This document shows positions 1 through 64,000 of a stretch of DNA of 64,000 nucleotides, piece after piece; the first letter of the stretch is position 1; the number at the start of each line of letters is the position of its first letter. Origin of the DNA: Candidatus Omnitrophota bacterium (GTDB taxonomy: Bacteria > Omnitrophota > Gorgyraeia > Zapsychrales > JAHFFX01). The stretch is taken from positions 6,934 through 70,933 of the forward strand of contig JAHFFY010000007.1 in the NCBI GenBank assembly GCA_023247705.1, in the 5' to 3' direction. Below the pieces are notes generated by a model. That model saw nothing but the letters and a program-made list of their open reading frames with translations, was not told where the DNA came from and ran no database searches. The translations under genes were made by a program, and so were the position numbers.

Positions 1-25
1 ATTTGAACAAACACATGACTGAAAA

Positions 26-808
26 TTATTTCTGAAAGATCTCCTTCAAAAACGTCTGCAATTCCTGCCAGGATTTTGCATCGGCCTCGGCGTTATAACC
101 TATATCGAGATTAAATTCTTTGGCGTATTCATCCGCGTCGGGGTTCGTGAAACTATGTTTGGCGCCTTCATAAGTGATAAACTTATAATTGACTTGAGCA
201 TCATCCATTTCCTTCTTAAACGCCGTAATCTGTTCAGGAGAAGAAAACGAATCATCCGCGCCATGACAGACCAATACCTTCGCCTTCACTTCTCCGGGCT
301 GGGCCGGCGTCTGCGTTGCATAGCTCCCATGAAAGCTGGCGACCCCTTTTAAATCAACGCCCAGACGGGCCATATGTAAAACCGTCGCGCCCCCAAAACA
401 ATAACCAATGGCAGCGATTTGCTTTGAATTAACCTTATAATGTTTTTTTAAAATACCCATGGCCGCTTCAAAACGCTCCTTGCCGACCGTATCCATATGC
501 TGCATCACCGCTGAGGAAAATTCTCCGGCCTGATCGGGGTGACCGGCTGTTTTACCGTTCCCATACATATCCACAGCCAAAGCAACATACCCAAGTTCGG
601 CTAACATATCCGCGCGCTTACGAGCATAAGCGTTATGTCCCCACCATTCGTGAACAACGAGGATCCCAGGACGTCTCTCTTTAAAGCTGTCATCATAAAC
701 AAGATAACCTTGGAGGTCTTTTCCGTATTCCACCACTTCTCCCACCAGCTCGGCCTGCGCGTAAGTAGACATCAAAAGAAAAAATATGACCCAAAAAAAA
801 TTTTTCAT
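26..808 (-). CDS. dienelactone hydrolase family protein (secreted alpha/beta hydrolase)
   Basis: 260-aa ORF with N-terminal signal peptide (MKNFFWVIFFLLMSTYAQA); DLH-like HEWWG...GYCFGG region; TAA stop. Confidence 0.75.
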   Translation of the reverse strand: MKNFFWVIFFLLMSTYAQAELVGEVVEYGKDLQGYLVYDDSFKERRPGILVVHEWWGHNAYARKRADMLAELGYVALAVDMYGNGKTAGHPDQAGEFSSAVMQHMDTVGKERFEAAMGILKKHYKVNSKQIAAIGYCFGGATVLHMARLGVDLKGVASFHGSYATQTPAQPGEVKAKVLVCHGADDSFSSPEQITAFKKEMDDAQVNYKFITYEGAKHSFTNPDADEYAKEFNLDIGYNAEADAKSWQELQTFLKEIFQK

Positions 809-954
809 GTTGCCTCACTTTCGTTTTCTTATGAAAAAGACTTGTTACGTTATTTATGAAAAAATTTTCGAGATTAAAAAATAATATCAAGTTGAATTAT
901 TATATCCTTAATCCATTCCACGAGAAGTAAAATTTCTCGCGTGTGGGTATCGCA

Positions 955-1150
955 TGAAAGGAACCAAAACGAAACCCGGGCAGACATTTTGCCGAGGATT
1001 TGTTCTCCTTCACAAAAATAATAATACCGACTCTTTTTGCTGCGGAGGAATTATTCTGCGAGAAAACATTCCTGCGAAGCAAAACTAAGAGATTCTATCC
1101 GTTTTGCGTAGCAGAATAATTCGAAACAAAATTTCTGCCCGGGTTTCCTA
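955..1150. repeat. ~200-bp nested inverted-repeat element downstream of the TonB-receptor gene
   Basis: GAAACCCGGGCAGACATTTTG (about 963-983) matches the reverse complement of CAAAATTTCTGCCCGGGTTTC (about 1128-1148); inner arms GAATTATTCTGC (about 1049-1060) and GCAGAATAATTC (about 1110-1121); the 60-aa ORF 900..1082 inside it is probably spurious. Confidence 0.5.
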
Positions 1151-1167
1151 CGAATTCCCAGACTGTC

Positions 1168-3210
1168 CTAAAATTTAATATTCACCCCCAAATCAAAATT
1201 TCTCCCCGGAGCCGGATAAAAACTTTCAGCGCTAGAAAAGGCCGACTTAGTCACCGTAGTCGAATAAAGTTGATTAAACAAATTATTAATCGCACCATAG
1301 ATCTCGTAATTCGGTTTCTTATACGCGATCTTCGCATCGACCGTAAAATAAGGTTCGACTTTCGGGGCCTCATTCGTCAGATCATTAATGGCAAATTGAG
1401 AACCGACATAATTACCGAATAAAGAAAAATTGTATTCATCCCATAACTGCGTTACGATCCCGCTGCTGACCTGCTGGCGGGGGACCAACGGAATTTGTTT
1501 ATCATCATTAACGCCACCGATAAAAAGCGGTTTCTGATAAGTATAATTGGTCGTGATTTTAAACTTCTTCAAGACATTTCCCTTGATGAATTTTGACAAA
1601 TCCGTTTCCTGTCCGATTTCAACGCCCGCACGCCGCGTCTCGTCATAATTGCTGTTCGTGAAGGTCGTCGGATCAAAAAAGATTTCATCATGGATATCCA
1701 TCAAATACGGCGTCACGCTGATCTGCAAGGCATCGTTGATCGAATGCTTTACCCCGACTTCATACTGAATTCCTTTTTGTTGTTCAAGGGTTGTATCCAA
1801 TGTTCCGGTGAACGAACTGTACCACTCATCGGTCGCCAAAAACCGGAAAGTTCTCTGGACGCTCGCATGAAGATTCGAACCTTTGGCGTATTCATACTTG
1901 AGCCCTCCCATATAAACCAGAACATCCGGATCTTGCTTTTCGTCCACGTTGACGCCGTTTCTCTGGCTGAAGGCATAATCCGCCTTATAATACCGGAGGC
2001 CTCCGTTAATAAAAATATCCGTCAGGGCTTCATATTCCGCAAAACCATAAATACCGATATCACTTCGCGAAACCGTCAGGTCGTCGGAATTAAAGCCGCT
2101 GCCAATAATATTATTCTCCGTGTCATAAAAATCCAGCCCGGTCACGAAATTCACCTCTTTATCAAAAACCGTATGATCAAACATATATTTTGCGGTGATG
2201 CCGGTTGTATTGATCGAACGGCTCGTATCGAATCCGCCGAAACTATCGAAAACATCCCGGTCGCGAAAATACAAATCAAGCGCGAGCGACCCCAGATAAA
2301 GATCTTCCGGCCACGGGGCCACATTGAACCCTAACTTTAAATTTTGGTCCCGGCTGTTGGCAAAATCTTCCGGTCTGGTGCTGGCCCGCGGCCCCATCGC
2401 CGATAGATTGGCACCGCTTAAAGCCCCGGGCAAACCATAATCATCTTTATGATACGAAAATTCGACGTCTCCGGTCATTTTCTTCGATACTTCATAAGCC
2501 AGATGAGTGCTGAAATCTTTGGCCAACACATCACTGTTCTGGCGATAACCGTGATCGTCGTCGTAACTGGAATAAAAAAAATAAGAAAGTTGATTCTTCG
2601 ATCCAGACACTTCCAGATCCGTTCCGCGGGCATCAAAACTTCCCCCGTGAAATCCCACCCGGCCGGAAAGATTTCCTTCTCCTTTTTTTGTAATAATATT
2701 AACAACCCCGCCAACCGCCCGATCGCCGTAAAGAACCGATCCGGCCCCGCGGACAATCTCAATGCGTTCAACAGCGCTTAACGGAATTTGCAATAAATCC
2801 GGAGAGGAAATATCGACCGTATTTAAAACACGGTCATTGACCAAGACCAGAACATTCCTTGACGCTGAGTCGCCAAATCCGCGGATATCCAAAACAGAGG
2901 TCTTATTTGTACTGTTGTTGACGACATGGACATTCAAGGCCTCGGTCAAGATGTCCGGAATACTTCGGGCGTTTGATTCTTCAATATCCTCTGAATCGAT
3001 CACCATCACATTCCCCGTGACCCTATAATCATGTTGGGCCATCCGGCTGGCGGTGATCACAATTCTCCCTAATGGGATGGTATCTTCATCGTCCATTTCG
3101 TTGTCTTGGGCAAAGACAATTCCTGAGCCCGTTGTCAAATTTATTATCAGAGAAAAACTCAACAATAAAAAACCTAATAACTCAATAACCTGAATTCTTG
3201 CTCTTTTCAT
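1168..3210 (-). CDS. TonB-dependent outer-membrane receptor (BtuB-like; downstream of a cobalamin-riboswitch-like leader)
   Basis: 680 aa; signal peptide; TonB-box-like DTIPLGRIVITASR; plug domain (IRGFG..., RIEIVRGAGSVLYGDRAVGGVVNIITK); C-terminal aromatic residue (…NIKF) then TAG stop. Confidence 0.85.
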   Translation of the reverse strand: MKRARIQVIELLGFLLLSFSLIINLTTGSGIVFAQDNEMDDEDTIPLGRIVITASRMAQHDYRVTGNVMVIDSEDIEESNARSIPDILTEALNVHVVNNSTNKTSVLDIRGFGDSASRNVLVLVNDRVLNTVDISSPDLLQIPLSAVERIEIVRGAGSVLYGDRAVGGVVNIITKKGEGNLSGRVGFHGGSFDARGTDLEVSGSKNQLSYFFYSSYDDDHGYRQNSDVLAKDFSTHLAYEVSKKMTGDVEFSYHKDDYGLPGALSGANLSAMGPRASTRPEDFANSRDQNLKLGFNVAPWPEDLYLGSLALDLYFRDRDVFDSFGGFDTSRSINTTGITAKYMFDHTVFDKEVNFVTGLDFYDTENNIIGSGFNSDDLTVSRSDIGIYGFAEYEALTDIFINGGLRYYKADYAFSQRNGVNVDEKQDPDVLVYMGGLKYEYAKGSNLHASVQRTFRFLATDEWYSSFTGTLDTTLEQQKGIQYEVGVKHSINDALQISVTPYLMDIHDEIFFDPTTFTNSNYDETRRAGVEIGQETDLSKFIKGNVLKKFKITTNYTYQKPLFIGGVNDDKQIPLVPRQQVSSGIVTQLWDEYNFSLFGNYVGSQFAINDLTNEAPKVEPYFTVDAKIAYKKPNYEIYGAINNLFNQLYSTTVTKSAFSSAESFYPAPGRNFDLGVNIKF

Positions 3211-3214
3211 TTTC

Positions 3215-3612
3215 CCTCCATAAATAAAAAACTCCCAATCGATCCTACCTCGATTGGGAGTGCACCCAGTTCTCTTCTTCCCAAAATCTATCCTATTGAT
3301 TACTGTCTCTCGCAGTAAAAATAGTTTTAATTATACTGGCAGTATTCTGACTTCTGGACTCACAATCCCCACTGATGTTTGTGACGTTCAGTGGCAAGCC
3401 TACTCCCTAACCTTCTCATCCCTCAATCCGAATAAACGGGACAATGGTGATACCCTGTTTCAGGGCTTTCTCTATTTGATCGTAATGAACATGATCTTAT
3501 AGAATAGGTTTCGTTTCCAGTTACAGCGGCGGGACCGCTCCGTATTCTCAACGGATTTCCTTTCGGACCAAAATGTTCGATGGATATTTTTGCCAGAACA
3601 TTCGGTACCGAA
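3215..3612 (-). promoter_or_regulatory. putative cobalamin (B12) riboswitch with terminator expression platform
   Basis: minus-strand leader begins GGTACCGAA...; core ...GGAAATCCGTTGAGAATACGGAGCGGTCCCGCCGCTGTAAC (about 3520-3560) matches the consensus GGTGAAANTCC...GCNGNCCCGCCACTGTNA with one substitution; B12-box-like AGTCAGAATACTGCC (3337-3352); GCCACTG...CAGTGG hairpin; ends in the terminator hairpin; target is a TonB-dependent receptor. Confidence 0.55.
3224..3260 (-). terminator. intrinsic terminator / attenuator hairpin immediately upstream of the TonB-receptor RBS
   Basis: minus strand CTCCCAATCGA-ggtagga-TCGATTGGGAG followed by TTTTTTATTT, then RBS GGAGGG and ATG at 3210. Confidence 0.6.
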
Positions 3613-3670
3613 TTCCTTTATTGAATAAAAAACTCAATAAACGGAAGCCAATACAAAGAAATATAGTGTA

Positions 3671-4174
3671 TTAAAGAACATGCGCAAAGCGCGTGCCTGC
3701 AAGACGATTTTTGATCGCCTCATAAGCGCTAAAGAAAATAAATGTATAAATCAATGTCGCCAAAAGTTCATTTCTAAAGAACGGCAAAGCCAGGATAAAA
3801 CATTCAGATAAACCGTTCCAACCGAGCGGATATAATCCGGAAACCAACCAGACGCCTAAATTCGTGATAAAGAAAAACAACAAAGAAGAGGCCACGCTGA
3901 CCCAAAAGGTATTTTGAAAATTATTCTTCCCTCGCATTCGGTCGCCTATCCAAGCAATCAACAAAACACTTCCCCAGGTGAAAGGCATTGTTGCATGAAC
4001 ACCCAGAAAAAGATCGCTGACAATTAAAATCAAAACCGGCAATAAGACCGAATATGTTTTCTTAAAATAAATACCACTGAATAAAGCAATGGCAATAATC
4101 GGGGTAAAATTGGGGATATGAATAATAACTCTCGAGAGGAAACCTAAAACTATAAAGACGAATGGAACCATCAA
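3671..4174 (-). CDS. small polytopic membrane protein (possible ECF-type S-component-like), function unknown
   Basis: 167 aa, hydrophobic throughout with about 5 predicted TM segments; TAA stop. Confidence 0.45.
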   Translation of the reverse strand: MMVPFVFIVLGFLSRVIIHIPNFTPIIAIALFSGIYFKKTYSVLLPVLILIVSDLFLGVHATMPFTWGSVLLIAWIGDRMRGKNNFQNTFWVSVASSLLFFFITNLGVWLVSGLYPLGWNGLSECFILALPFFRNELLATLIYTFIFFSAYEAIKNRLAGTRFAHVL

Positions 4175-4333
4175 CGCTCCTATTTTTTAATAAAACAAGT
4201 TCAAAAAAGTCGTAGTTACTATATCACGAAAATATTTTTCGTCAAATTTTTAATTGGGTTCATGTGAAACGCAAAACGGCAGGGCCCATTGCAAAATCCG
4301 GGTTCAAGGTATCCCTTGTAGCAAAAATATAAT

Positions 4334-4359
4334 GGGGACGGTTATGAATAACCGTCCCC
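4334..4359 (-). terminator. intrinsic terminator hairpin after ORF 4414..4983
   Basis: GGGGACGGTTAT..ATAACCGTCCCC perfect stem followed on the minus strand by ATTATATTTTTGC. Confidence 0.5.
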
Positions 4360-4413
4360 ATTATATTCAAAATTACTGACCTATCCAGCAAGCCTCATAA
4401 TTCGATATCGCTG

Positions 4414-4983
4414 TTATTTACTCTCTTCGGTCTTGGGGGCGTTCATGATCGAAGATCCAGCACCTGCGGCGGCTCCTGCTCCCGCAGGCACGCGATTATT
4501 GTTCGCGTCATAAGAATAACGCTCGTGATCGTTGACCTTATGAATTTGAACATTAATCACCAATACAATGCCGCCCTGATCAGCCAAATCAAAATCCAGA
4601 TCCACGCTATCACCAGTTGTTGTGTCTTTGAAAATAGCACAAGCGAAGTAACTCGTCTCCGTTTTTCCAACTTTGTCCTGGACTGTTGCCAAAGTTAACT
4701 TGCGAACACTTCCTGTTCCCGTATCTTCAATTGGTAACGTTCCTTCTTCTGATTTTGCCTTAATATAATTATCAATCGCGACCTTGACAGCATCTATGGA
4801 TGGTGCTGGCATTTCCATAGCGGTACCGTCGCCCCCCGTTCCCATATCAGGCATCGGCGGCGTCATCAGCGCCGATGGGACAGCCCCACTAGCGCCTTGA
4901 TCAGCCGATTCTGCAGCAAAACCAACGGACGCTATTCCGATAGCAAACATCAATGCAATCATCGCCATAACTAACTTTCTCAT
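4414..4983 (-). CDS. secreted hypothetical protein (Ala/Gly/Asp-rich)
   Basis: 189 aa; signal peptide MRKLVMAMIALMFAIGIASVGFA; low-complexity C-terminus; no recognisable family. Confidence 0.45.
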   Translation of the reverse strand: MRKLVMAMIALMFAIGIASVGFAAESADQGASGAVPSALMTPPMPDMGTGGDGTAMEMPAPSIDAVKVAIDNYIKAKSEEGTLPIEDTGTGSVRKLTLATVQDKVGKTETSYFACAIFKDTTTGDSVDLDFDLADQGGIVLVINVQIHKVNDHERYSYDANNNRVPAGAGAAAGAGSSIMNAPKTEESK

Positions 4984-5145
4984 TCAATAATCCTCCTTCT
5001 CTTTAATTGCTTCAAGAGACTAAAATCTAAATAATAGATAAATTTTTTAAAAATGAATTTTTAATTCTCAATCAAAGAATCGAAGATTAGATTTTCACCC
5101 CCTTCCATTTCATCTGATCTTTCTCAATCCCCTATGCAAACAAAA

Positions 5146-5161
5146 GGCCTCTTAAGAGGCC
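5146..5161 (-). terminator. intrinsic terminator of the giant ORF
   Basis: perfect palindrome GGCCTCTTAAGAGGCC about 100 nt past the stop, followed on the minus strand by TTTTGTTTGC. Confidence 0.55.
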
Positions 5162-5263
5162 AATACATTCAATTCATTATGCTTTTTATTGTATGTTGTC
5201 AGTTTAATTTATCAAGAAAAAAAGAGGTTTTTTTGATTCTGAGCATCATCAATGCCAAAAATA

Positions 5264-8200
5264 TTATCGCGCAGAATAACTCAATTGTTCTCGTGCTGGC
5301 TGGCTGAGCCCGAGTAAAAACGGGAGATCTGTCACCGGAGTAATCTGCAGGATCACGGGGGTCAACCCGTTTATGGGGATGATTTCTAAATTTTGTTCAT
5401 TAGGCACAGCAGCGCCATCTGTTCCCTGGCCTTGAACCTGAAGGTTAAAATGAGCAGGATTCAAATCAATACCACCGGGGGGAGATCGTTTGTTTTGTCC
5501 AGCCATATCCATTATCGAACCGCGCTGATCCGGCCGATGATCCAAGCCTATCGATTTGGCGGCTTGCGAAATAGCGTGGACAGGCATCCGTCCGGCCACG
5601 TTCGCTAAAGGAAGCTGCATCTCCAAATTGGTGAGGAATCGCTCATTCAAATCATCCGACGACTTCAACAATGCCCTATCCGCCCCTTGATACGCTTCTT
5701 CTTCCCAGTCACTGCTATTCGTCAGCCAGATGGCGGCCATGTATTTCATCGATTCGGCAAATGTCCCGACACGATCATGGGTAAAATTGCTCAAATGCAC
5801 AGGCAAGCCGGTCGTCCACAAATCAGAAGATACAAAAAAATCGACCATATACTGTTCCAGTAAGTGGGCTAGTTCGTGATCGATTGTATTGGTAGCTTCA
5901 TCCAGAATAGATAACCTCGGATCACTGCGTCCTATATGGCTGGCGAGCCCTCTTCGCAAAAACATCGTCTTTCGATTTTCATAAGTACTAAACGCGCCTT
6001 CAAAAAAAACACGATTGTCCGTCAGTAAGACACGTTCGATTCCGACCAGTTTCCCCGGCTGCAAGGCCGAAGCAATCAATTCTTTCTCCAAATTCGTGTA
6101 TTCATCCGGGTTGACCAGATAGGCGGCAGGATTTTTCATTTGTTCATGACCGGTTTCAATGCCACTCGCTTGTCTTAATATCTCTTGATATCCCGCGATC
6201 GTCCTGACATCCGGGATATCCGCCCTGTTCACTCTTAAGCCAATATCTTCCAGCATCTCAATATTCCGTCGGGCTAAATCCCGGCCTTGTCTATTCCTGT
6301 CCAATTCCTCTTGAATCGCGATGCGTTCCAGCAAAAGACTGGTCGTCTTGCCTTGAACCGGGGCCTTTAACATCAGAATCAATTTGAGAACTTTCTTCTC
6401 ATAATCCAACCCCGGCTGAGAAGAAATCAAATTTAATAATTCCTGGGGTGTGATCTCATTATATTGACCGTCGTTAATCCGCTGGGCCAGGCGAACAACC
6501 GGGGCATCGTTAAAATCAATACTTTTCCAATAATGATCGTTCGATCTCCATTCCGTCGGAAAATTTAAAAATGTAAACTGGGGATCTGTCTCGCTCAAGG
6601 TCTTTTGAGCGATTAATTTAAAAAGTTCAATGGCCACATATTTCTGGACATACGGGAGATAATAGGTATCGCCGTGTTCAAAGTCGCTTCTTCCTCTAAT
6701 CATCGGAAGTGGGATCTGGAGATTGAGCCCCAGCTCTTTGATATGTCGCCGTAATCCAGGTGGAACCAATTTAAGGTAAGGCTCCGGAATCTCCGACACT
6801 CTCAACCCAACGCGATCTACCACCTGTAACGGCATGTCCTTGGTGGCAATGAGCCTGAACTGACCAAAGGTTGTCATCTGGGCATCCCCGAATCGAGGGA
6901 TTGTAAAATCAATCTCACTCACGACCTTACTGTCCACGTTTAATTGCCGTAACCGTCGAACGTTATCGGTATAATTGACGAAATAGATCTTGAAATCATC
7001 CGTCTGGGCCAAGCCGGTAAATATTTTCCATGTCCGCTGGGAGAGCATCTGGTCCAATTCGGGGATTGTATTTTCCTCTGCTTTAACCCTGCGAACAGTC
7101 ACGCCTTCCCGGATGTTGGGATTAGTGATCTTGCGCATACGGACCAATTTAAAATCGATAAAATTTCCATTCTCATCTTTGATGACATCTACGACAAACA
7201 TATAACGGCGAATACCGTTATTGTTGATCAACTCCAGCCGGTCGACCCCTTCGAAGGTGGTCAAACCTCCCGTCCCAAAAAAACCGGTCGTCCCTTGCTG
7301 TGCGCCGAACTCTTTAGTTGATTTACGGGCGACCCACATGGCAAATTCCTGCAACAACCCCGTCCCGTCATCCGCAATCTCCTCAACAAATTCCCTTTTG
7401 CCGGTCTCTTGATTGGTCCGCAGGTAATAACTGATCTCTAATTTTGAGGCACGGGCATCTTTACTGTTTTGAGTCAATTCCGCTGTGTAGGCGCCGGATT
7501 CCCGTTGGACTTTGCTATCCCGGACCAAATCCATTTGGGCGTTCTGGGGCGCGCCGGGCAATTGATGACGATGTTCGATAAAATAATCGACATCCATAAC
7601 GATCTTCCTCGCTTCCTGCAAGACCCGGTAGACCGCGGATTGATAGGGCATAAACCGGTACTGCAAGACCACGTCGGATTCTTTTTCCAATTTCTTGATG
7701 ACCTTGCTTTGAGTCTCATCAATATACCCGCGGGCCACCAAATCCTGCCAAAGTCCGTCCACATCCTCGACACCGATTTTGCTGAAACTTTTTTTCACAA
7801 TATTGCCGTACTGATCGTCCTTGGGGCGCCGCTCCTCTTCCTCCGCGATCCGGGCTAAACTGGTCCCTCCCCGCTCAAGATCAACATCTTCACCCTCCGG
7901 AAGAAACATAGCTTTCTCTTCCGAAGATTCTTCCCGGACCTGATCTCCGTCACTGGTCAAAAAGCTGGCAAAAGATCTCGCATCGCCCAAGGCGCGTGTT
8001 GAATCCGGATGATTGATGAAATCTGTCAAATCGGCCAATTCAACCGACGCAAAAGAAGTCAGCCATTTCGCAAGAAACCGTTCCATCGTCTGCGGCCTGG
8101 CCCGTAAAATCTTATCCAACTGTTTATTCATCGTCTCGATGTTCTGCGGCCCTTTATCCGCGACAAAAAAGAGAAAATCCAAAATCTTTTTCAAATCAAC

Positions 8201-11200
8201 CAACTTCATCTGTTTATTCGTGATCTGGTTTAACCGGTCAATCAATTCTCCGAACTTAGGGATCAAAGATAATTGTTCCTGGCTGCCGACTTTAAATCCG
8301 TATCCCAGCAATTCAAAAAGATAACGATACAAAACCTCTTCACCTAATTCAGAATCTTTAACCAACTTTTCCATCACGGTCTCGAAAGACAAATCCCAAT
8401 GAACGGCTAATTCAAATAGCCCGCTGAACAGGTTGACATAAAAATCCCGCTGATAACTATATTCTTCTTTACGGATGAAGTCCCTGATCGTCGTGTTGTT
8501 AAGAAACCCGTCCAGAAAAATTTTCAACCGGGCCATCCGTCCGGCAAACCGGTCGAAAGGCAACGACGCCGTCGCATCGAAATCCTTTCCTTCTCTGACC
8601 GCTCGTTCAAAACGCGCCCGGACCTCCCGGAGTTGGGCCCGGTACAGTTCATCAAACAGAGGCGCTAGTCTCCGGTTAATCTCTCCCCGGGCGTTATATT
8701 CGCCGTAACCGGAATTGATTAATTCCAGGATGGGTTGATAAATCGATTGAACCCGCTTGACCCAAGCCTCTCTTCGTGTGACCACCTCTTGATTCCATTT
8801 CACGCGCGTTCCCGCATCCTGCTGCGCGGGGATCCCTTGCGTAACCTTGGCGTTGACGATCGTCTTGGGATCAAAATATTTTGTCTCCCCCGTGTCCGCA
8901 TTATGCAAAACAAAATAATCCCCGTTCACATCCACCACGGCAAAACCGGCCGGGATACCGCCGAGCAAAGGATATTGTTTTTCTGCGGAATCAATCAGCA
9001 TCCAAAAGCCTTTAATCGGACCGCCCCCTGTCCCTTGAATAGTAAAAATCTGTTGGCCCAGAAGATAAGTCTTGCTTTGATTCACAAAGGTTAAATGTGG
9101 ATCAAAATCGAACGCCTGATTGCCCACTTTGACTTTGGAAATTCCTTCTTTGGAATTAAAATACCGGACGTTCCCTCCTTTTAAAGAACTCACGGCGCTG
9201 TGTTCTGGAATTGATTCTAAAAGCGTCGAGCCCATGAAATCGTTTCCAGTCTTTAAATCATAAATACCTGCCCCAGACATGAGACTTCGACCGTTACCCG
9301 AATCAAACCGATTAAAAACCATCACATCGGTCCCCGACAACCGGATGCTATCTCGTCCCTTATTAAATGGTGTTTCATCGTCGTATTTCAAAGAATCTCT
9401 CATCCCGGCGGGCCAGGTCGCCGGAACGCCTTGAGACGTCCGGTCCCAGATGGTTTTTTGCTGAGTATCGTAATTTTCCCAATAACGCGGCAAATCCTCC
9501 GGGGCAACCGGAAGCGAAGGCAATGCCTTTCCTGTCTTTCTATCAAAAGAATGAATTAATCCCGAGGCCACCATCACGTAAATATATTTTTGATCAGAGG
9601 AGATCCTGACCTCATTCAGATTCACAAAAATATTAGCCTGCTGATTGTCCTTCAGATTGACCACATATAATGAAGGGACCAGATTGCCTGAAGATGGTGT
9701 TTCAACTTTGCCCACCAGGATCGTTCCGGAGGAGTCAACTTCAACATGCTTGGTATCCCCCCATCCCACATAATCCTTTGTGAACAAATTAAGGAGACTA
9801 TACCCCGCATTGGTTTTTATAACAACCACATCGGCATTATCAAGCACGGTATATTCTTTATTGATCAAATCCGTAAGAATGATCTTAGGCGTCGGATGAG
9901 GATCATCATGATCATAATAAACCAGCTGGCCGGTTTCGGTACGGTGCACGGTGAATCTTCCCGACGGCGAAAGATGGATTTCTTGACTATTCGGCTCACC
10001 GGCTTTTAAATTGGGGTAACGGTTGGCATCGGAATCGATCGCGTTGATCCGCTTTAAAGTCAAAAGATCAACCACAAATTGATGGACACCATCTGTCAGC
10101 ACGGCCAGATGATCGTTATAAGTCAGCAACGTTTGATTCAACGATTTTAAATCATACCGGGCCAAGACCGGATCAGCCATCCGGATGATCTCGATCACTT
10201 GGCCGTTCTGATCGTAAGCCAAAAAAGTATCGGAATTAAGTCGAACATAGTTGACGATATCAGGATGACGCGCGGTGAGATTTCCCTGATTGTCCTTCAA
10301 GGCCGGGATCCCCTGATCATCCCACTCGATCGTCCAGCGATAAGGGGCATCATTTGGTTTGACGTCGTCTAACGTCAACTGCATCGTGGGAAAAATCTGG
10401 GTTGCCCCCGATCCGGCTTTGACGAAAATCGGATTCTCCGGTGCGCTTGGGTTAACATAATAAAGATCGCCGGTTTGCGGGTTAATCAGGAGAAAATAGG
10501 TCCCATCGAATAAAATCTGCGTGTAAATATCCGGAGAAACACCTGGAATCATTTTGATATCATTTAATTGAGCCAGCGATTGGAAGTTATAAGTCCCTAC
10601 GGATGTATCATGAATGACACGATACGTCGCGGGAACCGCGTCAATAGCCCCCTGAATGATCGTAGCAACTGTCGGATGACCGTTAAACCATCCTTGTTGG
10701 ACCACCTCTCCCTTAGGGGTACGAAAAACAATCAAACCGGGATTAGCATTGTACCCGGCAATTTCGTCGGAGACCGAAACTGTAAATGCATAACCGTTCA
10801 CCGGATCAATTGCATTGGAATTATTCGGATACCTGTGGTCAATGATCAGGCCTAAAGTCCGATCGAAATAAATGCCGCGTTGATTCAAATGCTGTAATGG
10901 AGATGCATTCACAAAGTCCAAAAACAGAGGCGGGAAGATCTGCTGATTTGGGTCGGCGCCAACTTGGCCGTTGATTCCGCCCAGGGTTATACCGAAGGCC
11001 GTATAATATTCTAAATGGATGCCAGTTAAACTTTTTTGCCACGGAGTCAGATTTCCGTCCTGATCTAATTCATATAAATCTCCCGAATCTGATGTTAAAC
11101 GAAAATAGACTTCATCTCCTTTGTAAATGGTAGAAATTTCAGCAATCCGAACGCCATAATCAGCCCTTTTCTTGACCTCTTTACTCTTATGAAAAAAGAT

Positions 11201-14200
11201 CTCTATCTCATCGTTATTCCGCACCATGACCGTGTAGGTGCCGGTTGAATCCGTGCGAAGATATTTATAGCCGTCATACATTTCCCCTGTACTTAAATCG
11301 AGCAAGGCCATATTTCCGGGTTTGAGTTGTATAAATGCCACATCGGCAAATGGATTTATACTCTCAGCGGCAGAGAAGAGATCACTATTAGCGTCATAAG
11401 GGATTTTCTTAACAACATCCCCCTTCTGGAAATCGACAATAACCAGATTATAGTCTATGCCCTGGGTTAGTTGTCGGTACATCAAATACTTGCCGCTTTG
11501 ACTAAAACGGAGTCCATGACTGCGATAAGCCCAGTCGTCACTCAAAGGGGTAATCGCATTGGGAGAAACATTAAGATCGGCTACCTTCGCAAACGAATTC
11601 AACTCATATTTCACCATGGTTTGAAGATCGATCAAGGCCGCGACATTGGCGTCCTTCCTCACGATATAAGCAAACCGCTTATCCGGAGAAATTGCGATAT
11701 CGCCGTCGTTTTTGTCGATAAATAGGGGATTCCAAGATCGCTCTGGATAGGAAATATAAATCTCATCTTGAGTGGTGATTTTATAAAAGCCGTTACTTAA
11801 CAATTCCGCGGACTCAGCATTTTTGAAAACAACTTTACCGGTCCCCGCCTCGATCAATTGATGATTGATTAAAATATATTTCTGCTTGGCGTCCCCAGGG
11901 ACCGCGGTGACGGTGCTCGGTGGGGTGAAAACAAGTCCAGGCGCCGGAGCGATTCCATCCGCTGGGACGCGAACAGGATTTTGCGAATCTTGCGGGTCAA
12001 GATAAATCACATCGCCGGTCGCGGGGTTAAGCAGGACAAAATACTTTCCATCAAAGCTCACAGGTTTATAGCTGCCTTTCTCCAATTGCGATAGCGTTGT
12101 CGGTATATTCGAACTTGAATAATTTGATACATCGCTCAGACTGAGACTTAATCCGAAAGACGTATCCAGCAAATAACGTTTGGAGGAATCCAGAATCCCC
12201 CGCATATCAATATAAAGTTGCGGGAAACTCGTCGTACCCGAATATTCCTGCCGGCTAAACCGCCCTTCCTGATACGAAGCAAATTTTTGCGAAGCTTGAT
12301 CGAAATAAGTAATATCTCCTTTAAATTTATAACTATTTTTCGTCATCGGATCAATCGCAACGGGCTGAGAAAGATCACGGGTGTCAACAACAAGATCGTA
12401 TCGGGGGTGGTGATAGATGTTTTTGGCTACTTGCAAAAGATCCAAATCAGCTAAGTTAACCTCAAAAATGTTTTCAACGGAGACAGGCGAGGTTTGGCCT
12501 AAGTTATTTACGACTCGGACTCCCTTCAATATTCCCTGGGTGTCAACACGCTCATAATAATAATCCGTATTGATCGGTTGGTATTGATAAAGTTGGCCAT
12601 CTTGATCAAAGCGAACCGGGTTGCCTGTTTCCGTCCATATCGTAAAATATTGCTGACCACCAGCATAACTTGTATCAACGATCGAAATTTTTCCACCCAC
12701 CTTGGTGGAATCAATAATTTCAAATCCATGATGAACATAAACTTCCATCTCGCCATTATGCTTGATCATCGCGGTGTAAGTTCCGGTCGAATCGGTGTGC
12801 AGATATTGATAGGCCGTTGTGTTGTTATTAAACAGTTTGGATTCAATGACACTACCGTTTAAAAAATCGCCGGTAAATATGGCCCCATCGGTCAAATCCA
12901 CCAGACTCATCGTTTGATTCTGATGAAAATAAACGAAGGCCACATTGGCGAAGGGATTCATATCATATTCAATATTAACTGAATCCGTGATTCCTTGCGG
13001 TAATTTTCGCACGATCTTGCGCGGATCCGGACTCTCCAGATCCACGATGACAAACGACAACTCATTTGAAGCAGAGATTTCGCGGTACATCAAATATCTT
13101 CCGTCATGGCTAAATCGCAAATCTCGATTTTTGGTGTTCTGAATGTCGGCGGTAAAATTTGGAAGAACGTCCTCCGGGAGAAAACCGGTGATGTCCATAA
13201 AATTATTTTTCAACAAAAATCTGGCGCCGGTCTCGACATTAACGATACTGTCGGTTAAACCGGCGGTTCTTTCCTCGATAAAAGCATATTTCTTATTGGG
13301 CGACGACATAATCTTTCCCTGGGCGTTGGAAGTTGACAACAAAACGACGATGTTGGTGCCTTCCAGATGGACAACTTCCTGTAAAATATTCTGAGAATCC
13401 TCATCGGGGGTTAAGGGTGATTCGGCCTTGGCTTCGGCAGTGTTCTTGATGCTGCGCGTGAGGAGATAACTGTTCCCTCCCAGATGTTCGAACTCTGTGA
13501 CACCGCTTAAAATTTCCGCTGTCGATCCCACCGGTTTCAAAACGCCGTTCACCACCACATGCTTCAGGCTGGCGTTGGTCGGGGCAAAAACAGTTGCCGT
13601 CGGTTGACTTTGCGCGGCCTGAGATTGGCCCGGACGGATCGGATGTTCAGGATCGTCCGGACTCACATAAACGACCTCTTTCGAGGCAGGATTAACAAAA
13701 ACAAAATACTGACCGTCCCAAAAAACATTCGTAAATTCCGTTGAAGAGACACTGGCAAGGATCGTCTCAATAGGAATATCTTTTTCAAAATTATAAAAAA
13801 CGTAATTGGAATTGGAATCCAATACGACAACCAGTCCATTTAACGAACGGGTCGGATCACTTTTACCTTTGGCCACGACCTTCCCTTGTTCAATACGGTC
13901 ACCTGTGTTCAATCTTCTGACGAGATTATTATTCCCATCGATAAATATCAACGATTCACGTCGGAAGAAATGAACAACCTCGTTACCGGACTCAAACGGA
14001 TATTTTATTCCGCTTAAAGCGTCAATCGCCTCCGGATGACTCGGACCAACTAGATTCATAAAATATTCAAGACCGGGCTGTTTAAAGATCAAATTATTCT
14101 GCTCAGGGCTAAAATTCGAAAAATCAAAAGAATTCCAACTCGGGAGCATACCGGGAAGCCCCGGAGAGAATAAAGTAAGTTGATTCCCGTCAAACGTTTC

Positions 14201-17200
14201 TCTGAACTTGTCTTTTAATTTATCCGGATCAACGACACCGGTGACGTCCTGTCCGTCCTGGTCCAAAAAGAGGATTTGTTCCGTTCCCGCTTTATTCACC
14301 CGGACTTCATAATAGGCATCGCCTTCAGACCAAACGGTCGACACCGACTGAATCAAATTGACGTTTAATTGAGAGGCATTGACCATGTTCCCATTGTGAT
14401 GGAAATAAATCACGAATGTACTGGCGATATTTCTAAACGCCGTATAAGTCCCGGAAGAATCGCTGCGAAAAGCCAAGCGCGCTTGATCCGGGATAAACTT
14501 GCCCGCAGCCAGACTAAAAAAATCGATCTCATCATCACCTTTTACTTGAAGAGCAACGATATCGCCAAAATTAGAGAGAGTCAATTCCATTTCTTCTCCT
14601 GGAAGGATAGGATGTTGAATGATAGGCTTTTTCTTTTCTAAATCGATCGCGACAAAGGTCTCCTCATTCGTCTTATTATTTTTTACCACATAGACAAGAT
14701 ACTTACCATCGGCCGTAAATTGGAGGTTGGACATCTTGATCTCCGGAGGAACAACCGGTGCCTGAAACTGCATTTTATACGCCTGAGTTATTACCGCAGG
14801 CACCTCAAAAAAATTTGCTCCTAAGATAAACCGTGAACCATTTTCCAAGTTGAAAATTTCATCAACATCTCCATTGCGTGAGATATAAACGAATTTTTCA
14901 TCCGGTGACATACGCAGCCGCGCTTTGAATTGGTTGGCGTAGTAGACCTCTTCGGGTTTCGATCCTTCTTGCAATCTGATCAATTTATAATAATTGATGT
15001 TTGCGATGTCCTCTATAATTTCGTAATAACCATTCCTCAGAGCCCTTAAGGCCAGAATATTGCCGGCGAACGGGACCTTTTTCCCGGTGGCAATTTCAAA
15101 AATACTCCCCTGGGACAGGATGTGCCGTTGATTGGCATTTTGTGGCACAGCAACAGAACCCATCGCTCTTTTAGATTGAGCGAGCGTCGGCGTACGAACA
15201 ATGGCCGAATTAAATTCATTCACCGCGTCCGAGTCCGGTTGACCGGCGCTTCGTTTAATCTCCTCGATCTCCTCGATCTCCATTTGTTTTGGAACCGCGG
15301 CCGTTTCGTAACCGGTGGTGGTCTCTTCGCCGGTGATGATGTTCAGCAATTCCGTCAGCTTCGCGAATTCTCTCTTTTCGTTGTCATTCAATCCTTCATA
15401 GATTCTCTTGGCGGCCAATTCCTGCAATCTTTTTCCCCACCGCTGGGGAATGGCCGTAAAGCGGTCGGTTTTAATGATCGGGAGCCGATCTTCTTCCGTC
15501 CAGGTATGCCAGTCCGGATGAAACGTTTCAACCCCGCGTAAACTTTCTTGGGTGAACGGAACAACGATCAACGGCAAACGTTTTTGCGCCCCCACGGTGA
15601 CACCTTGAATAATCTCTCCCCCCAGACGTCTTAAACTTGAAACACCTGACCAGTCAAACAAATCCTGATGAAGATAAATGACCTTCTTGCCTTCGGGAAC
15701 AGCCAGCTTCTGAAATTTCCTTTCGTGAGGAAGGATGACTCCGTTATTAGCTTCCACCCGTTCAATGACCGGAGACAAAACTTCCTTGGCCTTCGTTTTG
15801 CTGCTGGCGATCACCCATTCATAATTTGGATTTCCCGTTCCTAATTGCTCCAGCCCAACGATCAAAGTATTGACATAAGCAATTTTTTGGATATCGGTCA
15901 AACTGACGTTGGCAATGATTTTGGTGAAAACATGGTCGATGGCGGATTGAAAAGTTTGCAACGCCCCATCCTTGGAGAAATCGACCTGGATGCGGACATC
16001 CTTGCGTTTCTCGGAGACTTCCATTAACCGGCCGAATTCGACCATCAATCCTCCCTCCACCGTGGAAGAATCAATAATAGACGGCGGAATCTCAACCGCC
16101 AAAATCACCTCTTCGTTTCTGGCAAAAGAAACACGGTGCGGCAAAGACGGGACATGGACCATTTTGACTTTATTGTTCAGTTCTTCGATCTTATCTTCTT
16201 TGGATAACACTTCGGCAAGTTTATCTCCTTCTTTCGGGACAAACATACGGCTGACGGTCTGTTCGTTCATCCCTGTCCCATTATCAATAATGGTCACTGC
16301 ATGAGCACTGAAAGCAATATGAATATCGCCGCGTTCAACAGAAACCGGCAATGGATTTCCGACGATCAATCGTTTATCTTCCACCCCATTGACATGAACA
16401 GGGGCTTCATCTTCAATCTGAGTTGTAATATTCGCAAACCAAACATACGCAAACCGGCGATGAATATCTTCCACCATGGATTCTTGACTATTCTGGAATT
16501 GGGCCTCCCCTTCCGCCTTGGTTCGCAGGATCGGGGTCTTCACTTTAATCTGCACAACCGTCCCCTGGTTCGAGACTGGAGGGAATCCTAAAACCTGTTC
16601 AAACTCTTGCGGGGACTCCAACTGCACGATCTGAATATAGGCTTGCCCATTCGTGTCTTTAAGGATCGTGAGATGATACCAATCCCCTTTTAGGCTGTTA
16701 GCCTGACGGGTCACAATATCAATCCGGTCGCCTCCCGTTGATTCAAGCCAGTCGATAATCTGTTTCACACCCATCCCAAATTGTCCGATCTTAAAATCGC
16801 TTAACCCTAACCGCTCAAGAATGGCATCGAAACTGTTTGAAACAGCCTCGTTGATCCCTTGCGCACGGGGATTAGGATGCTGGCCAACAATGGTGACGTC
16901 TAATCTGGGATCAGTGTAAGTGCTCCGACCATCGGGAAGAGTGTTAATCATATCGATAATCTCTCGCTGGTAATTGCCGCGCACCAAAGCCCTATAGATT
17001 TCCCGATAAGCTTCTTCGGTCGTAAGATTCTGATTAAGATTTAGATTTTTAAGAAGATTCGATAAAATCTGCGGGGCCAGACGGCCTTCTGCCAAACGGG
17101 CCTGCGCGTGCACAAAATGTTCCAGATCGACGCCGCGGAAATTTTGAGAAGGATCAATGTATTCAAATGCGTTGAAACCTTTTCTGATCCGCTCCGAATC

Positions 17201-18925
17201 AGATGCCGATGGCAACCAGGTCGGCTGAGTGATTCCGGCGAACCTTGGGTCAACCGTGGGCACTGGTGGTTTTCTTACTCTCGACCAATTGCGCACATTA
17301 AATCTAGCCAACAATCTTCGGACGCCGATCGATAACTTTCCGGGCAATTCAGATAGCTTACTTGAAAAAAGCATCGCCTTGTCACCATCAACGGACGTCA
17401 ATTGATCTTTCCCCTCGGGATTCTCAGTCAACTTCTGTACGTCCGATCCGCTGATCGACTCAACCGGGACCGGCCTGTCCCAGGTTGTTCCATCCCAGGG
17501 AAGGACATTGCCATCGTCATCATATTCCATAACCGGCTGGACGGTCTCAAGCGACGCTTCGCTCAAAGATTCCCAGGCCGTCTTGATCTCGGGGGAAGAA
17601 TGGTTCAATTCCTGCGCAAGACGATCGAAATCAACCGCGAACGCCTCGCCTAAATTATGCTGTTCGATCCAATGTTTTAGTTGATCCTCTAATAATTCTT
17701 GAGGAGACTCGCTGATCTGAACTTGCGGGTTCGGAGATTGAAAATCCGTTAAAAGATATTCCATGTTCTCCTGGGTCCAGGGGACAAAACCCTCCGGGAG
17801 TGCGGTTCTCCTCGTCAACAGCGTTTGGATGACCGGGCCGTCGAACCCTCCCGAAAAATATTTCCGCGGAATCGTCTCTTTCATCTGGGTATCAAAATCT
17901 TCTTTGATGTAGTTGTAAACTCCCATCTTGAAGGCGTCGATATACTGCTGGTAAATCTTCTCTTTGACTTGCGGATCGTCGGCATTGACGCCGTTGATCT
18001 TCTTTTGATTGGAATAGACTTTATTCAAAAAATTATTCTGTAACGCCTGCTTGTACCAAACAGCCAGGATCATCGAATTGTAAATCTGGCGCAACTGTGC
18101 GAAATTTTTGTTTTCGTTCACCTCGCGCTCGATCTCGGGAATTAAAATATTTTTGGCGATCTGCGATGATAAATTACTGATTTGCTCGACATCCCCCTCG
18201 TTCTGCTGTTGAGTTCCCAATTGTTCGTTGCTCAAATTTTTCTTACGCGAGAGATAATCTTCCTCCAGCATCACGCTTAAATGACTTTCGATGACGAAGG
18301 CTTTCCCCTTATTTTCATAAACAACGGCTTTATCAGGCACAATCCAAACCTTGTTAAACGTATTCAAGGGAATATTTGTCGTCCCATACAACTCATAGGC
18401 TTTTTGATACACCTGATCCCAGAATCTTTTTCCGAGGCCGGTCTCCGGATAAGTCAATGAAGACATCAATTGTTTCAGGATATAATCCTGGGCCAAAAGA
18501 TCTCGCCCCATCTCCGTTTGACCGAAAGCGTCCGGAACGATCCGGTCTTTTTCATACGGAGATAGATTCACCCAAAGATCATCTTCGGGGATCGCCAAGG
18601 TGGCGAGAAAATATTTTATCAATTTTTCGTATTCCGCTTTTAACTCTTTTTTGGGAGAAGTTGTCTGCCCGCGGTCAACGATGAAATCAAATCTCAGAGG
18701 ATTTTCGGGATGAAGAGCCAGACCTCTTAGAATCGGGGGATTAAAAGCGGTCGTTGGAGCGACCATCGTCCCGGGTTTGGGTAGATCAAGATTGGGCTGA
18801 GCGTAAACAACAGCAGAATAATTGAGGATGGGAAAAAGACTTAATCCGACGAAACACAAAAACAAATAAAGCGTGATCCATCGAACCCAGGGACTTCTTC
18901 TATGCTGGACAAAAGAGATAAACAT
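5264..18925 (-). CDS. giant multidomain protein (4553 aa): N-terminal membrane anchor, GHKL-type ATPase signatures, four tandem ~530-aa super-repeats, C-terminal HExxH module
   Basis: uninterrupted 13,662-nt ORF with TAA stop; N-terminal hydrophobic segment WITLYLFLCFVGLSLFPIL; motif ELTQNSKDA...IADDGTGL...GFFGTGGLT at aa ~3817-3888; EAVSNSFDA and IIDNGTGMN at aa ~693-886; repeated modules FSxDGxYLxY...[ST]GTYT and [FW]DGxYFxLxNPxTG; HELAH at aa 4349-4353. Confidence 0.85.
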   Translation of the reverse strand: MFISFVQHRRSPWVRWITLYLFLCFVGLSLFPILNYSAVVYAQPNLDLPKPGTMVAPTTAFNPPILRGLALHPENPLRFDFIVDRGQTTSPKKELKAEYEKLIKYFLATLAIPEDDLWVNLSPYEKDRIVPDAFGQTEMGRDLLAQDYILKQLMSSLTYPETGLGKRFWDQVYQKAYELYGTTNIPLNTFNKVWIVPDKAVVYENKGKAFVIESHLSVMLEEDYLSRKKNLSNEQLGTQQQNEGDVEQISNLSSQIAKNILIPEIEREVNENKNFAQLRQIYNSMILAVWYKQALQNNFLNKVYSNQKKINGVNADDPQVKEKIYQQYIDAFKMGVYNYIKEDFDTQMKETIPRKYFSGGFDGPVIQTLLTRRTALPEGFVPWTQENMEYLLTDFQSPNPQVQISESPQELLEDQLKHWIEQHNLGEAFAVDFDRLAQELNHSSPEIKTAWESLSEASLETVQPVMEYDDDGNVLPWDGTTWDRPVPVESISGSDVQKLTENPEGKDQLTSVDGDKAMLFSSKLSELPGKLSIGVRRLLARFNVRNWSRVRKPPVPTVDPRFAGITQPTWLPSASDSERIRKGFNAFEYIDPSQNFRGVDLEHFVHAQARLAEGRLAPQILSNLLKNLNLNQNLTTEEAYREIYRALVRGNYQREIIDMINTLPDGRSTYTDPRLDVTIVGQHPNPRAQGINEAVSNSFDAILERLGLSDFKIGQFGMGVKQIIDWLESTGGDRIDIVTRQANSLKGDWYHLTILKDTNGQAYIQIVQLESPQEFEQVLGFPPVSNQGTVVQIKVKTPILRTKAEGEAQFQNSQESMVEDIHRRFAYVWFANITTQIEDEAPVHVNGVEDKRLIVGNPLPVSVERGDIHIAFSAHAVTIIDNGTGMNEQTVSRMFVPKEGDKLAEVLSKEDKIEELNNKVKMVHVPSLPHRVSFARNEEVILAVEIPPSIIDSSTVEGGLMVEFGRLMEVSEKRKDVRIQVDFSKDGALQTFQSAIDHVFTKIIANVSLTDIQKIAYVNTLIVGLEQLGTGNPNYEWVIASSKTKAKEVLSPVIERVEANNGVILPHERKFQKLAVPEGKKVIYLHQDLFDWSGVSSLRRLGGEIIQGVTVGAQKRLPLIVVPFTQESLRGVETFHPDWHTWTEEDRLPIIKTDRFTAIPQRWGKRLQELAAKRIYEGLNDNEKREFAKLTELLNIITGEETTTGYETAAVPKQMEIEEIEEIKRSAGQPDSDAVNEFNSAIVRTPTLAQSKRAMGSVAVPQNANQRHILSQGSIFEIATGKKVPFAGNILALRALRNGYYEIIEDIANINYYKLIRLQEGSKPEEVYYANQFKARLRMSPDEKFVYISRNGDVDEIFNLENGSRFILGANFFEVPAVITQAYKMQFQAPVVPPEIKMSNLQFTADGKYLVYVVKNNKTNEETFVAIDLEKKKPIIQHPILPGEEMELTLSNFGDIVALQVKGDDEIDFFSLAAGKFIPDQARLAFRSDSSGTYTAFRNIASTFVIYFHHNGNMVNASQLNVNLIQSVSTVWSEGDAYYEVRVNKAGTEQILFLDQDGQDVTGVVDPDKLKDKFRETFDGNQLTLFSPGLPGMLPSWNSFDFSNFSPEQNNLIFKQPGLEYFMNLVGPSHPEAIDALSGIKYPFESGNEVVHFFRRESLIFIDGNNNLVRRLNTGDRIEQGKVVAKGKSDPTRSLNGLVVVLDSNSNYVFYNFEKDIPIETILASVSSTEFTNVFWDGQYFVFVNPASKEVVYVSPDDPEHPIRPGQSQAAQSQPTATVFAPTNASLKHVVVNGVLKPVGSTAEILSGVTEFEHLGGNSYLLTRSIKNTAEAKAESPLTPDEDSQNILQEVVHLEGTNIVVLLSTSNAQGKIMSSPNKKYAFIEERTAGLTDSIVNVETGARFLLKNNFMDITGFLPEDVLPNFTADIQNTKNRDLRFSHDGRYLMYREISASNELSFVIVDLESPDPRKIVRKLPQGITDSVNIEYDMNPFANVAFVYFHQNQTMSLVDLTDGAIFTGDFLNGSVIESKLFNNNTTAYQYLHTDSTGTYTAMIKHNGEMEVYVHHGFEIIDSTKVGGKISIVDTSYAGGQQYFTIWTETGNPVRFDQDGQLYQYQPINTDYYYERVDTQGILKGVRVVNNLGQTSPVSVENIFEVNLADLDLLQVAKNIYHHPRYDLVVDTRDLSQPVAIDPMTKNSYKFKGDITYFDQASQKFASYQEGRFSRQEYSGTTSFPQLYIDMRGILDSSKRYLLDTSFGLSLSLSDVSNYSSSNIPTTLSQLEKGSYKPVSFDGKYFVLLNPATGDVIYLDPQDSQNPVRVPADGIAPAPGLVFTPPSTVTAVPGDAKQKYILINHQLIEAGTGKVVFKNAESAELLSNGFYKITTQDEIYISYPERSWNPLFIDKNDGDIAISPDKRFAYIVRKDANVAALIDLQTMVKYELNSFAKVADLNVSPNAITPLSDDWAYRSHGLRFSQSGKYLMYRQLTQGIDYNLVIVDFQKGDVVKKIPYDANSDLFSAAESINPFADVAFIQLKPGNMALLDLSTGEMYDGYKYLRTDSTGTYTVMVRNNDEIEIFFHKSKEVKKRADYGVRIAEISTIYKGDEVYFRLTSDSGDLYELDQDGNLTPWQKSLTGIHLEYYTAFGITLGGINGQVGADPNQQIFPPLFLDFVNASPLQHLNQRGIYFDRTLGLIIDHRYPNNSNAIDPVNGYAFTVSVSDEIAGYNANPGLIVFRTPKGEVVQQGWFNGHPTVATIIQGAIDAVPATYRVIHDTSVGTYNFQSLAQLNDIKMIPGVSPDIYTQILFDGTYFLLINPQTGDLYYVNPSAPENPIFVKAGSGATQIFPTMQLTLDDVKPNDAPYRWTIEWDDQGIPALKDNQGNLTARHPDIVNYVRLNSDTFLAYDQNGQVIEIIRMADPVLARYDLKSLNQTLLTYNDHLAVLTDGVHQFVVDLLTLKRINAIDSDANRYPNLKAGEPNSQEIHLSPSGRFTVHRTETGQLVYYDHDDPHPTPKIILTDLINKEYTVLDNADVVVIKTNAGYSLLNLFTKDYVGWGDTKHVEVDSSGTILVGKVETPSSGNLVPSLYVVNLKDNQQANIFVNLNEVRISSDQKYIYVMVASGLIHSFDRKTGKALPSLPVAPEDLPRYWENYDTQQKTIWDRTSQGVPATWPAGMRDSLKYDDETPFNKGRDSIRLSGTDVMVFNRFDSGNGRSLMSGAGIYDLKTGNDFMGSTLLESIPEHSAVSSLKGGNVRYFNSKEGISKVKVGNQAFDFDPHLTFVNQSKTYLLGQQIFTIQGTGGGPIKGFWMLIDSAEKQYPLLGGIPAGFAVVDVNGDYFVLHNADTGETKYFDPKTIVNAKVTQGIPAQQDAGTRVKWNQEVVTRREAWVKRVQSIYQPILELINSGYGEYNARGEINRRLAPLFDELYRAQLREVRARFERAVREGKDFDATASLPFDRFAGRMARLKIFLDGFLNNTTIRDFIRKEEYSYQRDFYVNLFSGLFELAVHWDLSFETVMEKLVKDSELGEEVLYRYLFELLGYGFKVGSQEQLSLIPKFGELIDRLNQITNKQMKLVDLKKILDFLFFVADKGPQNIETMNKQLDKILRARPQTMERFLAKWLTSFASVELADLTDFINHPDSTRALGDARSFASFLTSDGDQVREESSEEKAMFLPEGEDVDLERGGTSLARIAEEEERRPKDDQYGNIVKKSFSKIGVEDVDGLWQDLVARGYIDETQSKVIKKLEKESDVVLQYRFMPYQSAVYRVLQEARKIVMDVDYFIEHRHQLPGAPQNAQMDLVRDSKVQRESGAYTAELTQNSKDARASKLEISYYLRTNQETGKREFVEEIADDGTGLLQEFAMWVARKSTKEFGAQQGTTGFFGTGGLTTFEGVDRLELINNNGIRRYMFVVDVIKDENGNFIDFKLVRMRKITNPNIREGVTVRRVKAEENTIPELDQMLSQRTWKIFTGLAQTDDFKIYFVNYTDNVRRLRQLNVDSKVVSEIDFTIPRFGDAQMTTFGQFRLIATKDMPLQVVDRVGLRVSEIPEPYLKLVPPGLRRHIKELGLNLQIPLPMIRGRSDFEHGDTYYLPYVQKYVAIELFKLIAQKTLSETDPQFTFLNFPTEWRSNDHYWKSIDFNDAPVVRLAQRINDGQYNEITPQELLNLISSQPGLDYEKKVLKLILMLKAPVQGKTTSLLLERIAIQEELDRNRQGRDLARRNIEMLEDIGLRVNRADIPDVRTIAGYQEILRQASGIETGHEQMKNPAAYLVNPDEYTNLEKELIASALQPGKLVGIERVLLTDNRVFFEGAFSTYENRKTMFLRRGLASHIGRSDPRLSILDEATNTIDHELAHLLEQYMVDFFVSSDLWTTGLPVHLSNFTHDRVGTFAESMKYMAAIWLTNSSDWEEEAYQGADRALLKSSDDLNERFLTNLEMQLPLANVAGRMPVHAISQAAKSIGLDHRPDQRGSIMDMAGQNKRSPPGGIDLNPAHFNLQVQGQGTDGAAVPNEQNLEIIPINGLTPVILQITPVTDLPFLLGLSQPAREQLSYSAR

Positions 18926-19103
18926 GGCAGTAAAATTTTTATTTTATTAGTATCAATACTATGATTAAAGTATACCATCTTAATAATTTACAGATATGGG
19001 TTTTATTTTATTGAAAGATGGAAAATCTCAAAACGGCAGGTTGACATGATCGTCAAAAAAAGAGGGTATTTCGAGAGGCCATCACCAGTTTACCGCACAA
19101 CTT

Positions 19104-19142
19104 CAAAAAAATAAGGCCATCCTTTTTAACTCAAATGGCCTT
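19104..19142 (-). terminator. intrinsic terminator ending the copper-handling operon, upstream of the giant-ORF promoter region
   Basis: AAGGCCAT-loop-ATGGCCTT stem (19113-19142) followed on the minus strand by ATTTTTTTG. Confidence 0.5.
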
Positions 19143-19173
19143 ATCGTCACCAACCTTTGTTCCATACATCAAG

Positions 19174-19596
19174 TCAATGATGGCTGTCATGCTTAGATTC
19201 TTCCGACAGATCATCCCAATCGTCTTCATCGGGCTCTGGTCTAGGACCTTTCATTCCCTCTCCCCGCATCCCTTTGCCCATCATCTCCTGCATCTTTTCC
19301 ATGTCCATTTTGATCTCCACTTCCTTGATAACATTCAGATCTTTGTCGTATTTGGTCAATTTATTACCGGCCAAGACGACAATACCACCGTCAGAGGTCG
19401 TCACCATTGACTTTGGCATCATGGCACTCATCATCAGATGTCGTCTCATCATTTTATCTCTTATCTTACCCGACTGATCTCCCTCCATCCTCATATCTTT
19501 TTTTTCCATCATCGGGGGGTTCTTCTCCTCTGCCGATGCCAAAGATAAAGAAAAGACTCCAACGATCACAACCGCTAACCATAGTGCTCTCTTCAT
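19174..19596 (-). CDS. periplasmic Met/His-rich protein, putative Cu(I)-binding
   Basis: 140 aa; signal peptide; multiple MxxM / MM motifs (MMEKKDMRMEG, MMRRHLMMSAMMPKSM, MDMEKMQEMMGKGM) and C-terminal HDSHH; TGA stop. Confidence 0.5.
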   Translation of the reverse strand: MKRALWLAVVIVGVFSLSLASAEEKNPPMMEKKDMRMEGDQSGKIRDKMMRRHLMMSAMMPKSMVTTSDGGIVVLAGNKLTKYDKDLNVIKEVEIKMDMEKMQEMMGKGMRGEGMKGPRPEPDEDDWDDLSEESKHDSHH

Positions 19597-19629
19597 GATT
19601 TCCTCCTCTAAAAATTCTATTTAATCCTT

Positions 19630-20067
19630 TTACCCCTCGACACCAACTCCATATTCATACACCATTTCTCCGCCGTAATAAGCAGCGGTCGATACAAAAA
19701 TGGCTGTGATAAAAACGACAGCCAAGAAGGCGAATCTAAAAATGACAGGTTTTTTTCTTTGAATGATTTTAAGGATCACAAAACTGATCCCCGATCCATA
19801 CATCGTCAAGAAGGCGAACCTTTGGTGCAAATCCAGAACCGGATGATGTAATTTTAAATGGTTTGCTTCGTTCAAGCCTGTTAAGACGACAAACGGGGTG
19901 AGCATGACGGCTAAGACATAAAGATGCCAAGCACTCCGGTGCATAGAATCGTTTTTAAAAATCAAACTCAATGCTTCAATCCCGACCGCGCTCAAAAACA
20001 GCGCGATCGGGAAATGAACGACTTTAGGATGCAACAAATGCAAGTCCCAATGGGAAAGAAATCCCAT
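19630..20067 (-). CDS. DUF2231-like membrane protein (HPxxVHFPIAL signature)
   Basis: 145 aa, about 4 TM segments, motif HPKVVHFPIALFL; start overlaps the upstream stop (TAATG), indicating translational coupling. Confidence 0.5.
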   Translation of the reverse strand: MGFLSHWDLHLLHPKVVHFPIALFLSAVGIEALSLIFKNDSMHRSAWHLYVLAVMLTPFVVLTGLNEANHLKLHHPVLDLHQRFAFLTMYGSGISFVILKIIQRKKPVIFRFAFLAVVFITAIFVSTAAYYGGEMVYEYGVGVEG

Positions 20068-20441
20068 TATTTCTCGGTCTTTTCTTGAGCGGCCACTTCC
20101 TCTAAAGCTTTTTTGCTGTATTTTTCAGGATCTTTATTAAAATCCTTGATGCACATTGTACAGCAAAGAGTGTACGCCTTACCTTGATATTCCAATTTGA
20201 CAGGCTCTCCCATACTTTCATCATGGACGGAATTGCCGCTGACCGGACAAATTTTATTACCGACTTCGACCAAATCAGATTTTTCATTTTCAACGATGGG
20301 TTGGCCATTCTCCTCGGTAGGAGCGGTCATCGCCGGAGCGGTTACGGCAGGGGCGGAAGCGACCTCTTCTCCATAGGCCAAAAAATAACCGTTCATTAAA
20401 AAAAGCGTCACAACAGAAAAAATCAATTTTAGTTTCATCAA
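20067..20441 (-). CDS. YHS/TRASH-domain metal-binding protein (secreted)
   Basis: 124 aa; signal peptide; CPVSGNSV...YQGKAYTLCCTMCIKDFNKDPEKY matches the YHS-domain pattern CPVxG...YxGxxYxFCxxxC...F..dPekY. Confidence 0.6.
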   Translation of the reverse strand: MMKLKLIFSVVTLFLMNGYFLAYGEEVASAPAVTAPAMTAPTEENGQPIVENEKSDLVEVGNKICPVSGNSVHDESMGEPVKLEYQGKAYTLCCTMCIKDFNKDPEKYSKKALEEVAAQEKTEK

Positions 20442-20510
20442 ACTCTCCTTATGCTGTTAGTTAAAAACGAAAATAAATTCAAAAACCAAAAAGATAAAAT
20501 TCGAAGATCA

Positions 20511-20954
20511 TTAAATTCGCAGGACAGCCAGTTTTAAATAGACCGGTTGATCAGCGGTCGCAATCAATGGCGGCGGTCTATTTTGGATAATAGAAAAAGG
20601 AAAAGAAATGATGTTTTGTAAAGATATGGGAACTTCCATCGATATATCAGGTGATTTTCTCTGATGAAAGTTCAGGAATGATTGCGTAAAGATATAAGGT
20701 TTATCGCCCGTGTTTAATATTTTAAGGCATAGACAATCTTTAGAATTGACAGGTTCTTTTTGCTTTTGAGCAGAACGTTCCGGATGGAAGGGACAATGTC
20801 CGCCGGCTGGTTGGAGATTCTTAACGAATGAATTATGCAGGCAACAGCAGATCATCGAAAGGGGGATCGCGAAGGCAAGAACAAAAACGACCACGATTTT
20901 TAATTGATCCTTCATAATGGTTCCCATCATATCGCAAATCACCAGGGCGATCAA
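20511..20954 (-). CDS. hypothetical Cys/His-containing membrane-anchored protein
   Basis: 147 aa ORF with hydrophobic N-terminus and a CCCLHNS...GGHCPFHPE cluster; no family recognised. Confidence 0.3.
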   Translation of the reverse strand: MIALVICDMMGTIMKDQLKIVVVFVLAFAIPLSMICCCLHNSFVKNLQPAGGHCPFHPERSAQKQKEPVNSKDCLCLKILNTGDKPYIFTQSFLNFHQRKSPDISMEVPISLQNIISFPFSIIQNRPPPLIATADQPVYLKLAVLRI

Positions 20955-21017
20955 GCCATAAAATAATTCCTAAAAAAAATTAAAAATTTTTCTTTTCGGT
21001 TCAGATTTATTCTGCCG

Positions 21018-21663
21018 ATCCCAGATTTAACGTCTTAATAACCGATTTTTGGGGATAAAAATAAACCCGACCAGAGCGTTCATCAACCAGATATTCCGGA
21101 TCTTGCTCATCAAAGATGATCTGTTGAGCCGTCTCGCCGTTTTCCATATTGATGACCACAAGACCGATCCCTTTGTCCTGCCCTCCTGGACGGTGGTTAA
21201 AATATAGGCGTATTCTTCACCGCTCTGGCTTTTGCTGTATCGTTGATCAAGATATTTATCCATACTCTGAAATGGAGATGTGATTCGACAACGAAGACTG
21301 CCCCGCCGCATAGCTAATCTGAGAAGCGGTCACCGACATAGCGGTTAAAGCGACCATCGCGGCCACGCCCAACCCTGAAACGCCCGGGGCCGCGAAATAA
21401 TCAGACCAGATAATCTCTTCCGTTTTCGAATCAAAGGCCAACAGATGCTGTTTTCCTCTCACGACCAGATTCCCATCGGATTCTTTGGTGATGACCACCG
21501 GGTCATCCTTGCGATCAGATCCCATCGCCAACTTGGCACCGGCTTTAAGCATCCCGCCTAAACCGCCGGTCAACGCTTTGACCCCGGTGCTGGCCACATC
21601 TGTCGTTCCGATATTGAGTTGAAATTCCAAGGGCAACCGGAATGTCTCTTTGACTTTACCCAT
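21018..21663 (-). pseudogene. PQQ/beta-propeller-repeat-like protein spread over three reading frames (two apparent frameshifts)
   Basis: ORF 21256..21663 (…DGNLVVRGKQHLLAFDSKTEEIIWS, PQQ-like) overlaps ORF 21027..21311 in a second frame; a third frame gives a protein-like C-terminus GIGLVVINMENGETAQQIIFDEQDPEYLVDERSGRVYFYPQKSVIKTLNLGSAE ending near 21018. Confidence 0.3.
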
Positions 21664-21808
21664 ACTTTTTTATCGATGCCGATGCCTGAACGCTGGGCCG
21701 ATTTCTTTCTAAAAAATGTTCGAGGGTATCTCTATACTCAATTGTTCGATAAGTACGCTGATACCCTCAAAAACATTCATCGCTTAAAAACCTCTCCCTT
21801 TATGCTTT

Positions 21809-22882
21809 TTAGGGAGATTCCATCGGAACGACATCAATCCTGATCTTCTCGAACCCCCGGATGATCGTTAAGGTCACAGCCTTGCCGATCGGCCACTGGG
21901 CCAGAAATCGATGCAAATCATCGACACTCGCAACGGTTTGTTCGTTAATCCCGATGATCGAATCAAACTCCCTTAAACGCGCCCGGTCCGCCGGGCTTCT
22001 CGGCTCGACCACTTCAATGCAGACGGCTGATTCGTTAGGCAGATTATAGTAGCGCGTGAACCGTCGGTCCAGTTTTGACTGCGCTCCGGCGATCCCTAAA
22101 TATCCCCGCACAACTTTTCCACGGGTCAATATCTGAGAGACCACCCATTGGACCGTATTGACGGGAATCGAAAAGCTTAAGCCCTGCGCCGCAAAGATGA
22201 TCGCGACGTTGATCCCGATCACTTTGCCGCGGGAATCGACCAGCGGCCCGCCGGAATTTCCCGGGTTTAACGGTGCCGTATGTTGAATGATATTTTCAAT
22301 CAACCGTCCATCCGGACTGCGCAAATGACGCCCAACGGCGCTGATGACCCCCGTTGAAACCGTCGACTGAAATCCCAACGGATTTCCGATCGCAATGGCC
22401 AATTGTCCGACCTTAAGCAACGACGAGTCACCTAAAGCCGCAAACGGTAATCGCGCGGCATTAATGCGGACAATTGCCAGATCCGTGGCCGGATCTTCTC
22501 CGATCAGCTGGGCGTCGTAATTGTCATGATTATCCAGCGTGACCGTCAGCCGTGTGGCGTTATGAACGACGTGACTGTTGGTCAGGATATATCCGTCCGG
22601 CGTAAAAAGAACTCCGGATCCAGCACCGCCTTCCTGCATCCCGTTTTTCTGAATCCGCTAGCCGATATTGATGCTGACCACCGATGGTCCAACCGTCTCG
22701 ACCACTTTGACCACCGCCCTCGAATAGGCGTCCAGCAAATCCGTGTCCGATTCGATCCGCGGATTCTGTGTTGGGCCTGAAAGAAGATCCTTGTGTTTGA
22801 CTTCTTCTTTCCCGGCTTCCAATCTTTCTTGAACACCCTCAACATACAAAAACTTACGATCTTCCCAATTGACAGCTTCCAT
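21809..22882 (-). pseudogene. HtrA/DegP-family (S1C) serine protease with PDZ domain, interrupted by a single in-frame TAG
   Basis: N-terminal piece (…VVKVVETVGPSVVSINIG) and C-terminal piece (MQEGGAGSGVLF…HVV…GNSGGPL…PDZ) share one reading frame separated only by TAG at 22658-22660 plus 6 sense codons; RBS AAGGAGG before ATG at 22882. Confidence 0.65.
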
Positions 22883-22898
22883 CTTCCTTGCCTCCTTG

Positions 22899-22916
22899 AA
22901 TACCAACTAGTTGGTA
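22899..22916. promoter_or_regulatory. perfect 18-bp palindrome ATACCAACTAGTTGGTAT, putative TetR operator, 17 bp upstream of the htrA-like start
   Basis: self-complementary over its full 18 bp; shares ATACC-N8-GGTAT architecture with the site upstream of tetR. Confidence 0.5.
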
Positions 22917-22937
22917 TGTTTTTTAATTTAAAAAAAA

Positions 22938-23531
22938 TTATTGCTTAAAAAGCATTCTAAAATAATTCTTTAAATGAGTTAAATTTTCTTTCACAACGGT
23001 TTTGTCCTGTTTCGCTTTCGCTAGAATCTGGGATCCTTCCAGGATCGAGATCCAATATTCCGCTAAAGCGCGCGGCTCGAATTTTGCTTTTGGAGCGTAC
23101 ATCTTCTTGGCGGCGGCCAAATCTTTCGCAATGCTTTCCGTCCATTGCGAAAATCCTTCGCAACAACGTTTCCTGATTGCGGGATGAGTGTCAAACAACT
23201 CTTGCGTCAGATATCCCATCAGGCAACCTGGCTTCCCCTGCGCTTCGAGCCCTTTGATGGATTCGTCGATGCGGTCTAAAATTTTCTGAAAAGGATCTTC
23301 CTGATCGTTCTTCGGGGTCGCAACGTGAATTTGTTCACAACAGGCTTCCAGCAGAACTGCCCCCAATGCTTCCTTGCTTTTAAAATAATGGAAAAATCCG
23401 CCTTTGGTTATTTTTAATTTCCGGCAGATTTCGTCGATGGATGTCGCGACGAAGCCTTTGCTGAGAATCAATTCCTCTGCGGTCTTGAGGATTTTTGCGC
23501 GCAACGATGAATTGGCTTTTTCTTTGACCAT
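22938..23531 (-). CDS. TetR/AcrR-family transcriptional regulator
   Basis: N-terminal HTH LRAKILKTAEELILSKGFVATSIDEICRKLKITKGGFFHYFKSKEAL; start probably ATG at 23531 (the ORF track extends to a TTG at 23564); divergent from the MFS transporter gene. Confidence 0.85.
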   Translation of the reverse strand: MVKEKANSSLRAKILKTAEELILSKGFVATSIDEICRKLKITKGGFFHYFKSKEALGAVLLEACCEQIHVATPKNDQEDPFQKILDRIDESIKGLEAQGKPGCLMGYLTQELFDTHPAIRKRCCEGFSQWTESIAKDLAAAKKMYAPKAKFEPRALAEYWISILEGSQILAKAKQDKTVVKENLTHLKNYFRMLFKQ

Positions 23532-23534
23532 AAC

Positions 23535-23555
23535 ATACCTACCAGTTGGTATGAT
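23535..23555. promoter_or_regulatory. second ATACC-N8-GGTAT palindrome (CATACCTACCAGTTGGTATG), putative TetR autoregulatory / divergent-promoter operator
   Basis: lies between the tetR start and the divergent MFS gene; same half-sites as the 22899-22916 site. Confidence 0.45.
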
Positions 23556-23674
23556 TATATGCAAAATTAGAGCGATTGTAAATCTTTTTTTATTTTTATT
23601 CGGCAGCCGTACGATTTTATCTTATTTGGAATTGACAATCGTGATCCACTTATAGTAGAGTGCTCATCTAAAGA

Positions 23675-24952
23675 ATGAAAGGGCCAATGGAAACCAGGAA
23701 ACCAAACGACCCGTTCGCCGCGCTCAAAATACGGGACATCTGCTATTTTATTGCCTCCATCGCCTCGGCCGGGCTGGCCAACCGCGCGATGGTGGTGGTC
23801 ATCGGCTACCAGATTTATCAAATCACCAAAAGCCCTCTCGCCTTAGGATGGATGGGACTGGTTGAAGCGATTCCGGCGATTTCTTTGTCTCTGTTCGGCG
23901 GTTACGTGGCCGACCATCATGACCGCAGATCAATCCTGCTCATCACCAAAGTTGTTTCGGCGCTGTGCGCGGTCTTTCTGAGCTTTTTATCACTGCATTT
24001 AACTTCGGCGAATATTGTTTGGATTTACGTGACGATCTTCGCGGCCGGACTGGCCAGAGGGTTTTCCGATCCGGCCCATACCGCTTTCGAAGCCCAAGTC
24101 GTTCCCAAAAAATTGACCGTCAATGCCGCGTCCTGGATCGGCAGCACCTGGATCACCTCTTCCATCATCGGACCGGCGCTGGTCGGATTTAGTTATGATC
24201 TTCTTGGAGTGCCGAAAACATATTTGATCCTCGCGTTATTTTTTCTTTTATCGTGGATCAGCATCTTCCGGATTGCTAAAAAACCTTTTGTGAAACCGGC
24301 GCCAAAAGAGCCCCTCTTTAAAAGCATCGAGATTGGATTACGTTTTGTCTTCAAAGAACAGGCCTTGATCGGTTCGATGAGCCTGGATTTGTTCGCCGTC
24401 TTCTTTGGAGGCGCGATCGCGCTGCTTCCTATTTTTGCGACGGATATTCTTCACGTGGGGCCGCGTGGGTTCGGATTATTAAACGCGGCCCCTTCGCTGG
24501 GCGCACTCCTGATCATGCTATGGTCGACTCGCCATCCGCCCATCCGCAATGCCGGAGCGAATCTTTTGTTCTGCGTTACCGGATTTGGAATAAGCATGAT
24601 CGTTTTTGCATCTTCCAAAAATTTTATTTTATCTCTACTGGCCTTAATCTTCAGCGGGATATTCGATGGGATCAGCATGGTGATCCGCCGCTCCATCGTC
24701 CGGCTTCTTTCTCCGGAACATCTTCGCGGCCGGGTGGCATCGGTGAGCTGGATCTTTATCGGGGCTTCGAATGAATTGGGCGCGTTTGAAAGCGGAATCG
24801 CCGCCCATTGGCTGGGAACAATACCGGCGGTGTGGCTCGGAGGAATGGTGACATTGTTCGTTGTTTCAATAACCTATATCTTTGCGCCCAAATTACGCTC
24901 TTTACATTTAGATCCGCAAGAAATTGGTCCCAATAAAAATAATCTTTATTGA
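23675..24952 (+). CDS. MFS transporter (putative efflux pump, TetR-controlled)
   Basis: 425 aa, about 12 TM segments, MFS motif GGYVADHHDRRSIL; TGA stop. Confidence 0.85.
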   Translation: MKGPMETRKPNDPFAALKIRDICYFIASIASAGLANRAMVVVIGYQIYQITKSPLALGWMGLVEAIPAISLSLFGGYVADHHDRRSILLITKVVSALCAVFLSFLSLHLTSANIVWIYVTIFAAGLARGFSDPAHTAFEAQVVPKKLTVNAASWIGSTWITSSIIGPALVGFSYDLLGVPKTYLILALFFLLSWISIFRIAKKPFVKPAPKEPLFKSIEIGLRFVFKEQALIGSMSLDLFAVFFGGAIALLPIFATDILHVGPRGFGLLNAAPSLGALLIMLWSTRHPPIRNAGANLLFCVTGFGISMIVFASSKNFILSLLALIFSGIFDGISMVIRRSIVRLLSPEHLRGRVASVSWIFIGASNELGAFESGIAAHWLGTIPAVWLGGMVTLFVVSITYIFAPKLRSLHLDPQEIGPNKNNLY

Positions 24953-25047
24953 GCTTCTTTCTATTAAATTAAACGACACTCTAAATCTCTCGCCAGCGTT
25001 GATGTCGGAAGCGAGAGATTTAGAGTTGGGAAGGAAAAGCTCAATAA
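24946..25047. repeat. ~100-bp nested palindromic intergenic repeat (copy A) between convergent genes
   Basis: TTATTGAGCTT...CTCTAAATCTCTCGCC...GCGAGAGATTTAGAG...AAGCTCAATAA; near-identical to copy C at 53830-53926. Confidence 0.7.
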
Positions 25048-25070
25048 CAATTTTCACAGCCAGGATTCTT

Positions 25071-26690
25071 CTAAAATTTTTTTTCCAAATCTTTAATCAT
25101 ATCTGCAATCTCTTGATGCACCCCGGTCAAATCGATCACACTCAACCCAAGTTGCAACTGTTCTTGCGGAAACGTCAGATTGTCGCTGATCAATAATCGG
25201 TAAGACACGGGATGAGACACATGCTTAGGTTGCAACATAAAATCGACGACGAACAAATCTCCTTCCATATGCCCGGTCAGGTTAATTATTTTTATCCACC
25301 GCTCCCAAGCGATTTCTTTGATGGCTAAGGTCGTGACCAGATAAGCCGTCCCGGGAATATCTAAATTAAACAGACCCAGTTCATCATATCGAGAGTGAAG
25401 CATCGGATTTTTGTTGAGGATAAAATGAATGCGCCGGCTTTTTTCCATGGGGAATAAAGAAAGCTGTTTCTTAACATCATTGAATTCCATAGCACAAGGC
25501 AGTACCCGGTATAACAAAATCGTCCGGGCTGCTTGATACGCGCCGTAACCAGAACCGCAGATCAAAATCATGGTCAAAAACAACCCCCGCCAGCGTTTCG
25601 GGATAAACAAATGCCATTCATAAACCGCCCAGATCAGAAGAAAAACAATAACGGTCGTCACCCCGACGCAACACCGGTACCAGGGGGCGTTGCCTTGTGC
25701 AGCCAGATTAGGCAAGAAACTCAAAATCAGGAAACCCGGCAGCAAAACCACGCCCAGCAATAAATCCCGGATAACACTTCGTTGATCAGGTTCGTGATGA
25801 CATCGTTTGGAAATCCGGAGGCAAAATGCGGAAAGAATGACGGTTGCAACCAGGAAACTCACATTCTGTATTGGAAATATATTCCACAGATTCAAAGAAC
25901 TGAAAACAACCTCATCTTTGAACCAGCTGAATTTCTGAAAATAATTCCAAGTCATCTGTGTAGGATCATAAAGTTTCCAGCTTTCGTCATAATGAAAAGA
26001 CGGTTTTACGCACTTGAGAATCACGGCGTAAATCATGATGACGGTCATCCCAACGGCAAATGTATTGAAAAGATGTTTCTTTTGTTCAGACCGATCGCCC
26101 TGATAACAGTTGAACAAAAAAATTCCCGCATTCACCGCCCAGAAAAACATGGCCCCAGGCGGATAAAACATCAAAGCAATCATCAACAAGAATGCGGATT
26201 GAAAAGTGTGTCGATCGTTTAAGTCTTTACTTCGAGTCAAAATCACGGTGGCCAAAAAGGAATAGAAGACGGATGCGAAATGAAAGATAATTCCCGATGA
26301 AGCCATCCAGACCTGAAAAGGCGGCTGGGTGAAAACGATGAGGACCGCGCAAAACCCCTGCGCCGGATTGACGGATTTCTGTTTGAGCCACCCGATGGTC
26401 ATCGTCCCCATGAGACTTAACAGGACCAGATTCAAGAATCGTAATATGTGAAGATCCACGATCCTGTTCAAAACATTCTGCAGACTCATCCCGACGATCG
26501 CTCCAATAAACCGGCCGCTGAAGAAGTCGTGAATATAACACGGAATGGGTAACCCCTTGGCAAATAAAACAACCTCATCGTGAAAAGCAAAATCAAACGC
26601 GAAAATCGGCCAATACGCAAAATAGAAAATGGTCAGAAAACTTAGAAAGATAAAAAGTTGTCCCGGAATTTTCTTTTTTTCGTAAGACAT
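25071..26690 (-). CDS. polytopic membrane protein, GT-C-type glycosyltransferase-like (PMT/ArnT-like DE motif)
   Basis: 539 aa with more than 10 predicted TM segments; AFHDEV motif in the first loop; TAG stop; 7-nt gap to the upstream gene. Confidence 0.4.
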   Translation of the reverse strand: MSYEKKKIPGQLFIFLSFLTIFYFAYWPIFAFDFAFHDEVVLFAKGLPIPCYIHDFFSGRFIGAIVGMSLQNVLNRIVDLHILRFLNLVLLSLMGTMTIGWLKQKSVNPAQGFCAVLIVFTQPPFQVWMASSGIIFHFASVFYSFLATVILTRSKDLNDRHTFQSAFLLMIALMFYPPGAMFFWAVNAGIFLFNCYQGDRSEQKKHLFNTFAVGMTVIMIYAVILKCVKPSFHYDESWKLYDPTQMTWNYFQKFSWFKDEVVFSSLNLWNIFPIQNVSFLVATVILSAFCLRISKRCHHEPDQRSVIRDLLLGVVLLPGFLILSFLPNLAAQGNAPWYRCCVGVTTVIVFLLIWAVYEWHLFIPKRWRGLFLTMILICGSGYGAYQAARTILLYRVLPCAMEFNDVKKQLSLFPMEKSRRIHFILNKNPMLHSRYDELGLFNLDIPGTAYLVTTLAIKEIAWERWIKIINLTGHMEGDLFVVDFMLQPKHVSHPVSYRLLISDNLTFPQEQLQLGLSVIDLTGVHQEIADMIKDLEKKF

Positions 26691-26697
26691 AACACAA

Positions 26698-27474
26698 TTA
26701 TGAATGATTTATTTTTTGCCGCGTCTGGATCTGACGCAGGGCGTTCACATCCAGATGAGCTTCATCGGCCTGGGCGATGACTCTTTGCAATCTCGCGAGG
26801 GCTGTCCGCCCCATACATTTGTGATTCCAATCGCCTTCAAAGGCTTTCCGCATGCCCTGGATCAAGGGCGCGCGGTCCAATTGTCTTCCAATCAATTTGA
26901 ATTGGACATCCAACACATCACTGGCAACGCCCCGGGCAAACGGTTCGTGTTTAGACCAAAGTTCGCCGACGGTCCCGCCGACTTCTAATCCGGCGATATT
27001 GATCGTCAGAATATAAAGATTTTTTAAAACTAGCTCGAAAAGAAGTTCCTCTGTGCTTTTAAGAACACGGGTTGAGATCTGAAAATTTTTTAAGACCGTT
27101 TCAATCAACGGCGCATGAGGGCCAAAGACAGGAGACGGAATGATGACCTTGTAATCTTGCGGCCATTTTTTTTCGAACCATATCGAAATCACCGTCGGGT
27201 GCGCAAGGCCATGCCTTTCCCAATCGCAGGGAAGAAGTTCGTTTTGCACCAAGACAAGCCGGTCATGCCAAACCCGCGGGAGCGCGGATAAACACGCACT
27301 GAAATCTTTTTCCGCGACCGAGATAACGATCACCTCCGGATCAATCGCCTTTTCCAGCTTCGATAAATCCATACCGCGCAAAACCGGATAAACGGGATGT
27401 CCGGCTTTAAGAAACCCTCTGGCAAAAACACCACCGATCTCTCCCATCCCTACAATGCAGACTTGTCTTTTCAT
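26698..27474 (-). CDS. NAD(P)-binding oxidoreductase, ketopantoate-reductase (PanE/ApbA)-like
   Basis: 258 aa; N-terminal Rossmann motif VCIVGMGEIGGVFARGFLKAGHPV; 15-nt gap to the RND gene. Confidence 0.45.
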   Translation of the reverse strand: MKRQVCIVGMGEIGGVFARGFLKAGHPVYPVLRGMDLSKLEKAIDPEVIVISVAEKDFSACLSALPRVWHDRLVLVQNELLPCDWERHGLAHPTVISIWFEKKWPQDYKVIIPSPVFGPHAPLIETVLKNFQISTRVLKSTEELLFELVLKNLYILTINIAGLEVGGTVGELWSKHEPFARGVASDVLDVQFKLIGRQLDRAPLIQGMRKAFEGDWNHKCMGRTALARLQRVIAQADEAHLDVNALRQIQTRQKINHS

Positions 27475-27489
27475 ACTATTCTCTCTAGC

Positions 27490-30400
27490 TTACTGCGCCC
27501 AGCTTCCTCCCAACGCTTTAATTAACTGGACGGTCGATACGAGACTCCGATTAAGGATCTGAATGGATTGAAGTTCCGCCTGCAGCCGTGATCGTTCGGC
27601 GTCGGCCACCTCGAGAAAATTGACCAATCCCTGACTGTAACGGGATTTGGCCATACCGGCCGATTGTTGCGCGGCATCCACAACCACTTTTTGAATATCC
27701 CATTGCTCCCGTCCCAGCCGAATACGCACCAGCGCATCTTCCACTTCACCGAACGCGACGAGAACACGCTTGCGGTAAGTCGCGACTGCTTTATCGTACT
27801 GGCTCTTGGCCGCCTGCAGGTTCGCTTTATTTTTGCCGCCGTTGAACACAGGCAAAAACACATCCGGTCCCACTGACCACATACGACTCTCCCAATTAAA
27901 CAACGAACTCAACTCCATACTTTCAAACCCCGTTTTTCCCGTCAATGAAATCTTTGGGAAAAAAGCAGCTTGCGCGACACCGATCTGGGCGTTGGCCGCG
28001 GCCATCAGACGTTCCGCTTCGGCGATATCCGGACGGCGTTCCAATAAATTTGAGGTTAATCCGGGAGGAATGATCGGCGGGATGAGATCAAGAGGTTTTG
28101 TTTCGATTTTAAATTCGGCGGCGGACTTTCCGCATAACACGGCCAAGGTGTTTTCAATTTCTGCCCGTTGCCGGGCCACATCGATCTTGGCGGCCTGCAC
28201 TCCGGCTAATTCCGTCTGGGCCCGCGAGACATCCAGTTCGCTGACCAAACCGGCTTTAAAACGGTTTTCGACAACCGATAACGCATCGGTCCGTAAAAGC
28301 ATGCTCTTCTCTAATATCTGCACCTCGGATTCCAATTCCCTTAACATAAAATAATTTCTGGCCACATCCGCGGTCAGGGTTAACGAAACAGTCTGAAAAG
28401 CGGCCTCGCTCGCTTGCGCTTCGGCCAAAGCGGCATCGGAAGACGACTTCACCCGTCCCCAAAGATCCACTTCATAGCTAAGGTCCAACGGAACTTCATA
28501 AGAATTACTTGGGTTCTTCGGGGAAAAATCTCCAAACGTGTTTTGTGATGTCCGTTCCCGGGTGTATTGTGCCGATAAGTTAGCTTCCGGATAAAAGGCC
28601 GATTGATTCAGTTTAGCGACCGCACGGGCCTGATTCAAACTGGCCAGAGCGATCTTTAAATCCTGATTGAAATGCATCGCTTCTTTTTCCAAATCATTTA
28701 AAAGCGGATCATTGAAAACCATCCACCATTCCCCTTGGGCAACATGATCACGCGGGCTGGCCTCTTTCCACGCCGGGTCGGTGGTTTTCCAATCGGCGGG
28801 GATACTGGCCTCGGGAATATGATAACGCGGGGCGCGCATACAACCGCTCAAGAAAACAATCAGGATCATCGCCGCGCCAGCGGTCTTGATCACAGATTGA
28901 TTGAAGTTGGAAAGATTCGTGGGCGGCGCCATTTTATTTTTCCTGGGACTCAAAAGAACATAAACCACCGGAATAACAAAAAGCGTCAAAAAAGTACTGG
29001 TCAACATACCTCCGACGGCAGCGACTCCTAACGGCCGGCGACTTTCTCCACCGGCACCGAAACCGATCGCGATCGGAAGAATCCCAGCGATCGTCGCGGT
29101 GGCGGTCATGAGAATCGGTCGCAATCTGATCAAACCGGCCGCCAGCATCGCCTCGCGCGCCGTTTTTCCCTTGCGGATTTGCTGATTGGCAAAATCGACG
29201 AGTAGGATTCCATTCTTCGTAACAAGTCCGATCAAAAGCAAAAACCCGATCTGGCTGAAAAGGTTAATCCCCATCGCCGGAATTCTCGGAATTTTTCCCG
29301 ACAGCCAATGTCCCGGCGGGATCGTCATTCCCCAATGATCGATCAGACTCACACACCAAAGACCACCGAAGGCGCCAAAGGCCGCGAGAGGAACGGTCAG
29401 CATCACGGTCAAAGGATGGACGAGACTCTCAAACTGAGAGGCCAAAACCATGTAAATCACCAGAACCGCCAGAATCAATACAATGAAAATATCCCTGCCG
29501 GATTCGATCAAGTCCCGGGCCTCCCCGGTCCATTCATAACGGAAATCCGCCGGTAAATCCGTTTTAAGCAGGTTCTGAACTTTCTGGACGGCCACCCCCA
29601 ACGGCACGCCGACCGGAGTCCCTTCGATAATCGCGGAACGAAAACGATTAAAATGCTGAATAGCACTCGGTCCCGCTCCCGTCTCATAAGATACAACATT
29701 ATTTAATTGGATCAACTCTCCATGAACGTTTCGCACATAAAGACGTTCCAGATCCGACGGAGTCAAACGGGATTCCCGCTTAAGCTGGACAATGACATCA
29801 TATTCCTTTCCAGAAAGATTCAGTTTACTCAGATCCAATCCTCCGAAAAGAATCTGCAGCGTGTGAGAAATATCTTCGACAGAAACGCCTAAGGCCGCCG
29901 CGCGATTACGGTCGATCAATATTCTTAACTCCGGTTTATTCAGCTCGAAGGTCGAACGGACATTCGCCAGATATCCTGATGTGCGCAGTTTGCCGCTCAA
30001 TTCATCCGCATAGCGGCTGATCGCATTTAAATCGGTTCCCTGGAGAACAAGCTGAAAAGGCTGGGTGAATCCGCCACCGATCGATTTGGGAATGATCGGG
30101 ATGACGATCGCGCCTTCGATATTTTGAAAAAATTTTGAACCGAACCCAAACGGACCACCGACGATGTCGCGCACATGCCGTTTGCGATCTTCTTTCAAAC
30201 GGATAAATGAAAGCCCCTCGGCCGCCCGGCCCGGTCCGCTGCGGGCTAAAGCGACCGCGGAGAAATATCCTTCCACCTCCGGTGTTTGAGCAATAATCTC
30301 CTCTGCTTTCTTCACCATGCGGTCGGTATATTCGCTGGTGGATCCTTCCGGAGCGACGACAATACAAAACAGACGCCCTTTATCTTCTTCAGGCATGAAT

Positions 30401-32052
30401 TCACGATTTAACCGGGAATAAAAAAAAATCGTCAACCCCAAAACACAAAGACTCAAAAACATGATGACAAACGGATGGTTAAGCGACCACTGCAATCTTC
30501 GTTCATACCAGCGATGCAATGCGTTCAATCCGCGATCAAAGTAATAGACCAAACCTCTCTTCTGTTCATCGTGCGCAACACCGCGCAGAATCCTGGAGGC
30601 CACCATCGGAGCCAGCGACAACGCGACAAACGCCGAGATCAACACCGAGAAAGAGATCGCCACGGCGAATTCGATAAACAACCGTCCGGTCACACTGGTC
30701 TGAAACGCCATCGGAAAAAAAACCGCGACCAGCGCAACCGTAGTCGCAATGACGGCAAAACCGATTTCTTTCATCCCCTGAATCGCCGCCGGCATGGCGG
30801 ACATTCCCTCTTCGATATGCCTGAAAATATTTTCCAACACGATAATGGCGTCATCGACCACCAAACCAATCGCCAGGACAAACGCCAGCATCGTGACAAT
30901 ATTAATAGAGTAACCGAATAAATATAGAACACCGAATGTCGCGATAATTGAGATGGGAATCGTAACTGCTGGGATAAATGTTGACCGGATATTGTGCAAA
31001 AAAATAAAAATTGTCACAACGACGAGAAGAAAAGCAATCGCCAGCGTCCCCCAAACCTCTTTAATGGATTTCTCCACGTAAACGGATTCATCGTAAGGAA
31101 CCGAAGTATTAATGCCGACCGGCAATGTGGGTTTCAGACGTTCCAGTTCTTTCTTGATTCCATGGGCAACATCGATTGTGTTCGCCTTGGATTGTTTGAT
31201 GACCCCGATCCCGACGCAGGGTTTGGAATTATAGCGTGCAATCGAGCGTTCATCCTCAACTCCGACAGCCGCATAACCGACATCGCGCAACCGCACGAAG
31301 GCGGACACCTCTTGTTTAATGACGAGATCATTGTATTCCTCGGGTGTTTTCAATTCACCCAAAGTCTCAATCGAAAGTTCCCGCTGCCAGCTTTCGACCC
31401 GGCCGCTGGGTAATTCCACGTTTTGATTTTTCAAAGCGCTTTCCACATCCATAACCGTGATACCGCGCGCCGCCATTTTTTCCGAATCAAGCCACAACCG
31501 GATGGCAAAACGCTTGGCGCCGCCGAAGATAATGGAACTTACCCCCGGCACGGTTTGCAGTCGGTCCTTCAAGATATTCTCACCGATCGTGGTCAATTCC
31601 AGTGTTGAGAAACGATCGCTGTACAAAGCGATCCATAAGACCGCTTGTGCATCGGCATCCTGTTTCGCAACGATCGGTTCATCGATATTTTCCGGCAACC
31701 TTCCCCGGACACGGGCGACACGGTCGCGGACATCCTGGGCCGCGAGCTCGATACCGCGGGAAAGATCAAACTCCAATGTGATCGTGCTGACCTGTTCCCG
31801 ACTCTCGCTCGTCATGGTTTTGATGCCTTCAATGGAATTCAAGGCCTCCTCGAGGGGTTCAGTCACCTGTGTTTCAATAACTTTAGCGCTGGCACCGGTA
31901 TAAATCGTGGAGACGTTGACAATCGGAGGATCGACGTCGGGTAATTCCCGGACAGGAAGTCGGGACAAACCGACCAGGCCAAACAAAATCAGCCCCAGAC
32001 TCATCATGGTGGCAAGGACAGGACGATTAATGCTAATTTCAGATAAGCGCAT
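27490..32052 (-). CDS. RND efflux permease (AcrB-like, aa 1-1040) read in frame into an outer-membrane factor (NodT/OprM-like lipoprotein, aa 1041-1520)
   Basis: 1520-aa continuous ORF; N-terminal 12-TM RND permease; internal MAPPTNLSNF...AAMILIVFLSGC lipobox signal peptide followed by a 480-aa OMF-like sequence; junction ...SPRKNK-M... sits in an A5 run. Confidence 0.75.
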   Translation of the reverse strand: MRLSEISINRPVLATMMSLGLILFGLVGLSRLPVRELPDVDPPIVNVSTIYTGASAKVIETQVTEPLEEALNSIEGIKTMTSESREQVSTITLEFDLSRGIELAAQDVRDRVARVRGRLPENIDEPIVAKQDADAQAVLWIALYSDRFSTLELTTIGENILKDRLQTVPGVSSIIFGGAKRFAIRLWLDSEKMAARGITVMDVESALKNQNVELPSGRVESWQRELSIETLGELKTPEEYNDLVIKQEVSAFVRLRDVGYAAVGVEDERSIARYNSKPCVGIGVIKQSKANTIDVAHGIKKELERLKPTLPVGINTSVPYDESVYVEKSIKEVWGTLAIAFLLVVVTIFIFLHNIRSTFIPAVTIPISIIATFGVLYLFGYSINIVTMLAFVLAIGLVVDDAIIVLENIFRHIEEGMSAMPAAIQGMKEIGFAVIATTVALVAVFFPMAFQTSVTGRLFIEFAVAISFSVLISAFVALSLAPMVASRILRGVAHDEQKRGLVYYFDRGLNALHRWYERRLQWSLNHPFVIMFLSLCVLGLTIFFYSRLNREFMPEEDKGRLFCIVVAPEGSTSEYTDRMVKKAEEIIAQTPEVEGYFSAVALARSGPGRAAEGLSFIRLKEDRKRHVRDIVGGPFGFGSKFFQNIEGAIVIPIIPKSIGGGFTQPFQLVLQGTDLNAISRYADELSGKLRTSGYLANVRSTFELNKPELRILIDRNRAAALGVSVEDISHTLQILFGGLDLSKLNLSGKEYDVIVQLKRESRLTPSDLERLYVRNVHGELIQLNNVVSYETGAGPSAIQHFNRFRSAIIEGTPVGVPLGVAVQKVQNLLKTDLPADFRYEWTGEARDLIESGRDIFIVLILAVLVIYMVLASQFESLVHPLTVMLTVPLAAFGAFGGLWCVSLIDHWGMTIPPGHWLSGKIPRIPAMGINLFSQIGFLLLIGLVTKNGILLVDFANQQIRKGKTAREAMLAAGLIRLRPILMTATATIAGILPIAIGFGAGGESRRPLGVAAVGGMLTSTFLTLFVIPVVYVLLSPRKNKMAPPTNLSNFNQSVIKTAGAAMILIVFLSGCMRAPRYHIPEASIPADWKTTDPAWKEASPRDHVAQGEWWMVFNDPLLNDLEKEAMHFNQDLKIALASLNQARAVAKLNQSAFYPEANLSAQYTRERTSQNTFGDFSPKNPSNSYEVPLDLSYEVDLWGRVKSSSDAALAEAQASEAAFQTVSLTLTADVARNYFMLRELESEVQILEKSMLLRTDALSVVENRFKAGLVSELDVSRAQTELAGVQAAKIDVARQRAEIENTLAVLCGKSAAEFKIETKPLDLIPPIIPPGLTSNLLERRPDIAEAERLMAAANAQIGVAQAAFFPKISLTGKTGFESMELSSLFNWESRMWSVGPDVFLPVFNGGKNKANLQAAKSQYDKAVATYRKRVLVAFGEVEDALVRIRLGREQWDIQKVVVDAAQQSAGMAKSRYSQGLVNFLEVADAERSRLQAELQSIQILNRSLVSTVQLIKALGGSWAQ

Positions 32053-32112
32053 ATGGGATAAATTATTTTTCTTCTTTGACCGAAGGATCAGCCGAGGCGG
32101 CCGCCGGGTCCT

Positions 32113-33216
32113 TCAGTGATTCTTCTTTTTTTCTTCCGACGGCCCTTCAAACTTAACGGACACCTTGGCGCCCGGAGCTAACTTCTGAAAACCTTCCACC
32201 ACAATCACGTCATTTTCCCAAATACCATCTAACACTTCCACCCAACCCGGGACACGGGTTCCTACTTTAATTTCTTTCATCTGAACACTTTGATCTTCCT
32301 GAACAACAAAAACAAAAACCGCATCGCCTTTCAAAATCAAAGCGGTCTCCGGGATCACAATCGCGTTCTCGTGCTGATTGATCGTCAGCTGAATATTGGC
32401 AAACATACCCGATCTCAATTTTCCCTCGGGGTTAACGATTTTAGCTTTAATCAAAGCTGTCCGTGTCGGTTCGTCAATTTGCGGATCGATAAAATAAACC
32501 TCACCGGTAAATGTCTCATCGGGATATGCCGCGATTTTTGTTTCAACCATTTGACCCTCTTTGATCTCCCTGAGATAACGCTCGGGCACGCGAACATCCA
32601 CTTTGATCGGATCCTGATTAATAATAAAAGTAAGCGCAGCGCCTTTAACGATAAACTGGCCGACGCTGACCAAGCGTTGTCCCATGATTCCGTCAAAAGG
32701 AGCCGAGATCGTTGTGTCGCGCAATTCTGCTTTATTGAGTTCGACGGCGGCTTGATTGACTTTAAGCGTCGCGGCGGACTGTTCAAATTCCTGCTGCGAG
32801 ACAGCACCCGTTGAAATCAACGATTGATAGCGTTCGTTTGTGGTTTCGGCTAATTTTAAATTCGCCTCGGCCTGATCCAGCGCAGCGCTGAGTTTCCGGG
32901 AATCAATCTGAATCAACACATCGTCTTTCTTGACATTTTGCCCTTCCTGAAATTTGATATCTTCGATTTGTCCATCAATTTCGCTGCGGATCTCGACGGT
33001 TTCATTCGCTTTTAAATCTCCTACTAATGTAATTTTCTCAGTGATTGTCTGTTTTTTCGCTTTCGAACCAACGATATTCACCCGCATCTCCATCGGCATC
33101 GCATTAGTTTTACCCTTGGCTTCGCAGCCCAAGAAAAAAAATCCCATAATCAAAATCATCAAACAACTAAGCCATCCGGCTTTTAAATCTAATTGACTAT
33201 GCATATCATATTCCAT
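32113..33216 (-). CDS. RND efflux periplasmic adaptor (membrane fusion protein, AcrA/HlyD family)
   Basis: 367 aa; N-terminal membrane anchor, coiled-coil region, beta-barrel and MP domains. Confidence 0.8.
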   Translation of the reverse strand: MEYDMHSQLDLKAGWLSCLMILIMGFFFLGCEAKGKTNAMPMEMRVNIVGSKAKKQTITEKITLVGDLKANETVEIRSEIDGQIEDIKFQEGQNVKKDDVLIQIDSRKLSAALDQAEANLKLAETTNERYQSLISTGAVSQQEFEQSAATLKVNQAAVELNKAELRDTTISAPFDGIMGQRLVSVGQFIVKGAALTFIINQDPIKVDVRVPERYLREIKEGQMVETKIAAYPDETFTGEVYFIDPQIDEPTRTALIKAKIVNPEGKLRSGMFANIQLTINQHENAIVIPETALILKGDAVFVFVVQEDQSVQMKEIKVGTRVPGWVEVLDGIWENDVIVVEGFQKLAPGAKVSVKFEGPSEEKKKNH

Positions 33217-33301
33217 TCCCTTTCGTCGTCAGAACCTCGACCTGTCTTCTCTAATACATACTCCCATGAGCGGTGCACAGGCCAAGTAAATGGTTGGTTA
33301 T

Positions 33302-33775
33302 TCAACTTAAATTCCGCGCAACCTTTCTTAAAACATTTTTACAAATCGTCATGTCCTTGATGCGAATCCCCTGCTGAGCTTCTTTGAGCATCTGCTGGAC
33401 CACACGCAACAATTCCTGCTGCAGTTCCTTCCCTTTATTCGTTAGATAAATTAATTTCAGGCGGCCATCTTGGCTATTGGGAATACGCACCACTAAATTG
33501 CGTTTTTCTAAACCATCAATCAAACGGGTGATACTTGTTTTATCCTTACAGGTAACGCCCGCGAGATCCTTTTGGCTCTGACCGTTTTTCTGCCAAAGGT
33601 TCATTAAAACCGCCCACTGCTCGCAGGTAACATTATGGCCCGCCTTTTCAAAATTGTGATTGAGCCGGTTGGCCATGGCACGGCCGGCTCGGCCGACGAT
33701 GTAGCCGAGCGATTCTTCGAGATGATAAAAAATGCTTTTTTTCATAGGCATATTAGTTGCATATACAACTTTCAA
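33302..33775 (-). CDS. MarR-family transcriptional regulator
   Basis: 157 aa winged-helix region (…VTCKDKTSITRLIDGLEKRNLVVRIPNSQDGRLKLIYLTNKGKEL); first gene of the efflux operon. Confidence 0.85.
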   Translation of the reverse strand: MKVVYATNMPMKKSIFYHLEESLGYIVGRAGRAMANRLNHNFEKAGHNVTCEQWAVLMNLWQKNGQSQKDLAGVTCKDKTSITRLIDGLEKRNLVVRIPNSQDGRLKLIYLTNKGKELQQELLRVVQQMLKEAQQGIRIKDMTICKNVLRKVARNLS

Positions 33776-34764
33776 AGTTTACAGGGAACTCCCGAAGTTG
33801 TCAAGCGCCAGCTTGCAAAATAAAAAACAATAATTGAAAATTATTTCTGAATTAAACGTAGGGGGCTGAAAAACCATCTCTAGGAACGCAATAAACGGCA
33901 GGAATAAATCCAACGATAACCGAACAGCGGTGACAATCATTAAAATTGGGGGAAAAAAATCGACGGGTAGAGTTTAAGGAGCGAGGAAGAGTCACGGAGG
34001 GTCATGGGCCATACCCTGCAGTTCTGTCCCTTAGACAGACAAGGGGCCCATGATGCCATTTTCCTGTTTCTCGATTCGAAATTCTATCTTCGAGATAAGA
34101 TCTAACGGGTGAACTGGTTTGACAATACATTTTTTAACTCCACACATTTTCATAAAAAGATCCTGTTCTTTAATTAAAAACTATCGCGTTTGAAGATTTC
34201 AATATCCCTTAACATACGCCAGATTCAAATATACTCGCTGCACTACACAACTGCGCGCGCGGCGCAAAATCAGGGAGGCCAATAAGATTACTCAAACGCG
34301 ATAGTCCTAAGTTTATATTGCTTATTGTATGATGAATGAGATCGAATTCTGTGGACAAACTCCATGATTCTTGTTTACATTGAGAGAAAAACGAGTCTTC
34401 AATAATTCGATTAAAAGTGACAAGGATTTTTGCCAAACTCATACTCCTTAGTTATTTTGCCAGAAATAAATTTTACTTGTTTATTATAAAAATGGGATCG
34501 AAAAGTGTACCGAGCAGATTCCTCTTTTATTTGACTTTTATCTACCTTTATTGATCTGGCTAAAAAAAAGGGGATCATTCACGACGTGACAATCAGCTCT
34601 TTTATTTTTTGCAACAGCATCTCTATCGGAACCGGTTTATTGAGGAACATAATTTGCTAAAACATGTTAAGTATACTGCGCATCAACGAAAAATAAAACA
34701 GATTTTTGCCGTACATGGTTTTATCTCGAGGAGAAATAAAATAGACATTTCTTCCAAATTATTC

Positions 34765-36582
34765 TTAAGGAAAACCTGATCCCTTCGGAATCTTGCAGGC
34801 ATCGCTCCAATTATAATCTGTTTCCAGGAGAAAAACAGTCTGGATAAACGCCAGATGCGAATAACCTTGGGGAAAATTCCCCGTCAACCGCTGTGTTGCC
34901 ATCTCAATATGCTCAGAGAATAATCCCAACGGATTGGCGCATTGAAGAATATTCTCAAACATGCCCCTGGCTTTTTCTTCTTCCCCGATCAAATACAGGG
35001 CATTGATCATCCAGAACGTGCAAACGATAAACGCATTCTCCGGAAAACCTAAACTATCATGGGCTATATAACGCATCGCAAAATTATTGCGAACCAAATC
35101 TTCATATATTCGCAGCACCGTGCTAATGATACGAGGATCCTTCTTATCCAGAAATCCGTAGTGGAGCATCAATAAATTAGCGGCATCCATCTCCTGGGAT
35201 CCATAATACATCGTGAAGGCTTGCTTTTTCTCATTCCACCCGTAAGTTAGAATATCCTGTTTGATCTCATGAGCCATCTTCAAACAATTCTGAGCGTACT
35301 TGGTTTTACCGACGTATTGCGCGATTTTAGCGGCCCTGTCCATGGCCACCCAGTTCATCATCTTGGAATGGACATAATGCTGGACAGCCCCTCGCTGTTC
35401 CCAAATCCCGCTGTCCGCATCGCGCCAGACCATCATCACCTTGTTCACTAAAGAACGCACAACCGCCCAAACCTCTTCATCAAATGAAATGGAAGGCCGC
35501 CGGTTTAAAATAAAATTTGTATAAATCGTCTCAATCAGTTCCCCGTAGAGATCGTTCTGTTTTTGGCGGTACGCATCATTTCCAATCCGTACCGGACGGG
35601 AATGTTCATATCCATTTAAATGATCCAAGATCTTTTCCGTTAATTCTTTCTCTCCATTAATCCCGTACATCACAGCGATATTTTCATGTTTAAGCAGCAT
35701 ACGATTTAAAATAAAATTCAGATAGCGTTCGGCCAATCGTTCATGCCCTAAACGGGAATAAAGATCAATAATCATGGAGGCATCCCGCACCCAACAGTAA
35801 CGGTAATCCCAATTCCGATCCTTGCCGATAATCTCCGGCAGGGATGTCGTCGGCGCAGCGATAACCGCACCCGTTCTCTGATAGGCCAATAATTTTAAGG
35901 TAATCGTGGAACGGATGACCATTTCCTGATAAGACTCAGGAAGTTTAGTCCGATAAACCCAGTCCAACCAATAACTTTTAGTTTTCTCGTACTCGACATA
36001 GATCTTATAAAGATTAATGGGCTCTAACTTCTCATGATAGGAAAGCAAAAAAAATGAAGACTCGCTGAGTTCGATGGGCTCCCCTTTAACTATTTTCTGG
36101 TGATCGAGATTGCTGTAAAGATAGAAACTATTATATTCACCTTTTTGTGAGGTGATTTTAATATAATCTTTTTCGAAATGGAACTGGGCGTTGCTTAACG
36201 CGTAATTAGGCCGGGGAATCAATTCGATGATGATTTGGGGCCGTCCTGAAATGACATGAATATCCCGATGGATTTCCGAAGGACAATGCGTTTCTCCCTG
36301 TGTTGTAAGAAAACGGGGCATATAATCATTGACCTCAAAGACGCCATGCCTGGTCTCGAAAATTGTTTTTATAATGGCGGTGTGAAAAATATAATGCTGT
36401 CTGATCGCAATGACATCGACACTGGAAATCTTAAAATAACCGCCCTTCTCATCGTCTAAAATGCGGGCGAACAAAGAAGGAGAATCAAAAAATGGCAGGC
36501 ATAACCAATCGATGCTGCAATCGGAAGAGATCAACGCAGAGCTTGTACAGTTCCCGATGATTCCGTAATGGTAGTTTTTCAT
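34765..36582 (-). CDS. glycoside hydrolase family 15 (glucoamylase/trehalase-like)
   Basis: 605 aa with an (alpha/alpha)6-barrel GH15-like C-terminus; start overlaps the otsB stop (ATGA). Confidence 0.75.
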   Translation of the reverse strand: MKNYHYGIIGNCTSSALISSDCSIDWLCLPFFDSPSLFARILDDEKGGYFKISSVDVIAIRQHYIFHTAIIKTIFETRHGVFEVNDYMPRFLTTQGETHCPSEIHRDIHVISGRPQIIIELIPRPNYALSNAQFHFEKDYIKITSQKGEYNSFYLYSNLDHQKIVKGEPIELSESSFFLLSYHEKLEPINLYKIYVEYEKTKSYWLDWVYRTKLPESYQEMVIRSTITLKLLAYQRTGAVIAAPTTSLPEIIGKDRNWDYRYCWVRDASMIIDLYSRLGHERLAERYLNFILNRMLLKHENIAVMYGINGEKELTEKILDHLNGYEHSRPVRIGNDAYRQKQNDLYGELIETIYTNFILNRRPSISFDEEVWAVVRSLVNKVMMVWRDADSGIWEQRGAVQHYVHSKMMNWVAMDRAAKIAQYVGKTKYAQNCLKMAHEIKQDILTYGWNEKKQAFTMYYGSQEMDAANLLMLHYGFLDKKDPRIISTVLRIYEDLVRNNFAMRYIAHDSLGFPENAFIVCTFWMINALYLIGEEEKARGMFENILQCANPLGLFSEHIEMATQRLTGNFPQGYSHLAFIQTVFLLETDYNWSDACKIPKGSGFP

Positions 36583-37388
36583 TCCCAGGACTCAACAGTT
36601 TTTAATTCTAGAATTTCTTCTAACAGCAGACTTACTTCTTTGATATCCTTTAAGAAATATTTAGCCTGAGATACTTCGGAATGCCCGACACAGATGGTAA
36701 TGCCTTCATCCTTTAACGCCTGAAACGCATCTTCATCCGTTTGATCATCACCGATATAAACAGGCAAAGTCGCTTTATTATCCAGAGTGAATCTCTGTCC
36801 ATTCAAAAACCACTTAACGATGGATCCTTTATCCCACTTAACCGGTGGGCTAATCTCAAAAACTTTCTTGCCGGTTTGAATACTGATTTCTTTCTTAACT
36901 AAATAAGGTTTGCAGATATGGTGAAAAATCGTATTGAATAGACCCAGATTATTTTCCGGCACCATACGATAATGAACACCGATCGACCATCCTTTGTCTT
37001 CAATGATTACGCCATGAATTTTAGTTAACTCTCTATCCAAGTCGTTTTTTATCCCTTGGAACAATCGTGTAATTCTGTCTTTATCCGGATTTTCAAAATG
37101 TATCTGGGGACTATCAATTTCAAACCCGTGATTACCGATATAAACTATATCGGCGATTCCGACTCTTTTTTTTATATCTGCGACCGCCCTGCCGCTGACA
37201 ATAATCAGTCGGCAAAACGGAAGACCTGACATTTCTTGCAGCAGCACTTTATTCTCTGCGGAAAGGAATGATTGATCAGGGATCTCCACAATCGGCGTCA
37301 ATGTTCCATCATAATCTAGAAATAAAAAAAGATATTTATCCCGCCAGGATTCTTTCAATGCGTTCCAATGATCAATAAAATAGTCCAT
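36579..37388 (-). CDS. otsB: trehalose-6-phosphate phosphatase (HAD-IIB)
   Basis: motif FLFLDYDGTLTPIV; probable start at the internal Met MDYFIDHW (37388), 10 nt after the otsA stop; the ORF track extends to 37469. Confidence 0.8.
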   Translation of the reverse strand: MDYFIDHWNALKESWRDKYLFLFLDYDGTLTPIVEIPDQSFLSAENKVLLQEMSGLPFCRLIIVSGRAVADIKKRVGIADIVYIGNHGFEIDSPQIHFENPDKDRITRLFQGIKNDLDRELTKIHGVIIEDKGWSIGVHYRMVPENNLGLFNTIFHHICKPYLVKKEISIQTGKKVFEISPPVKWDKGSIVKWFLNGQRFTLDNKATLPVYIGDDQTDEDAFQALKDEGITICVGHSEVSQAKYFLKDIKEVSLLLEEILELKTVESWE

Positions 37389-37398
37389 ACCTATGCCC

Positions 37399-38877
37399 CT
37401 AATCCCGAAACTCGAATTCCAATAATTCAGATATGATTTTGCCAGCCCAATGATAAATATTATTTTCATGTATGATTTTACGCATTTTGATCATTCGTTT
37501 ATTCCGATCATCTTCGGTTAAATTAAGCGCCTGAAAAATTCCTTCGCTGAATTCATCGCAATCATAAGGATTGATTAAGACCGCGTCCGTCAGTTCCCGC
37601 GCCGCGCCGGTAAACTGACTTAGAATAAGCATTCCCTTATGGTCTGACCGGCTGGAGATATATTCCTTGGCGACCAAATTCATCCCGTCATGGAGCGAAC
37701 TTACGATCGCCGCCGTGCTGATACGGTAAAGCGCTAATAATTCTATCAAAGAAAACTGCCGACGGACAAAAACAACCGGTTTCCAATGAGAGACCGCATA
37801 CTTCCAATTAATCTCCTCAACCAAAGCGTTGATCTCATCATTCAGTTCTTTATATTTTTTGATATGCAACCGAGTGATCACTCCTATTTGCAGGAATACA
37901 ACCTTGCCGTATAACTCTGAATGTTTTGCGAAAAGACGATCGATCGCGCGCAACTTATCCGGCAATCCCTTCGTATAATCAATTCGGTCCAATCCTACCA
38001 AAACTTGACGCTCTGAAAGTTCAAATTCCTGAATCAACGCATCCGCTTTCTCTTGGACCGCTACCGAATTGACTACTTCATTAATCCCGGTGAAATCCAC
38101 ACTAATCGGATAAGGTCGAATCAAAGTTTCGTGATCATTTTTAATGATCGAAACGCGCTCACGATCGATTTTACTCTCGATCTCCCGATCAATGGTTTCC
38201 AAAAAATTATTACAATGTTGCCGAATGTGAAAACCTAACAGATCATTGCTCAAAAGCCCCTCTAAAATTTCTTTTTTTTGCGGGCAAATTCTAAAGGCCT
38301 CGTGGCACGGCCAAGGGATATGCCAGAAATGAGCGGTAATGATTTGTCGGGGGGCTTTTTGTTTTAGATATTTCGGGAGGAGACAAAAATGATAATCCTG
38401 GATCCACACGAATGCCTTTCGATCTCCGATTTCATCGATGATCGCTTGGGCAAATTTTTCGTTCACGCGTTTATAACATTCCCAATCCTCCGACCTGAAA
38501 ATTGGTCTTTCGAAGGCCATATGGCATAACGGCCACAGCACTTCATTTGCATATCCATAATAATATCCTTGTTCCTCTTCTTTCGTCAGCCAAACGCGTT
38601 TGAGCGTGTAAGACGGTTGATCCGGAGGAACACGCACTTTTCCTTTTGAATCCGTAACATCGCGATCGGCATCGCCATGACCATAGGCGACCCATAAACC
38701 ATCGCAGCTTTGCATCACCGGGTCTAAGGCGCTGGTCACACCACCGATGCCCCGGATCCATTCGATGTTCCCTTTTTTCCGGACGTGCACATACGGCTCG
38801 CGGTTGGAAACAACGATAAAAAGATAGTCCTTCATTTTATCTTTAATCAAATTTTGTAAATTTTCTTTTTGCCACAT
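37399..38877 (-). CDS. otsA: alpha,alpha-trehalose-phosphate synthase (GT20)
   Basis: 492 aa; GT20 motifs VWIQDYHFCLLP and TAHFWHIPWP; TAG stop. Confidence 0.85.
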   Translation of the reverse strand: MWQKENLQNLIKDKMKDYLFIVVSNREPYVHVRKKGNIEWIRGIGGVTSALDPVMQSCDGLWVAYGHGDADRDVTDSKGKVRVPPDQPSYTLKRVWLTKEEEQGYYYGYANEVLWPLCHMAFERPIFRSEDWECYKRVNEKFAQAIIDEIGDRKAFVWIQDYHFCLLPKYLKQKAPRQIITAHFWHIPWPCHEAFRICPQKKEILEGLLSNDLLGFHIRQHCNNFLETIDREIESKIDRERVSIIKNDHETLIRPYPISVDFTGINEVVNSVAVQEKADALIQEFELSERQVLVGLDRIDYTKGLPDKLRAIDRLFAKHSELYGKVVFLQIGVITRLHIKKYKELNDEINALVEEINWKYAVSHWKPVVFVRRQFSLIELLALYRISTAAIVSSLHDGMNLVAKEYISSRSDHKGMLILSQFTGAARELTDAVLINPYDCDEFSEGIFQALNLTEDDRNKRMIKMRKIIHENNIYHWAGKIISELLEFEFRD

Positions 38878-39530
38878 AGGAATGGTTGGGTTGACTAAAC
38901 AACAGCCGATTAATAATGATTAAATTAACAAGAGAAGAATTAAAGAAAGATTAAAAAAGAATTAAAACTTATCGAATTTCTTCTTTAGGACGTCTTATTT
39001 CCTTTTGGCGGTATCAATCGTTTCGGAGAATTAAATAATGAACTCAATGGAAAGTATCTCAAAGGAACAAATCGATCTTGAACTCATTTTAAATTATACT
39101 CCTCATCCTGATTTTTCTGCAATTTTAATTATTCCTTAATCTCTCTTTAATGTGAAAATTTCTATACTATGTTCAAACTCTTTAAAAGAAAGGAACGAAA
39201 TATGACCACGACCGAGGCTGCGATCACCTTGTTGCATCTTTCAGATAAAGATTTAAAAAGAATAGGATTGCCGCAGTTAAAAAATTTTCTGGGAATGCTA
39301 AGATGCGTGACCCGTCAGCTTGAGCGCGAGATAATCCATCGAGAAATTCAAAGACAGGAACATGAATCAATTCTTAAATAACAAAGTGTCTTTGCGAAAA
39401 ACGATCTGAACCCAATTTGTCTTTCCGGTGTTGGAGCTGGGGTAACACTCATTCTAAAAGCAAAAATCCTCTCTCCTTCCATTCCTACCATACCAGCTCC
39501 ACGCCCTCCCCCTGAATCAAAAGAGCCGTC

Positions 39531-39627
39531 TTATTGAGCTTTTCTTTACCAATATTAAATCTCCCCACTCCGTCAAGAACAGTCGGGGGAGATTTAACAT
39601 TCCTTTTGCTAGAGAGAAGCTCAATAA
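39531..39627. repeat. ~100-bp nested palindromic intergenic repeat (copy B, second subfamily)
   Basis: TTATTGAGCTT..TTAAATCTCCCCAC...GGGGGAGATTTAA..AAGCTCAATAA. Confidence 0.7.
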
Positions 39628-39782
39628 TCCAAAAAAATTGCTCAAGCATTTCTTATGATTTGCAGGTTATCCTGTTTTAAAAAAGCCCCGGTTAATCGTA
39701 TGCAACAATCGAGTAACTCGGGGCATCATTCACGGAGAATTCGTGAACGAAAAAATGCGTTTGTCCAACATTTAAAAAATTT

Positions 39783-40172
39783 CTATAAATATTCCTGAAT
39801 TCTTTTCAAGATCACGCTTGCGGCTTGTTTGTCCGGGGTGACCCCTCCGACACGAACCTCCACCTTCGATGAATTCTCTCCAACCTTATGAATATCAACC
39901 CACATATCCCTTCCATCACTATAATCACCCTTCAGCTGCGTCACTTTGCTTTCCTTGACCTCTTTGATGATCTGCAGTTTAAGCGAGTCCAGAGCTCTTT
40001 GGGCGGCCGCGACCGTTTGCTCATAAGGCGAATGGAATTCCTGCGTTAATTTACCAGATAACCAGACAGCCGTTCCAGCACCGCCAGCGGCCCCGGCCAA
40101 TAATGCAACACAGCCAACAGAATTAATCAGAAAAAATGCTAACATGCCACCAACTAATATTTTCTTTATCAT
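39783..40172 (-). CDS. small lipoprotein of unknown function (DUF3568-like)
   Basis: 129 aa; signal peptide plus lipobox-like LINSVGC. Confidence 0.4.
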   Translation of the reverse strand: MIKKILVGGMLAFFLINSVGCVALLAGAAGGAGTAVWLSGKLTQEFHSPYEQTVAAAQRALDSLKLQIIKEVKESKVTQLKGDYSDGRDMWVDIHKVGENSSKVEVRVGGVTPDKQAASVILKRIQEYL

Positions 40173-40355
40173 ATGCTCTCCTTATGAAGGATCATTCTAT
40201 CAAAGCTCATAGGTTATCAAAAGATTTTGATCTTTTGGGTGGGGAGTCCCTCGACAATTATCGGGCCAAATAGAGTCGAGGGAACCAAGAATGAGTTGCT
40301 CATGAGCAACATCAGAATCCCACCATTATATTTTTAGTTATCCTATCAAGCCCGT

Positions 40356-40691
40356 TTATCCTTTTTCCTCATTAACATCTTTAACCCTGCTGATTTCTTT
40401 TGCTATTCTTTTGTTGTCTGCTTCTTTGTATTTTATGATGATCTGGTCCCCTGCTTTTAACTGATCAAAAGACAAAATCTTTTCTTCGAATCTGGTTTGT
40501 TCATTCACTTCAAAATCTTTTGCCTGGACATTCATGCCATCTTGCGATTTATGGACAATCGTAACGACATTTTGTTGAATGCTTTTGACTCTTCCGTTGG
40601 TAATCTTTTCCATGGCTAATAAAGCGAACACCTGAGCAATCAACAGAAGAAGAATAATTCCGATAAATAACCAACCCGTCGATCTTTTCAT
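40356..40691 (-). CDS. membrane-anchored hypothetical protein
   Basis: about 110 aa with one N-terminal TM segment; start probably the internal Met MKRSTGWLF. Confidence 0.35.
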   Translation of the reverse strand: MKRSTGWLFIGIILLLLIAQVFALLAMEKITNGRVKSIQQNVVTIVHKSQDGMNVQAKDFEVNEQTRFEEKILSFDQLKAGDQIIIKYKEADNKRIAKEISRVKDVNEEKG

Positions 40692-40979
40692 ACGATGCCC
40701 TCCTCTTTTAAGATATAAGGTTATTTTTAACACGGATTTGGCAAATCCAAAATCCGTTTGGATTTAAAAAAAATTATAAAAATTCCAACATTAAAACAAG
40801 ATTAATACAGCGTTAAAGCACAATCTCGCTGTCAGAACACCATTCGGATCAGTCCAGCTATAATCGTAAAAGGCAAGGCGATCATATAACCAATCACCCC
40901 GAAAGTGTTACTAATAATACCGCCATGCGGTTCTGATTTTGTTTCCTTTGTCTCAACGACAGTGCTTGTTCTTCCTTTG

Positions 40980-41330
40980 TCACCTCACCACAGCGGTAAT
41001 TTTCTCTAATAAATACGCGACTCCTTTTGACTTGTCAAAATAGTCCAATGCATACGGGATGAGGTGTTTTTGCTGATCAATCGGATAGATGCTGCTGATG
41101 ATAATTCTTAGACTTGGATCATATTCCCTGATCACCTCAAACACGACTTTGCCATCGATCTGCGGCATTTTGATATCCAGCAGGACCAAATCGATGTCTT
41201 CGCGGATCAATATATTTAAGGCCTCGCTGGCGTCTTGTGCCTCTCGCACAAGCATACCTTCCTCCACAAGGGTCCGCACATAAACTCTTCGTACGCGTTC
41301 TTCATCATCAATAACAAGAATTTTTTTCAT
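40980..41330 (-). CDS. single-domain response regulator (CheY-like receiver)
   Basis: KKILVIDDEERVRRV...LLDIKMPQIDG receiver motifs; probable start MKKILVIDD at 41330. Confidence 0.7.
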   Translation of the reverse strand: MKKILVIDDEERVRRVYVRTLVEEGMLVREAQDASEALNILIREDIDLVLLDIKMPQIDGKVVFEVIREYDPSLRIIISSIYPIDQQKHLIPYALDYFDKSKGVAYLLEKITAVVR

Positions 41331-41478
41331 CTCAATTCTCCTAAACCCGAACTCTGGGCGCTCCAACAGAACAGTACTGATTCATGAAACGGGAAAGGAA
41401 AAGATCAATAACTTGGAGGTTATTTTAGTTTTAAGAATATTAATAGAAGATTAAAATAAAATTAGGGTAGAAAAAAAA

Positions 41479-42945
41479 CTACGTGGCGGGTAACACAACA
41501 ATAAAGGTCGTGCCTTGATTGACTTTGCTATTGACCATAATTTCGCCCTGATGGATCTTTGCGATCCTTTGCGCAATGCTTAATCCTAAGCCGGTGCCGT
41601 CCTCTTGTTTGGTTGTACGGTAAAAGCGTTCAAAAATCTTGGAGAGATGTTCCGGCGAGATCCCGACTCCGGAATCGGCGATACTGGTCAAAACTTTTTT
41701 CTCCTCGACTTTGACATCAAGATCGATTCGACCCCCTCTAGGGGTAAACTTAACCGCGTTCTCGATAATGTTGAAAAAAAGACGCCTTAAATGCAGGGGA
41801 TCGGCTTGAATTAACAGGGATTTTCGAGGGGCCTCCAGACTGACCGTAATATTTTTGGGAACCGCGAGGATTTTGCTCTGCTCATATATTTTTCTGATGA
41901 ACGAATCAAATTCAATCGGCTCAAAATCAAAAACTTGTGGTTGATAATCCAGTTTTGCCAATAACAGCAGATCTTCAACCGTCTTGATCATGCGTTCCGA
42001 TTCTTCCAGGCTAATTTTAATGGCCCTTTGATATTCTGAACTATCTCGTTCTCTTCTTAAGGACAATTCCAACTCTCCCTTGATGATCGTCAACGGTGTT
42101 TTGAGCTCATGGGCCGCATGCACACTAAACTGCTCGATATGCCGAAATGATCGCTCCAGCCTGGAAATCATGTCATTAAACGCTTCGACCAAATTTTTCA
42201 TTTCATCATCAAAATGTTTACTCTTCACCCTTAAGCTCAAATCTTGATACGTGATATTTTGGGCCATTTTTGTGATCTCTTCGACTGGTTCTAGGATTCT
42301 TTTAGCAAATAATTGACCGACAAAACTGGTGAGAATGAGTATGAGCGGGATACTGATCGCGATCGAGTATAACCAATTCTGCATGAATTCAGTGATCGGC
42401 TCTTCAATCACTCCGATCTGGATTATATATTCCTCTCCTTCTTTATAGCGAAACGGTTCATTGATCACACGGATATTCTGGCCATGGTAGGTTATTTTCT
42501 GAAAACTCCTCCCTCCATCTTTGGACAACACTCCGTTTTTTAAAAACAACCCGACAAGATCATCCGGTAAATTCTTGGATTTGGCGATCGAAGCCCCGGA
42601 TGAGTTGATAAAATTCATGAAATCTTTATCCAGTTCCAATTCGTTAGATCGTTTCAGCCAATTCTGGGAAACTTTTTTGCTTTTAATCTTAAAAGGATTT
42701 TCGCTTTGCAAGGAAACGGTTTTTTCCGCCGCCGTTGATAAGGCCGTCGGAGTTTCTCCCAGCACATCGAGATAGGCATGGATGGTACGGTTCACCGCCA
42801 AGGCTTTAACCTGCAGTTCATGATTGATCTCTTCATAAAGCGTACTGAAAATAAGATAAAGAACAGCGCTGAAAAGGATCAGGATCATCCCGAGAATAAA
42901 ATTATAAATAACCGCTATCTCAAACTTGATAGAATTGAATTTCAT
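41479..42945 (-). CDS. sensor histidine kinase (2 TM, HAMP, HisKA, HATPase_c)
   Basis: H-box AAHELKTPL; N/G boxes NIIENAVKFT...DSGVGI...GTGLGLSI. Confidence 0.85.
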   Translation of the reverse strand: MKFNSIKFEIAVIYNFILGMILILFSAVLYLIFSTLYEEINHELQVKALAVNRTIHAYLDVLGETPTALSTAAEKTVSLQSENPFKIKSKKVSQNWLKRSNELELDKDFMNFINSSGASIAKSKNLPDDLVGLFLKNGVLSKDGGRSFQKITYHGQNIRVINEPFRYKEGEEYIIQIGVIEEPITEFMQNWLYSIAISIPLILILTSFVGQLFAKRILEPVEEITKMAQNITYQDLSLRVKSKHFDDEMKNLVEAFNDMISRLERSFRHIEQFSVHAAHELKTPLTIIKGELELSLRRERDSSEYQRAIKISLEESERMIKTVEDLLLLAKLDYQPQVFDFEPIEFDSFIRKIYEQSKILAVPKNITVSLEAPRKSLLIQADPLHLRRLFFNIIENAVKFTPRGGRIDLDVKVEEKKVLTSIADSGVGISPEHLSKIFERFYRTTKQEDGTGLGLSIAQRIAKIHQGEIMVNSKVNQGTTFIVVLPAT

Positions 42946-42955
42946 ATGCGCCTGA

Positions 42956-43630
42956 TTATTTTCCCGCTTTTAGAATGTATCCTCTGCCGCGCAGGGTGTG
43001 AATCAATTTCTGTTTAAATCCATGATCGATTTTATTGCGGAGATATTTGATATAGACATCGATGATATTGCTGAAGCTGTCAAAACTTTCATGCCAGACA
43101 TGTTCGAAAATCATGGTTCTGGTGACCACCTGATTGGCATGCAGCATAAAATATTCTAAGAGAGCATATTCCTTGCTGGTCAAAATGATGGATTTGTTCG
43201 ACCGTTTAACTTCATGCGTCAGTTGATTCAACTCCAGGTCAGCAACTTTGAGAAGCGATGTCTTATCCTCTCTTTGCCGACGCAGAAGAGCTCTCACCCG
43301 CGCCAGGAATTCATCGAACGAAAACGGTTTGGTGAGATAATCGTCGGTTCCGGCGTTCAAGCCGACCACTTTATCACGGACGGTATTCTTGGCCGTCAGC
43401 ATCAGAATCGGAGTGGTATTTTTCTTCTGACGCAGCTCACGGCAAATCGTCATGCCGTCTTTCTTGGGCAACATGAGATCAAGAACGATCAAATCGTAAG
43501 GGTTGATTTCCGCGAGGTATTGCCCCTCTTCGCCGTCATAAGCGGAATCGACGACAAAATGCTCTTCTTTTAAACCGCGCTGGATGAAGCTGGCGATCTT
43601 CTGTTCATCCTCAATCAATAGAATTCGCAT
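42956..43630 (-). CDS. OmpR-family response regulator (receiver plus winged-helix)
   Basis: MRILLIEDE...DLIVLDLMLPKKDG and C-terminal trans_reg_C (…RTMIFEHVW…YIKYLRNKID…LIHTLRGRGY). Confidence 0.9.
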   Translation of the reverse strand: MRILLIEDEQKIASFIQRGLKEEHFVVDSAYDGEEGQYLAEINPYDLIVLDLMLPKKDGMTICRELRQKKNTTPILMLTAKNTVRDKVVGLNAGTDDYLTKPFSFDEFLARVRALLRRQREDKTSLLKVADLELNQLTHEVKRSNKSIILTSKEYALLEYFMLHANQVVTRTMIFEHVWHESFDSFSNIIDVYIKYLRNKIDHGFKQKLIHTLRGRGYILKAGK

Positions 43631-43898
43631 ATGAAATTCTCCTTATTGTACCGGTTCACGCCAATCGCTTCAAAAAACGGAAACAAGATCAAAAATTCCA
43701 GAGAATTTGGAAGAATCAAGTAAATCCTGCCTGTGCTATCGGCAGGAACACCTCGGAAGGGTTCGAACGGACTTCCCGGTGCATTGCGCGGTTATTGTAC
43801 TTCTAAAAAAAATTTTAGGCAAGACCAATCAAAACGGGCGGGGGCTTTAAATCAACTCAAGGTCATTAGGGAAAGACAAAATTAACTTTCTCCCTAAA

Positions 43899-45046
43899 TT
43901 ATATTCCAAATTCCTTGATCATCGTACAATACATTTCCTCAGCCTCAAAATAAAGCGAATGGCTCAAGATGGAAAATTTGCTTCCCTTAATTTGTTTGGA
44001 AAAATCCATCTCAAAGTTTTTGACATCCCGATACACATCCAGATGACCGCTCACTGGATCCGGTTTGGTCCAAAAATTAATCCATTGAATATGGTCAAAG
44101 AACTGATTGATCCCATTGACTAAAGTCGACGTGTCGATGTGAAACCGTCGAAAACCATGCAACTGAGAGACGATCGCGTAACAGATATCCTCTTGAGCCT
44201 GATTAATTTTCGCATCAAAAAAAATGCGATCTTATCGAGCGAAGAACCAAAGGTCATTAATCCTTTGATCTTTTGAGCAAAGATCTGCCGGGAAGGATCG
44301 ACATTCATCTCCCGGTTGATTCTATCCAAGGTATCATAAGCGATCACCGTCCCCAATGAATGGCCGACCAGATAGACATCATCATAGGCCGCGCTTTCGA
44401 TCAGATATTTTGTTTTCTCGACCGATCCTTTCAAAATCGTTTGCCGGACTTCGTAGTATTTTGATTTCTGGTCCATACTGCAATAAAGGACGACATCACC
44501 TAAAAAATCGACCAAAGGGCCTTCCAATCTGCTCATAATGAAATGATTCACCTTGCCAATCAACGGCCATTGAGCGATCAACAGGCTTACGATATACCAC
44601 CATTGTCTCCAGCCCCCTAACAGTTTGACCAAATATTTGAAATTTCTGAATTCTCCATCGGAATCAAAAAGATCGTCATTCATCTACTTCTGGCTCATCT
44701 GTTCCTTCGTGCGATTGTAAAACCCTTTAGCGCCGCGCGCGACTTGACTAGCCCATTCCAAGACCTCGATAGCGGTGATCTGCCACTGAGGCACATGCCC
44801 CCAATAATATTCATAAAAATGAATACTGGGAACGTCTGGATGATTGGTTTCGAAAGCCACATAGCTTTCCGCCCGGCCCGAAAATTTCTGCAGCCGATGC
44901 CGTTTCTGAATGGATATCTAAGGATATCGGATTTCAAGATCCCGTACATAAATCTTGAGAAAAGAGCGGACAAAGACATCGAGTGTCTCAAAAGGATCCT
45001 GTTCGCCAATACCGTGAATAATGAGCATCGCAATCTTCTTGGGCAT
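43899..45046 (-). pseudogene. alpha/beta-hydrolase (lipase-like, GHSLG) gene disrupted by two in-frame TAGs and a T8 homopolymer frameshift
   Basis: ATG at 45046 gives MPKKIAMLIIHGIGEQ...RYP-TAG(44918-44920)-ISIQ...SQK-TAG(44684-44686)-MNDDLF...VYLVGHSLGTV...KIAFF, then a frame change at the T8 (minus) run 44217-44224; assuming T9 gives a continuous ...AFFFDAKINQ...HGFRRFHIDTS... Confidence 0.6.
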
Positions 45047-45184
45047 ACAAACCTCATTTCCTCACGATTTTGAGTCCAACTCGCGTTTTTTAAAGAAATT
45101 GAATCGAAGGCGACATAGGCAATTTGAATTGATCGATCGTACAGACAAAAATACATCTATCGGAATGAATTTAAAATGTCCGGT

Positions 45185-45688
45185 TCATCTCACTCTGGGA
45201 TTGATAAAAGCTTTTAAAATTTTCTGATCCTCGATGGGGCGGTCACCCGGTTCGGTAGGAGATTGCTCAATCGCAGTAACGACTTCGAATCCATGGATCA
45301 CCTCTCCGAAAATCGTGTGCTTCATATCAAGCCAAGGGGCTGGAACGGTCGTGATAAAAAACTGGCTTCCATTGGTATTAGGACCGGCGTTCGCCATAGC
45401 CAACAGTCCTTTACGATCGAATTTCACTTCCGAGGTCACTTCATCTTCGAACTTCTTGCCCCACATACTTTCTCCGCCGCGTCCGGTTGCCGTCGGGTCG
45501 CCCCCTTGAATCATAAAACTTTTGATGACCCGATGAAATATGGTTTCATTATAATATCCTTTTTGCGTCAAAGTTCTGAAATTTTCGACTGCCTTAGGGG
45601 CGATATCATCAAAAAGTTTAAATTCAATCGTTCCCCGATTTGTGACCAAATTAATCAGTGTGGAATGTTTCGTTTTTCCCTCAAGCAC
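45185..45688 (-). CDS. ppiB: peptidyl-prolyl cis-trans isomerase, cyclophilin type
   Basis: [26 protein letters not shown]...SQFFITT cyclophilin signature; 167 aa. Confidence 0.9.
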
Positions 45689-45872
45689 GTTGCCCTCCTT
45701 AGCTTTCCGTTTTGGAAAAAATTACGTTAGACAAAAATATTATATCTACTTCTTATTCAAATGACAGAAAAAAAGATTGAAAAAAAATCCTGGATCCCGC
45801 AATTCACCAAATAAAAAGGACACATCTTATCTTCTAAAATATGTCCTTTTTATAACTGCTTACCGATAACAA

Positions 45873-46505
45873 CTATTGGCGTTTATACGTGATTTCCATC
45901 ATTTTGAATCCTTTGCCAGATTTATCATTCGTATACATTTCATAAGTATATGTATTATCGTCGACAATTTTGATCTCGTTTCGAAAAAATATTTCCCCGT
46001 TAATCGGACAGGAAGCGGTTCCCTTTTCGGTCATCGTTTTTGTCGCGGCATCATAGGTGGCGGTGGCCGTCATCATCCCAGTCGCCATACTATCGATCCA
46101 GATTGAATTGTATTCTTTTTTGACATTGTCATAACCGATGATCCCACGGCCTTCGAACGGCTGTCCCATGGAGGTTCCTATTGCGGTTTGTTCGATAAAT
46201 CGTCCGCCTAAAATCGATTTCACTTCAGTCGACCCGGAAGAGACTTCCGGAGGAGCATCCGGTGACATCCACCATTTGACCGTATGCATCCAGCTCCCGA
46301 TGAAATATTCTAAAACTTTATGGTTTTCATTCGGGGTGCCGTATTCTTTCATTTTTGCCATCATCTCATCATCCATCCCGGCTGGAGCCTTATTGCCTTC
46401 AGCCATCATGGCTGGAGTATCTTCCGCAAAAACCGGGATAGAACAAACGCCCATTCCCACAAGACCTAATACAAAAATAAAAATCTTCAAAATCCTGCGA
46501 CTCAT
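45873..46505 (-). CDS. secreted hypothetical protein (DUF1579-like beta-barrel?)
   Basis: 210 aa with signal peptide. Confidence 0.4.
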   Translation of the reverse strand: MSRRILKIFIFVLGLVGMGVCSIPVFAEDTPAMMAEGNKAPAGMDDEMMAKMKEYGTPNENHKVLEYFIGSWMHTVKWWMSPDAPPEVSSGSTEVKSILGGRFIEQTAIGTSMGQPFEGRGIIGYDNVKKEYNSIWIDSMATGMMTATATYDAATKTMTEKGTASCPINGEIFFRNEIKIVDDNTYTYEMYTNDKSGKGFKMMEITYKRQ

Positions 46506-46734
46506 CTTTCCCTCCTTTTAATATTTAACTATTGTTAAAATCGACCCGATTAACGCTATAAAACAAGTCTATTTCTTCACAGAACCTGTATTGTAACTGT
46601 GGAACGAAAAAAAAGCAAAAAAGAATATTTCTTTCGACAATTTTTCTTTCCCAGCGCAAAGGACTGGGCGCCAGGGGTTATCCTTGCCATTGCGTTTTCT
46701 CTATCTCCTCCCGACACCGTCCTGGAAATATATT

Positions 46735-47229
46735 CTATTCCAGAGAATCAAACACCCCCTGATGATCTTTGATCTCAACCGGCAGATGTTCTTTGAGTTT
46801 GCGGCGGATCATCTTGTTCAACGCTGAATCGTCGCCTTGTTTCAACTGTAATCCGCCCAATTGAAGATAAGCCATATTTAAAGTAATCATGCTGTGCAGC
46901 CATTCTTTTTTCTTCTGGCCGACGACGTTTTGTTCATCAACGATTTCGGCATACGTTTTGGCAACGGCTTCCAGGAGCTGAAGATTTTCGCGCGGGTAAG
47001 GTGTTCGTTCGATCTCGGTGAGCGTTTCCTCAAAAGATTTCGTATCGACTTCGCTCAACAGGCGTTTGCAGACTTTCAGGCGATCAATCTCCCCCTGGGT
47101 CAGACGATTGATTCGTTGAACCTGTGCGGATACTCGCTTAACAGGCTGATCCTGAGGCGCAGCCTGGATCGGAACAATAAGCAAAATCAACGAAACAACG
47201 ATCACAGGCCATATCAAGGCTTGAGGCAT
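46735..47229 (-). CDS. secreted hypothetical protein
   Basis: 164 aa with signal peptide; helical. Confidence 0.4.
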   Translation of the reverse strand: MPQALIWPVIVVSLILLIVPIQAAPQDQPVKRVSAQVQRINRLTQGEIDRLKVCKRLLSEVDTKSFEETLTEIERTPYPRENLQLLEAVAKTYAEIVDEQNVVGQKKKEWLHSMITLNMAYLQLGGLQLKQGDDSALNKMIRRKLKEHLPVEIKDHQGVFDSLE

Positions 47230-47261
47230 ATTTCTTGAAAAGGAAGACTGAACGTGTTTTC

Positions 47262-48491
47262 TTAATCTATTTTAGGGATCAACGAATAATTCATCTTCTT
47301 TTTATCGAACTCTTTATCACGAAAATACATATACATCATCGCCATCGCATCAATATCATTTTTCGTTGGATTATTGTATTCCGTCACGATTTCATATTGA
47401 TGATCTTTGTATACGGGAATGCCCTGCTCACTGGAATAGTGATCCAAAGATTCAAGACCTAAATTATTCTTAAAATTTTGGGATTTTCCTTTAAATAAAG
47501 ATTTATTCTCGGTCAGATCGCGCAGCTCAATATAAGTTGCATAGACGTGAACGTGCGGGACGATCACGTGCAAGGTCGTATCCCAAGGGATACGCAATCC
47601 ATAATCTAAAGTATATCGATAGACATGCCGTCCCGGAGGAACAAACCAGTGATAAGAAAAAATTTCACCGTCCTTATGCTTAATCAAATTCGCATCGGAC
47701 GCGGATTGAAACAACTCCCCATCATCCTCATTCTTCATTTCCGTCGCACAGCCCGCATGATCAGAGTCTGCGCCGGCGGTCTTGCCTGTCTTGTTCTTTT
47801 TGATCGGGACCTGGAGGGCGCTCCCTTTTCTCAGGAGAGGAATCATGTCCTCATCAAAATCCCGGTCATAAACATACTTTGCAATCATCTTGACCATAAC
47901 ACCTATAGGCTTATCCCTCTGCTCCCAGTTCATAACCATGGAGGAAAGTTTGAACGGTTCATTGGACAGCAACGGGACACCGAAATGTTTCGGAAAATCA
48001 ATTTTGTTATGCCCCTGAACCATATCAATAAATTTATAATCAAGCACGTGCTTGGGAGATAACCCGAAAACCTCTCGTCTCGTTTTGCTATTCAATTTTG
48101 TAGAATCAAAGCTCACATTGGTATGGCAAAGGAATGAGGGGGCTTGAGACGTTTTGCCGTCTTCTCCCACAATATCCACCTCCATCCCGACAAGCCAGAT
48201 CAGTTCGGAGGTATCGGACTCGACAAAGCGAAAATTCTGGTTATCAGTCGGTCCTTCCATCGATTTATAAATCCGATCAAGCGTAAGAACCTTAGACAAA
48301 TGTTCCACTTCATGAATGACCAGCTGTTTCTCAGCCGTTGCTTTTATGTTCGCCTCCGCACAGGCCTTTTGAATTGCAAAAGCGTTAAAAACAATGAATA
48401 AACTAAGACCTAAGACGGAATATTTCAAATTTTTTAATATTTTATCTAATGTTGGGCTCAAACAAATTTTCATGAGAATAAATTCCGGCAT
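47262..48491 (-). CDS. secreted hypothetical protein
   Basis: 409 aa with N-terminal signal peptide; no family recognised. Confidence 0.45.
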   Translation of the reverse strand: MPEFILMKICLSPTLDKILKNLKYSVLGLSLFIVFNAFAIQKACAEANIKATAEKQLVIHEVEHLSKVLTLDRIYKSMEGPTDNQNFRFVESDTSELIWLVGMEVDIVGEDGKTSQAPSFLCHTNVSFDSTKLNSKTRREVFGLSPKHVLDYKFIDMVQGHNKIDFPKHFGVPLLSNEPFKLSSMVMNWEQRDKPIGVMVKMIAKYVYDRDFDEDMIPLLRKGSALQVPIKKNKTGKTAGADSDHAGCATEMKNEDDGELFQSASDANLIKHKDGEIFSYHWFVPPGRHVYRYTLDYGLRIPWDTTLHVIVPHVHVYATYIELRDLTENKSLFKGKSQNFKNNLGLESLDHYSSEQGIPVYKDHQYEIVTEYNNPTKNDIDAMAMMYMYFRDKEFDKKKMNYSLIPKID

Positions 48492-48500
48492 AACCTGAAC

Positions 48501-49139
48501 CTATTGCCCCGATGGTTCATTCGGAATCAAGTGAACACAATCAAAATAAACCGTTCCCTGGCCGGGTTGTTTCGGTTCGAACTGGAAACTTTTGATGGGG
48601 AAGTCTAATTTAAGATTTCCATCGGCGTTGGCAGGCTGCCAGTCATCGCGCGCTGTCAATTTGGAAAACGGGATCTCGATCGTAACCCATCCTTCTTGCG
48701 TATTATTATCGATCATAAACCGCCACATTTCTCCGCCTGAATCCTTCACATCGAAAGCGACCGGCCCAAGATCCTTGCCATTCATCGCAACGCTAATGCC
48801 CTGGTATTGAGACCATTCGATTTTTTGCGGTTCATCCGCTTCCCAGTGGGCGCCGGCGACATCCAGACCATAGCCCCGGGCGCAGAACATATAACTCGAT
48901 GGCTGTAAATCATAAGTCAATTTTAAAGACTGTTCCCCGCATTGTTTCATATCTTTGGCGGAAGTCACCTGAACCGACGACCCGCTCCCCGCCCCGAAGT
49001 CCACCGTTTTATCGCCGATCTCTCCTTCAAAACTGTCCAGCGAAAGTTCGTCGCAGAAAGCAAGACGCCCCAAAGTAAAAAAACTGACCAACAAAAAAAC
49101 GAAAGCAACAAACTGATTCACCCGTTGTAACATTTTCAA
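48501..49139 (-). CDS. secreted hypothetical protein, possible carbohydrate-binding-module-like beta-sandwich
   Basis: 212 aa with signal peptide; 9-nt gap to the downstream gene. Confidence 0.4.
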   Translation of the reverse strand: MKMLQRVNQFVAFVFLLVSFFTLGRLAFCDELSLDSFEGEIGDKTVDFGAGSGSSVQVTSAKDMKQCGEQSLKLTYDLQPSSYMFCARGYGLDVAGAHWEADEPQKIEWSQYQGISVAMNGKDLGPVAFDVKDSGGEMWRFMIDNNTQEGWVTIEIPFSKLTARDDWQPANADGNLKLDFPIKSFQFEPKQPGQGTVYFDCVHLIPNEPSGQ

Positions 49140-49393
49140 AGTGATCCCTCCTGTTCCATTTGTTTGATCTCTCTAAGACAAGATTTCACTTGTCTCATGT
49201 TCGGCTTAATTGAAATACAATCCATGCCCAAAATTCTTTTTGTGAGGTAAAGGCACTATACAATAATCAAAAACGGAGGACAAGTAAAAAAATGCTGTCG
49301 AAATAAGGCGCCGCCCAGAACCGGAAGAAAAAAATTCCGGCCTGCCATGAAGAATAAACCTCTGGGAACTCAAATGAACTGATTAAATTGATA

Positions 49394-50779
49394 TTATTGA
49401 CCGCAATGCTCGTGATCAAAAATACAGCACTGCTCGACAAGCGTCAAGGCCCCAAAGGGATTCCACCACATCGGAGCCAATAAAGGATTCATTCCGCGAG
49501 AAGCAAAAAAGACCCATGCCGTTGTCGCCACCGAAGGCCCCAACGCTGTCTTGAAAAAAGGATCGTCATTGTAAGCCTGGGTGGAAAACGAAAGATCGGT
49601 ATAAGGGTATCCGATTTTATAACATCGATTGATCAGCAAAGCGGCGTTACGCTGTAATAATTGATTGGCCTTCTTCGCATATAACACCGACTGACTAGAT
49701 GTTCCCTGGCCTAACATTTTATAAACAACAATCATCTGATTGGTCCCTTCGATCCAGCTCAACGGTGTTCCGCGGGCCGAGGCGTTACCGACATCCGAGA
49801 AATCAAACCCCCTCGCGGTCAGGACATCCCCGCCGAAAGTCCCGTCCGGTTGAACGGCAAAGGTCGATTCGATTTTGGCGATCATTGGGTCAATGTTGAT
49901 CCCCCAATGGCTCGCGTTCACGGAGGCCGGCGCTCCGGGAATATCCTGGATATAAAAAAGAGCATCAACCGCCAAAAAAAACCAGGAATTGACGTCCAGA
50001 ACATTTTTAAAATCATTGTATCCTCGATAAAATAATCCGGTCGACGGATTATAGGCATAATTCTTTAAAAAGGATGTCACGCCGGCCAATTCCTGAGCAA
50101 ACATATCACCATCGGCCTGGGAAAATCTCATACTTGCAAGAACACGCAATCTGGATAAGAACGCCATATAACTCAAATTATTCTCGGTGGAAACCGCCAT
50201 ATTATTGAGAAGAATAGAAACACCTCCCTGAATATGCGGCAGCGACATGATCCACACGGCGATCTTTCTGGCAAGTTGATAAGCTTCGGGATCACCGGTA
50301 TGAGCGTAATAATGCAGCGCGAAAATTCCGACCCAGGCGTTAGGCCCCATCCGCTTTTGAAATTCCATCGGCCCCGGAGCTCCGGTTAGATTATTATAGG
50401 AAGAAAAAAGTCCGTTTTGCGGCGATTGATTTTTAAAAAAATCAAAAATCTTTTTAGCGCTCACCAGATCTCCTCGGTTCAGAAAAACAATCCCCGCCAG
50501 CGCCTGATCATAAGTGAACGCCGCGTTTTTGACATTGACATTCTCATCCGAAGGATGTTCCGGATAACTTTCCAGCAAACCGACAGGACTTTTGTTCTGA
50601 AGATTGACCAGCCAGCTGTACAGGGCTGTTTCCTCATGGATGGTCAAGGTGTTCAGCATCTCAGCATGGAGCAATGGCAGACTGACAAAAGACAAAAACA
50701 ATTCAATGGACAACCAACAGCTCACCCACGACATTAACCTGCGGGACCAGCCCTCTCTTCCCAAATAGCTCTTTTTCAT
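49394..50779 (-). CDS. secreted hypothetical protein, possible (alpha/alpha)6-barrel glycosidase-like
   Basis: ORF 49394..50830; probable start MKKSYLG (50779), since the divergent HTH gene begins only 36 bp from 50830. Confidence 0.4.
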   Translation of the reverse strand: MKKSYLGREGWSRRLMSWVSCWLSIELFLSFVSLPLLHAEMLNTLTIHEETALYSWLVNLQNKSPVGLLESYPEHPSDENVNVKNAAFTYDQALAGIVFLNRGDLVSAKKIFDFFKNQSPQNGLFSSYNNLTGAPGPMEFQKRMGPNAWVGIFALHYYAHTGDPEAYQLARKIAVWIMSLPHIQGGVSILLNNMAVSTENNLSYMAFLSRLRVLASMRFSQADGDMFAQELAGVTSFLKNYAYNPSTGLFYRGYNDFKNVLDVNSWFFLAVDALFYIQDIPGAPASVNASHWGINIDPMIAKIESTFAVQPDGTFGGDVLTARGFDFSDVGNASARGTPLSWIEGTNQMIVVYKMLGQGTSSQSVLYAKKANQLLQRNAALLINRCYKIGYPYTDLSFSTQAYNDDPFFKTALGPSVATTAWVFFASRGMNPLLAPMWWNPFGALTLVEQCCIFDHEHCGQ

Positions 50780-50866
50780 ATTCGCCTCCGTGTTTAAAGG
50801 TTGGAATGATATAATAGATTCAATTCCCAATTATATTGATGATCGAATCAATGAACAGGACACCCC

Positions 50867-51787
50867 ATGTCCTACGCAATGAAATATTTCAACAATTTAG
50901 GCGATCTCTTAAAAGAATACAGAGAACTTTTCTCTCTGAATCAGGAAGATTTTGCGGAACAGCTAGACACCAATCTTAAAACTTATCAACGGTGGGAACG
51001 GAACGAACACCCCGCCAAAGAAGAAAACCTTTTTAAGATCTCTCAAATCACCTGGATCCCTTTGCACGTGACGAAAACCGTCAACGCCGGGATGCCCATC
51101 TATTATTCAGTCAAGAAACGCAAATGGTCACCGACAAAATTAGAAAGCAAAAAATACTTTTTCCCCGAACTCCTCACTCCAACCCCTCCGGATGATGATG
51201 GATTATTTATTCGATTTGCTCCATTAGATTCCGAGGAAGTTATAAAACTGGTTAAAGAATCGGACCGCAATATTTATCCGTCCCAAAATTCTTTTCGCAT
51301 CGACACCGCTTACCGCGCCCATCAAATCGCTCCTGAATTGAATTTTGTCGTCTATGATCTGGCGGATCTGGTGGTGGGGCATCAGGTGTGTCTTCCTTTG
51401 TCTCAAACGACCTATGCCAAAATCAAAAACGGACAGATGGCCGAGGGGGATATTCTACCCAAAGATATTTTTAATGCGCTTGTTTTGAGACTGGGGGTTT
51501 TGTATTTCTGCGCGGGGAGGGGAGCCTCCGCGTCCATTCAGCATAATATCATTTCCAAAAATGTTCACATCTTGCTTAAATACTGGATGCAATATTTAAG
51601 GAACATCAATCTCACACTGGCCGCTCATGTCATGAACGTGGACGGCTATGAAGTGTGCAAAAATTTAGGGATGCAGCTCGTCTTCGAAGACCGTCAAGAA
51701 TTTCAAGCCATCGAAACCGAACTTCCTCCCGCCATCTTTGAAGCCCGCATCAAAGATCTGGCCAAAAGTCTGTTTAATTTGGAATAA
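50867..51787 (+). CDS. XRE-type helix-turn-helix transcriptional regulator with a C-terminal domain of unknown function
   Basis: N-terminal LFSLNQEDFAEQLDTNLKTYQRWERNEH HTH; 306 aa. Confidence 0.55.
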   Translation: MSYAMKYFNNLGDLLKEYRELFSLNQEDFAEQLDTNLKTYQRWERNEHPAKEENLFKISQITWIPLHVTKTVNAGMPIYYSVKKRKWSPTKLESKKYFFPELLTPTPPDDDGLFIRFAPLDSEEVIKLVKESDRNIYPSQNSFRIDTAYRAHQIAPELNFVVYDLADLVVGHQVCLPLSQTTYAKIKNGQMAEGDILPKDIFNALVLRLGVLYFCAGRGASASIQHNIISKNVHILLKYWMQYLRNINLTLAAHVMNVDGYEVCKNLGMQLVFEDRQEFQAIETELPPAIFEARIKDLAKSLFNLE

Positions 51788-51899
51788 AAATGAATTGGAA
51801 GGATGAAATAAAGCTCTAATACTTTTTCATTTTTTTTAAATAGTTGATTTCCTTCAAAGGATAGAGGGATCAATTATTAAAAACGGATTTGACAAAGTA

Positions 51900-53810
51900 T
51901 TAATCTTCATCCCTCGAAGCCTCCAAGTATTCCCACCTTTGATAACCGCGAAAGATCTCGTCTTCCAGGGCCTCCAACCTGGCCTTGGTTTGCGCGACTT
52001 CTTTAGGATCTCTTTGATAGAAGGAAATATCGGAGAGGATGGCGTAAAGCTTTTCTTGTTCCTGCTCGAGCTTTTCAATCTGAGCAGGGAGTTTTTCTAA
52101 TTCCCGCTCTTCTTTAAAAGAAAGTTTGCGCCGGATCGGTTCTTTTAATTCAGGCGTTTGATCCTTTTGGGATTTTGGATTATTTTTTTCTTTCGGTTTG
52201 ATTGGAGAAACGACTGGTTTACGCTGACTCAACCAGTCGTCATATCCGCCGGGATATTCATTGATCACACCTTCGCCTTCCAGGACTATGGTACTCGTAA
52301 CAACGTTATTCAAAAAAGTCCGGTCGTGGCTCACCAAAAGCAGCGTTCCGGAATATTCCAGAAGCAATTCTTCCAGGAGTTCCAGGGTCTCGATATCAAG
52401 ATCGTTAGTCGGTTCGTCCATGACGAGGAGATTAAACGGTTTCGTAAAAAGTCGTGCCAGGAAAAGACGGTTACGTTCTCCGCCGGAAAGAACCTTGACC
52501 GGGGTCCGGGCGCGTTCGGGAGAAAAAAGAAAATCCTGTAAGTAACCGATAATATGCCGGGATTTGCCGTTGATCGTGATGGTGTCGTTTAAACCGCAGA
52601 TATTCTCAATCACCGACTTCTCTTCTTCCAGTTGTTCGCGCAGTTGATCATAATAGGCGATCGTGCAATTTGTTCCCAGTCGTACTTTGCCTTTTTGCGG
52701 CGCAAGTTGTCCTAAAAGGATGCGCAGCAAGGTCGTTTTGCCCGAACCGTTCGGTCCGATCACGCCGATCTTATCCCCGCGCATGACCTGGGTCGAAAAA
52801 TCACGGATCAAACAATGTTCGCCGTAACTGTATCCTAAGGAAGACGCCTTAATCACCAAATGCCCCGACGGCCCGCTCTCCTGGGCCCGCATACGGACTT
52901 GACCGATCATTTGACGCTGGGCCTTTTTTTCTTCGCGCATCCGCTCCAACGCTTTGACGCGGCCTTCATTACGCGCCCGACGGGCTTTGATCCCTTGCCG
53001 GATCCAAATTTCCTCCTGGGCGATTTTCTTTTCGAAATCGGCCCGCTGGGCCGCCTCGTTTTCCAGCGCCATTTGTTTGCGTTCCAGAAATGTTTTATAG
53101 TCGCAGGACCAACTAAAAATTTTTCCGCGGTCCAATTCGATGATCCTGGTCGCTAAATGGGTCATAAACATCCGGTCGTGCGTGACAAAAAAAAGCGTCC
53201 CCGGGAAATCACGCAAGAATGCCTCGAGCCAATCGATGGATTCAATATCGAGATGGTTCGTTGGTTCATCCAGCAACAGAATGTTCGGCTGCAAAATCAA
53301 GGCCCGGCCCAAAAGGCAACGGCGTTTTTGTCCACCGGAGAGTTGTTCAAAATTGGCTTCCGGATCAAGTTTCATCTTGGAAATAAAATACTCAACCTGA
53401 CTATTGATCTCCCAGCCGTTGGTGTGGTCAAGTGCGGATTGAAGACGATCAAGTTCCTGCATCAGTTCCGGGGTGTGTTCCGTGTGCAGGCACTGGCTGA
53501 TATGATGATATTCGCTTAACAATTGAGCGCGGTTGCCTAACCCGGACAAAACGATATCAAAGACGCTACCCTGGATATCCAAAGGAATCTCCTGCGGCAG
53601 ATGCGTTACCTGAATCCCTTTTTGAACAATGATTTCTCCGCCGTCGATTCCTAATTGACCGGTGAGAATTTTCATCAAGGTCGTTTTTCCAACGCCATTG
53701 CGGCCAAGCAAGGCGACCCGTTCGCCGGGTTCCAAATGCAAACTTAAACGATCAAAAATAAGCGGCCCGCCGAAGGCCACCGTAATTTCCTGTAGACTGA
53801 TCAGTGCCAT
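51900..53810 (-). CDS. ABC-F family ATPase (Uup/EttA-like, no TM domains)
   Basis: two ABC cassettes (Walker A GRNGVGKTT and GPNGSGKTT; signatures LSGGQKRR and LSGGERNR) joined by a charged linker; 636 aa. Confidence 0.9.
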   Translation of the reverse strand: MALISLQEITVAFGGPLIFDRLSLHLEPGERVALLGRNGVGKTTLMKILTGQLGIDGGEIIVQKGIQVTHLPQEIPLDIQGSVFDIVLSGLGNRAQLLSEYHHISQCLHTEHTPELMQELDRLQSALDHTNGWEINSQVEYFISKMKLDPEANFEQLSGGQKRRCLLGRALILQPNILLLDEPTNHLDIESIDWLEAFLRDFPGTLFFVTHDRMFMTHLATRIIELDRGKIFSWSCDYKTFLERKQMALENEAAQRADFEKKIAQEEIWIRQGIKARRARNEGRVKALERMREEKKAQRQMIGQVRMRAQESGPSGHLVIKASSLGYSYGEHCLIRDFSTQVMRGDKIGVIGPNGSGKTTLLRILLGQLAPQKGKVRLGTNCTIAYYDQLREQLEEEKSVIENICGLNDTITINGKSRHIIGYLQDFLFSPERARTPVKVLSGGERNRLFLARLFTKPFNLLVMDEPTNDLDIETLELLEELLLEYSGTLLLVSHDRTFLNNVVTSTIVLEGEGVINEYPGGYDDWLSQRKPVVSPIKPKEKNNPKSQKDQTPELKEPIRRKLSFKEERELEKLPAQIEKLEQEQEKLYAILSDISFYQRDPKEVAQTKARLEALEDEIFRGYQRWEYLEASRDED

Positions 53811-53829
53811 AGGATCTCAAAAATTGGGC

Positions 53830-53926
53830 TTATTGAGCTTCTTTCTACTAAACGAAACTCTAAATCTCTCACCAACGTCGGTATCGCCAGCGAGAGATTT
53901 AGAGTTGGAAAGGAAAAGCTCAATAA
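53830..53926. repeat. ~100-bp nested palindromic intergenic repeat (copy C)
   Basis: near-identical to copy A; lies upstream of the ABC-F gene; ORF 53817..54053 overlapping it is likely spurious. Confidence 0.7.
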
Positions 53927-53985
53927 CATGGATATAATTTCGCATAGGACGAATTGAACATATTCGGTTTTGAACATTTTGAAAA

Positions 53986-54348
53986 TTACTGGGGAAGAAT
54001 CTCGTTTCTCTCGGGAAATTCATAAACGGTCGCGGCTGATTTTTCTTTTGCACCCTCTGTGTCTGTGGATACCTTCACCGTTTTAGGTTGCTGTGTCACA
54101 GGCGCCAAAGGATCATTGGCCGGATCAATGACCGGGATGCCGGGAGTACTTTCGGGTGTAGATTGAGCGACCGCCCCTGATGGCGACGCGCTATTGTCAT
54201 TCGTCGATTGATCTTTAGCTGCATCAATCTGTTGATTAAGCCAATGATTCATCCCATAGACTAAAGCAAACATGACGATGACGACACCCAACAAAAAATA
54301 ATTCTTTGTATTTCCACGATTATCCATTATCTGTTTCCCTCCTGCCAA
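53986..54348 (-). CDS. membrane-anchored hypothetical protein (pilus-cluster associated)
   Basis: 120 aa with one TM segment and a Pro/Thr-rich periplasmic tail. Confidence 0.35.
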   Translation of the reverse strand: MAGGKQIMDNRGNTKNYFLLGVVIVMFALVYGMNHWLNQQIDAAKDQSTNDNSASPSGAVAQSTPESTPGIPVIDPANDPLAPVTQQPKTVKVSTDTEGAKEKSAATVYEFPERNEILPQ

Positions 54349-56063
54349 ACGAGTTTATCGGTAATATCATTGGTAAAAGCGATAAATGTATTTAAGGATG
54401 GGAAATAGGGAGGAACTTTTCCCTGTTCCATACGATGATCATAAACAAAATTGCGGCCGTACCCGGAAAGCCATTGTCCGGTCGACCCGTTAAAAAGACC
54501 AAAAGCACCGTAGTTGTTGGTAATTGATCCACCCAAGAGCGTTGCCGTACCGCGCGCGCCAACCCCTTGATCGTCATAGTTATCAACGGTAAGAATACCG
54601 TTCTGAGCCATAACCGTCCCATGAATTTCGACATTATTGGGCGCAGGTGTCCCGATACGGACATTTCCATTCCAAGAAACAAGTCCTAAAACGTTGGTAT
54701 AAGCTTGTCCATTGGCGTCATATACCGAGGGAGGAATATAACCTGCTTGACCGGAAGTTCCGGAACCAGGGGTATAATCTGTGTATTTAACATTATTCGT
54801 AATCACTATATCACTATGACTAGCTACCGTTAATTCTGTATCCTCTTGAACTGTTCCGGAAAAACTGTTGATTTTTCCATCCACATAGATGATGTCTCCG
54901 GATCCATCGGTGCCATTGGGCTGCCCCGTATAGGTTGTGGTGGCGCCACTCTGATCCAGGACGGTCGTTTGATTCGCGTTTCGATTAACCGTAATTGTTT
55001 TGGTGCTACTTCCTAAAGAGATCGCATATACAGCTTGATTTTGATTATTTACAGAAATAGTCACGGAAGCACCGCTGTTATTTTGATCCCGGACATAAAC
55101 CCCGCCGTTCAAAGTCGATCCTTGTGTGGGAAGATAAATTCCATCATTCCTATAATTACTATTTCCTTTCACTTGAGAAATCATATCTGTCTCTTGTGTC
55201 GCTGAATTCAATGTAATCTGTGAAACATTACGACTAAAACTATCATGAAAAATAGGGACATCTTTCACCCCATTTGCATTTGCATCAAGGAGGATCGCAC
55301 TGCCATTATTGTAAAAACGGGTGGTTTGCTGATATTGAGAGATCAATTCTTCAAAAGTGCCGCTGGGATTCAAAGCAAAATTAAATCGGTCATTGCTATG
55401 GACCGGACCCGAAAAATTGGTTTTATCGGTAAACCAGACATTGGTTCCACTTGGAGTCTGCTGGTTATTGGTGAATAAAGCAAATTTGGCAAAATTATCC
55501 TTCTGAAGACGAACAGTAAAATCTCCCCAAACAACAACTTGACTGCTTAGACTTCCATTTGTCCCGGTAGATTCTATTCGATAAGAATATGGGAAATCCC
55601 AGGCATTGGACCCGACTGCGCTAGGGTCCTCTTTTTCCATAAAGATGATGTTATAAGAATAATTTATATTTCCTAAAGAGCCGCTGGCGGTATAGCTGCC
55701 TTCTTCCCCATTTTGCGCGAGAACAGGAACATTATTATTGCGCACCGCATAAACTAACCACCCGATCCCATCCCCAGAAGCTACTTTACCTTGAGCGTAA
55801 CCAATAACGCCATTAGGGTCAGCAATAGAAATTGTTGTTTGTAAATAATTATTAATCAAGACATCCAATTGTTCAATAGCGGCCTGGGATCCACCGTGGG
55901 CGGCATAAAATGTTTTAGACTGTTCGCGTTCATTGTTGGCAATACGATTCTCATGAATGGAATTTAAAACAAAAATACCCTGGAGCGCCATAAGGATGAC
56001 AACAAAAAACATGGTGAAAACCAAGGCCACTCCTCTTTCATTATTCAATCTCATATCCATCAC
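54327..56063 (-). CDS. type IV pilus assembly protein, PilX-like N-terminus, large minor-pilin-associated protein
   Basis: 578 aa; N-terminus MRLNNERGVALVFTMFFVVILMALQG resembles the PilX_N motif; ATGA overlap with the upstream pilin gene. Confidence 0.5.
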   Translation of the reverse strand: MMDMRLNNERGVALVFTMFFVVILMALQGIFVLNSIHENRIANNEREQSKTFYAAHGGSQAAIEQLDVLINNYLQTTISIADPNGVIGYAQGKVASGDGIGWLVYAVRNNNVPVLAQNGEEGSYTASGSLGNINYSYNIIFMEKEDPSAVGSNAWDFPYSYRIESTGTNGSLSSQVVVWGDFTVRLQKDNFAKFALFTNNQQTPSGTNVWFTDKTNFSGPVHSNDRFNFALNPSGTFEELISQYQQTTRFYNNGSAILLDANANGVKDVPIFHDSFSRNVSQITLNSATQETDMISQVKGNSNYRNDGIYLPTQGSTLNGGVYVRDQNNSGASVTISVNNQNQAVYAISLGSSTKTITVNRNANQTTVLDQSGATTTYTGQPNGTDGSGDIIYVDGKINSFSGTVQEDTELTVASHSDIVITNNVKYTDYTPGSGTSGQAGYIPPSVYDANGQAYTNVLGLVSWNGNVRIGTPAPNNVEIHGTVMAQNGILTVDNYDDQGVGARGTATLLGGSITNNYGAFGLFNGSTGQWLSGYGRNFVYDHRMEQGKVPPYFPSLNTFIAFTNDITDKLVWQEGNR

Positions 56064-56845
56064 CCTCGATTTCTTAACATCACATCCATACTATTGGAAA
56101 TCGATATTGTCCGTCTTGGCACCGCGATCTCGCTTAACTTCACCGCCACCGTCACTTCCGTCTGCCCCCCATTAATACTAGCCTGGAAGTCTGTGAGGTG
56201 TTGCGCAAATATAGACGAGCTAACGACCGCGTTATTTGTGTCTAACACTCGGCGCAATAGCTGCCCGCTATTATCCATTACATACTCGATCGTCCTATTC
56301 GTATAGGTATTCGGATCGCAACTTCCGCACGCCCCGAGATAATCCCCGTGCGCCAAATGCGCCTTGACACTGGGGGCCCCCAAATTCATGGTGTGGGGAT
56401 TATTGGGATTTGCCGGAGGATAATGACATAAATCTACTTTTCCATTACTGTCCGTAGGATAATTCGTACTGCACCCCGCCTGCCCCCATGTCAACGGTGC
56501 TCCCCACCGGCTCACATTTCCGTTACTATCCATCGGACTGATGCCGCAAAGACACAACGGAACCGAAAATCGTAATACGTCCGTCCCATTTACTCCCGTT
56601 CCATCTAATATACTCACCTTCATATTCCCGGCACTATCTCTTCCCGATTCCTGTAATTCAATGGAAATCCGCTGCAACACCCGTAAAGAATTCTCCAACA
56701 ACTCAGAACGCGCATAGGTTAATGAAAATGTATTCTGTCCAGCGACAAACACCATGGATCCAGCCAGGAGTACAATCGACATCAAACCCACCATGACCAT
56801 CATCTCGACCAACCCGACTCCTCGTTTAAAATTTAAAACATTCAT
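56060..56845 (-). CDS. prepilin-type N-terminal cleavage/methylation-domain minor pilin (PilW-like)
   Basis: probable start MNVLNFKRGVGLVEMMVMVGLMSIVLLAG (56845); the ORF track extends to 56935. Confidence 0.55.
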   Translation of the reverse strand: MNVLNFKRGVGLVEMMVMVGLMSIVLLAGSMVFVAGQNTFSLTYARSELLENSLRVLQRISIELQESGRDSAGNMKVSILDGTGVNGTDVLRFSVPLCLCGISPMDSNGNVSRWGAPLTWGQAGCSTNYPTDSNGKVDLCHYPPANPNNPHTMNLGAPSVKAHLAHGDYLGACGSCDPNTYTNRTIEYVMDNSGQLLRRVLDTNNAVVSSSIFAQHLTDFQASINGGQTEVTVAVKLSEIAVPRRTISISNSMDVMLRNRG

Positions 56846-56858
56846 TCTCTTAGCTTCC

Positions 56859-57320
56859 TCACATGTTATAAATCTGCGTCGCCATTCCAACGATCGAATC
56901 GATCTGCCCATTCCCGTTCGCATCCTCTCCCCCATTCAACGTCCCATTCAAATTTTCATCCTCTCCAATCACCCGCGCGTTTCGTTCCCGCCAACAAAAT
57001 GAAATCGTCACTGTCACATGATTCGGATTGCTATTGTCCACATACGTCTTGCCCATCCCGGTCAATCCCGCAATCGTAAAGGTCGTATTGTTATAGGTAT
57101 TATAAATCTGATTAAACGCAGTATTCTCTATCGTGGTTATTCGATTCTTCACTCCCCACACGGCTAACGAAGAATTTTTGGCGATATCGCTCAATTCCAC
57201 ACATTTGATAAACGTCTGCATGCCCAATGTGAACAACGGAAGCAAAATAAGAACAGAAATAAGCACCTCCACGATGGTTAATCCTTTTTGCCCCTTCAAT
57301 TTTTGATGATAATGTCTCAT
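56859..57320 (-). CDS. prepilin-type minor pilin (PilV/GspH-like)
   Basis: QKGLTIVEVLISVLILLPLFTL class III signal peptide / methylation motif. Confidence 0.55.
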   Translation of the reverse strand: MRHYHQKLKGQKGLTIVEVLISVLILLPLFTLGMQTFIKCVELSDIAKNSSLAVWGVKNRITTIENTAFNQIYNTYNNTTFTIAGLTGMGKTYVDNSNPNHVTVTISFCWRERNARVIGEDENLNGTLNGGEDANGNGQIDSIVGMATQIYNM

Positions 57321-57864
57321 AATTGCAGCTATTCCTTTTAAGATCTATCTTGGATTGCTAATTCTGTGAAAGATATTAACAGTCCAAAAGGATAATTAAA
57401 CACTGGCCATGATTTTATCATCATTCCAATTGATCTTTATTTTTCGTCTTTATTTTCTCAAATATTTCCTAACTTATATAATTAAACAAATTACGAAACA
57501 ATCCCATCATGACTAGTACAATCTAGGACTGTCCTACTTACTGAAAGCTTAGCATGGATCTTTCAGAAGGCAAATGAATTCTGATCTGTTCATAAGATAT
57601 TACAATTATTACACTTGCAACAGATTAATAAGATCCCCTCAAATAACCAATGACTTGAAGTTTTACTATGGAAAAAACGAGCCATAGACCAAACCCAATC
57701 CTTGAGAAATGCAAGAGAATTGCCATCAAATAAAAAAATTCATCATAAAAATCCTCTTACGTGATTTCTTCCAGTATAATAATTATTACATATAAACTTT
57801 TTTAATTTAGTTTCCATTCCGGGCATCCTTTTGCTATATAAAGATCAAAACATTTCTATATCTA

Positions 57865-59448
57865 ATGAAATTATTCTTTCCCAAACATATTTTTTTGATC
57901 CTGAAGATCGTTTTTTCTTTCTTTCTCCTCTTCTTTCTTATCAAACTCATCCTCTACCACTATCATCTGATTATTGATCCCTTCCAAGCCGAATACCGCG
58001 AAGGGGCTTCAATCACAATGACCAGCGCCTTGATCAAAGGGCTGAATCCTTACGCCTTAGAAAATCAACCGCAGTACACCAATGATTATGGCATCCTTTA
58101 CTCCCTCTTTGTTTATCCCTTCGCAAAATGCTTTGGTGTCACACTCCTCGTCCACCGCTGGGTCAACGCATTTTTGATTGGATTATCATGCCTGTTCCTG
58201 ATCTTTGTCATGCAACGATTAGAAATTCCATTGTTATTAAGTTTAAGCGGCGCACTTCTTTTTTACGCCTCTCTATTATTCCCCCGGACCACCACCGCCT
58301 GCGCGACGCCATCGCCGCTCGGTGTACTTCTATTTCTGTTAAGCGTCTTCTTACCTTGGCTTGATCGATATTCCTGGAGAAGTATTTTCTGGAGTGTCTT
58401 TCTAGGACTCCTCGCTTATTTCACAAAACCTTATTTCATCCTTTGTATTCCATTAATCGGAAGTTATATATTCTTTTTTGTTTCCAAAAAGAAAGGTCTA
58501 TGGATCGCCGGGTTGTCGCTTTTGTTCTTTGTTTTAAGCCTGTTTGCCGCAGGGAAAATCTTTGAGTGTTATTTCAACAATTGTTATTTTATCCACACCA
58601 ACGCAACCCCGTTGTCTCCAGAACACTTAAACCGGCAAATCGATTGGTACCTCAAATTACATAAACCTTTGTTGATGCTATTGGTGGCTGGACTCGCAGC
58701 GATCTTTTTTAGAAATCTAAAAAACGGTGCACAAACCATCCGACCTCTCGGAAAAGCATTAAAGGAATTCTTGTCAAAAATACATATCAATCAATTCGAT
58801 CGGCCCCTGATTGATCTTCCTTGTCCGTTAACGTTCTATTGCGCCGTGATTGTATGGATCGTCTTGATATTATCGCTGGGAAAACACATCGGCGCTTTGC
58901 TATGGTACTTTTTCCATCTCTTGTCGCCGTTTCTCATCGTTTACGCGCTGTGGATCCTCAGCCGTTTTTCTTTCTGGCCGATCGGCGTTCTGCCGTTTTT
59001 GGTGTGGAACTTGTCCGTCATTACGGTCGATCACGATTACCAACGGTTAACCGCCGATACGGCCGTGTGGAGTGAACTCAAAAAACAGATTTCCAACTAT
59101 AACAACATCCTCAATTCACCGATCGTCGCGGCTTTCTTGGTTGAACAGAATAAACCCATCTTCGATAACGGATTGTCAGAATATTTCAAAATCGGCGGTT
59201 ATCGTTATTCGTTCAACAAGCGATTTTTCAAACCGGATGGCCGGATCATTCACCGTTACTATCAATATCTGAATGAAATCAAGCAGATGGTCAGAACGAA
59301 ACAATTTGATTTAATTTTACTGACGGAAGGTTATGCCCCTTTTGCACCGGTGGAACTGCCGAATTATTATCAATACTTAGGAACAGTCAAGCTGTCTCTC
59401 CCGCATTGTTTTCTGGATTTCAACGTTACAATTTGGCAATCCAAATAA
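57865..59448 (+). CDS. large polytopic membrane protein, possible GT-C-type glycosyltransferase
   Basis: 527 aa with more than 10 TM segments; divergent from the pilin cluster across a 540-bp AT-rich intergenic region. Confidence 0.4.
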   Translation: MKLFFPKHIFLILKIVFSFFLLFFLIKLILYHYHLIIDPFQAEYREGASITMTSALIKGLNPYALENQPQYTNDYGILYSLFVYPFAKCFGVTLLVHRWVNAFLIGLSCLFLIFVMQRLEIPLLLSLSGALLFYASLLFPRTTTACATPSPLGVLLFLLSVFLPWLDRYSWRSIFWSVFLGLLAYFTKPYFILCIPLIGSYIFFFVSKKKGLWIAGLSLLFFVLSLFAAGKIFECYFNNCYFIHTNATPLSPEHLNRQIDWYLKLHKPLLMLLVAGLAAIFFRNLKNGAQTIRPLGKALKEFLSKIHINQFDRPLIDLPCPLTFYCAVIVWIVLILSLGKHIGALLWYFFHLLSPFLIVYALWILSRFSFWPIGVLPFLVWNLSVITVDHDYQRLTADTAVWSELKKQISNYNNILNSPIVAAFLVEQNKPIFDNGLSEYFKIGGYRYSFNKRFFKPDGRIIHRYYQYLNEIKQMVRTKQFDLILLTEGYAPFAPVELPNYYQYLGTVKLSLPHCFLDFNVTIWQSK

Positions 59449-59484
59449 AAATCCGGTGGCATCTCTGCCAGGACAACAGCCACA

Positions 59485-59918
59485 TCAATAACTGTCTTGC
59501 GTAATCTCCACTTTGCCCCTGAAGACCCAATAAATCACAATCGTGTAAGCCAGGACCCCAAGACAGCAATATTAAGCATATAGTTTAAAAATTTTGGAGA
59601 CGAAACGGAATTATAAATCGTGAGACTGTACTGCGGATCAGGATTGGAAGGAACGATGTTCGGAAAAAGACCAATGCCGCACAGAAACAACAGTGCAAGC
59701 ATGGCCACGCACGATGACAATAAGGCCAGCAAATCACGGCCATGATAAATTTCACGCGGAATATTCGCGATCGACAGCATATTAATCAAAGGGATGATGA
59801 ATAAAACCGGATACAGCACAACTAAAAGGATGCCCAGCCCGATGCTTAAGGGAGGATAGATATAATGAAAAGCGATCGTTATGGCAAATTGTATACGGGA
59901 TAAAAACAAAACATCCAT
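59485..59918 (-). pseudogene. cydAB: cytochrome bd oxidase remnant: cydA N-terminus fused to cydB C-terminus (internal deletion), with a 3' frameshift
   Basis: [32 protein letters not shown] matches the CydA N-terminus; ...[31 protein letters not shown] matches the CydB C-terminus (FPFV.PSS...SLT.WDATSS..LNVMT); after a G4 run the alternate frame gives [21 protein letters not shown] (CydB LYTAWCYWKMFGRITKEDIE). Confidence 0.6.
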
Positions 59919-60470
59919 CAGACGCTCCTGATTTTGTAAAAATCTTTTCTACCAAATAACAATTGAGAAATATATTACTATAAATCGATTCTTTTAAAAT
60001 CAAAAATATTATTTTGGACGGATTACTGTAAACTGTCAATCTGCAAGAAATAATCATAATTGAGTTTATTCAAGATATTCATGATGTTGAGATCAGTGGG
60101 GGCCAAGACAGAAAAATATTTGCTTTGTCCGAGAAAGACCAGTTTCTCCTCCAGAGCCTGACTTAACACGGGAACAATCGCAAGGATCAAAAGCGCAAGA
60201 ATTAGACAAAAATATTTACGCATTTATATTTTAAAATAATTCATATTGCTCTGACGCTCTTATGAATTAAAAAATAGGTTATTATACTAACAACTGAATT
60301 GAACTCCAATAAAAAGGAAAAAATTTCTGGCAAAAGAAGGAGATTAAAAAAGGATGCAATAGAATTAAATTTTCTGAAGATTTTCTTAAAATCAGGAGAG
60401 GAACGTCAGCATTCTCAGCGGAATAGGAATTTAATGCACACACCTATAACATCTCAAGACAAATTCATTC

Positions 60471-60926
60471 TTAAAGAAATTCAATTTTAATCTGAAGAAC
60501 ACCTTCTCGCGCGTCACTTAGTTGTTCAAAAGCCGCGTGGGTCAGATCAACGATCCTGCCTTCGCGGACATGCCGTTCATGCGGGCCGCGGTCATTTACG
60601 CGCAGAATCACCGACCGGCCGTTTTGTAAATTCGTGACTTTAATCCTGCGATCAAACGCAACCCCCCACATCGCACAGGTCATCGCCCGGTCGTTAAAAA
60701 CCTCGTTATTAGCGGTTCGTCTTTTAATCCCGGGGGATTGTTTCGAATACCAAGAAGCTAAGCCGAACATCGAATACCTTCCGTTGATTTCTCTAATAAG
60801 GGGCGGGTGATAATAGGCGTATAAGTTATTGGCCTCCGCCTGTCTGGTTTTATCTCCGCTGCGTAAAACAATCGCAGCCAGAAGGAGAGCCACCACAATC
60901 ATTTTTGAGCCAAATTGATTTGTCAT
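60471..60926 (-). CDS. rlpA: septal ring lytic transglycosylase RlpA-family protein (DPBB domain)
   Basis: ASWYS...TANNEVFNDRAMTCAM...VTNLQNGRSVILRVNDRGP...RIVDLTHAAF DPBB signature; signal peptide. Confidence 0.85.
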   Translation of the reverse strand: MTNQFGSKMIVVALLLAAIVLRSGDKTRQAEANNLYAYYHPPLIREINGRYSMFGLASWYSKQSPGIKRRTANNEVFNDRAMTCAMWGVAFDRRIKVTNLQNGRSVILRVNDRGPHERHVREGRIVDLTHAAFEQLSDAREGVLQIKIEFL

Positions 60927-61091
60927 TGGATTATTTTTTGACTGATCATAGTTTGAAAAAACATCATAGCTTAAAGTTAAGCCATTTGTATTATATGAAA
61001 ATATCCAATTTAGTCAACCTTCTTGGTAGGGCGCTGGGATGGCAAGGCTAAACAGAGATCGGATTGGGGGTGATTTTAAAAAATTTCATGA

Positions 61092-61490
61092 TTACTGCGG
61101 ATTGATTTTACAGATAACTCGGTTGATCGCTTTGAGCAGGTCTTCAGGTTCGAATGGTTTTGCGACCGCGTGGAAATAGGCATTATCGACCTTGACACTT
61201 AAAGTTTCCGAATCGGCTTCCTCTTTCGTCAGAATCGCGGTCAGAAAGAGGACCGGAATATTTTTCATTTTTAGCTCGGATCTAAGAATTTTGATGGCCT
61301 GCGTTCCATCCATGTCGGGCAGGAGGATGTCCATGATAATCAGATCAGGCACGACATGTTTGACTTGGGAAATGGCTTCTTCGCCGTTTTGGGCTTTAAG
61401 AACTTCGTATCCTTCCGATGTCAATTCCATTTCAAGCATCGTAAGAATAGCTTCTTCGTCATCGACTATTAATACCTTTGCCGTTCCCAT
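61092..61490 (-). CDS. orphan single-domain response regulator (receiver)
   Basis: VLIVDDEEAILTMLE...DLIIMDILLPDMDG receiver motifs; 132 aa. Confidence 0.8.
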   Translation of the reverse strand: MGTAKVLIVDDEEAILTMLEMELTSEGYEVLKAQNGEEAISQVKHVVPDLIIMDILLPDMDGTQAIKILRSELKMKNIPVLFLTAILTKEEADSETLSVKVDNAYFHAVAKPFEPEDLLKAINRVICKINPQ

Positions 61491-61758
61491 TGTATGCTCG
61501 CTTTCTTATCAAAATACATCTTTGATAACAGCGTAACTGGATTGTTGCTTAGAGTTACAAAATCCAGCCGTGAAAACAAGTATTGCCTGGGATCTCCTAT
61601 TAACGCATTCAGGCTATATCTAATAATACTAAATTAGGCCCGTTCTTTAAACTTACGTTTTACTTTATATTTTAAAGCAAAAGTATCTGGTTCAAGTATA
61701 TACTATTTTCTTAAATTACGGTGGGAATAAATTGACAATTCCGGGAGAAAAAAACAAC

Positions 61759-61855
61759 TTATTGACCTTTTCCTTCCCAATGTTAAATCTCCAACTTTCG
61801 TCAGCGATGGAGGTTGGAGATTTAACATTCTTATTAGTAGAGAGAAGGTCAATAA
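61759..61855. repeat. ~100-bp nested palindromic intergenic repeat (copy D, second subfamily; outer stem GACCTT/AAGGTC)
   Basis: TTATTGACCTT..TTAAATCTCCAAC..GTTGGAGATTTAA..AAGGTCAATAA; abuts the stop of the TPR gene. Confidence 0.7.
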
Positions 61856-63135
61856 TCTCTAAGAAAACCAAACGCTCCCAGCCAGCTGGAGGCGATAAAT
61901 AAAATGAGAGATAATCCCGAAGCCGTTTCCAAGAGGGCCGACATTTCTTTTCCGTAAAAAAAGGACTCAGCCCCCCTGATCATTCCAACGCTTAAAATAA
62001 ATATTCCTATGGCACCGTAAACGATACGGCCGGCTTTATGATCATTGGTAAATGTACTCGAGAATGGGATCGTAGCCATGATCAGGGCAATCCCGATCGT
62101 GGTCATCACCAGGGCTTTGAACGCAATGCCGATCAATATAAAACTGATTCCGGCAAAAAATCCTCCGCCCGTGAAGATCCCATCCAGCTTTTCTGTTTTC
62201 TTCAAACTATACCGAGCAAACGGATCGCAGAGGATCAGCAAATTTCCGATCCCCCGGGAAAGCCATGTCCAGAAAAAGAAACCGTATAAAGCGATCAACC
62301 CTAAATACCCGACCACCGCCCAAGGCCCATTTAAAATGGCTAAAAATCCCTTGAGCGCCGAACGATACGCGATGTAAATTCCCATCAAAATCCAAATCCG
62401 TGCGCCTTTGGTCTGACGAGACATGAATAGTCCATACTCCAAATACAACCGATATAACGGTGATTTCGCTTTAAAGACTTCCAGCATCCCCGATCTGGCC
62501 GGCTCGAAATTGGGATCCAAGCGCAACGCTTCTTTAAAATGGATCTGGGCCTTTCGATAATCTCTCCGGTTTAAATAGACCCATCCGGCGTTGGAATGGG
62601 ACAGACTATTTTCGGGATCTTTGGCCAGAAGGTCAGAGGCCAAATGAACACTTTCATCGAGTTTGTTTTGCATCCGCAAAGCGTTGGCCAAAACGTTTCC
62701 GGCAAAGCGATTATCCGCGTCGAAGGAAAGAGCATCCCGCGCGGATTTTTCAGCATCGTTCCATTTTTCCAGCATAGAAAAAATATAGGCCTTGGCCGCG
62801 TGGGCATCGGGATATTGGGGATTAAGCCTCAACGCCTCATCGACCGTATCCAAAGCTAGTTTATGTTTCTTCAAACCGGAAAGGATCAAAGACTTCAATT
62901 GATAATAGGCCGGTTCCTGATTTTCATGTTTGAGAGCTTCATCGATCGTTTGCAAGGATTGTTTGCGTTGGTCGTCCAAATGATATTGCGCGACCGCAAG
63001 GAAATACAATAAATAATCGTTGGTCGGGGCCTGGGATAATTGGTCTTTAAAAGCCTGGACCGCTTCTTTATAACGGCCCTGGTCGATCAGGATCGTCCCT
63101 CTGCGAAAAGCCGTTTCCTGAAATGGTTCACTCAC
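61849..63135 (-). CDS. TPR-repeat protein with C-terminal multi-TM region
   Basis: 428 aa; tandem TPR-like repeats in the N-terminal half and about 4 TM helices in the C-terminal third; start overlaps the AAA gene stop by 4 nt. Confidence 0.65.
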   Translation of the reverse strand: MSEPFQETAFRRGTILIDQGRYKEAVQAFKDQLSQAPTNDYLLYFLAVAQYHLDDQRKQSLQTIDEALKHENQEPAYYQLKSLILSGLKKHKLALDTVDEALRLNPQYPDAHAAKAYIFSMLEKWNDAEKSARDALSFDADNRFAGNVLANALRMQNKLDESVHLASDLLAKDPENSLSHSNAGWVYLNRRDYRKAQIHFKEALRLDPNFEPARSGMLEVFKAKSPLYRLYLEYGLFMSRQTKGARIWILMGIYIAYRSALKGFLAILNGPWAVVGYLGLIALYGFFFWTWLSRGIGNLLILCDPFARYSLKKTEKLDGIFTGGGFFAGISFILIGIAFKALVMTTIGIALIMATIPFSSTFTNDHKAGRIVYGAIGIFILSVGMIRGAESFFYGKEMSALLETASGLSLILFIASSWLGAFGFLRDY

Positions 63136-64000
63136 TTTTTGATTCCCAGAAAGGATAAGATCGGATCGTATAATCCGCTTTGATTGGAATATAACGCGTA
63201 ATTCTTCGCGCTTTCAAACCACGCCTTGCTTGAAGGGATCAGGCGCTTCGCCTGTTTCAGCAGGTCGTTGGTGGTGATGGGAATGACACGGTTTTCCTGC
63301 ATCGCTTTTTGCAGCGAGGCTTCGGTGGCCAGATCAAATAACGCCTTCAGGTCCGCTCCAGAAAAATCTTTCGTCTTCTTGGCCAATTCTCGGATCTCCA
63401 ACTTCTCGACCGGTTTTCCTTTGGATAAAACCTGAATGATCTGTAATCTCGCCTCTTCATCCGGGGTTGGAACAAAAATAATGCGGTCAAACCGTCCCGG
63501 CCGCCGGAAGGCCGCATCGATATACCACGGCGCGTTGGTCGCCCCTAATATAAGGACGCCTTCATTGCTGGCGATATCCCCGTCCATCTCCGCTAAAAAT
63601 TGATTGATTAATGTCCGAGAGGCGCTATGTCGTAAATCCGTCCGGTTCGCGGCCAGGGCATCGATCTCATCGATAAACAAAACGCTCGGCGCGTTCTTGC
63701 GGGCCAGTTCAAATATTTCGTGGAGATTTTTTTCGCTGTTGCCCACATACATGTCCAGAATCTGGTGCAACCCGATCGAAATAAAACTCGCCTTGATCTC
63801 ACCCGCAGTCGCGCGGCTGACCAACGTTTTTCCGCATCCTGGGGGACCGTAAAGCAAAACCCCGCCGCCGGATTTCTTTCCATAGGCTTTGTAAATATCC
63901 GGACTCTGCAACGGATAAATGATTTTAAGCCGGATCTCCTCTTTGATATTTTCCAGTCCGCCAACGTCGGAAAAATTAATTTTCGGCCGTTCGATATTAT
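63132..64000 (-). CDS. AAA+ ATPase (partial; N-terminus lies beyond the window edge)
   Basis: Walker A GPPGCGKT and Walker B VLFIDEIDAL; the frame stays open upstream of the listed start (…FSDVGGLENIKEEIRLKIIYPLQSPDIYK…) to position 64000. Confidence 0.8.
   Translation of the reverse strand, partial: NIERPKINFSDVGGLENIKEEIRLKIIYPLQSPDIYKAYGKKSGGGVLLYGPPGCGKTLVSRATAGEIKASFISIGLHQILDMYVGNSEKNLHEIFELARKNAPSVLFIDEIDALAANRTDLRHSASRTLINQFLAEMDGDIASNEGVLILGATNAPWYIDAAFRRPGRFDRIIFVPTPDEEARLQIIQVLSKGKPVEKLEIRELAKKTKDFSGADLKALFDLATEASLQKAMQENRVIPITTNDLLKQAKRLIPSSKAWFESAKNYALYSNQSGLYDPILSFLGIKK

Follow-up and report, generated by a model that had tools for sequence, protein, structure and literature searches.

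The 13.7-kb gene described here belongs to a family of giant proteins that is specific to Omnitrophota and is built from a head, a variable cargo and a tail. It lies in a window of 64,000 nucleotides (the whole stretch of DNA that was analysed), and its cargo consists of a first predicted GHKL module, propeller-like repeats, a helical linker, a second predicted GHKL module and a minimal zinc metalloprotease of the Wss1/SprT-like kind. A preliminary description of this DNA had presented the architecture as novel; it is not unique, but part of a phylum-wide family with 636 database matches, of which all those with an organism name come from Omnitrophota, and with more than 588 loci, several per genome, in GTDB species-representative genomes. 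The GTDB loci all lie in MAGs labelled Omnitrophota or Omnitrophica, “uncultured Planctomycetales” or plain “bacterium”.

The features are as follows, in window coordinates:

5264..18925, minus strand: complete ORF with ATG start, 4553 aa plus stop codon, 13.7 kb
18800..18925, minus strand: predicted signal peptide, aa 1-42, with basic n-region HRR..R, core at aa 16-34 and V-Y-A↓Q
17807..18799, minus strand: family N module (head), aa 43-373, ~330 aa, directly after the signal peptide
15209..17191, minus strand: predicted GHKL module 1, aa 579-1239, with Bergerat motifs at aa 693-885 in the order I-III-IV-II
13583..15148, minus strand: super-repeat 1, aa 1260-1781, beta-propeller-like
11921..13582, minus strand: super-repeat 2, aa 1782-2335, from self-comparison, HMM and profile
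10349..11902, minus strand: super-repeat 3, aa 2342-2859, from self-comparison, HMM and profile
8774..10309, minus strand: super-repeat 4, aa 2873-3384, the most divergent copy, start at 2873/2907
7601..8773, minus strand: conserved linker, aa 3385-3775, helical by sequence reading, always before GHKL module 2
6581..7600, minus strand: predicted GHKL module 2, aa 3776-4115, Hsp90/MutL-type ATPase domain plus middle (transducer-like) domain
6041..6580, minus strand: helical connector, aa 4116-4295, between ATPase and protease, from predicted secondary structure
5711..6040, minus strand: predicted minimal zincin domain, aa 4296-4405, H4350-E-x-x-H4354, candidate third ligand H4383
5303..5485, minus strand: family C module (tail), aa 4481-4541, GGIDLNP...INGLTPVILQITPVTDLPFLLG, ~60 aa
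5161-5146, minus strand: intrinsic-terminator-like hairpin GGCCTCTTAAGAGGCC, then T-run TTTTGTTT

The gene and its surroundings

The single minus-strand frame of 4553 aa reported at 5264-18925 was recovered exactly, and its start codon is supported because homologues align from residue 1. The source is evidently a metagenome-assembled contig, so an assembly chimera, or several fused genes taken as one ORF, has to be considered. Given the base composition of the window, 4553 stop-free codons would arise by chance with P ~10^-120. Inside the ORF there are no long DNA repeats able to cause a misjoin (the one pair found measures 35 nt, at 77% identity), and five near full-length homologues from independent samples run collinear with it, from the N module at the head to the C module at the tail; together these make a chimera unlikely. 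The head and tail modules also occupy the very ends of the protein, just as in hundreds of paralogues, and the chance that the gene is an artefact of either kind is close to negligible.

The intrinsic terminator placed at 5146-5161 is present as a hairpin and T-run. The upstream gene ends in a hairpin and T-run of its own at ~19142-19105 (read by eye), and the 13.7-kb gene therefore looks monocistronic. The promoter region assigned to 18926-19100 fared less well, since a consensus scan there gave no sigma-70-like promoter and a TGgTATACT-like -10 element in the upstream region is visible by eye only. Neighbouring genes encode a TonB receptor, DUF6580, YHS, DUF2231, HtrA-like and TetR proteins and an RND pump. 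Synteny with the upstream copper-handling genes had been suggested as a check, and the two homologues examined both lie in unrelated neighbourhoods; a conserved synteny or operon was rejected for the gene's own locus, the two homologue loci and the family loci alike. Nothing points to several genes in what had been called an undescribed “system”; it looks like one monocistronic gene. No secretion or anchoring partner adjoins this gene or 80 family loci, and no T1SS or T9SS genes lie near the 13.7-kb gene. Family members also occur as tandem arrays.

The head and tail cassette and its predicted export signal

Hundreds of paralogues of 2.5-7 kAA have the cassette in common at 50-60% identity, whereas their middles are unrelated. 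These middles are mostly cytoplasmic-type enzymes, including radical SAM proteins, kinases, AAA+ proteins and glycolytic enzymes, and much of the family cargo needs cytosolic cofactors (SAM, acetyl-CoA, ATP, Fe-S clusters). The N module is 50-60% identical to its counterpart in about all of the 119 matches listed, and its predicted model gave no fold match when compared with solved structures. The C module is common to most of the 119 matches listed, around a variable middle. In the present protein it reads GGIDLNP...PVIINITPV..LLG, and the family pattern is GGI(D/N)..P..(20-70 aa)..G(L/F)xPVI..I.P....LLG; 97 of 120 members carry it inside their last 200 aa, and none carries it internally. A search with this module returned mostly short fragments at contig ends, and the two “small proteins” on long contigs that were checked, which lie at the end of same-strand ORF runs or directly behind a 1729-aa ORF, are consistent with broken giant genes. 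The preliminary description had missed this conserved module.

When the whole protein was scanned against Pfam and NCBIfam, the only matches were to HATPase_c_3 and sacsin-like models, below threshold, and none fell in the C module. The earlier statement that no characterised family fits is borne out in that no curated Pfam or NCBIfam family covers the protein. PADLOC anti-phage defence models gave nothing beyond a chance-level Cas4b match (E=0.029).

The only TM-like segment in the 4553 aa spans aa 16-34. It had been described as a single N-terminal hydrophobic anchor; the single segment stands, and it is better read as part of a cleavable Sec signal peptide. A positive n-region before the hydrophobic core, combined with the A-x-A↓Q site, predicts an N-in signal peptide with the remainder of the chain outside. 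Sites of this type occur in 56 of 64 family members tested, in which the median net charge of the n-region is +4; we infer that cleavage here would follow V-Y-A and precede Q43. The protein contains one Cys against ~40 expected (P ~2e-16), and 392 of the 397,073 residues in 120 family members are Cys, 71 of these within the first 45 aa, so that cysteine makes up ~0.1% of the family as opposed to 0.87% in neighbouring genes. In a radical-SAM member, six of nine Cys fall within two CxxxCxxC motifs, and cysteine appears, from that member's sequence, to be retained where it is catalytic. Cysteine depletion of this strength is typical for exported, not cytoplasmic, proteins. The suggestion of a surface or periplasmic ATP-dependent machine is a reasonable reading in the sense of an exported machine that contains ATPases.

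The predicted GHKL modules, the repeats and the zincin

The Bergerat-fold ATPase signatures noted earlier are present and belong to two putative GHKL modules. In module 1, eleven residues (E693, N697, D700, G714, F716, G719, G788, T789, D881, G883, G885) are invariant in 18 sequences, and all four motifs are invariant, yet they follow the non-canonical order I-III-IV-II rather than I-II-III-IV. A module 1 profile gave weak matches in the PDB to GyrB, HtpG and Hsp90 (E ~1e-3). Compared with module 2 in HHalign, native module 1 reached a probability of 12%, then 8%, so the two modules are not simple duplicates. Moving the motif-II segment in silico raised the HHalign value from 8% to 86%, and as the permutation was designed to align the motifs, the result is support, not proof, for a possible transposition of motif II.

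Module 2 is a predicted GHKL (Bergerat-fold) ATPase. E3816, N3820 and D3823 of motif I (the N box, E-x-x-x-N-x-x-D), D3852, G3854 and G3856 of motif II (DxGxG) and G3881, G3884 and G3886 of motif III (GxxGxG) are invariant in 17 homologues, as is R4079 in the conserved segment IQIPLPLIRxRS, which may be the basic residue that the second (transducer/middle) domain of GHKL ATPases offers to the gamma-phosphate. The module matches an Hsp90 profile and has a confident predicted model with a Bergerat alpha/beta sandwich fold, in which N and M superpose on GRP94 (326 aa) and TRAP1 and the lid segment is flexible (pLDDT below 50). In searches of the PDB, a single-sequence query returned designed helical repeats and was uninformative, whereas a profile query was informative; for that profile, a word-indexed homologue search yielded 4 fragments only, and an exhaustive representative search was used instead. 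The resemblance to Hsp90 is at fold level only. Its E..N..D, DxGxG and GxxGxG motifs are in register with those of the Hsp90 family (GRP94, TRAP1, HtpG), but identity is only 12-13%, no C-terminal dimerisation domain is seen here, neither the protein nor any of the 17 homologues matches Pfam HSP90 at E<=1, and module 2 is followed by a zincin inside a 4.5-kAA chain that is probably exported.

Between the two modules lie four tandem super-repeats, described earlier as ~530 aa long and recovered here by self-comparison and HMM as four copies of ~520 aa each, with 22-31% identity between copies; plain self-BLAST missed them, and a tiled, more sensitive search was required. Against the PDB, the repeat profile matched beta-propellers only, the best being NirN-like 6rtd at E=3e-5; Tako8, hydrazine synthase beta, 6-phosphogluconolactonases, TolB and prolyl oligopeptidase were matched too, and all these matches extend over only the first ~240 of 522 positions. 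Pfam PD40 was matched in 2 of 12 members (E=0.07). By their sequence profile, the repeats are probably beta-propeller-like, and the number of copies ranges from 1 to 4 across homologues, with four here. The linker that follows (aa 3385-3775) is conserved in 14 homologues, and part of it occurs also in stand-alone core proteins.

The C-terminal HExxH motif of the preliminary description was found as HELAH at aa 4350-4354. H4350, E4351 and H4354 are invariant in 17 homologues, as is H4383, which we infer to be the third metal ligand. In the predicted model, the motif sits on a helix (model positions 568-586) within a zincin fold that matches Wss1, SprT and minigluzincins. Wss1/WLM, SprT/Spartan and the minigluzincins projannalysin and proabylysin have the same minimal zincin of ~110 aa, with a small beta-sheet, the HExxH helix and a closing helix. 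The domain differs from them in its candidate third ligand, 29 residues past the motif in a conserved F-T-H-D, in having no detected DNA-binding parts, and in a Pfam match that is sub-threshold and confined to 1 of 17 members. The catalytic residues of the zincin and of both GHKL modules are invariant across homologues with 28-56% identity.

Among the matches listed, about 17 proteins have both GHKL modules, five of them being homologous over almost the full length. One module is never seen without the other in a chain; the two flank a propeller-like array of variable length, and they appear in the same order in other giants and in stand-alone proteins of 1.84-2.16 kAA, which are without a signal peptide (an example is on contig JBBILA010000008.1 of GCA_037445105.1). 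Judged by this distribution, the putative double-GHKL core is one unit, rarer than the cassette.

Proposed mechanism and comparison with known systems

We favour, with a confidence only slightly above an even chance, the reading that the protein is a Sec-exported cassette protein of the envelope or surface whose two ATPase modules would form a nucleotide-gated clamp beside a protease. The signal peptide would carry the Cys-free chain over the cytoplasmic membrane, and the head and tail modules would serve as common handles for export, anchoring or envelope display. Conservation is far higher in head and tail than in any cargo and suggests that all paralogues meet one and the same partner. GHKL ATPases undergo nucleotide-driven N-domain dimerisation, as established for Hsp90, MutL, GyrB and MORC, and clamps of the MutL, MORC and GyrB type form their dimers from two separate chains and work on DNA. 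Their ATP-driven N-domain clamp closure is the model borrowed for the GHKL pair, although none of their DNA-binding, endonuclease or CW/S5-specific features was detected in this protein. Purely by conjecture, the two modules may pair inside one chain; such a pair might close ligand-binding propellers into a clamp, and the adjacent zincin could then cleave the trapped protein or process its own giant chain. A more ambitious reading holds that the cassette is an undescribed, phylum-specific export or display route by which whole cysteine-purged enzymes and ATPases (glycolytic enzymes, kinases, radical-SAM enzymes and the present clamp-protease) leave the cytoplasm, with a host or prey cell maybe as the target, and that the core is a new kind of single-chain, nucleotide-gated clamp in which one ATPase domain has its Bergerat motifs transposed; we regard this as tentative and on the whole doubtful.

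Several observations weigh against an exported clamp. GHKL ATPases require ATP, and none would be expected beyond the cytoplasm, the stand-alone cores have no signal, the cargo uses cytosolic cofactors, and no partner lies near the loci. A rival reading is a membrane-tethered machine, held by an uncleaved N-terminal anchor, with its 4500-aa bulk facing the cytoplasm, where ATP is at hand for the two GHKL ATPases and the zincin would act in protein quality control, as in a sacsin-/Hsp90-like chaperone-protease. The invariance of the catalytic GHKL residues implies real ATP use, the stand-alone core proteins lack a signal peptide, the family cargo is of cytoplasmic type (radical SAM, kinases, AAA+), and, as far as the available part of the source goes, the topology of long Omnitrophota proteins is predicted and unverified (Nielsen & Lui 2026, bioRxiv 10.64898/2026.06.07.730766). 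A tethered machine is nevertheless rather unlikely, given that the positive n-region and conserved A-x-A↓Q predict the bulk of the chain to be outside, that the cysteine purge is more than ten-fold and family-wide, and that no role would be left for the conserved module found strictly at the C-terminus.

The export signals and the ATP-dependent cargo could also be reconciled if the protein were an effector sent into a host or prey cell, where the clamp-protease would attack host proteins using the ATP found there. Export in an unfolded state would account for the missing cysteine, translocation signals could be provided by the conserved head and tail, and the available parts of two papers propose that Omnitrophota are host-dependent or predatory and tie giant proteins to attachment and predation (PMC10066038; bioRxiv 10.1101/2023.11.21.568195). 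Secretion-system genes are absent near the gene and near the family loci examined, and much of the cargo consists of housekeeping-type metabolic enzymes that would be odd as effectors, which leaves this an improbable account. A passive surface coat or adhesin, with the propeller array binding ligands or cells and the GHKL and HExxH parts as structural relics, would fit a giant, exported, Cys-free and repeat-expanded protein, and adhesion is what is usually proposed for epibiont giant ORFs in the available part of PMC10066038. We consider it highly improbable, because all catalytic residues of both GHKL modules and the zincin stay invariant at 28-56% identity, Ig-like, cadherin, RTX and dockerin domains were not detected, and the core exists without any export signal too.

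An exported cassette protein with a clamp beside a protease, as we prefer to read it, invites comparison with other large proteins. Human sacsin has 4579 aa and three repeats, each with an Hsp90-like domain; it is of similar length and likewise strings several Hsp90-like GHKL modules together. Its models score far below cut-off here (NCBIfam NF047352, 23 bits against 50; Pfam SACS, 13.1 against 32.8), and unlike sacsin the present protein is bacterial, carries an export signal and has propeller-like repeats and a zincin, with UbL, DnaJ and HEPN not detected. LapA-type RTX adhesins and proteins with T9SS C-terminal domains offer a works-like analogy, in that conserved terminal modules are common to many unrelated large exported proteins within one lineage, and low cysteine and repeat expansion recur as well. 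LapA-type proteins combine an N-terminal retention module with a C-terminal T1SS signal, and T1SS substrates are without a Sec signal peptide. The present protein differs from RTX/LapA proteins in having no GGxGxD motifs, a Sec-type signal and no T1SS neighbours. The 4553-aa protein contains no LPxTG motifs, and no Pfam or NCBIfam matches to NRPS/PKS domains (condensation, adenylation, KS, AT) were found, in agreement with the earlier remark that hallmarks of RTX, NRPS/PKS and adhesin proteins are missing.

Giant genes in Omnitrophota have already been published, and in the available parts of the three papers they are genes over 30-90 kb, or proteins of at least 10 kAA, mostly with many TM helices and with T2SS/Tad-type and PilZ genes alongside (bioRxiv 10.1101/2023.11.21.568195; PMC10066038; bioRxiv 10.64898/2026.06.07.730766). 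Among them, the Archaeovorins comprise 46 genes over 90 kb, with many TM helices, T2SS-like genes upstream, PilZ downstream and glycosyltransferase/methyltransferase/NUDIX/SecA-like content (West-Roberts 2023, bioRxiv 10.1101/2023.11.21.568195). On the same partial texts, the present gene is like other Omnitrophota giants in its phylum, its very long single ORF, its signal peptide or membrane segment and its mosaic enzyme cargo, with HATPase-type domains among the commonest and repeats expanded by old, diverged duplications. It is unlike the Archaeovorin type in its size (13.7 kb/4.5 kAA), its one hydrophobic segment and its lack of their domains or neighbours. The head/tail cassette, the cysteine purge and the double-GHKL-propeller-zincin core are not described in the available parts of these papers (bioRxiv 10.1101/2023.11.21.568195; Seymour et al. 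2023, PMC10066038; bioRxiv 10.64898/2026.06.07.730766).

Published work on giant genes in Omnitrophota centres on proteins of at least 10 kAA, which are too large and unique to dissect. The 4.5-kAA protein opens a more tractable layer, with hundreds of mid-size paralogues that have one head and tail and swappable cargo. It is structurally notable for an N module without a fold match, a putative GHKL module with rearranged motifs, and the fixed pairing of a predicted double GHKL with a minimal zincin. If head and tail are indeed handles for export or anchoring, they would provide a sequence tag by which the exported proteins of this uncultured, host-dependent phylum could be listed and would define a partner to seek; they would also sharpen the directly testable puzzle of why enzymes that depend on ATP, SAM and Fe-S clusters are exported without cysteines.

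The giant gene and its surroundings

The minus-strand frame at 5264..18925 begins with ATG and runs uninterrupted for 4553 aa, as the preliminary description had it, and the probability of a stop-free frame of this length arising by chance at the base composition of the window is ~10^-120. There are no long internal DNA repeats within the ORF, and the protein is collinear end to end with five homologues from independent samples, so an assembly chimera is an unlikely source. The intrinsic terminator proposed at 5146-5161 is present as a hairpin with a T-run (5161-5146), ~100 nt past the stop codon. A promoter region had also been placed at 18926-19100, where a consensus scan found no sigma-70-type promoter. 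The gene upstream closes with its own terminator-like hairpin and T7 run (~19142-19105, by eye), and the giant gene therefore looks monocistronic.

The downstream side has a 189-aa ORF with no match in Pfam and genes for DUF6580, a TonB-dependent receptor and a dienelactone hydrolase. On the upstream side are a 140-aa ORF and genes for DUF2231, a YHS-domain protein, an HtrA-like protease, TetR, an MFS transporter and an RND pump whose adaptor is of the CusB/HlyD type. The earlier label of a Cu-handling neighbourhood fits two genes just upstream, which a terminator-like hairpin separates from the giant gene:

20067-20441, minus strand: YHS/TRASH metal-binding protein
19630-20067, minus strand: DUF2231 membrane protein

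A test for conserved synteny with these genes had been suggested, and the synteny did not hold: the closest homologue, P0002, is flanked by LptFG and, at its other end, by genes for nitrite reductase, a Mo-oxidoreductase and MOSC, and another homologue, P0003, is flanked by further giants of its own family, so the metal-handling synteny is not conserved. T2SS-like and PilZ neighbours are reported, in the available text, for Omnitrophota genes >90 kb (bioRxiv 10.1101/2023.11.21.568195). Genes of neither kind occur in the giant gene's neighbourhood in the window.

Two other gene sets in the window deserve mention. In a 1520-aa ORF at 27490-32052 (minus strand), an RND transporter of the AcrB/AcrD type (ACR_tran, E=2e-288) is joined to an outer-membrane efflux protein domain (OEP, aa 1335-1515); a CusB/HlyD-type adaptor (32113-33216) and a MarR regulator (33302-33775) come next. 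For an inner-membrane pump and its outer-membrane factor to share a single chain is, to our knowledge, unusual. A trehalose gene set occupies 34765-38877 (minus strand), its first two members overlapping in an operon-like manner:

37399-38877, minus strand: OtsA-type glycosyltransferase family 20
36579-37469, minus strand: trehalose-phosphatase
34765-36582, minus strand: GH15/trehalase-like hydrolase

A common head and tail around variable cargo

Homologous giant ORFs, which the preliminary description had suggested looking for in related MAGs, are plentiful. A search of 5.8 billion proteins with the giant protein returned 636 matches, and all those with a named organism are from Omnitrophota. 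Among the 119 matches listed (2,500-7,100 aa), residues 1-365 recur at 50-60% identity in essentially all, the final ~70 residues in most, and the middle in only ~17. Other members of this cassette family, so called for its common head and tail, carry in their middles Pfam domains of enolase, PGK, TPI, PEP carboxykinase, phosphoglucomutase and M48+UbiB, as well as methyltransferases, GNATs, AAA+ ATPases, helicases, radical SAM and WD40 arrays. A profile of the head (N module) found >588 loci in species-representative genomes; all of the 80 listed come from MAGs labelled Omnitrophota/Omnitrophica, "uncultured Planctomycetales" or "bacterium". Genomes have several loci each (DATDQB01, for instance, has at least 5 and JAJDCA01 at least 6), and the window holds a single copy.

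Members are sometimes arranged in head-to-tail tandem arrays, as at locus L082 (1-6890, 7001-16666), where P0003 stands immediately behind the 3549-aa member P0119 and ahead of another large ORF. Among the 80 loci (L001-L080), the tail motif of another member lies just upstream in 9 and another member is among the upstream ORFs in 11; other family members aside, no conserved partner gene was found upstream. Short "proteins" consisting of the tail module only (L084 6001-6348, L085 6001-6222) end same-strand ORF runs, one with phosphoglucomutase domains, or follow a 1729-aa ORF, and resemble giant genes that frameshifts or gene calling have split.

The single N-terminal hydrophobic anchor described earlier is indeed the only TM-like segment (aa 16-34), but its pattern, a basic n-region, a hydrophobic core and then V-Y-A|Q, is that of a predicted cleavable Sec signal peptide. 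In members with the LxLPxPG landmark the median n-region charge is +4, and in 56 of 64 position -1 is Ala, position -3 small or aliphatic and position +1 Gln. The N module that follows (~330 aa) has 32 residues invariant across 46 sequences. Its AlphaFold model is reasonably confident (pLDDT 77, pTM 0.74), and Foldseek found nothing among solved structures at E<=1e-3, the best TM-scores being <=0.13 by query length and <=0.22 by target; its profile matched no PDB sequence, and neither Pfam nor NCBIfam matched within it. The C module (consensus GGIDLNPxxLxLQ...IxGFxPVIINITPxTNLPxLLG) lies inside the last 200 aa in 97/120 members and is internal in none.

The family is also depleted of cysteine. 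The giant protein has one (position 24, within the signal peptide), where ~40 would be expected from the 0.87% of 26 other window ORFs (P ~2e-16). The 120 members together have 392 in 397,073 residues (0.10%), 71 of them within the first 45 aa, and 24 members have none. P0101, a radical-SAM member, has 9, of which 6 form two CxxxCxxC motifs, so cysteines seem to be retained where catalysis requires them. Combined with the signal peptide, the depletion argues that the family acts outside the cytoplasm or crosses a membrane unfolded.

A core of two GHKL-type modules, propeller-like repeats and a zincin

The Bergerat-fold signatures noticed earlier belong to two GHKL modules, the first of them putative. 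In module 1 (aa 579-1239) the four motifs are invariant in 18 homologues and stand in the order I-III-IV-II; its profile matches GyrB, HtpG and Hsp90 weakly (E ~1e-3) and in pieces. The HHalign probability between the modules rises from 8% in the native order to 86%, motifs in register, when the motif-II segment is moved to its canonical place, a permutation chosen so that the motifs align and hence support rather than proof. Four super-repeats, as previously counted, span aa 1260-3384; a profile of 12 copies matches only beta-propellers in the PDB (best E=3e-5), over the first ~240 positions. There are 3 copies in P0002 and 2 in P0003-5, and the extra length of the giant protein stems from an old repeat expansion.

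In module 2, the N box (E3816, N3820, D3823), DxGxG (3852-3856) and GxxGxG (3881-3886) are invariant in 17 homologues, as are H4350, E4351, H4354 and H4383 of the zincin, which bears out the C-terminal HExxH motif. The module 2 profile matches the Hsp90 N-domain (E=1.5e-6), and Pfam HATPase_c_3 is detected in 7/17 members. In the AlphaFold model of aa 3776-4405 (pLDDT 82, pTM 0.77), the final ~110 aa, taken on their own, match Wss1 (6.3), projannalysin (5.6), Spartan SprT (5.3), BepA (5.1) and proabylysin (5.0). From motifs, profile and model matches, this region is thus predicted to be an Hsp90/MutL-type ATPase with middle domain, a helical connector and a minimal zincin.

An exhaustive HMMER search with the module 2 profile over 1.84 billion cluster representatives gave only 254 matches at E<=1e-3. 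Among these, besides members of the cassette family, are stand-alone proteins of 1,840-2,160 aa without signal peptide, N module or C module (P0311, P0313, P0316, P0321, P0325 and P0329; loci L086, which is GCA_037445105.1, contig JBBILA010000008.1, and L087). They keep the order of the giant protein: module 1, a beta-rich middle, sometimes part of the linker, module 2, zincin. The giants P0245, P0247 and P0254 have the core behind other N-termini, and thus, as far as sequences can tell, the two GHKL modules always travel together. The stand-alone proteins have ordinary housekeeping genes as neighbours and are also Cys-poor (0.15-0.37%).

Precedents and possible function

Giant genes of Omnitrophota are already known from the available text of three papers (bioRxiv 10.1101/2023.11.21.568195; PMC10066038; bioRxiv 10.64898/2026.06.07.730766), so the giant protein does not represent an altogether new category. 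As for the architecture described earlier as novel, in a non-exhaustive comparison with the available text of those papers we found no description of the double-GHKL-propeller-zincin core, of the rearranged GHKL module, of the head/tail cassette, of the cysteine depletion, or of the N module without a fold match. The protein differs from the "Archaeovorins" as their available description defines them, and falls below the family membership thresholds of Hsp90, sacsin and SprT/WLM and those of known defence systems; it likewise falls below those of RTX adhesins and NRPS/PKS, whose hallmarks had been noted as missing.

The main tension is that an extracytoplasmic location sits uneasily with cargo needing ATP, SAM, acetyl-CoA or Fe-S clusters. 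A tethered chaperone-protease facing the cytoplasm is an unlikely reading, and delivery as an effector into a host or prey cell, with that cell supplying the ATP, is more improbable again. That the protein is a passive coat or adhesin we think very improbable, and that the ORF is an artefact scarcely credible. The combined reading of identity, export and a clamp-protease is one we lean towards slightly, most of its weight coming from what the protein is; family membership, domain identities at the strength given above, conservation of catalytic residues and export-type sequence features were established here.

In the combined reading, the giant chain would leave through Sec, and head and tail may dock every paralogue to one envelope component or export step, since they are conserved far better than any cargo. 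ATP-driven N-domain dimerisation is established for Hsp90, MutL, GyrB and MORC. By analogy, modules 1 and 2 might pair intramolecularly, so that the propeller array closes as a clamp, and the zincin beside module 2 would cut bound protein or process the giant chain itself; taken alone, this clamp-protease mechanism is a tentative proposal, for which we would give rather less than even chances.

Follow-up and report, generated by a model that had tools for sequence, protein, structure and literature searches.

A dispersed palindromic element of Candidatus Omnitrophota genomes, probably a non-autonomous miniature transposable element

The window, a stretch of 64,000 nt from a Candidatus Omnitrophota genome, contains several copies of a nested palindrome of about 100 nt. 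Comparison of these copies with further members from genomes and metagenomes makes it very probable that the family represents a non-autonomous palindromic miniature transposable element (MITE) of Candidatus Omnitrophota genomes, of the same kind as the Rickettsia palindromic elements (RPE) and the Correia and RUP elements. Several traits of bacterial MITEs are present, i.e., a small size (below about 300 bp), no coding capacity for a transposase, terminal inverted repeats, and dispersed copies with presence/absence polymorphism. These traits, together with unrelated flanks, pairs of filled and empty sites, and identities of 96-99% between copies at unrelated loci, are in agreement with the original prediction, which had offered a "MITE/REP-like element" as one of its options. 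The high identity of copies at unrelated loci argues for recent movement. A published description of this palindromic family was not found in the searchable literature.

Copies in the window and occurrence of the family

Two copies, A and C, had been recognized before, and their coordinates and arms were confirmed (Table 1). They are 85% identical overall and 90% identical when one 5-nt indel is left out. The proposed family of nested palindromes of about 100 bp is real, and it is larger than had been assumed, with four full copies in the window and one possible relic. A search for the 11-nt outer arms, which had been recommended together with the prediction, led to the full copies B and D. 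The outer arm TTATTGAGCTT has 11 matches in the window with at most one mismatch, versus 1.7 expected, and none of 100 shuffled sequences reached this number. Eight of the 11 matches pair up and form four arm pairs. Copies B and D have the reverse complement orientation relative to A and C, and within the window the exact inner arm CTCTAAATCTCTC is confined to A and C. A covariance model, applied to the whole window, gave 84-99 bits for the four copies and nothing else above 15 bits.

The window copies are nested palindromes of 97-102 nt with sharp borders. TTATTGA… and …TCAATAA mark the exact limits of the similarity among them, beyond which the copies have unrelated flanks; this argues against a duplicated locus. 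The alternative that A and C are the only copies and represent flanking duplications of one locus is thus not in agreement with the data, because more copies exist and their flanks differ. One further candidate was rejected: TTATTGATCTT at position 35761 lies inside a genuine GH15 gene and is thus a chance match.

Table 1. Copies of the palindromic element in the window and features of the adjoining genes
Feature	Position	Strand	Remarks
Copy A	24946..25047	+	102 nt; 5-nt insertion in left bulge; 83.9 bits
Copy A, outer stem	~24947-24962 / 25029-25046
Copy A, inner stem	24978-24993 / 25011-25026
Copy A, central loop	24994-25010
Copy B	39531..39627	-	97 nt; centre inverted ('flop', GACG); 91.7 bits
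Copy C	53830..53926	+	97 nt; 99.3 bits
Copy D	61759..61855	-	97 nt; GACC/GGTC subfamily; 96.4 bits
Possible decayed relic	41323..41411	+	right arm GGAAAGGAAAAGATCAATAA well kept, left part scarcely recognisable; 14 bits, E about 1.7, alone not significant
TGA stop of MFS transporter gene (23675..24952)	24950..24952	+	from left terminus of copy A (…TAT TGA; TTAT-TGA)
TGA stop of TPR gene (61849..63135)	61849..61851	-	from terminus of copy D (TTAT-TGA)
ABC-F gene	51900..53810	-	copy C lies 19 nt upstream of the start codon
ORF next to copy C	53986..54348		copy C lies 59 nt downstream

The neighbours of the window copies are ordinary chromosomal genes, which encode an MFS transporter, a trehalose-phosphate synthase and phosphatase, an ABC-F protein, two-component systems, a TPR protein, and an RND efflux system. 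Domains of transposases or recombinases, including Y1 transposase and integrase, were not found among the genes of the window. It had been claimed that A and C are located strictly between genes. This is true for copy C, which is intergenic, but not for copy A, because its left terminus contains the final sense codon of the MFS gene along with the TGA stop; the terminus of copy D overlaps the TPR gene in the same way. Copy C is located between two co-directional genes, upstream of the start codon of the ABC-F gene, and is part of the 5' leader of this gene. The databases contain a protein with 100% identity to the ABC-F protein; a second assembly has the same locus and again contains the element there, and the named close homologues of the ABC-F protein are all from Candidatus Omnitrophica/Omnitrophota. 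An empty site for copy C was not found with the ABC-F orthologues of 76-80% identity, which are not syntenic upstream. Copy B lies 155 nt downstream of a DUF3568 gene, inside a stretch of about 900 nt without long ORFs. The four window copies are ordinary family members.

The palindromes had been thought to be specific to this genome. This view had to be abandoned, because the family is present in at least 10 Omnitrophota species-level metagenome-assembled genomes (MAGs) and on many groundwater metagenome contigs. A scan with the two outer arms, using one genome per species, revealed 52 loci, about 34 of which are true members from these MAGs. The remaining loci are chance matches or palindromes with the same termini and a different interior, including loci in Wallbacteria and in a Phycisphaeraceae MAG. 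Some of the Omnitrophota MAGs that carry members are labelled 'uncultured Planctomycetales'. Since the ends were fixed in the pattern of this genome scan, the pattern used for the metagenome scan contained internal motifs only and left the ends unconstrained. At least 127 pattern matches in at least 120 loci were obtained. Among the matches listed, 109 copies were complete; TTA is the start of 97 of them and TAA the end of 94, and 79 have a length of exactly 97 nt. A profile search of all collected sequence yielded at least 158 copies, including 146 of full length and 133 unique ones. Of the unique copies, 90 have a length of 97 nt, and the overall range is 85-115 nt. Viral contigs were also considered as carriers, and this was rejected, the four matches all representing one unrelated sequence without the right arm.

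Insertion sites and copies inside genes

Five pairs of filled and empty sites could be compared, and each has 4 nt in the empty site versus the whole element in the filled site. The net gain is exactly 93 nt, or 96 nt for a variant of 100 nt, and thus a whole number of codons. One pair is inside coding sequence, GTTC[97 nt]CCC in L010 versus GTTC-TCAA-CCC in L053 and L054, with TCAA as the empty site. In the second pair (L004 versus L050) the empty site is ATAA, and TAA is the stop codon of the upstream gene; in the third (L016 versus L047) it is TTAA, with a TAA stop on the other strand. TTAA is also found in the fourth pair (L151 and L174 versus L098, L101, and L110), which is nested in a different small palindromic repeat, and CTAA in the fifth, which contains the 100-nt variant (L005 and L125 versus L122). 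Therefore, the empty site is exactly TTAA in two of the five pairs. As judged from these alignments, the element is an inserted sequence with the fixed termini TTATTGASCTTC … GAAAGSTCAATAA, and its insertion site is a TTAA-like tetranucleotide, often the TAA stop codon of a gene. All five pairs come from other loci, and none from the four window copies. At one and the same site different subfamilies were present (L028 and L055), which indicates re-insertion or conversion.

Four of the six reading frames are open in 62-83% of the copies, versus 10-13% in shuffled sequences, and the remaining frame on each strand is halted at the terminal TGA. The copy length equals 1 modulo 3 in 74% of the cases. 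The coding capacity is a read-through peptide of at most 33 residues, and no transposase is encoded. From the gain of 93 nt, the open frames, and the terminal TGA it follows that an insertion into a stop codon costs one extra Tyr, and that an insertion inside a gene adds a loop of 31 residues. Most of the 133 unique copies, namely 96 (about 72%), are intergenic or unclassified, 16 supply the adjoining gene with its TGA stop, and 21 (~16%, about one in seven) are read through inside long ORFs, including a few artefacts (e.g., L005 and L028).

The verified hosts include the genes for pyruvate:ferredoxin oxidoreductase (PFOR), GatB, a UvrD-type helicase, ornithine cyclodeaminase (OCD), 3-methyladenine glycosylase (Tag), a sulfatase, and MacB as well as a MurC-Ddl ORF, and an in-frame copy is also present in the gene for an NfnB/GltD-like protein. 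Intragenic copies occur in either orientation. Pfam domains (e.g., those of OCD and Tag) or PDB alignments are split exactly at the insert, and the copy in GatB is located between the two domains of the protein. The NfnB/GltD-like protein is encoded by the host gene of L010; it has about 32 extra loop residues in PDB alignments, and homologues with 92-94% identity are without exactly 31 residues. An AlphaFold model of the insert-bearing NfnB/GltD-like protein (P0001) has a pLDDT of 85 and a pTM of 0.86 and places the insert, as a loop of low confidence, immediately in front of the Rossmann strand, and the fold of the protein is predicted to be retained. An exhaustive search with the window's own peptides retrieved 35 representative proteins; a CoaBC-type protein, a histidine kinase, and a LigT phosphoesterase are examples. 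A 66-column profile of both frames joined was compared with a database of 5.8 billion proteins and gave six weak matches to short ORFs.

Hairpin structure and mode of movement

Fold prediction and covariation analysis had been recommended as checks, and both supported a conserved structure. Whichever strand is used, all four window copies are predicted to fold into a single long nested hairpin (-37 to -48 kcal/mol; z = -6.9 to -10.5 versus shuffles), in which an outer stem is followed by an asymmetric internal bulge, an inner stem, and a centre of about 20 nt. The terminal inverted repeats, TTATTGASCTT and AAGSTCAATAA, are perfectly complementary. Over 38 copies, the 27 consensus pairs are 98.1% paired, and the 10 pairs of the outer helix are 99.7% paired. 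Double changes were found at 13 pairs, and none of 500 shuffles reached the observed values, while controls with slid partners resulted in 35-53% pairing. A G/C swap at columns 8/105 is complementary every time, a feature that was not demanded by the search pattern. G-U pairs are about as rare as A-C mismatches, and therefore neither strand is favoured. This, together with the random orientation of the copies, argues for a constraint at the level of DNA rather than RNA. The DNA-level processes that would keep the hairpin complementary over its whole length are selection for two matching ends and/or intrastrand template switching, and the same processes would account for the inversion of the central approximately 21 nt in place.

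This centre is found in both orientations relative to the asymmetric arms, and in L010, for example, it is exactly the reverse complement of what is present in L009 and L043. The orientation differs between orthologous loci in two groups (L033 and L024 versus L059 and L060; L005 versus L003). A fast phase-variation switch was considered and rejected, because the orientation was the same in 16 of 16 pairs with flanks of at least 99.6% identity. Therefore, the inversion is slow.

Two models fit the junctions best, TA duplication within T-TA-A in the style of IS630/Tc1-mariner, or duplication-free insertion at TT|AA. Both are exact at the two TTAA sites, and both need an extra change at the other three. 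Elements of the IS630 type duplicate a target TA, which is the signature of IS630/Tc1-mariner (PMC2170065), and from the junction sequences we infer a TA-type mechanism as the leading candidate. A transposase supplied in trans would recognise the terminal inverted repeats. A direct repeat in the flanks, as expected for a classical target-site duplication, was not above chance. Variant termini change on both sides as inverted, not direct, repeats, namely TGA…TCA (three times), TAA…TTA, and TTG…CAA. The flanks of the metagenome copies, among the matches listed, have a symmetric bias and are pyrimidine-rich at -3/-2 and purine-rich at +2/+3. An autonomous parent, i.e., a larger element with the family termini paired 130-6000 nt apart, was not found in the window and 1.22 Mb of related loci; termini paired at this distance belong to neighbouring short copies or are chance matches in coding sequence. 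An observation that speaks against a MITE is that the fully paired inner stem exceeds the needs of a transposase, and a hairpin (single-strand) intermediate or another constraint is conceivable.

Such an intermediate is part of a more far-reaching proposal, which we regard as rather doubtful. The element would be a translation-adapted mobile cassette, the gain of 31 codons, the four open frames, the TGA in the other two, and the preference for TTAA or TAA stops would have been selected as harmless in very gene-dense genomes, and movement would occur via a single-strand hairpin with the aid of an enzyme other than a classical DDE transposase. If this were true, the hairpin intermediate and the non-DDE enzyme would explain why the stem is fully paired, why the outermost bases are palindromic and the centre inverts, and why no parent IS was found. 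The cassette could then give rise to new linkers, or lengthen existing ones, in multi-domain proteins (MurC-Ddl, MacB, GatB).

A single-stranded hairpin would also be involved if the element were a REPIN-like doublet of inverted REP-type sequences, moved without terminal duplication by a domesticated HUH/Y1 (RAYT or IS200/IS605-like) transposase, which is unlikely. REPs, BIMEs, and REPINs resemble the Omnitrophota element in being dispersed palindromes without an obvious target duplication and with a hairpin kept by compensatory change. The compensatory changes that maintain the whole element as a hairpin, the lack of a flank duplication, the variant termini that act as inverted repeats, and the absence of an IS parent from the window and the 1.22 Mb of loci would all fit, and an inverted centre would be an expected outcome of a hairpin intermediate. 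However, REPs and REPINs are extragenic, whereas about 16% of the copies of this family are inside genes. In addition, REPs are shorter, have a conserved 5' tetranucleotide, and are tied to a RAYT gene, and none of these features was seen for the Omnitrophota element: a conserved head of the GTAG type is missing, and the window does not contain a Y1 transposase. Insertion 3' or 5' of a fixed tetranucleotide, in the style of IS200/IS605, was rejected as a junction model because it fits only one of the five empty sites.

The original prediction had also considered a structured small RNA or a bidirectional terminator. It is highly improbable that the family represents a host-selected functional RNA or terminator/attenuator, the RNA hairpin of which ends or stabilises neighbouring transcripts. 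The hairpins are indeed very stable, most copies are intergenic and near gene ends, and MITE hairpins of Neisseria and Yersinia affect mRNA processing (PMC2229807). Terminator-like sites were flagged at copies C and D, but they consist only of the inner hairpin and an internal T-rich stretch, and only that of C is on the transcribed strand. An intrinsic terminator hairpin with a direct U tract on the transcribed strand was found neither at copy A nor at copy B. The flanks are pyrimidine-rich upstream and purine-rich downstream, which is the reverse of a bidirectional terminator, and with respect to the adjoining genes the copies show no preferred direction (11 versus 8 at a looser threshold). 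A small RNA is not in agreement with copies that are present in coding sequences in both orientations, nor with the equal rarity of G-U and A-C, which favours no strand. A scan with the gathering scores of Rfam 15 gave no match at the elements, and a relaxed scan gave generic hairpin matches only, with 17-21 bits versus thresholds of 41-97. Furthermore, presence/absence polymorphism indicates insertion, not conservation. Nevertheless, the element may have a secondary effect on mRNA.

A structure-specific recombination site that is read as a folded single strand, i.e., an integron attC site or another tyrosine/serine recombinase site, is hardly credible: conserved ends, a variable palindromic centre, a structure that is kept more than the sequence, and a length within the attC range would be compatible with it, but attC cores have RYYYAAC at the 5' end and GTTRRRY at the 3' end and the ends TTATTGAGC … GCTCAATAA are not in this order, the copies are single, scattered, and also intragenic instead of forming cassette arrays, and the window lacks an integrase.

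Comparison with known mobile palindromes

The probable assignment to MITEs can be compared with well-studied examples. Typical bacterial MITEs are 100-200 bp in size, form long stem-loops, carry a terminal TA, and are fused in frame to ORFs (PMC2229807, PMC10969869). The RPEs measure about 100-150 bp and have short terminal inverted repeats, and a transposase for them is not known; their locations are intergenic and, unusually often, in frame in conserved protein genes, and the added peptide is tolerated by the fold (PMC10969869, PMC2229807). The Omnitrophota element is similar in that it is also found in frame inside conserved genes, with an insert that is modelled as a loop. However, it is shorter (97 nt), its length is sharply fixed, a TTAA-like target is documented, and about 72% of its copies are intergenic. 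Furthermore, Omnitrophota belong to the PVC group and Rickettsia to the Alphaproteobacteria, and the likeness is one of functional analogy.

The Correia/NEMIS elements of Neisseria, in their 107-bp form, and the RUP elements of Streptococcus pneumoniae are MITEs of about 100 nt that form long stem-loops, have TA at both ends, and insert into targets with a TA; open frames of the 107-bp Correia form are found fused to genes, and RUP is tied to an IS630-family transposase (PMC2229807). The long stem-loop of about 100 nt and TA at the termini are shared by the Omnitrophota element, and its junctions are compatible with TA duplication. In contrast, the terminal sequences differ, and a parent of the IS630 type with the Omnitrophota ends was not found in the window and the 1.22 Mb of loci. 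RUP has stops in all six frames, whereas the Omnitrophota element is open in four.

Rickettsia has so far been the textbook example of in-frame palindromic elements, and the family described here is a second large case. The in-frame behaviour is now seen in an uncultured phylum that is unrelated to Rickettsia and has very small cells, and it affects core enzymes, including PFOR, GatB, UvrD, and MurC-Ddl. The clean junctions allow the TTAA-like target and the exact codon gain to be defined. The family is also a tractable case for studying how palindromes stay paired over their whole length and how their centres invert.

The element has consequences for the annotation of Omnitrophota MAGs, in which spurious short ORFs over intergenic copies, 31-residue 'inserts' in enzymes, altered stops, and possibly artificial gene fusions are to be expected. 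A repeat that occurs about four times per 64 kb breaks assemblies, and at the same time it provides presence/absence markers for strain typing.

Elements with common termini

Other palindromic elements of 96-109 nt have the terminal TTATTGASCTT… in common with the 97-nt family, while their interiors are different. Their hosts are other Omnitrophota, Wallbacteria, and one Phycisphaeraceae MAG, and several of them are again exactly 97 nt long. Together with the 97-nt family, these elements may represent a wider superfamily that is served by related enzymes. The Wallbacteria elements contain an abutted-ends motif, TTATTGAC-TGTAAAG-GTCAATAA, and a similar mini-palindrome of 23 nt, which consists only of the two 7-nt termini, is present in the window. 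The latter is not significant (E about 2); it adjoins the 5'-end of a cobalamin riboswitch located upstream of a TonB-dependent receptor gene.

Features in the window and at loci of other MAGs and groundwater metagenomes (L-numbers; coordinates within the locus)
Feature	Location	Positions	Remarks
96-109-nt elements, TTATTGASCTT… termini	L001/L030/L034/L046, L048, L041/L052, L006/L038, L044		
Element at MurC/Ddl junction	L031	2627-2723	
Element at MurC/Ddl junction	L141	2400-2496	
97-nt element, site shared with L055	L028	4903-4999	
97-nt element, site shared with L028	L055	201-297	
145-nt copy	L126	5787-5931	
Possible decayed copy	Window	41323-41411	Right arm GGAAAGGAAAAGATCAATAA intact
~68-nt repeat, uninterrupted	L098	~1030-1100	
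~68-nt repeat, uninterrupted	L101	~8070-8140	
~68-nt repeat, uninterrupted	L110	~10665-10735	
~68-nt repeat, interrupted	L151/L174		
~80-nt palindrome	Window	51820-51899	
~80-nt palindrome	L021	691-772	
~80-nt palindrome	L069	4084-4160	
23-nt mini-palindrome	Window	3618-3640	TTATTGA-ATAAAAAAC-TCAATAA
Cobalamin riboswitch	Window	3321-3627	Minus strand; Rfam RF00174, 44.6 bits
TonB-dependent receptor gene	Window	1168..3210	
AcrB-type/OEP ORF	Window	27490-32052	1520 aa
Giant ORF	Window	5264-18925	Minus strand; 4553 aa
ORF-poor stretch	Window	38878-39782	~900 nt

Unusual copies and insertion sites

At one insertion site, with a flank identity of 80-84%, L028 and L055 carry different subfamilies of the 97-nt element (the GACC and GAGC types), which implies that the two inserted independently at a hot spot or that one has been replaced or converted. 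In the L126 copy, the right arm is interrupted by a secondary insertion of 48 nt, and this inserted stretch is itself partly palindromic. The possible decayed copy is located between a response-regulator gene, of whose leader it forms part, and a histidine kinase gene.

At two loci the element is situated at the junction of MurC and Ddl, both of which are read as a single ORF. A MurC-Ddl fusion is known in Chlamydia. Either the element sits in the linker of a pre-existing fusion, or it helped to create the fusion.

Further palindromic repeats and window features

A third palindromic repeat of about 68 nt, TTAAACCCAAGAATTTCAG…CTGAAATTCGGGTTTAA, is present at several loci. In L151 its central TTAA is the insertion point of a 97-nt element, resulting in a nested insertion. 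A second nested-palindrome family of about 80 nt, unrelated to the 97-nt element, has the outer arms TACTTTGTCA/TGACAAAGTA and the inner arms ATAGTTGAT/ATCAACTAT. Its window copy is flanked by convergent genes (HTH_3 and ABC-F) and is 82% identical to a copy from another Omnitrophota MAG.

The window also contains a giant ORF and, separately, an ORF in which an AcrB-type transporter is joined to an OEP (outer-membrane efflux protein) domain. The surroundings of copy B of the 97-nt element, bounded by the genes for DUF3568 and trehalose-phosphate synthase, are devoid of long ORFs, all ORFs there having at most 70 aa.

Follow-up and report, generated by a model that had tools for sequence, protein, structure and literature searches.

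Tripartite pumps are built from separately made parts, and both the matching of pump and channel amounts and the recruitment of the outer-membrane channel (OMF) are still debated. Operons of the MexAB-OprM and AcrAB-TolC type encode a regulator, an adaptor, an RND permease and an OMF. The same four functions, with a MarR-family regulator, are found in the same order in the window analysed here, a stretch of 64,000 nucleotides from contig JAHFFY010000007.1 of a Candidatus Omnitrophota bacterium. The RND permease of the window shares the D-D/K/R proton relay with these systems, and its NodT/OprM-type channel is complete. The locus differs from them in that permease and channel share one reading frame and the OMF signal is internal, behind 12 helices. 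No description of a natural RND–OMF fusion was found in the literature searched, reviews included.

A single ORF occupies positions 27490..32052 of the minus strand, stop included, and encodes pump and exit channel as one protein of 1520 residues, 100% identical to the database protein P0001. It runs from a complete RND permease through a K/R-rich linker, a 14-residue hydrophobic stretch and the lipobox LSGC into a full-length NodT/OprM-type channel. The initial annotation had described an RND permease and an OMF lipoprotein joined in one frame, and both the single ORF and the two domains are verified. Directly upstream, in the same orientation, lies the gene for the periplasmic adaptor (membrane fusion protein; 32113..33216, minus strand), which scores 284 bits with TIGR01730 (RND_mfp; cutoff 94.9). 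The operon is headed by a gene for a MarR-family regulator (33302..33775, minus strand; Pfam MarR, E=8.7e-14), which probably starts further downstream than the TTG listed for it. Ahead of this gene, the promoter scan marks a promoter-like site with 10 of 12 matches at 33804..33776 (minus strand), the whole region being not above chance.

The permease domain comprises residues 1–1035 (28948..32052, minus strand). Pfam ACR_tran (PF00873) matches this part with E=2e-288 and 959.8 bits (cutoff 28), and the NCBIfam RND permease models cover residues 1–1040. The subfamily models score under their cutoffs (NF033617, RND_permease_2, 995 vs 1250 bits; TIGR00915, 778 vs 940), which places the protein within the family and outside any named subfamily, on a divergent HAE1-like branch. 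Its relatives in the PDB include MexB, AcrB, MdtB and CmeB, with E-values of about 1e-136 to 1e-162. Twelve hydrophobic segments are counted in residues 11–1037 by a crude Kyte–Doolittle scan, which is not a topology predictor, with large loops at 35–328 and 549–847; the permease part closes with the TM12 motif IPVVYVLLS. The proton-relay residues D400/D401 (GLVVDD), K946 (TKNGIL) and R976/R978 (IRLRPILMT) are present and invariant in a 50-sequence alignment. We take them to be the equivalents of AcrB D407/D408, K940 and R971.

Residues 1036–1056 (PRKNKMAPPTNLSNFNQSVIK; 28885..28947, minus strand) form a putative cytoplasmic linker and n-region, which holds an A5 run (28937..28941), the motif AGGA (28941..28944) and the ATG codon of M1041 (28930..28932). 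They are followed by the h-region with the lipobox, residues 1057–1071 (TAGAAMILIVFLSG-C; 28840..28884, minus strand), which hydropathy identifies as a 13th hydrophobic segment. The signal peptide as a whole spans residues 1041–1071, unlike the N-terminal signal of a stand-alone OMF, and its lipobox context reads ...SVIK-TAGAAMILIVF-LSG-C, which fits the lipobox pattern [LVI][ASTVI][GAS]C and has no Asp at +2. Cys1071 (codon 28840..28842) is the predicted site of lipidation and LspA cleavage. When a strict lipobox pattern was applied to the other ORFs of the window, only this internal site of the fused gene was recovered; neither lgt nor lspA was seen within the 64 kb.

The predicted mature OMF extends over residues 1071–1520 (27493..28842, minus strand) and belongs to the NodT/OprM family, with two OEP repeats. 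TIGR01845 (outer_NodT) scores 421.6 bits over residues 1064–1516 (cutoff 210) and is covered at model positions 3–459 of 460, and Pfam OEP (PF02321) matches the channel part in two stretches (E=6.8e-52). Full-length matches in the PDB include the OprJ-like 9j3d (E=1.2e-68) and OprM (1wp1, E=4.9e-67). In the alignments, Cys1071 falls on residue 1 of the mature chains of OprM (1wp1), OprJ (5azs), CusC (3pik) and CmeC (4mt4).

We interpret the gene as a genuine, evolutionarily maintained RND–OMF fusion that functions as a polyprotein, in which the OMF signal would act as a 13th helix while Lgt and LspA lipidate and release the channel; we place the probability of this reading at about 0.8. The initial annotation had regarded a sequencing artefact as at least as likely, and the DNA at the junction explains the concern. 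The protein reads ...VIPVVYVLLSPRKNK-MAPPTNLSNFNQSVIKTAGAAMILIVFLSGC-MRAPRYHIPEA... and the DNA agt ccc AGG AAA AAT AAA ATG gcg, with the A5 run at 28941..28937 of the minus strand (plus-strand T-run 28937–28941) and the junction ATG at 28932..28930. As had been pointed out, one added A restores a two-gene layout: the DNA becomes AGG AAA AAA TAA A ATG, that is, RKK-stop and then a start codon. Were the true genome A6 at 28937–28941, an acrB-like gene ending ...PRKK-TAA would overlap an oprM-like gene beginning at the ATG. Consistent with such an error, AGGA lies 8 nt upstream of this ATG, a Met at the junction position is peculiar to the window sequence, and an unfused Omnitrophica RND permease (P0078) ends in ...KRKRKNK, near the ...PRKNK of the window.

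The relatives of the protein argue against this explanation. Among the best 120 database matches, about 83 are fused like the window protein (at least 1400 aa, both domains, 50–74% identity, ~100% coverage). The layout is common to more than 80 related sequences, mostly from Omnitrophota, which come from NCBI, JGI, ENA and Logan and from many assemblies and pipelines. Individual fused proteins recur on several contigs (P0052 on 31, P0100 on 12, P0018 on 4). By identity in the RND part, the 14 closest relatives (71–81%) are all fused, and the best unfused one reaches 70.7%; unfused relatives are under-sampled, because fused matches score higher. In a neighbour-joining tree, a simple distance tree, the window protein falls inside a clade of fused proteins only. 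It also has the profile of this family, namely an ORF of ~1480–1560 aa that combines ACR_tran, a lipobox signal inside the chain and a NodT OMF, downstream of MarR and adaptor genes.

The initial annotation had proposed a comparison of orthologous loci. The junctions of four fused loci (L001, L082, L083 and L084) are unrelated in DNA, and each keeps the reading frame; no A-run is present in L083 or L084. At L082, the nearest sampled locus, AAG AAA AAT stands in register with AGG AAA AAT of the window, so that the same G-AAAAA-T run is found in the same frame. Moreover, MAPPTNLSNFNQSVIK of the window aligns with the linkers of fused proteins, including a conserved V/I-K before the h-region, and not with a short stand-alone signal peptide. 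Homopolymers of 9 and 8 nucleotides are in frame within the fused gene itself, and long ORFs of the window stay open across 31 homopolymers of at least 7 nt and 69 of 6 nt. Two other frame breaks had been reported to sit at homopolymers as well; this was not reproduced among the breaks examined in the window, where an HtrA-like gene is interrupted by an in-frame TAG (22660..22658) that is not at a homopolymer and an overlap of the otsA and otsB ORFs is an upstream ORF extension only. The in-frame unrelated junctions, the A5 run of L082, the fused nearest relatives and the in-frame homopolymers together speak against the view that an artefact is at least as likely, and we now consider it very unlikely.

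What is left is a residual chance of a few per cent that the window contig alone carries an error. An exact-pattern scan of metagenome contigs, with an A-run of variable length, found no independent assembly of the same organism, and a protein-based metagenome scan for an assembly of the same species returned distant relatives only (33–39% identity). We also rejected programmed frameshifting at the A-run: A5 is short, no canonical X XXY YYZ heptamer is present in frame, and the run is absent from most homologous junctions. With its Met, the AGGA upstream and a single A separating it from a stop and start, the window junction is suggestive of a recent or reversible joining.

The surroundings of the fused gene are conserved. 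The adaptor gene is found in the same position at L001, L082, L083, L084 and L086, with a MarR gene ahead of it in five of five, and the operon of MarR, adaptor and fusion is seen again in independent assemblies. L086 (GCA_020632515.1) represents the unfused state in Omnitrophica. Its RND permease, P0078, has 70% identity to that of the window, and the gene order is MarR, adaptor, RND, OMF. It differs in that a stop follows ...KRKRKNK and, after a 17-nt spacer, a separate OMF gene lies in another frame, with an ordinary short N-terminal lipoprotein signal of 17 residues (MKSILMSFMVFLFLTGC). Unfused RND permeases have hydrophilic C-terminal tails, without the 13th hydrophobic segment.

The linkers of the fused homologues vary in sequence and length, with 22–41 residues from the end of TM12 to the Cys, and are rich in K and R (median 5 K+R and 0 D+E), a positive-inside pattern. 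These linkers bear on whether a real fusion is translated as one chain. The channel could be produced, mainly or additionally, by internal initiation from M1041 (AGGA-N8-ATG) or from the V1054 codon GTG, in which case the polyprotein would be a minor or non-productive product. The SD-like AGGA is suitably spaced from the ATG, and a product begun at the GTG (28893) would open with a textbook signal, MIKTAGAAMILIVFLSGC. A linker Met also occurs in 12 of 69 homologues, sometimes abutting the h-region, as in P0055 (KKK-MKTAAVSVLLIAVMSLTGC). These Met residues are at scattered positions, however, and neither a start codon nor an SD is conserved in the linkers of the family: the conserved Val is encoded by GTT in L001, and no candidate is present in L083 or L084. 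An SD core precedes only 10 of 35 window ORFs and is found by chance at 6.5% of internal in-frame ATGs. A promoter for the OMF within the gene was likewise rejected, since no promoter-like site lies near 28,900–29,100 and the whole scan is below chance expectation. Internal initiation would also leave the joined reading frames in more than 80 sequences unexplained, and we regard it as unlikely.

For the polyprotein that we favour, the following biogenesis can be envisaged. With the 12 RND helices inserted in the inner membrane, the C-terminus would be cytoplasmic, and the K/R-rich linker would remain on that side. The former OMF signal peptide would then insert as a 13th helix, N-in/C-out, and direct the Sec-dependent export of the OMF domain of ~450 residues to the periplasm. 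Lgt would place diacylglycerol on Cys1071 and LspA would cleave before it, yielding a normal lipidated OMF that is sorted to the outer membrane, while the signal peptide would stay on the RND permease as an extra C-terminal helix. The usual assembly of the pump (3 RND : 6 adaptor : 3 OMF) could follow, and the fusion would ensure equimolar synthesis of the two trimeric partners. From the sequences we infer topology, lipidation and cleavage as well as the advantage of being fused. LspA-type release at the lipobox had been suggested from the outset; fusion, internal signal and Cys are upheld by their conservation in more than 70 diverged homologues, and the cleavage itself we infer. We know of no protein in which LspA has been demonstrated to cleave at a lipobox that lies behind 12 helices and over 1000 residues into the chain.

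Alternatively, the fusion might stay uncleaved, either as one chain spanning both membranes or with the OMF tethered to the inner membrane. Permease-fused substrate-binding domains that remain attached are known from ABC importers. Here, however, Cys1071 corresponds in the alignment to the first residue of mature chains of the OprM family. In structures 1WP1 and 3D5K, residue 1 of OprM lies at the inner leaflet of the outer membrane, so that no spacer would be available to cross the ~15–20 nm of the periplasm. The hydrophobic stretch is of signal-peptide and not of anchor length, the uncharged run ahead of the Cys having a median of 14 residues in fused homologues vs 13 in 105 stand-alone OMF signal peptides. 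The Cys is found in every lipobox-type fused sequence examined (n=72; 69/69 in the position statistics), with G at −1 in 65 of 69 and L at −3 in 39 of 69, and ubiquitous Cys with Gly at −1 is the signature of an Lgt/LspA substrate. Fused groups lacking the Cys have AxA-type signal peptidase I sites instead. Taken together, these features make an uncleaved product highly improbable.

Several separate fusions occur in other lineages. A TolC-type fused group (P0100 and relatives) has the AxA sites VRA-ED, AQA-EE and ALA-QE. P0185, from a different RND subfamily, is fused with an internal LSGC, P0133 has an internal LNAC, P0134 and P0144 have Ala-rich sites resembling those of signal peptidase I, and a locus from Bacteroidales (L070) is a single-frame fusion with AVSC. 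L070 was the only true single-frame fusion in a profile search of genome contigs with the fused-family alignment; this search was saturated by generic RND motifs, most of its '1-1518' matches proved to be neighbouring genes read in different frames, and none of the loci recovered came from Omnitrophota. Judging by these motifs, each of the separate fusions keeps a cleavable internal signal. The recurrence of fusion in several lineages, always with such a signal, suggests that these genes pass easily between the fused and the split state. We consider the odds somewhat better than even that these proteins represent a conserved family of two-membrane polyproteins with several origins, split behind 12 helices by Lgt/LspA or, in the sister group, by signal peptidase I, with the signal kept as a permanent 13th helix of the RND permease.

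If the polyprotein reading is correct, this would be the first characterised natural RND–OMF fusion and the first case of LspA processing at an internal, C-terminally placed lipobox in a polytopic protein. By enforcing 1:1 synthesis and co-localised biogenesis, a natural fusion would offer an experimental handle on pump assembly, and would probe the action of Lgt and LspA on a lipobox distant from the N-terminus. The retained 13th helix might modulate the RND pump in a manner comparable to AcrZ, a small protein that modulates AcrB. In current annotation each fused gene carries one of two labels, 'RND permease' or 'outer membrane subunit', so that half of its function is lost, and pipelines that take a long fused ORF for a frameshift error would wrongly 'correct' RND–OMF fusions.

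Natural fusions that combine parts of one machine in one gene are known from efflux systems, including tandem-fused adaptors (DSY0927), SecDF and the NBD–permease MacB (PMC4446572; PMC8277102). The parts joined in the DSY0927 adaptor, SecDF and MacB share a compartment, whereas the partners in the window are bound for two different membranes, and proteolytic separation would thus be needed. With the precursors of bacterial lipoproteins, the internal signal shares a positive n-region, a hydrophobic core of ~14 residues and the sequence L-S-G-C; in those precursors the signal is N-terminal and is degraded, whereas here it would stay covalently on the RND permease. FbcH of Bradyrhizobium japonicum, which Thony-Meyer et al. 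reportedly described in 1991, is said to be a cytochrome b–c1 polyprotein that is split at an internal signal peptide. Its chain is laid out like that of the window protein: behind a polytopic inner-membrane protein come a signal peptide and a partner from the same complex that faces the periplasm, and cleavage at the internal signal yields two subunits at 1:1. FbcH differs in being cut by signal peptidase I into products that are both located in the inner membrane, whereas Lgt and LspA are the predicted enzymes here and the released product would have to reach the outer membrane. The closer analogue of FbcH is the fused group of the TolC type.

The fused gene forms a single open frame of 1520 codons on the minus strand (27490..32052), encoding an RND permease followed by a NodT/OprM-type outer-membrane factor (OMF). 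The RND permease domain (residues 1-1035) matches Pfam ACR_tran with E=2e-288, and NCBIfam RND models extend across residues 1-1040; on these matches, the RND part is judged complete. A Kyte-Doolittle scan reveals 12 hydrophobic segments in it, and it carries the proton-relay motifs GLVVDD, TKNGIL, and IRLRPILMT, which show no variation across a 50-sequence alignment. The OMF domain (residues 1064-1516) is matched end to end by the NodT outer-membrane factor model TIGR01845, scoring 421.6 bits (cutoff, 210). Both components are ordinary members of their families, and the 1520-aa in-frame fusion described in the initial annotation is confirmed.

The two domains are joined by the peptide PRKNK-MAPPTNLSNFNQSVIK-TAGAAMILIVFLSG-C, and the junction DNA reads AGG AAA AAT AAA ATG, with a run of five A at 28937-28941. 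Extension of this run to six would yield RKK-TAA, then ATG. The initial annotation had correctly described this layout, one A away from a stop/start pair, but had rated a homopolymer artefact as at least as likely as a real fusion. Comparison argues against the latter assessment. Among the matches listed in a search of ~5.8 billion proteins, at least 82 fused proteins of at least 1400 aa are found besides the identical one, with both domains, coverage of ~100%, and identities of 50-74%. They derive from NCBI, JGI, ENA, and Logan assemblies, and identical fused proteins recur across contigs (P0052 on 31, P0100 on 12). Every named lipobox-type fused protein comes from a Candidatus Omnitrophica/Omnitrophota MAG.

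At the DNA level, all four homologous loci compared (L001, L082, L083, and L084) are fused and in frame, and show the order MarR regulator, adaptor, fused gene. Their junction DNA is unrelated to that of the window, and two of the four lack the A-run. In L082, the closest locus sampled, the junction reads AAG AAA AAT in the same register as the AGG AAA AAT of the window, so that the five-A run is common to independent assemblies. When the RND part only is considered, the nearest relatives are all fused: 14 fused proteins share 71-81% identity with the window protein, versus 70.7% for the best unfused RND. In a neighbour-joining tree, a simple distance tree in which unfused proteins are under-sampled, the window protein is placed within a clade made up solely of fused proteins; outside this clade, fused and unfused proteins are intermixed, suggesting that several fusion or fission events are likely. 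We see no homopolymer problem in the assembly, with 31 homopolymers of at least 7 nt and 69 of 6 nt inside long ORFs that stay open, and the fused gene itself crosses a 9-mer and an 8-mer without losing frame. A search of metagenome contigs yielded no other assembly of this species. We consider an error in this contig very improbable. Programmed frameshifting was also rejected, as the A-run is short, does not form a canonical slippery site, and is missing in most homologues.

P0139 (484 aa), listed among the representatives as a "stand-alone" OMF, has ILLGRFKTKFSKP at its N-terminus, and this sequence matches the RND tail of the fused protein P0072 (YILLGRFKSKLSPP). Some OMFs that look stand-alone in the databases are thus pieces of fused genes truncated where a contig ends, so that counts of the fused family are too low.

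Across 69-72 lipobox-type fused proteins, 22-41 residues separate the end of TM12 from the lipobox Cys, and the linker is positively charged (median of 5 K+R and 0 D+E). The uncharged run preceding the Cys has a median of 14 residues, versus 13 in the signal peptides of 105 stand-alone OMFs found among cluster representatives; this run is of signal-peptide and not membrane-anchor length. The predicted lipobox is classical, with L at position -3 in 39/69 proteins, G at -1 in 65/69, Cys in 69/69, and Asp at +2 in none. In the PDB chains of mature OprM, OprJ, CusC, and CmeC, residue 1 is the position aligned with Cys1071. The invariant Cys and the end-to-end OMF match agree with the earlier reading of an internal signal peptide and lipobox ahead of a full-length OMF. 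Unfused relatives have hydrophilic C-terminal tails without a 13th hydrophobic segment, and in the unfused Omnitrophica operon L086 the OMF is a separate gene, located 17 nt downstream in another frame and carrying a short signal, MKSILMSFMVFLFLTGC.

In the fused clade of the window, a V/I-K pair is conserved right before the hydrophobic core (EPVK, QAVK, SVIK). Its Val codon (28891..28893, minus strand) is GTG in the window and L082, and GTT in L001. The pair may be what is left of the Met-Lys at which the ancestral OMF started, converted after fusion.

By the known RND topology, established for AcrB, the C-terminus of the RND part would be cytoplasmic. We propose that the positive linker and 14-residue hydrophobic core would insert N-in/C-out, leading to export of the OMF domain through Sec and bringing the lipobox to the periplasmic side of the membrane, the site of Lgt and LspA action. 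A cut before Cys1071 would yield a normal triacylated or diacylated OMF, sorted to the outer membrane, and the RND would retain a 13th helix. Such a cut seems needed, since this Cys corresponds to the first mature residue of OprM-family proteins, which sits at the outer membrane in solved structures, with no spacer across the periplasm. An uncleaved single chain across both membranes is geometrically implausible for the same reason, and would be at odds with the conservation of the lipobox. Fixed 1:1 production of the two trimeric partners is the likely benefit, the adaptor, required at 2:1, being kept as a separate gene. Whereas the fusion, its conservation, and the features of the signal are demonstrated by the sequences, topology, lipidation, cleavage, and benefit are inferred.

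Internal initiation at the junction ATG or at the GTG of V1054 may supplement the polyprotein route, as an AGGA lies 8 nt ahead of the junction ATG in the window and a start at V1054 would yield a textbook signal. However, neither start codon nor Shine-Dalgarno (SD) sequence is conserved across the family, 6.5% of the window's internal in-frame ATGs have an SD-like core by chance, and a promoter scan of the window found no promoter-like site near the junction. Moreover, the continued joining of the frames would be left unexplained.

A second fused group (P0082, P0093, P0098, P0100, and others) combines an orthologous RND (64-68% identity) with a TolC-type OMF that is ~20% identical to the window OMF and whose best model, TIGR01844, scores 176 bits, under its 225-bit cutoff. 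Its junctions lack the Cys and contain sites such as VRA-ED, AQA-EE, and ALA-QE, resembling those cut by signal peptidase I. Four further fused cases emerged when 1.84 billion cluster representatives were searched exhaustively. P0185 (1504 aa) is a member of a different RND subfamily, passing NF000282, with the junction ...LTLSGC; P0133 has the lipobox LNAC, while the junctions of P0134 and P0144 are Ala-rich with SPase-I-like sites. In the Bacteroidales locus L070, an open frame of 1569 codons carries ...GGFAVSC ahead of the OMF part. A predicted cleavable signal is kept at the junction in every fused case examined.

Two minus-strand ORFs lie downstream of the fused gene (25071..27474), the first beginning 15 nt past its stop, and both may be on its transcript. 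The 258-aa ORF has only a weak NAD(P)-binding N-terminal match, no family match was found for the 539-aa ORF, and neither has a conserved counterpart in the homologous loci. Elsewhere on the minus strand, an HtrA/DegP-like serine protease gene (Trypsin_2 + PDZ; 21809..22906) contains an in-frame TAG at 22660..22658, with no frameshift and no homopolymer at the site. The gene could be a pseudogene, the TAG could be a base error, or the stop codon could be read through. On the same strand, a 680-aa ORF (1168..3210) is preceded by a cobalamin riboswitch (3321..3627; RF00174, 44.6 bits, gathering score 31.5). The giant minus-strand ORF at 5264..18925 encodes 4553 aa; some Omnitrophota are known for their very large proteins. 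A three-gene trehalose cluster (34765..38877, minus strand) comprises a GT20 trehalose-6-phosphate synthase (37399..38877), a trehalose phosphatase (36579..37469), and a GH15/trehalase-like hydrolase (34765..36582). The synthase and phosphatase ORFs overlap by 71 nt, which reflects no more than an ORF extended upstream, given that the phosphatase domain begins at residue 50.

The fused proteins are already public under generic names ('efflux transporter outer membrane subunit' or 'RND permease'). In the literature searched, including reviews on tripartite pumps and outer-membrane proteins, we found no description of a natural RND-OMF fusion and no account of LspA acting at an internal lipobox of a polytopic protein, although this does not prove their absence. 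The nearest mechanistic precedent known to us is FbcH of Bradyrhizobium, a cytochrome b-c1 polyprotein that is reportedly split at an internal signal peptide, as we propose for the RND-OMF chain.

Follow-up and report, generated by a model that had tools for sequence, protein, structure and literature searches.

Two palindromes of 97 nt in the 64-kb stretch of DNA analysed here (the window), copy B at 39531..39627 and copy D at 61759..61855, differ from each other in ways that leave the pairing of their arms intact. The question that they raise is what keeps the arms matched, since the initial annotation, which placed B and D in a second subfamily of a palindromic element, took the paired substitutions to mean selection on a hairpin or cruciform, acting as RNA or as a protein-binding structure, rather than neutral decay. 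The answer that we consider probable is that the palindrome is a non-autonomous foldback transposon (MITE), that B and D are two of the four and a half copies in the window, and that their compensatory differences were inherited and mark lineages of a selfish element under hairpin constraint.

Copy B is a full 97-nt element on the minus strand (covariance model 99.7 bits, E 5e-20). Its outer arms are TTATTGAGCTT (39531..39541), whose initial TTA forms one half of a TTAA target, and AAGCTCAATAA (39617..39627), whose terminal TAA forms the second half, and its inner arms are TTAAATCTCCCC (39555..39566) and GGGGAGATTTAA (39586..39597). The asymmetric interior fixes its orientation, the minus strand reading 5' TTATTGAGCTTCTCTCTAGCAAAAGGAATG ... 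TTGGTAAAGAAAAGCTCAATAA 3'. It is intergenic, lying 155 nt downstream of a DUF3568 gene and 653 nt upstream of a gene for a GT20 trehalose-phosphate synthase. Copy D, also on the minus strand and a full 97 nt (105.4 bits), has the outer arms TTATTGACCTT (61759-61769) and AAGGTCAATAA (61845-61855), with the outer pair in the form GACC/GGTC, and the inner arms TTAAATCTCCAAC (61783-61795) and GTTGGAGATTTAA (61813-61825); its 5' end overlaps the end of a TPR gene (61849-63135). Two further full copies lie on the plus strand and carry GAGC/GCTC in their outer arms. Copy A (24946..25047; 90 bits) is 102 nt long through 5 additional nt in the left internal loop and sits between a convergent MFS gene (23675-24952) and a 539-aa ORF, and copy C (53830..53926; 97 nt, 102.9 bits) is antisense to its neighbours, and the minus-strand ABC-F gene downstream of it starts 19 nt away, at 53810. 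The fifth is a right-arm-only remnant, CGGGAAAGGAAAAGATCAATAA (41390..41411, plus strand), between genes for a histidine kinase and a response regulator.

The four full copies score 90-105 bits with the covariance model (E ~1e-18 to 1e-21) and lie 12-15 kb apart in mixed orientation, B and D running opposite to A and C (minus strand ~100 bits, plus strand 52-57 bits). Whether folded as RNA or as DNA, both strands of the element give z-scores of -7 to -10, and the right-arm pattern has 7 matches in the window against 0.03 expected. The sequence agrees with the stems that had been described for B and D, and the changes between the two are indeed compensated: the inner CC/GG of B is AA/TT in D (two adjacent pairs), and the outer G-C is C-G. 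The copies are identical at 74 of 97 positions, and B has one G.T wobble at a position where D pairs G-C. Their grouping as a single subfamily stands for the interior, where B is D-like, but not for the outer pair, which in B is G-C as in A and C; the outer pair of copy B is an independent flip of that pair. When the window was compared with an independent assembly of the same strain over ~10.8 kb, all 6 differences fell inside copies C and D or 4 nt from them. All six are uncompensated, and their clustering could be due to hypermutability, polymorphism or sequencing error at inverted repeats.

Further copies were collected with a pattern drawn from one arm, the right, in which the covarying positions were entered as N and the partner arm stood outside the search. 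Scans of public genome contigs and metagenome contigs returned 4 copies from the former, all full-length and from MAGs of which three bear the label uncultured Planctomycetales and the fourth Candidatus Omnitrophota, and 33 from the latter; a scan of viral contigs gave 3 chance matches and no copy of the element. A covariance model (R1) built from the alignment of 35 distinct copies (A2) added 8 that the pattern had missed, at the loci already collected, which brought the set to ~45 full copies within ~311 kb of related contigs. Nearly every copy is exactly 97 nt long, running from TTATTGA to TCAATAA, and the 11-bp termini TTATTGAsCTT / AAGsTCAATAA are, the covarying position aside, perfect inverted repeats in 35 of 35 aligned copies. 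Two sequence-invariant boxes form inverted pairs, TTATTGA-CTT at the ends and AAATCTC/GAGATTT inside. An asymmetric internal loop, which gives the left arm ~10 nt extra, and an unpaired apical loop of ~20 nt are kept in all copies but one, and this conservation of loop and length hints at an additional constraint. The element encodes no transposase, its longest translations being 31-32 residues. Its hosts are uncultured bacteria, probably Omnitrophota. For the window this assignment is indirect, by way of the element that it shares with the contig labelled Candidatus Omnitrophota and with contigs on which the encoded GatB is closest to Omnitrophota GatB. A literature search for palindromic or MITE elements of Omnitrophota/Omnitrophica found nothing relevant, and the family appears to be undescribed so far.

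Covariation was assessed in the 35-copy alignment by RNAalifold together with explicit pair counting, with column shuffles and slid partners as controls. The consensus hairpin has two helices with 28 pairs. Standard pairs fill 98.0% of the 980 stem cells, a level that none of 500 column shuffles reached (88.0±0.6). Changes on both sides occupy 109 cells; shuffles gave 38.9±5.9 such cells, and sliding the partner by 1-3 columns gave 1-19. Double changes occur at 9 pairs. At the outer pair, 19 copies have C-G, 15 have G-C and 1 has A-T, with no broken pair among the 35, and 5 of 6 full-length copies found by the model alone keep it too; four inner-stem pairs take two or three pair types each. 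The larger copy set thus contains the excess of compensatory over single changes that neutral decay would lack, 109 compensated cells standing against 16 mismatch and 6 wobble cells. Because compensated changes so far outnumber uncompensated ones, we take the hairpin to be constrained and the family not to be decaying neutrally. G.U (6 cells) is not favoured over A.C (9 cells), so the counts do not point to purifying selection at the level of RNA, whichever strand is considered. Selection on the hairpin therefore holds up as a pairing constraint across the family, but its extension to a functional RNA or an operator is unlikely, given that G.U is not favoured, that copies point in both orientations and that some lie in coding regions.

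The distribution of these states among copies says where the constraint acts. Twelve alternative Watson-Crick states are shared among copies, with only 2 singletons, and 10 of the 13 mismatch states are confined to one copy each. It is the states shared by source lineages that show the constraint; single inserted copies gather private mismatches. Copy B thus differs from copy D because the two descend from different source copies, not because two loci have co-evolved.

The matching of the arms might also be a product of mutation itself, a serious partial alternative that we nevertheless judge unlikely. Template switching or mismatch correction in a folded quasi-palindrome would copy one arm onto the other and so mimic compensatory evolution. 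One copy (L046, 8360-8450) has the expected appearance, being a perfect palindrome in which the complement of the right arm now stands in place of the whole left arm, asymmetric loop included, and the position of the six strain differences, all in or next to copies C and D, marks these hairpins as unusual sites for sequence change or sequencing error. However, arm copying would erase the asymmetric loop and the apical loop, both of which are kept in all other copies and in both subfamilies; private mismatches persist uncorrected; and the six strain differences are, to the last, uncompensated.

Mobility, which the foldback transposon reading entails, is seen most directly in a nested insertion. 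A second palindromic element (family 2), 76 nt long and with the same termini, TTATTGAATTTC...GAAATTCAATAA, is intact at two loci (L022 and L045). At a third (L039), it is split by the 97-nt element exactly at its central TTAA, which is intact in L022, and alignment of this filled site with the empty site in L022 leaves a clean gap of 93 nt. It follows from the nested insertion that the 97-nt span includes the target, and each insertion amounts to a net gain of 93 nt, or 31 codons. As read from the sequence, the junctions would allow two equivalent descriptions, T[TA]-TTGA...TCAA-[TA]A, with duplication of TA around a 91-nt element, or a 93-nt unit placed between TT and AA; TA duplication of the IS630/Tc1-mariner type and TT|AA insertion without duplication fit the junctions at TTAA equally. 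The gene for GatB at locus L042 provides a further reconstruction, in that subtracting 96 nt from its 100-nt copy restores CTA TTT AAG GAA, and the restored reading aligns without gaps to the LY-G-E of homologues. Near-identical copies are found in unrelated flanks, with 1-2 differences between L019_7641 and L018_11294 and between L040 and L045_694, and one contig end falls inside copy D; both observations point to recent spread. No empty sites were found for the four window copies, which all independent contigs of the same strain carry (ENA, Logan assemblies), and a protein look-up gave no exact match for the MFS protein. Pfam scans detected no transposase domain in 30 window ORFs. A scan for terminus pairs 0.3-4 kb apart, swamped by noise in this A+T-rich DNA, found no autonomous partner with matching termini.

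The element is compatible with coding sequence to an unusual degree. Four of the six frames (+1, +3, -1, -3) are free of stops in ~33 of 35 copies, and the remaining frame on each strand is rich in them, a TGA being met at once; summed over the 35 copies, frames +1, +2 and +3 contain 9, 163 and 2 stops. Of the 35 copies, 30 have both open frames, as compared with 9 of 2030 shuffles, and the 76-nt family 2 has the same four open frames. Length variants of 100, 133, 91, 76 and 40 nt correspond to net gains of 96, 129, 87, 72 and 36 nt, every one a multiple of three. Copies in the window are intergenic or lie at stop codons, and on related contigs copies are found in frame within genes identified by Pfam, namely those for GatB (L042), pyruvate:ferredoxin oxidoreductase (PFOR; L043), a UvrD-type helicase (L023) and SCO1 (L029), with a further in-frame copy in a GNAT acetyltransferase. 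In GatB, the copy adds a 32-aa insert between ..SSRLF and KETKKIANWI that is absent from 478-aa Omnitrophota homologues and from PDB 3h0l_B, and in PFOR 39 residues stand where PDB 6cin_A has 3.

At copies A and D, the TAA of the upstream gene was the target and the end of the element regenerated the stop. The TGA of the MFS gene (24950..24952, plus strand) is supplied by the end of copy A, ..CTT TAT TGA, for which the reading before insertion is CTT TAA; that of the TPR gene (61849..61851, minus strand) is supplied by the end of copy D, ..GAT TAT TGA, for a prior GAT TAA. The TTAA target, the net 31 codons and the open frames together make all three insertion frames benign. To judge by the sequence, insertion in the frames nTT|AAn and TTA|Ann would be read through with the addition of 31 residues, and insertion in the frame nnT|TAA would convert the stop codon to TAT-TGA.

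These locations bear on the proposal that the hairpin is a structured RNA that serves the host after read-through transcription, as a 3'-end stabiliser, an RNase III processing site or a translational regulator, with selection for pairing at each locus. The RNA fold is very stable on both strands, many intergenic copies share the direction of a gene whose stop codon lies 3-66 nt upstream, one copy (L032, 1360-1456) has its GGAAAGGAAAAG tract directly in front of an ATG, and processing as RNA hairpins is known for Correia elements (PMC2229807). Yet other copies are inserted in frame within essential enzymes, GatB, PFOR and the UvrD-type helicase among them, copy C and the copy L019_11128 are antisense to their neighbours, and the next start codon is anywhere from 0 to 653 nt away. 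Nor do the substitutions behave as this proposal would have it, as the 6 G.U against 9 A.C cells attest, and mismatches are private to single copies, as expected if there is no selection per locus. There is no Rfam match and no terminator-like tail. We accordingly regard a host-serving RNA as improbable. Rfam 15 returned nothing at gathering score, with only sub-threshold chance matches at copy B, and a scan for promoters and terminators made no call in or at that copy. An intrinsic terminator was considered for copy B and rejected, there being no call, an apical loop of ~20 nt and a 3' flank that is purine-rich instead of a T run. A promoter formed from the -35-like TTGACC ends was likewise rejected, as no usable -10 box was seen by eye at a spacing of 16-18 nt.

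A palindrome that binds protein as DNA, such as an operator, a site for a nucleoid protein or an attC-like recombination site, could in principle have half-sites that change jointly to suit a dimer, and the two invariant boxes in inverted pairs and the constant length of 97 nt are what such a site might display. The covarying positions, however, take 2-3 different base pairs, which indicates that their sequence is unread and only the pairing is kept; copies lie within coding sequence and at the ends of genes, and no neighbouring gene is common to them; there is no array and no integrase; and insertion within another repeat is the mark of mobile DNA. A binding site of this kind is very improbable. 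In integrons, attC sites carry R''/L''-L'/R' boxes (RYYYAAC...GTTRRRY) and belong to a cassette array next to intI. The attC reading was set aside, since the copies point in both orientations at intervals of 12-15 kb, form no cassette array and have ends that, compared by eye, depart from the consensus. Finally, it is hardly credible that the palindrome is incidental to a genuine protein module common to paralogues, I[ED]L..KQN.KSP....GRF.[VI]GKEK[VL]N, for although the +3-frame peptide recurs in annotated proteins from many families, there are numerous intergenic and antisense copies, the flanks are unrelated, the boundaries at TTAA are sharp at the DNA level, the base pairing covaries, the unpaired loop lacks codon periodicity (1.37, 1.45 and 1.38 bits at codon positions 1, 2 and 3), and homologous enzymes and solved structures do without the segment.

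The foldback transposon also shows a bias of orientation. Among enclosing ORFs, copies with and against the direction of the gene stand at 18:1; the ratio is 11:3 at co-directional intergenic sites and 4:3 where one flank only is known. Gene direction is nearly uniform at these loci, which renders replication and transcription inseparable as causes. Two inverted copies in L018 were entertained as a sign that orientation follows transcription, and this was abandoned when a stricter gene call had all genes running one way; convergent contexts are uninformative by symmetry. A profile search of protein databases with the four frames concatenated gave 9 matches, all with the +3-frame peptide, in a search in which 31 residues are too short to reach significance among 5.8 billion sequences. 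As the reverse frames are equally stop-free and selection at the level of residues is lacking, open frames alone do not predict the bias, which could reflect hydrophobicity of the peptide or strand-specific insertion.

Bacterial MITEs are <200 bp long, A+T-rich and bounded by terminal inverted repeats with TA termini, form long stem-loops and sometimes carry ORFs that are fused into genes (PMC2229807, PMC10969869), and the element has all the MITE properties listed in PMC2229807. The Rickettsia palindromic elements (RPE; Ogata et al. 2000, summarised in PMC10969869, PMC2229807) are, like it, palindromes with a long stem-loop, ~100-150 bp in their case. Both kinds are found between genes and in frame in conserved protein genes, where the peptide is tolerated, and no transposase is known for either. 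RPEs are hosted by Rickettsiales and the present element by uncultured bacteria, probably Omnitrophota, and the likeness is one of behaviour, in the sense of 'works like', not of membership by sequence. This element also is shorter, has a fixed length of 97 nt (net 93), and combines a defined TTAA target with TA-type ends, whereas for RPEs the target-site duplication is listed as unknown and TA ends occur in only some of them (PMC2229807).

As a model for mobilisation in trans, the best mechanistic analogue is RUP of Streptococcus pneumoniae, a 107-bp MITE thought to be mobilised by IS630-Spn1 (PMC2229807). RUP and the present element share a size of ~100 bp, terminal inverted repeats, a TA target, a stem-loop and many dispersed copies. 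In contrast, RUP is intergenic, has no listed ORF and inactivates IS transposase genes by insertion (PMC2229807), whereas this element enters coding regions; the target here is the extended TTAA; and RUP has a candidate transposase with matching inverted repeats, where none was found for this element. The Correia elements (NEMIS) of Neisseria resemble it in their terminal inverted repeats and in the long hairpin formed in transcripts, their TA target duplication corresponds to one of the two readings of its junctions, and the 107-bp Correia species carries ORFs that are, as here, often fused within genes (PMC2229807). They differ in having inverted repeats of 24-26 bp and of unrelated sequence, in being specific to Neisseria and in including some species with an IHF site and promoter activity. 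The REP/BIME palindromes with their RAYT proteins (PMC3733652) are also present in high copy number, are thought to be recognised by their hairpin and not by sequence alone, and have known orientation biases too. REPs are, however, 20-40 bp long, extragenic, tagged by GTAG or CGTC and linked to RAYT (PMC3733652), and the 97-nt length, the TTATTGA ends and the intragenic copies of the present element led us to reject a REP/BIME reading.

A mechanism can be sketched in which a transposase acting in trans would recognise the conserved box at the termini, TTATTGAsCTT, and perhaps also the one inside, AAATCTC/GAGATTT. The case of RUP and IS630-Spn1 suggests by analogy that this enzyme would most likely be of the TA-duplicating IS630/Tc1-mariner type; alternatively, it may be a single-strand transposase that recognises the hairpin. 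Only source copies with complementary arms, able to fold or with matching ends, would keep propagating, and an inserted copy, freed of the arm constraint, would then decay. If propagation needs complementary arms, a change in one arm can persist in the family only when it is matched on the other. The invariant boxes are candidate protein contacts, and the freely covarying positions between them indicate that pairing itself is maintained. On its own, a model in which a protein binds the two ends does not call for arms that match at freely varying positions, and the proposed link between hairpin and mobility is to that extent an inference.

It is also enticing to speculate that the element and its 76-nt companion family have been shaped to be harmless to translation, through TTAA targeting, a net length in multiples of three, four stop-free frames and ends that rebuild stops. 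We put this forward tentatively, as a possible but by no means favoured adaptation of selfish DNA to gene-dense, streamlined genomes, which may be coupled to single-strand transposition with recognition of the hairpin, a route that would set the orientation bias as well.

As a foldback transposon, the element extends RPE-type selfish DNA in protein genes to a very different, uncultured lineage, with a defined TTAA target and a simple rule for its tolerance. For annotation, the consequences are immediate, in that copies lengthen conserved enzymes by 31 residues, take the place of stop codons and interrupt assemblies; the same copies could be used as strain markers for these organisms. For the discovery of noncoding RNAs, the family carries a warning, namely that textbook base-pair covariation can arise from a mobile foldback element.

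The 97-nt element takes three further structural forms on other contigs. At locus L046, a 91-nt variant (8360-8450) is a perfect palindrome in which the left arm has been swapped for the complement of the right arm, while internal deletion has left a 40-nt variant at L018 (3683-3722) that retains the ends alone. The third form, 133 nt in length, carries an additional 36-nt hairpin within the apical loop and is found at both L016 (1053-1185) and L033 (224-356). L018 also harbors an inverted pair of copies (5454-5550 on the plus strand and 5611-5707 on the minus strand) separated by a gap of only 60 nt, and in one of these two copies the right end is degraded (GCTTAATAA). Remnants consisting solely of the right arm (..GGAAAGGAAAAGnTCAATAA) were identified in the window at 41390-41411, at L001 (3185-3206), and at L017 (3400-3429), in each case with the left arm missing from the vicinity; those in the window and L001 lie immediately upstream of an oppositely oriented gene.

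A second palindromic family, 76 nt in length and absent from the window, has termini in common with the 97-nt element (TTATTGAATTTC...GAAATTCAATAA) and, like it, is open in four reading frames. Its net length is 72 nt, or 24 codons, and it was located at L022 (1144-1219), L045 (2251-2326), and L039 (4133-4301). At L039, a 97-nt element is nested inside the 76-nt element, which served as the insertion target.

When about 10.8 kb of the window was compared with contig k141_2546553 of ENA ERZ27280021, for which this strain was assembled independently, all six mismatches fell within, or 4 nt off, copies D and C. Five are at copy D (61795, 61804, 61826, 61847, and 61859), three of them G>T or C>A, and one is at copy C (53897); none of the six is compensated. 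This clustering could reflect hypermutability of the hairpin, polymorphism in the population, or sequencing error at inverted repeats.

Copy B is separated from a trehalose operon, coding for a GH15 enzyme (34765-36582), a trehalose phosphatase (36579-37469), and a GT20 synthase (37399-38877), by 650 nt (38878-39530) without an ORF of at least 100 aa. Rfam returned no matches for this interval, for which a long leader and a small gene missed in annotation are both possible readings. Elsewhere in the window, the minus strand carries a cobalamin riboswitch (3321-3627; Rfam RF00174, 44.6 bits) directly 5' of the gene for a TonB-dependent receptor (1168-3210), as well as a single ORF of 4553 codons (5264-18925) that would encode a giant protein.

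Finally, in the GatB protein alignment, other Omnitrophota sequences (P0002, P0009, and P0029) carry unrelated inserts of 16-38 residues in exactly the loop, joining the catalytic and tail domains, where the element sits in the GatB of L042. The one in P0009 (..SFPNALVGNPDE..TKTFGGDNFE..) has the appearance of a further translated palindromic repeat.

Follow-up and report, generated by a model that had tools for sequence, protein, structure and literature searches.

A probable recent pseudogene of the cydAB operon in an Omnitrophota genome

Layout of the locus and homology of its parts

The window analysed here is a 64-kb stretch of Omnitrophota DNA, drawn from an NCBI contig of 72,471 bp. On its minus strand, downstream of a 66-aa ORF and facing a convergent 527-aa gene, lies a short segment carrying the two outer ends of a cydAB operon, which encodes the cytochrome bd quinol oxidase. 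The features of this locus are the following.

60011..60039 (-): promoter-like site, TTGACA-17-CAAAAT, ~90 nt upstream of the ATG (10/12, a consensus match only)
59925..59929 (-): AGGAG resembling a Shine-Dalgarno sequence, 6 nt before the ATG, read from the sequence
59485..59918 (-): entire cydA'-'cydB remnant, running 434 nt from the ATG of cydA to the former cydB stop, a span of 2384 nt in intact relatives
59535..59918 (-): present ORF of 127 aa, whose last six residues (SWLTRL) are frameshifted and precede a premature stop at 59535-59537
59814..59918 (-): cydA 5' fragment, codons 1-35 (transmembrane helix 1), placed by tblastn, Pfam PF01654 positions 1-30 and PDB 6rko_A residues 2-40
59811..59819 (-): large-deletion junction, CydA ...G-I-L-L-V-V joined to CydB L-Y-P-V-L-F..., placed by codon comparison with the intact operons L007 and L009
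59556..59816 (-): cydB codons 231-317, which cover helices 7-8 with the first part of helix 9 and share the frame of the cydA start codon, placed by tblastn and Pfam PF02322 positions 201-302
59553..59561 (-): second lesion, TTGGGGTCC on the coding strand, with a net 10 nt missing relative to all homologues
59485..59556 (-): cydB codons 321-343 with the former cydB stop, TGA at 59485-59487, today in a frame other than that of the ORF
59447..59470 (-): weak terminator-like hairpin followed by a T run, 15 nt past the former end of cydB, in the gap that separates the remnant from the convergent 527-aa gene (consensus match only)

The 66-aa ORF directly upstream of the remnant (60023-60223, minus strand) has a signal-peptide-like N-terminus and no Pfam match. 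It is called as a gene in two further assemblies, ENA and Logan (see below), and its 3' end is overlapped by the promoter-like site of the remnant.

The best CydB matches among the GTDB species representatives come from the Omnitrophota MAGs HK-STAS-OMNI-4 (L007, JACKFL010000006.1; 72% identity) and CA_2019_TPBF_141 (L009, JBFWOS010000003.1; 70%). Both harbor complete operons composed of a cydA encoding 449 aa, a 2-nt spacer, and a cydB encoding 343 aa, spanning 2384 nt from start to stop. With the intact CydA and CydB of L007 as queries against the 64-kb window, tblastn places CydA residues 1-35 at 59918..59814 (83% identity, E 3e-13), CydB residues 231-317 at 59816..59556 (75%, E 1.5e-39), and CydB residues 321-343, in a different frame, at 59556..59488 (70%). 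The CydA and CydB segments abut or overlap at 59814-59816. No second cydA- or cydB-like sequence was found by tblastn in the 64-kb window, every other match having E > 0.5. Over CydA residues 1-35, the remnant is 83% and 77% identical to L007 and L009, respectively, and 72-75% over the CydB C-terminus; the three also share the clade signature LNYM(L/M)NIAV. The two relatives differ from it in possessing full CydA and CydB, whereas the remnant keeps only 434 nt.

Profile searches return the same two parts. The frame-corrected product of 144 aa matches Cyt_bd_oxida_I (PF01654) through its residues 6-35, at positions 1-30 of 418 (E 1.2e-7, 31.1 bits, cut-off 26.2), and Cyt_bd_oxida_II (PF02322) through its residues 29-133, at positions 201-302 of 302 (E 5.9e-15, 55.9 bits, cut-off 35.6). 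In NCBIfam, these parts are matched by the cydB equivalog (positions 261-366 of 378) and by CydA (positions 2-39 of 522). A PDB sequence search aligns residues 1-39 with residues 2-40 of subunit I of E. coli bd-I (6RKO), and residues 34-137 with residues ~259-366 of subunit II of E. coli bd-I and bd-II. Such a resemblance to CydA and CydB is far beyond what chance would produce.

The original prediction had read the 127-aa ORF as what an internal deletion left of the cydA 5' end and the cydB 3' end; similarity is significant by Pfam, NCBIfam, and tblastn alike, and profile searches, tblastn, and codon-level alignment agree on this identity. The extents then proposed need adjustment. The CydA N-terminus, put at the first ~40 aa, spans 34-35 aa by tblastn and codon comparison, and the rest, put at the last ~90 aa of CydB, represents its last 113 residues, of which 87 are in frame, 3 are missing, and 23 are out of frame. 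The final CydB residues do form an out-of-frame tail as had been seen, in the -1/+2 frame, however, and not in the "+1" frame: the tail and its stop at 59485-59487 appear upon translation from 59916, offset by 2 from the ORF.

Two deletions and the predicted product

A codon-by-codon comparison with L007 and L009 sets the junction of the large deletion after cydA codon 34 and before cydB codon ~231. On the coding strand, it reads GTTGTG followed directly by CTGTATCC. Measured against these closest intact operons (2384 nt), the deletion amounts to ~1.94 kb. It is internal and in frame, as first proposed, although smaller than the ~2.3 kb then estimated, a size which would suit the E. coli type with its long Q-loop and not the Omnitrophota clade of the remnant. 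Everything from cydA codon 35 through codon 449, across the short spacer and on to cydB codon 230, was probably taken away in one event of illegitimate recombination, which left the two remaining ends in frame by chance. No convincing direct repeat was identified as microhomology at the breakpoints, the ancestral sequence of the locus not being at hand.

The second lesion costs CydB its residues 318-320 (I-P-F) and puts what follows out of frame. Where its relatives have GCN GTN ATC GGN ATN CCN TTN GTN CTN, the remnant has GCT GTC TTG GG/G TCC TGG, a net loss of 10 nt. Three extra residues, x-P-x, stand between ...IG and VL(A/S)YT in all 13 aligned CydB homologues, in three intact DNA sequences, and in the PDB chains, and the proline is more than 90% conserved. 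Each solved PDB chain aligned across the lesion has three residues at the 10-nt gap of the remnant (three alignments). A second event, probably later than the large deletion, removed three codons of the last CydB helix and, by shifting the frame, ended the ORF 17 codons early. Loss of 10 nt at once would look the same in the present sequence as loss of 9 nt accompanied by a 1-nt change.

Compared with the bd oxidases of known structure (E. coli bd-I, 6RKO, and bd-II, 7OSE; M. tuberculosis, 7NKZ; M. smegmatis, 7D5I), the remnant corresponds to CydA helix 1 and CydB helices 7-9. It lacks CydA helices 2-9, with the Q-loop and the other heme ligands, and CydB helices 1-6. A full-length CydA counts ~450-520 aa and nine helices, and the remnant holds 35 of 449 residues; a full-length CydB counts ~335-380 aa in one frame, and the remnant holds 110 of 343, with residues 318-320 missing and 321-343 out of frame. 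The heme-ligand and Q-loop positions of E. coli CydA are His19, His186, Met393, and Glu99. In the remnant only His18, the equivalent of His19, is retained; the Q-loop and all other heme ligands are taken to fall in the deleted segment, in line with established knowledge of bd oxidases and with the 6RKO alignment. Without the Q-loop and with no heme ligand other than the His19 equivalent, the peptide cannot be an oxidase.

The outer shell of the operon appears to have been kept, with its promoter-like site, Shine-Dalgarno sequence, start codon, original stop, and terminator-like hairpin. Transcription and translation of the locus may thus continue and yield a hydrophobic peptide of 127 aa, in which CydA helix 1 would lead directly into CydB helices 7-8, followed by helix 9 in broken form. 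Its hydropathy profile displays one long hydrophobic stretch (window centres ~24-45), in which CydA helix 1 and CydB helix 7 are merged, and a second segment (centres ~69-82) corresponding to helix 8; the truncated helix 9 stays under the threshold.

Age of the remnant and alternative readings

The age of the inactivation was approached within the clade formed by the remnant and the intact sequences L007, L009, L087, and L008, using identities over the last 113 CydB residues. The intact members are 73-84% identical to one another, and the remnant is 70-74% identical to them. The more decisive measure is the distance to 78 outgroup CydB C-termini: on average the remnant shares 62.5% of its residues with them, and the four intact members share 60.2-63.4%; for the out-of-frame tail alone, the mean identity to the outgroups is 67.4%, against 67.9-70.5%. 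Among 50 columns conserved in at least 90% of the sequences, the remnant departs at six, two of these departures being common to intact clade members and one being the deleted proline. Beyond the two lesions, it contains no further stop or indel. Since the surviving codons are no more diverged from the outgroups than those of intact genes, both lesions are probably recent on the scale of divergence between these species; this comparison of rates rests on only 110 surviving CydB codons, and "recent" is therefore a qualitative term.

These observations argue for a genuine and recently formed pseudogene, the stub of a cydAB operon, to which we assign a probability of about 0.87. Its homology is significant with partial coverage of both families, and its reading frame is disrupted relative to the intact homologues by the net 10-nt deletion and the premature stop, both being expected of a pseudogene.

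It is very unlikely that the chimeric ORF is instead a functional new small membrane protein, kept by selection. Such a gene would account for an in-frame fusion provided with a Shine-Dalgarno sequence and a promoter-like site and devoid of internal stops, and the lack of excess divergence would fit continued constraint as well as a very recent inactivation. That all 127 codons are open, follow a ribosome-binding site and contain no additional stops suits a very recent loss, although taken alone it does not speak against retention by selection. The 10-nt lesion, however, wrecks the final helix of the conserved set, while conservation of the out-of-frame tail still equals that of intact genes, which points to recent breakage and not to adaptation. 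Furthermore, CydA helix 1 and CydB helix 7 natively span the membrane in the same direction, as deduced from the published nine-helix topology, and a direct fusion cannot keep both topologies.

In-frame cydA'-'cydB fusions on other contigs (P0014, P0016, P0017, P0018, and P0047) could also speak for a new gene. The protein search returned these and P0019 as short proteins joining a CydA N-terminus to a CydB C-terminus. Their junctions differ, however, connecting CydA residue 32-94 to CydB residue ~165-283, and their CydB parts belong to different lineages, as expected of independent accidents and not of a family. The sample is also biased: the search detects in-frame fusions only, with a hit list of proteins below 250 aa, and hence provides no evidence of selection for fusions. 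The cluster of the 127-aa protein (P0001) has one member, the other fusions have other junctions, and the present junction gave 0 hits in the JGI metagenomes. A conserved family of cydA'-'cydB mini-fusions was rejected on the grounds of differing junctions and lineages and of a search limited to short in-frame proteins. The most far-reaching version of the new-gene reading, in which the retained cyd promoter and ribosome-binding site drive expression of a peptide made of CydA helix 1 and the CydB C-terminus that has gained a small-membrane-protein role of its own, is likewise very unlikely. Were it true, the in-frame fusions seen repeatedly in metagenomes would mark a recurrent way in which respiratory operons, as they decay, give rise to new small membrane proteins.

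The original prediction had left the choice between a recent loss of the oxidase and an assembly collapse. The latter would mean that the real genome contains a full cydAB and that the assembler skipped about 1.95 kb of it. Although the source is indeed a metagenome-assembled contig, this has little to recommend it. The exact 127-aa protein is called in three assemblies produced by different pipelines: the NCBI contig from which the window derives, a MEGAHIT contig of 21.7 kb (k141_2546553) in ENA assembly ERZ27280021, and a Logan contig of 3.3 kb from run SRR14366787. These are independent as assemblies and not necessarily as DNA samples, as the same or related samples may be involved. The ENA contig differs from the window by 6 SNPs in 14,466 nt, none of them within 59400-60000, and its junction and 10-nt lesion are identical. 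The Logan contig is 100% identical over 3276 nt (58436-61711) and runs unbranched through the junction and the 10-nt lesion, though it ends just before a cluster of SNPs.

De Bruijn assemblers join sequences only across k-mers present in the reads, and the ENA prefix k141_ suggests 141-mers. As the cydA 5' and cydB 3' ends, in addition, share no repeat able to cause a collapse, the junction should exist in the sampled DNA, and the three assemblies make a collapse or a chimeric join an unlikely cause of the remnant. A genuine recent loss, at least of this copy, is thus favoured among the two options, the junction and the second lesion being found in three assemblies, one of them with 6 SNPs elsewhere, and the surviving codons showing no excess divergence.

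Of the six SNPs that set the ENA contig apart from the window, five are packed into 65 nt (61795-61859), at the 3' end of a gene encoding a 428-aa TPR protein or just downstream of it, and the Logan contig stops at 61711, just short of this cluster. Together, they suggest strain variation in the population.

It has equally little in its favour that the large deletion is real and the frame break a sequencing or consensus error, the true product being an in-frame fusion of ~144 aa: the break does sit at a GGGG run (59555-59558), where homopolymer errors typically arise, but a one-base slip after this run, to which the frame break had been attributed, was rejected as its cause, since it leaves the loss of three residues present in all aligned homologues unexplained, the net loss being 10 nt, and the lesion sequence is identical in all three assemblies. 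As the break is not a one-base homopolymer slip, a plain sequencing error is unlikely; a true deletion of 9 nt to which a 1-nt error was added would still fit.

Relatives, other remnants and further features of the window

The flanks of the L007 and L009 operons, with AhpC-like or ABC-F genes upstream and MBOAT and DUF1574 genes downstream, are unrelated to those of the window and show no synteny with it, nor does their upstream non-coding DNA align with the window. The flanking 527-aa membrane protein has no relative among the GTDB species representatives. Its best homologues elsewhere, from Candidatus Omnitrophota MAGs, do not exceed 45% identity; in the three loci inspected (L004-L006), no cyd genes are found near them and the flanks are unrelated to the window. 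No close relative with more than 45% identity in this flanking gene was found in the searched collections. Exact-match scans of the JGI metagenomes gave 0 hits for the deletion junction and 0 hits for the species-specific cydA 5' end; by these matches the species is absent from the JGI collection, which thus offers neither a further independent sample nor an intact allele of it.

Internal deletions of cydAB are also found in metagenomic contigs, in L003, L088 (P0016), and L089 (P0014), as well as in P0017, P0018, and P0047, none of them orthologous to the present remnant. The fusion ORFs at L088 6001-6399 and L089 1235-1771 are flanked by unrelated genes, leaving no room for an intact operon. 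In L003 (JGI 3300044603, Ga0485107_001016; 1552-2136), cydA is intact (449 aa matched), and cydB lacks residues ~33-209, keeping only residues 7-32 and 210-343, by an independent internal deletion. As read from these contigs, such remnants show that internal deletion is probably a common way for cydAB to die.

The presence of cytochrome bd is patchy in Omnitrophota (PMC10066038). In the reduced genome of the Coxiella-like endosymbiont CRt, cydAB are pseudogenes (PMC4494066). The two cases are alike in that a bd oxidase has been lost by pseudogenisation in a lineage of which some members possess the genes and others do not. They differ in that one large internal deletion fused both genes in frame here, and in that the organism is a free-living or host-dependent member of the Omnitrophota and not a tick endosymbiont. 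As viewed in 64 kb of genome, the remnant indicates that its lineage recently lost this copy of the oxidase. It may be regarded as a dated snapshot of the gain and loss behind the patchy distribution, a loss caught in the act, and it illustrates that loss is possible by a single large internal deletion which leaves the ends and signals of the operon in place. It is otherwise an ordinary, recent gene remnant which opens no long-standing question. It matters chiefly as a trap for annotation and metabolic inference: pipelines assign both PF01654 and PF02322 to the ORF, and a domain- or KEGG-based survey could score the genome as possessing an oxygen-reducing or -detoxifying oxidase although the gene is dead.

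Other features of the window were recorded, all on the minus strand. A pilin-like gene cluster (54327-57320) adjoins the 527-aa gene; among its products are a 578-aa DUF4900 protein and one of 153 aa whose N-terminus is of the prepilin type (GLTIVEVLISV). A protein of 1520 aa (27490-32052) consists of an AcrB-type RND efflux pump (ACR_tran, E 2e-288) fused to an outer-membrane factor domain (OEP, residues 1335-1515); the same ACR_tran and OEP combination is found in a 1488-aa gene of the Omnitrophota locus L004. Finally, a giant ORF of 4553 aa (5264-18925) has no Pfam match at E <= 1e-5; "big ORFs" are given as a trait of Omnitrophota (PMC10066038).
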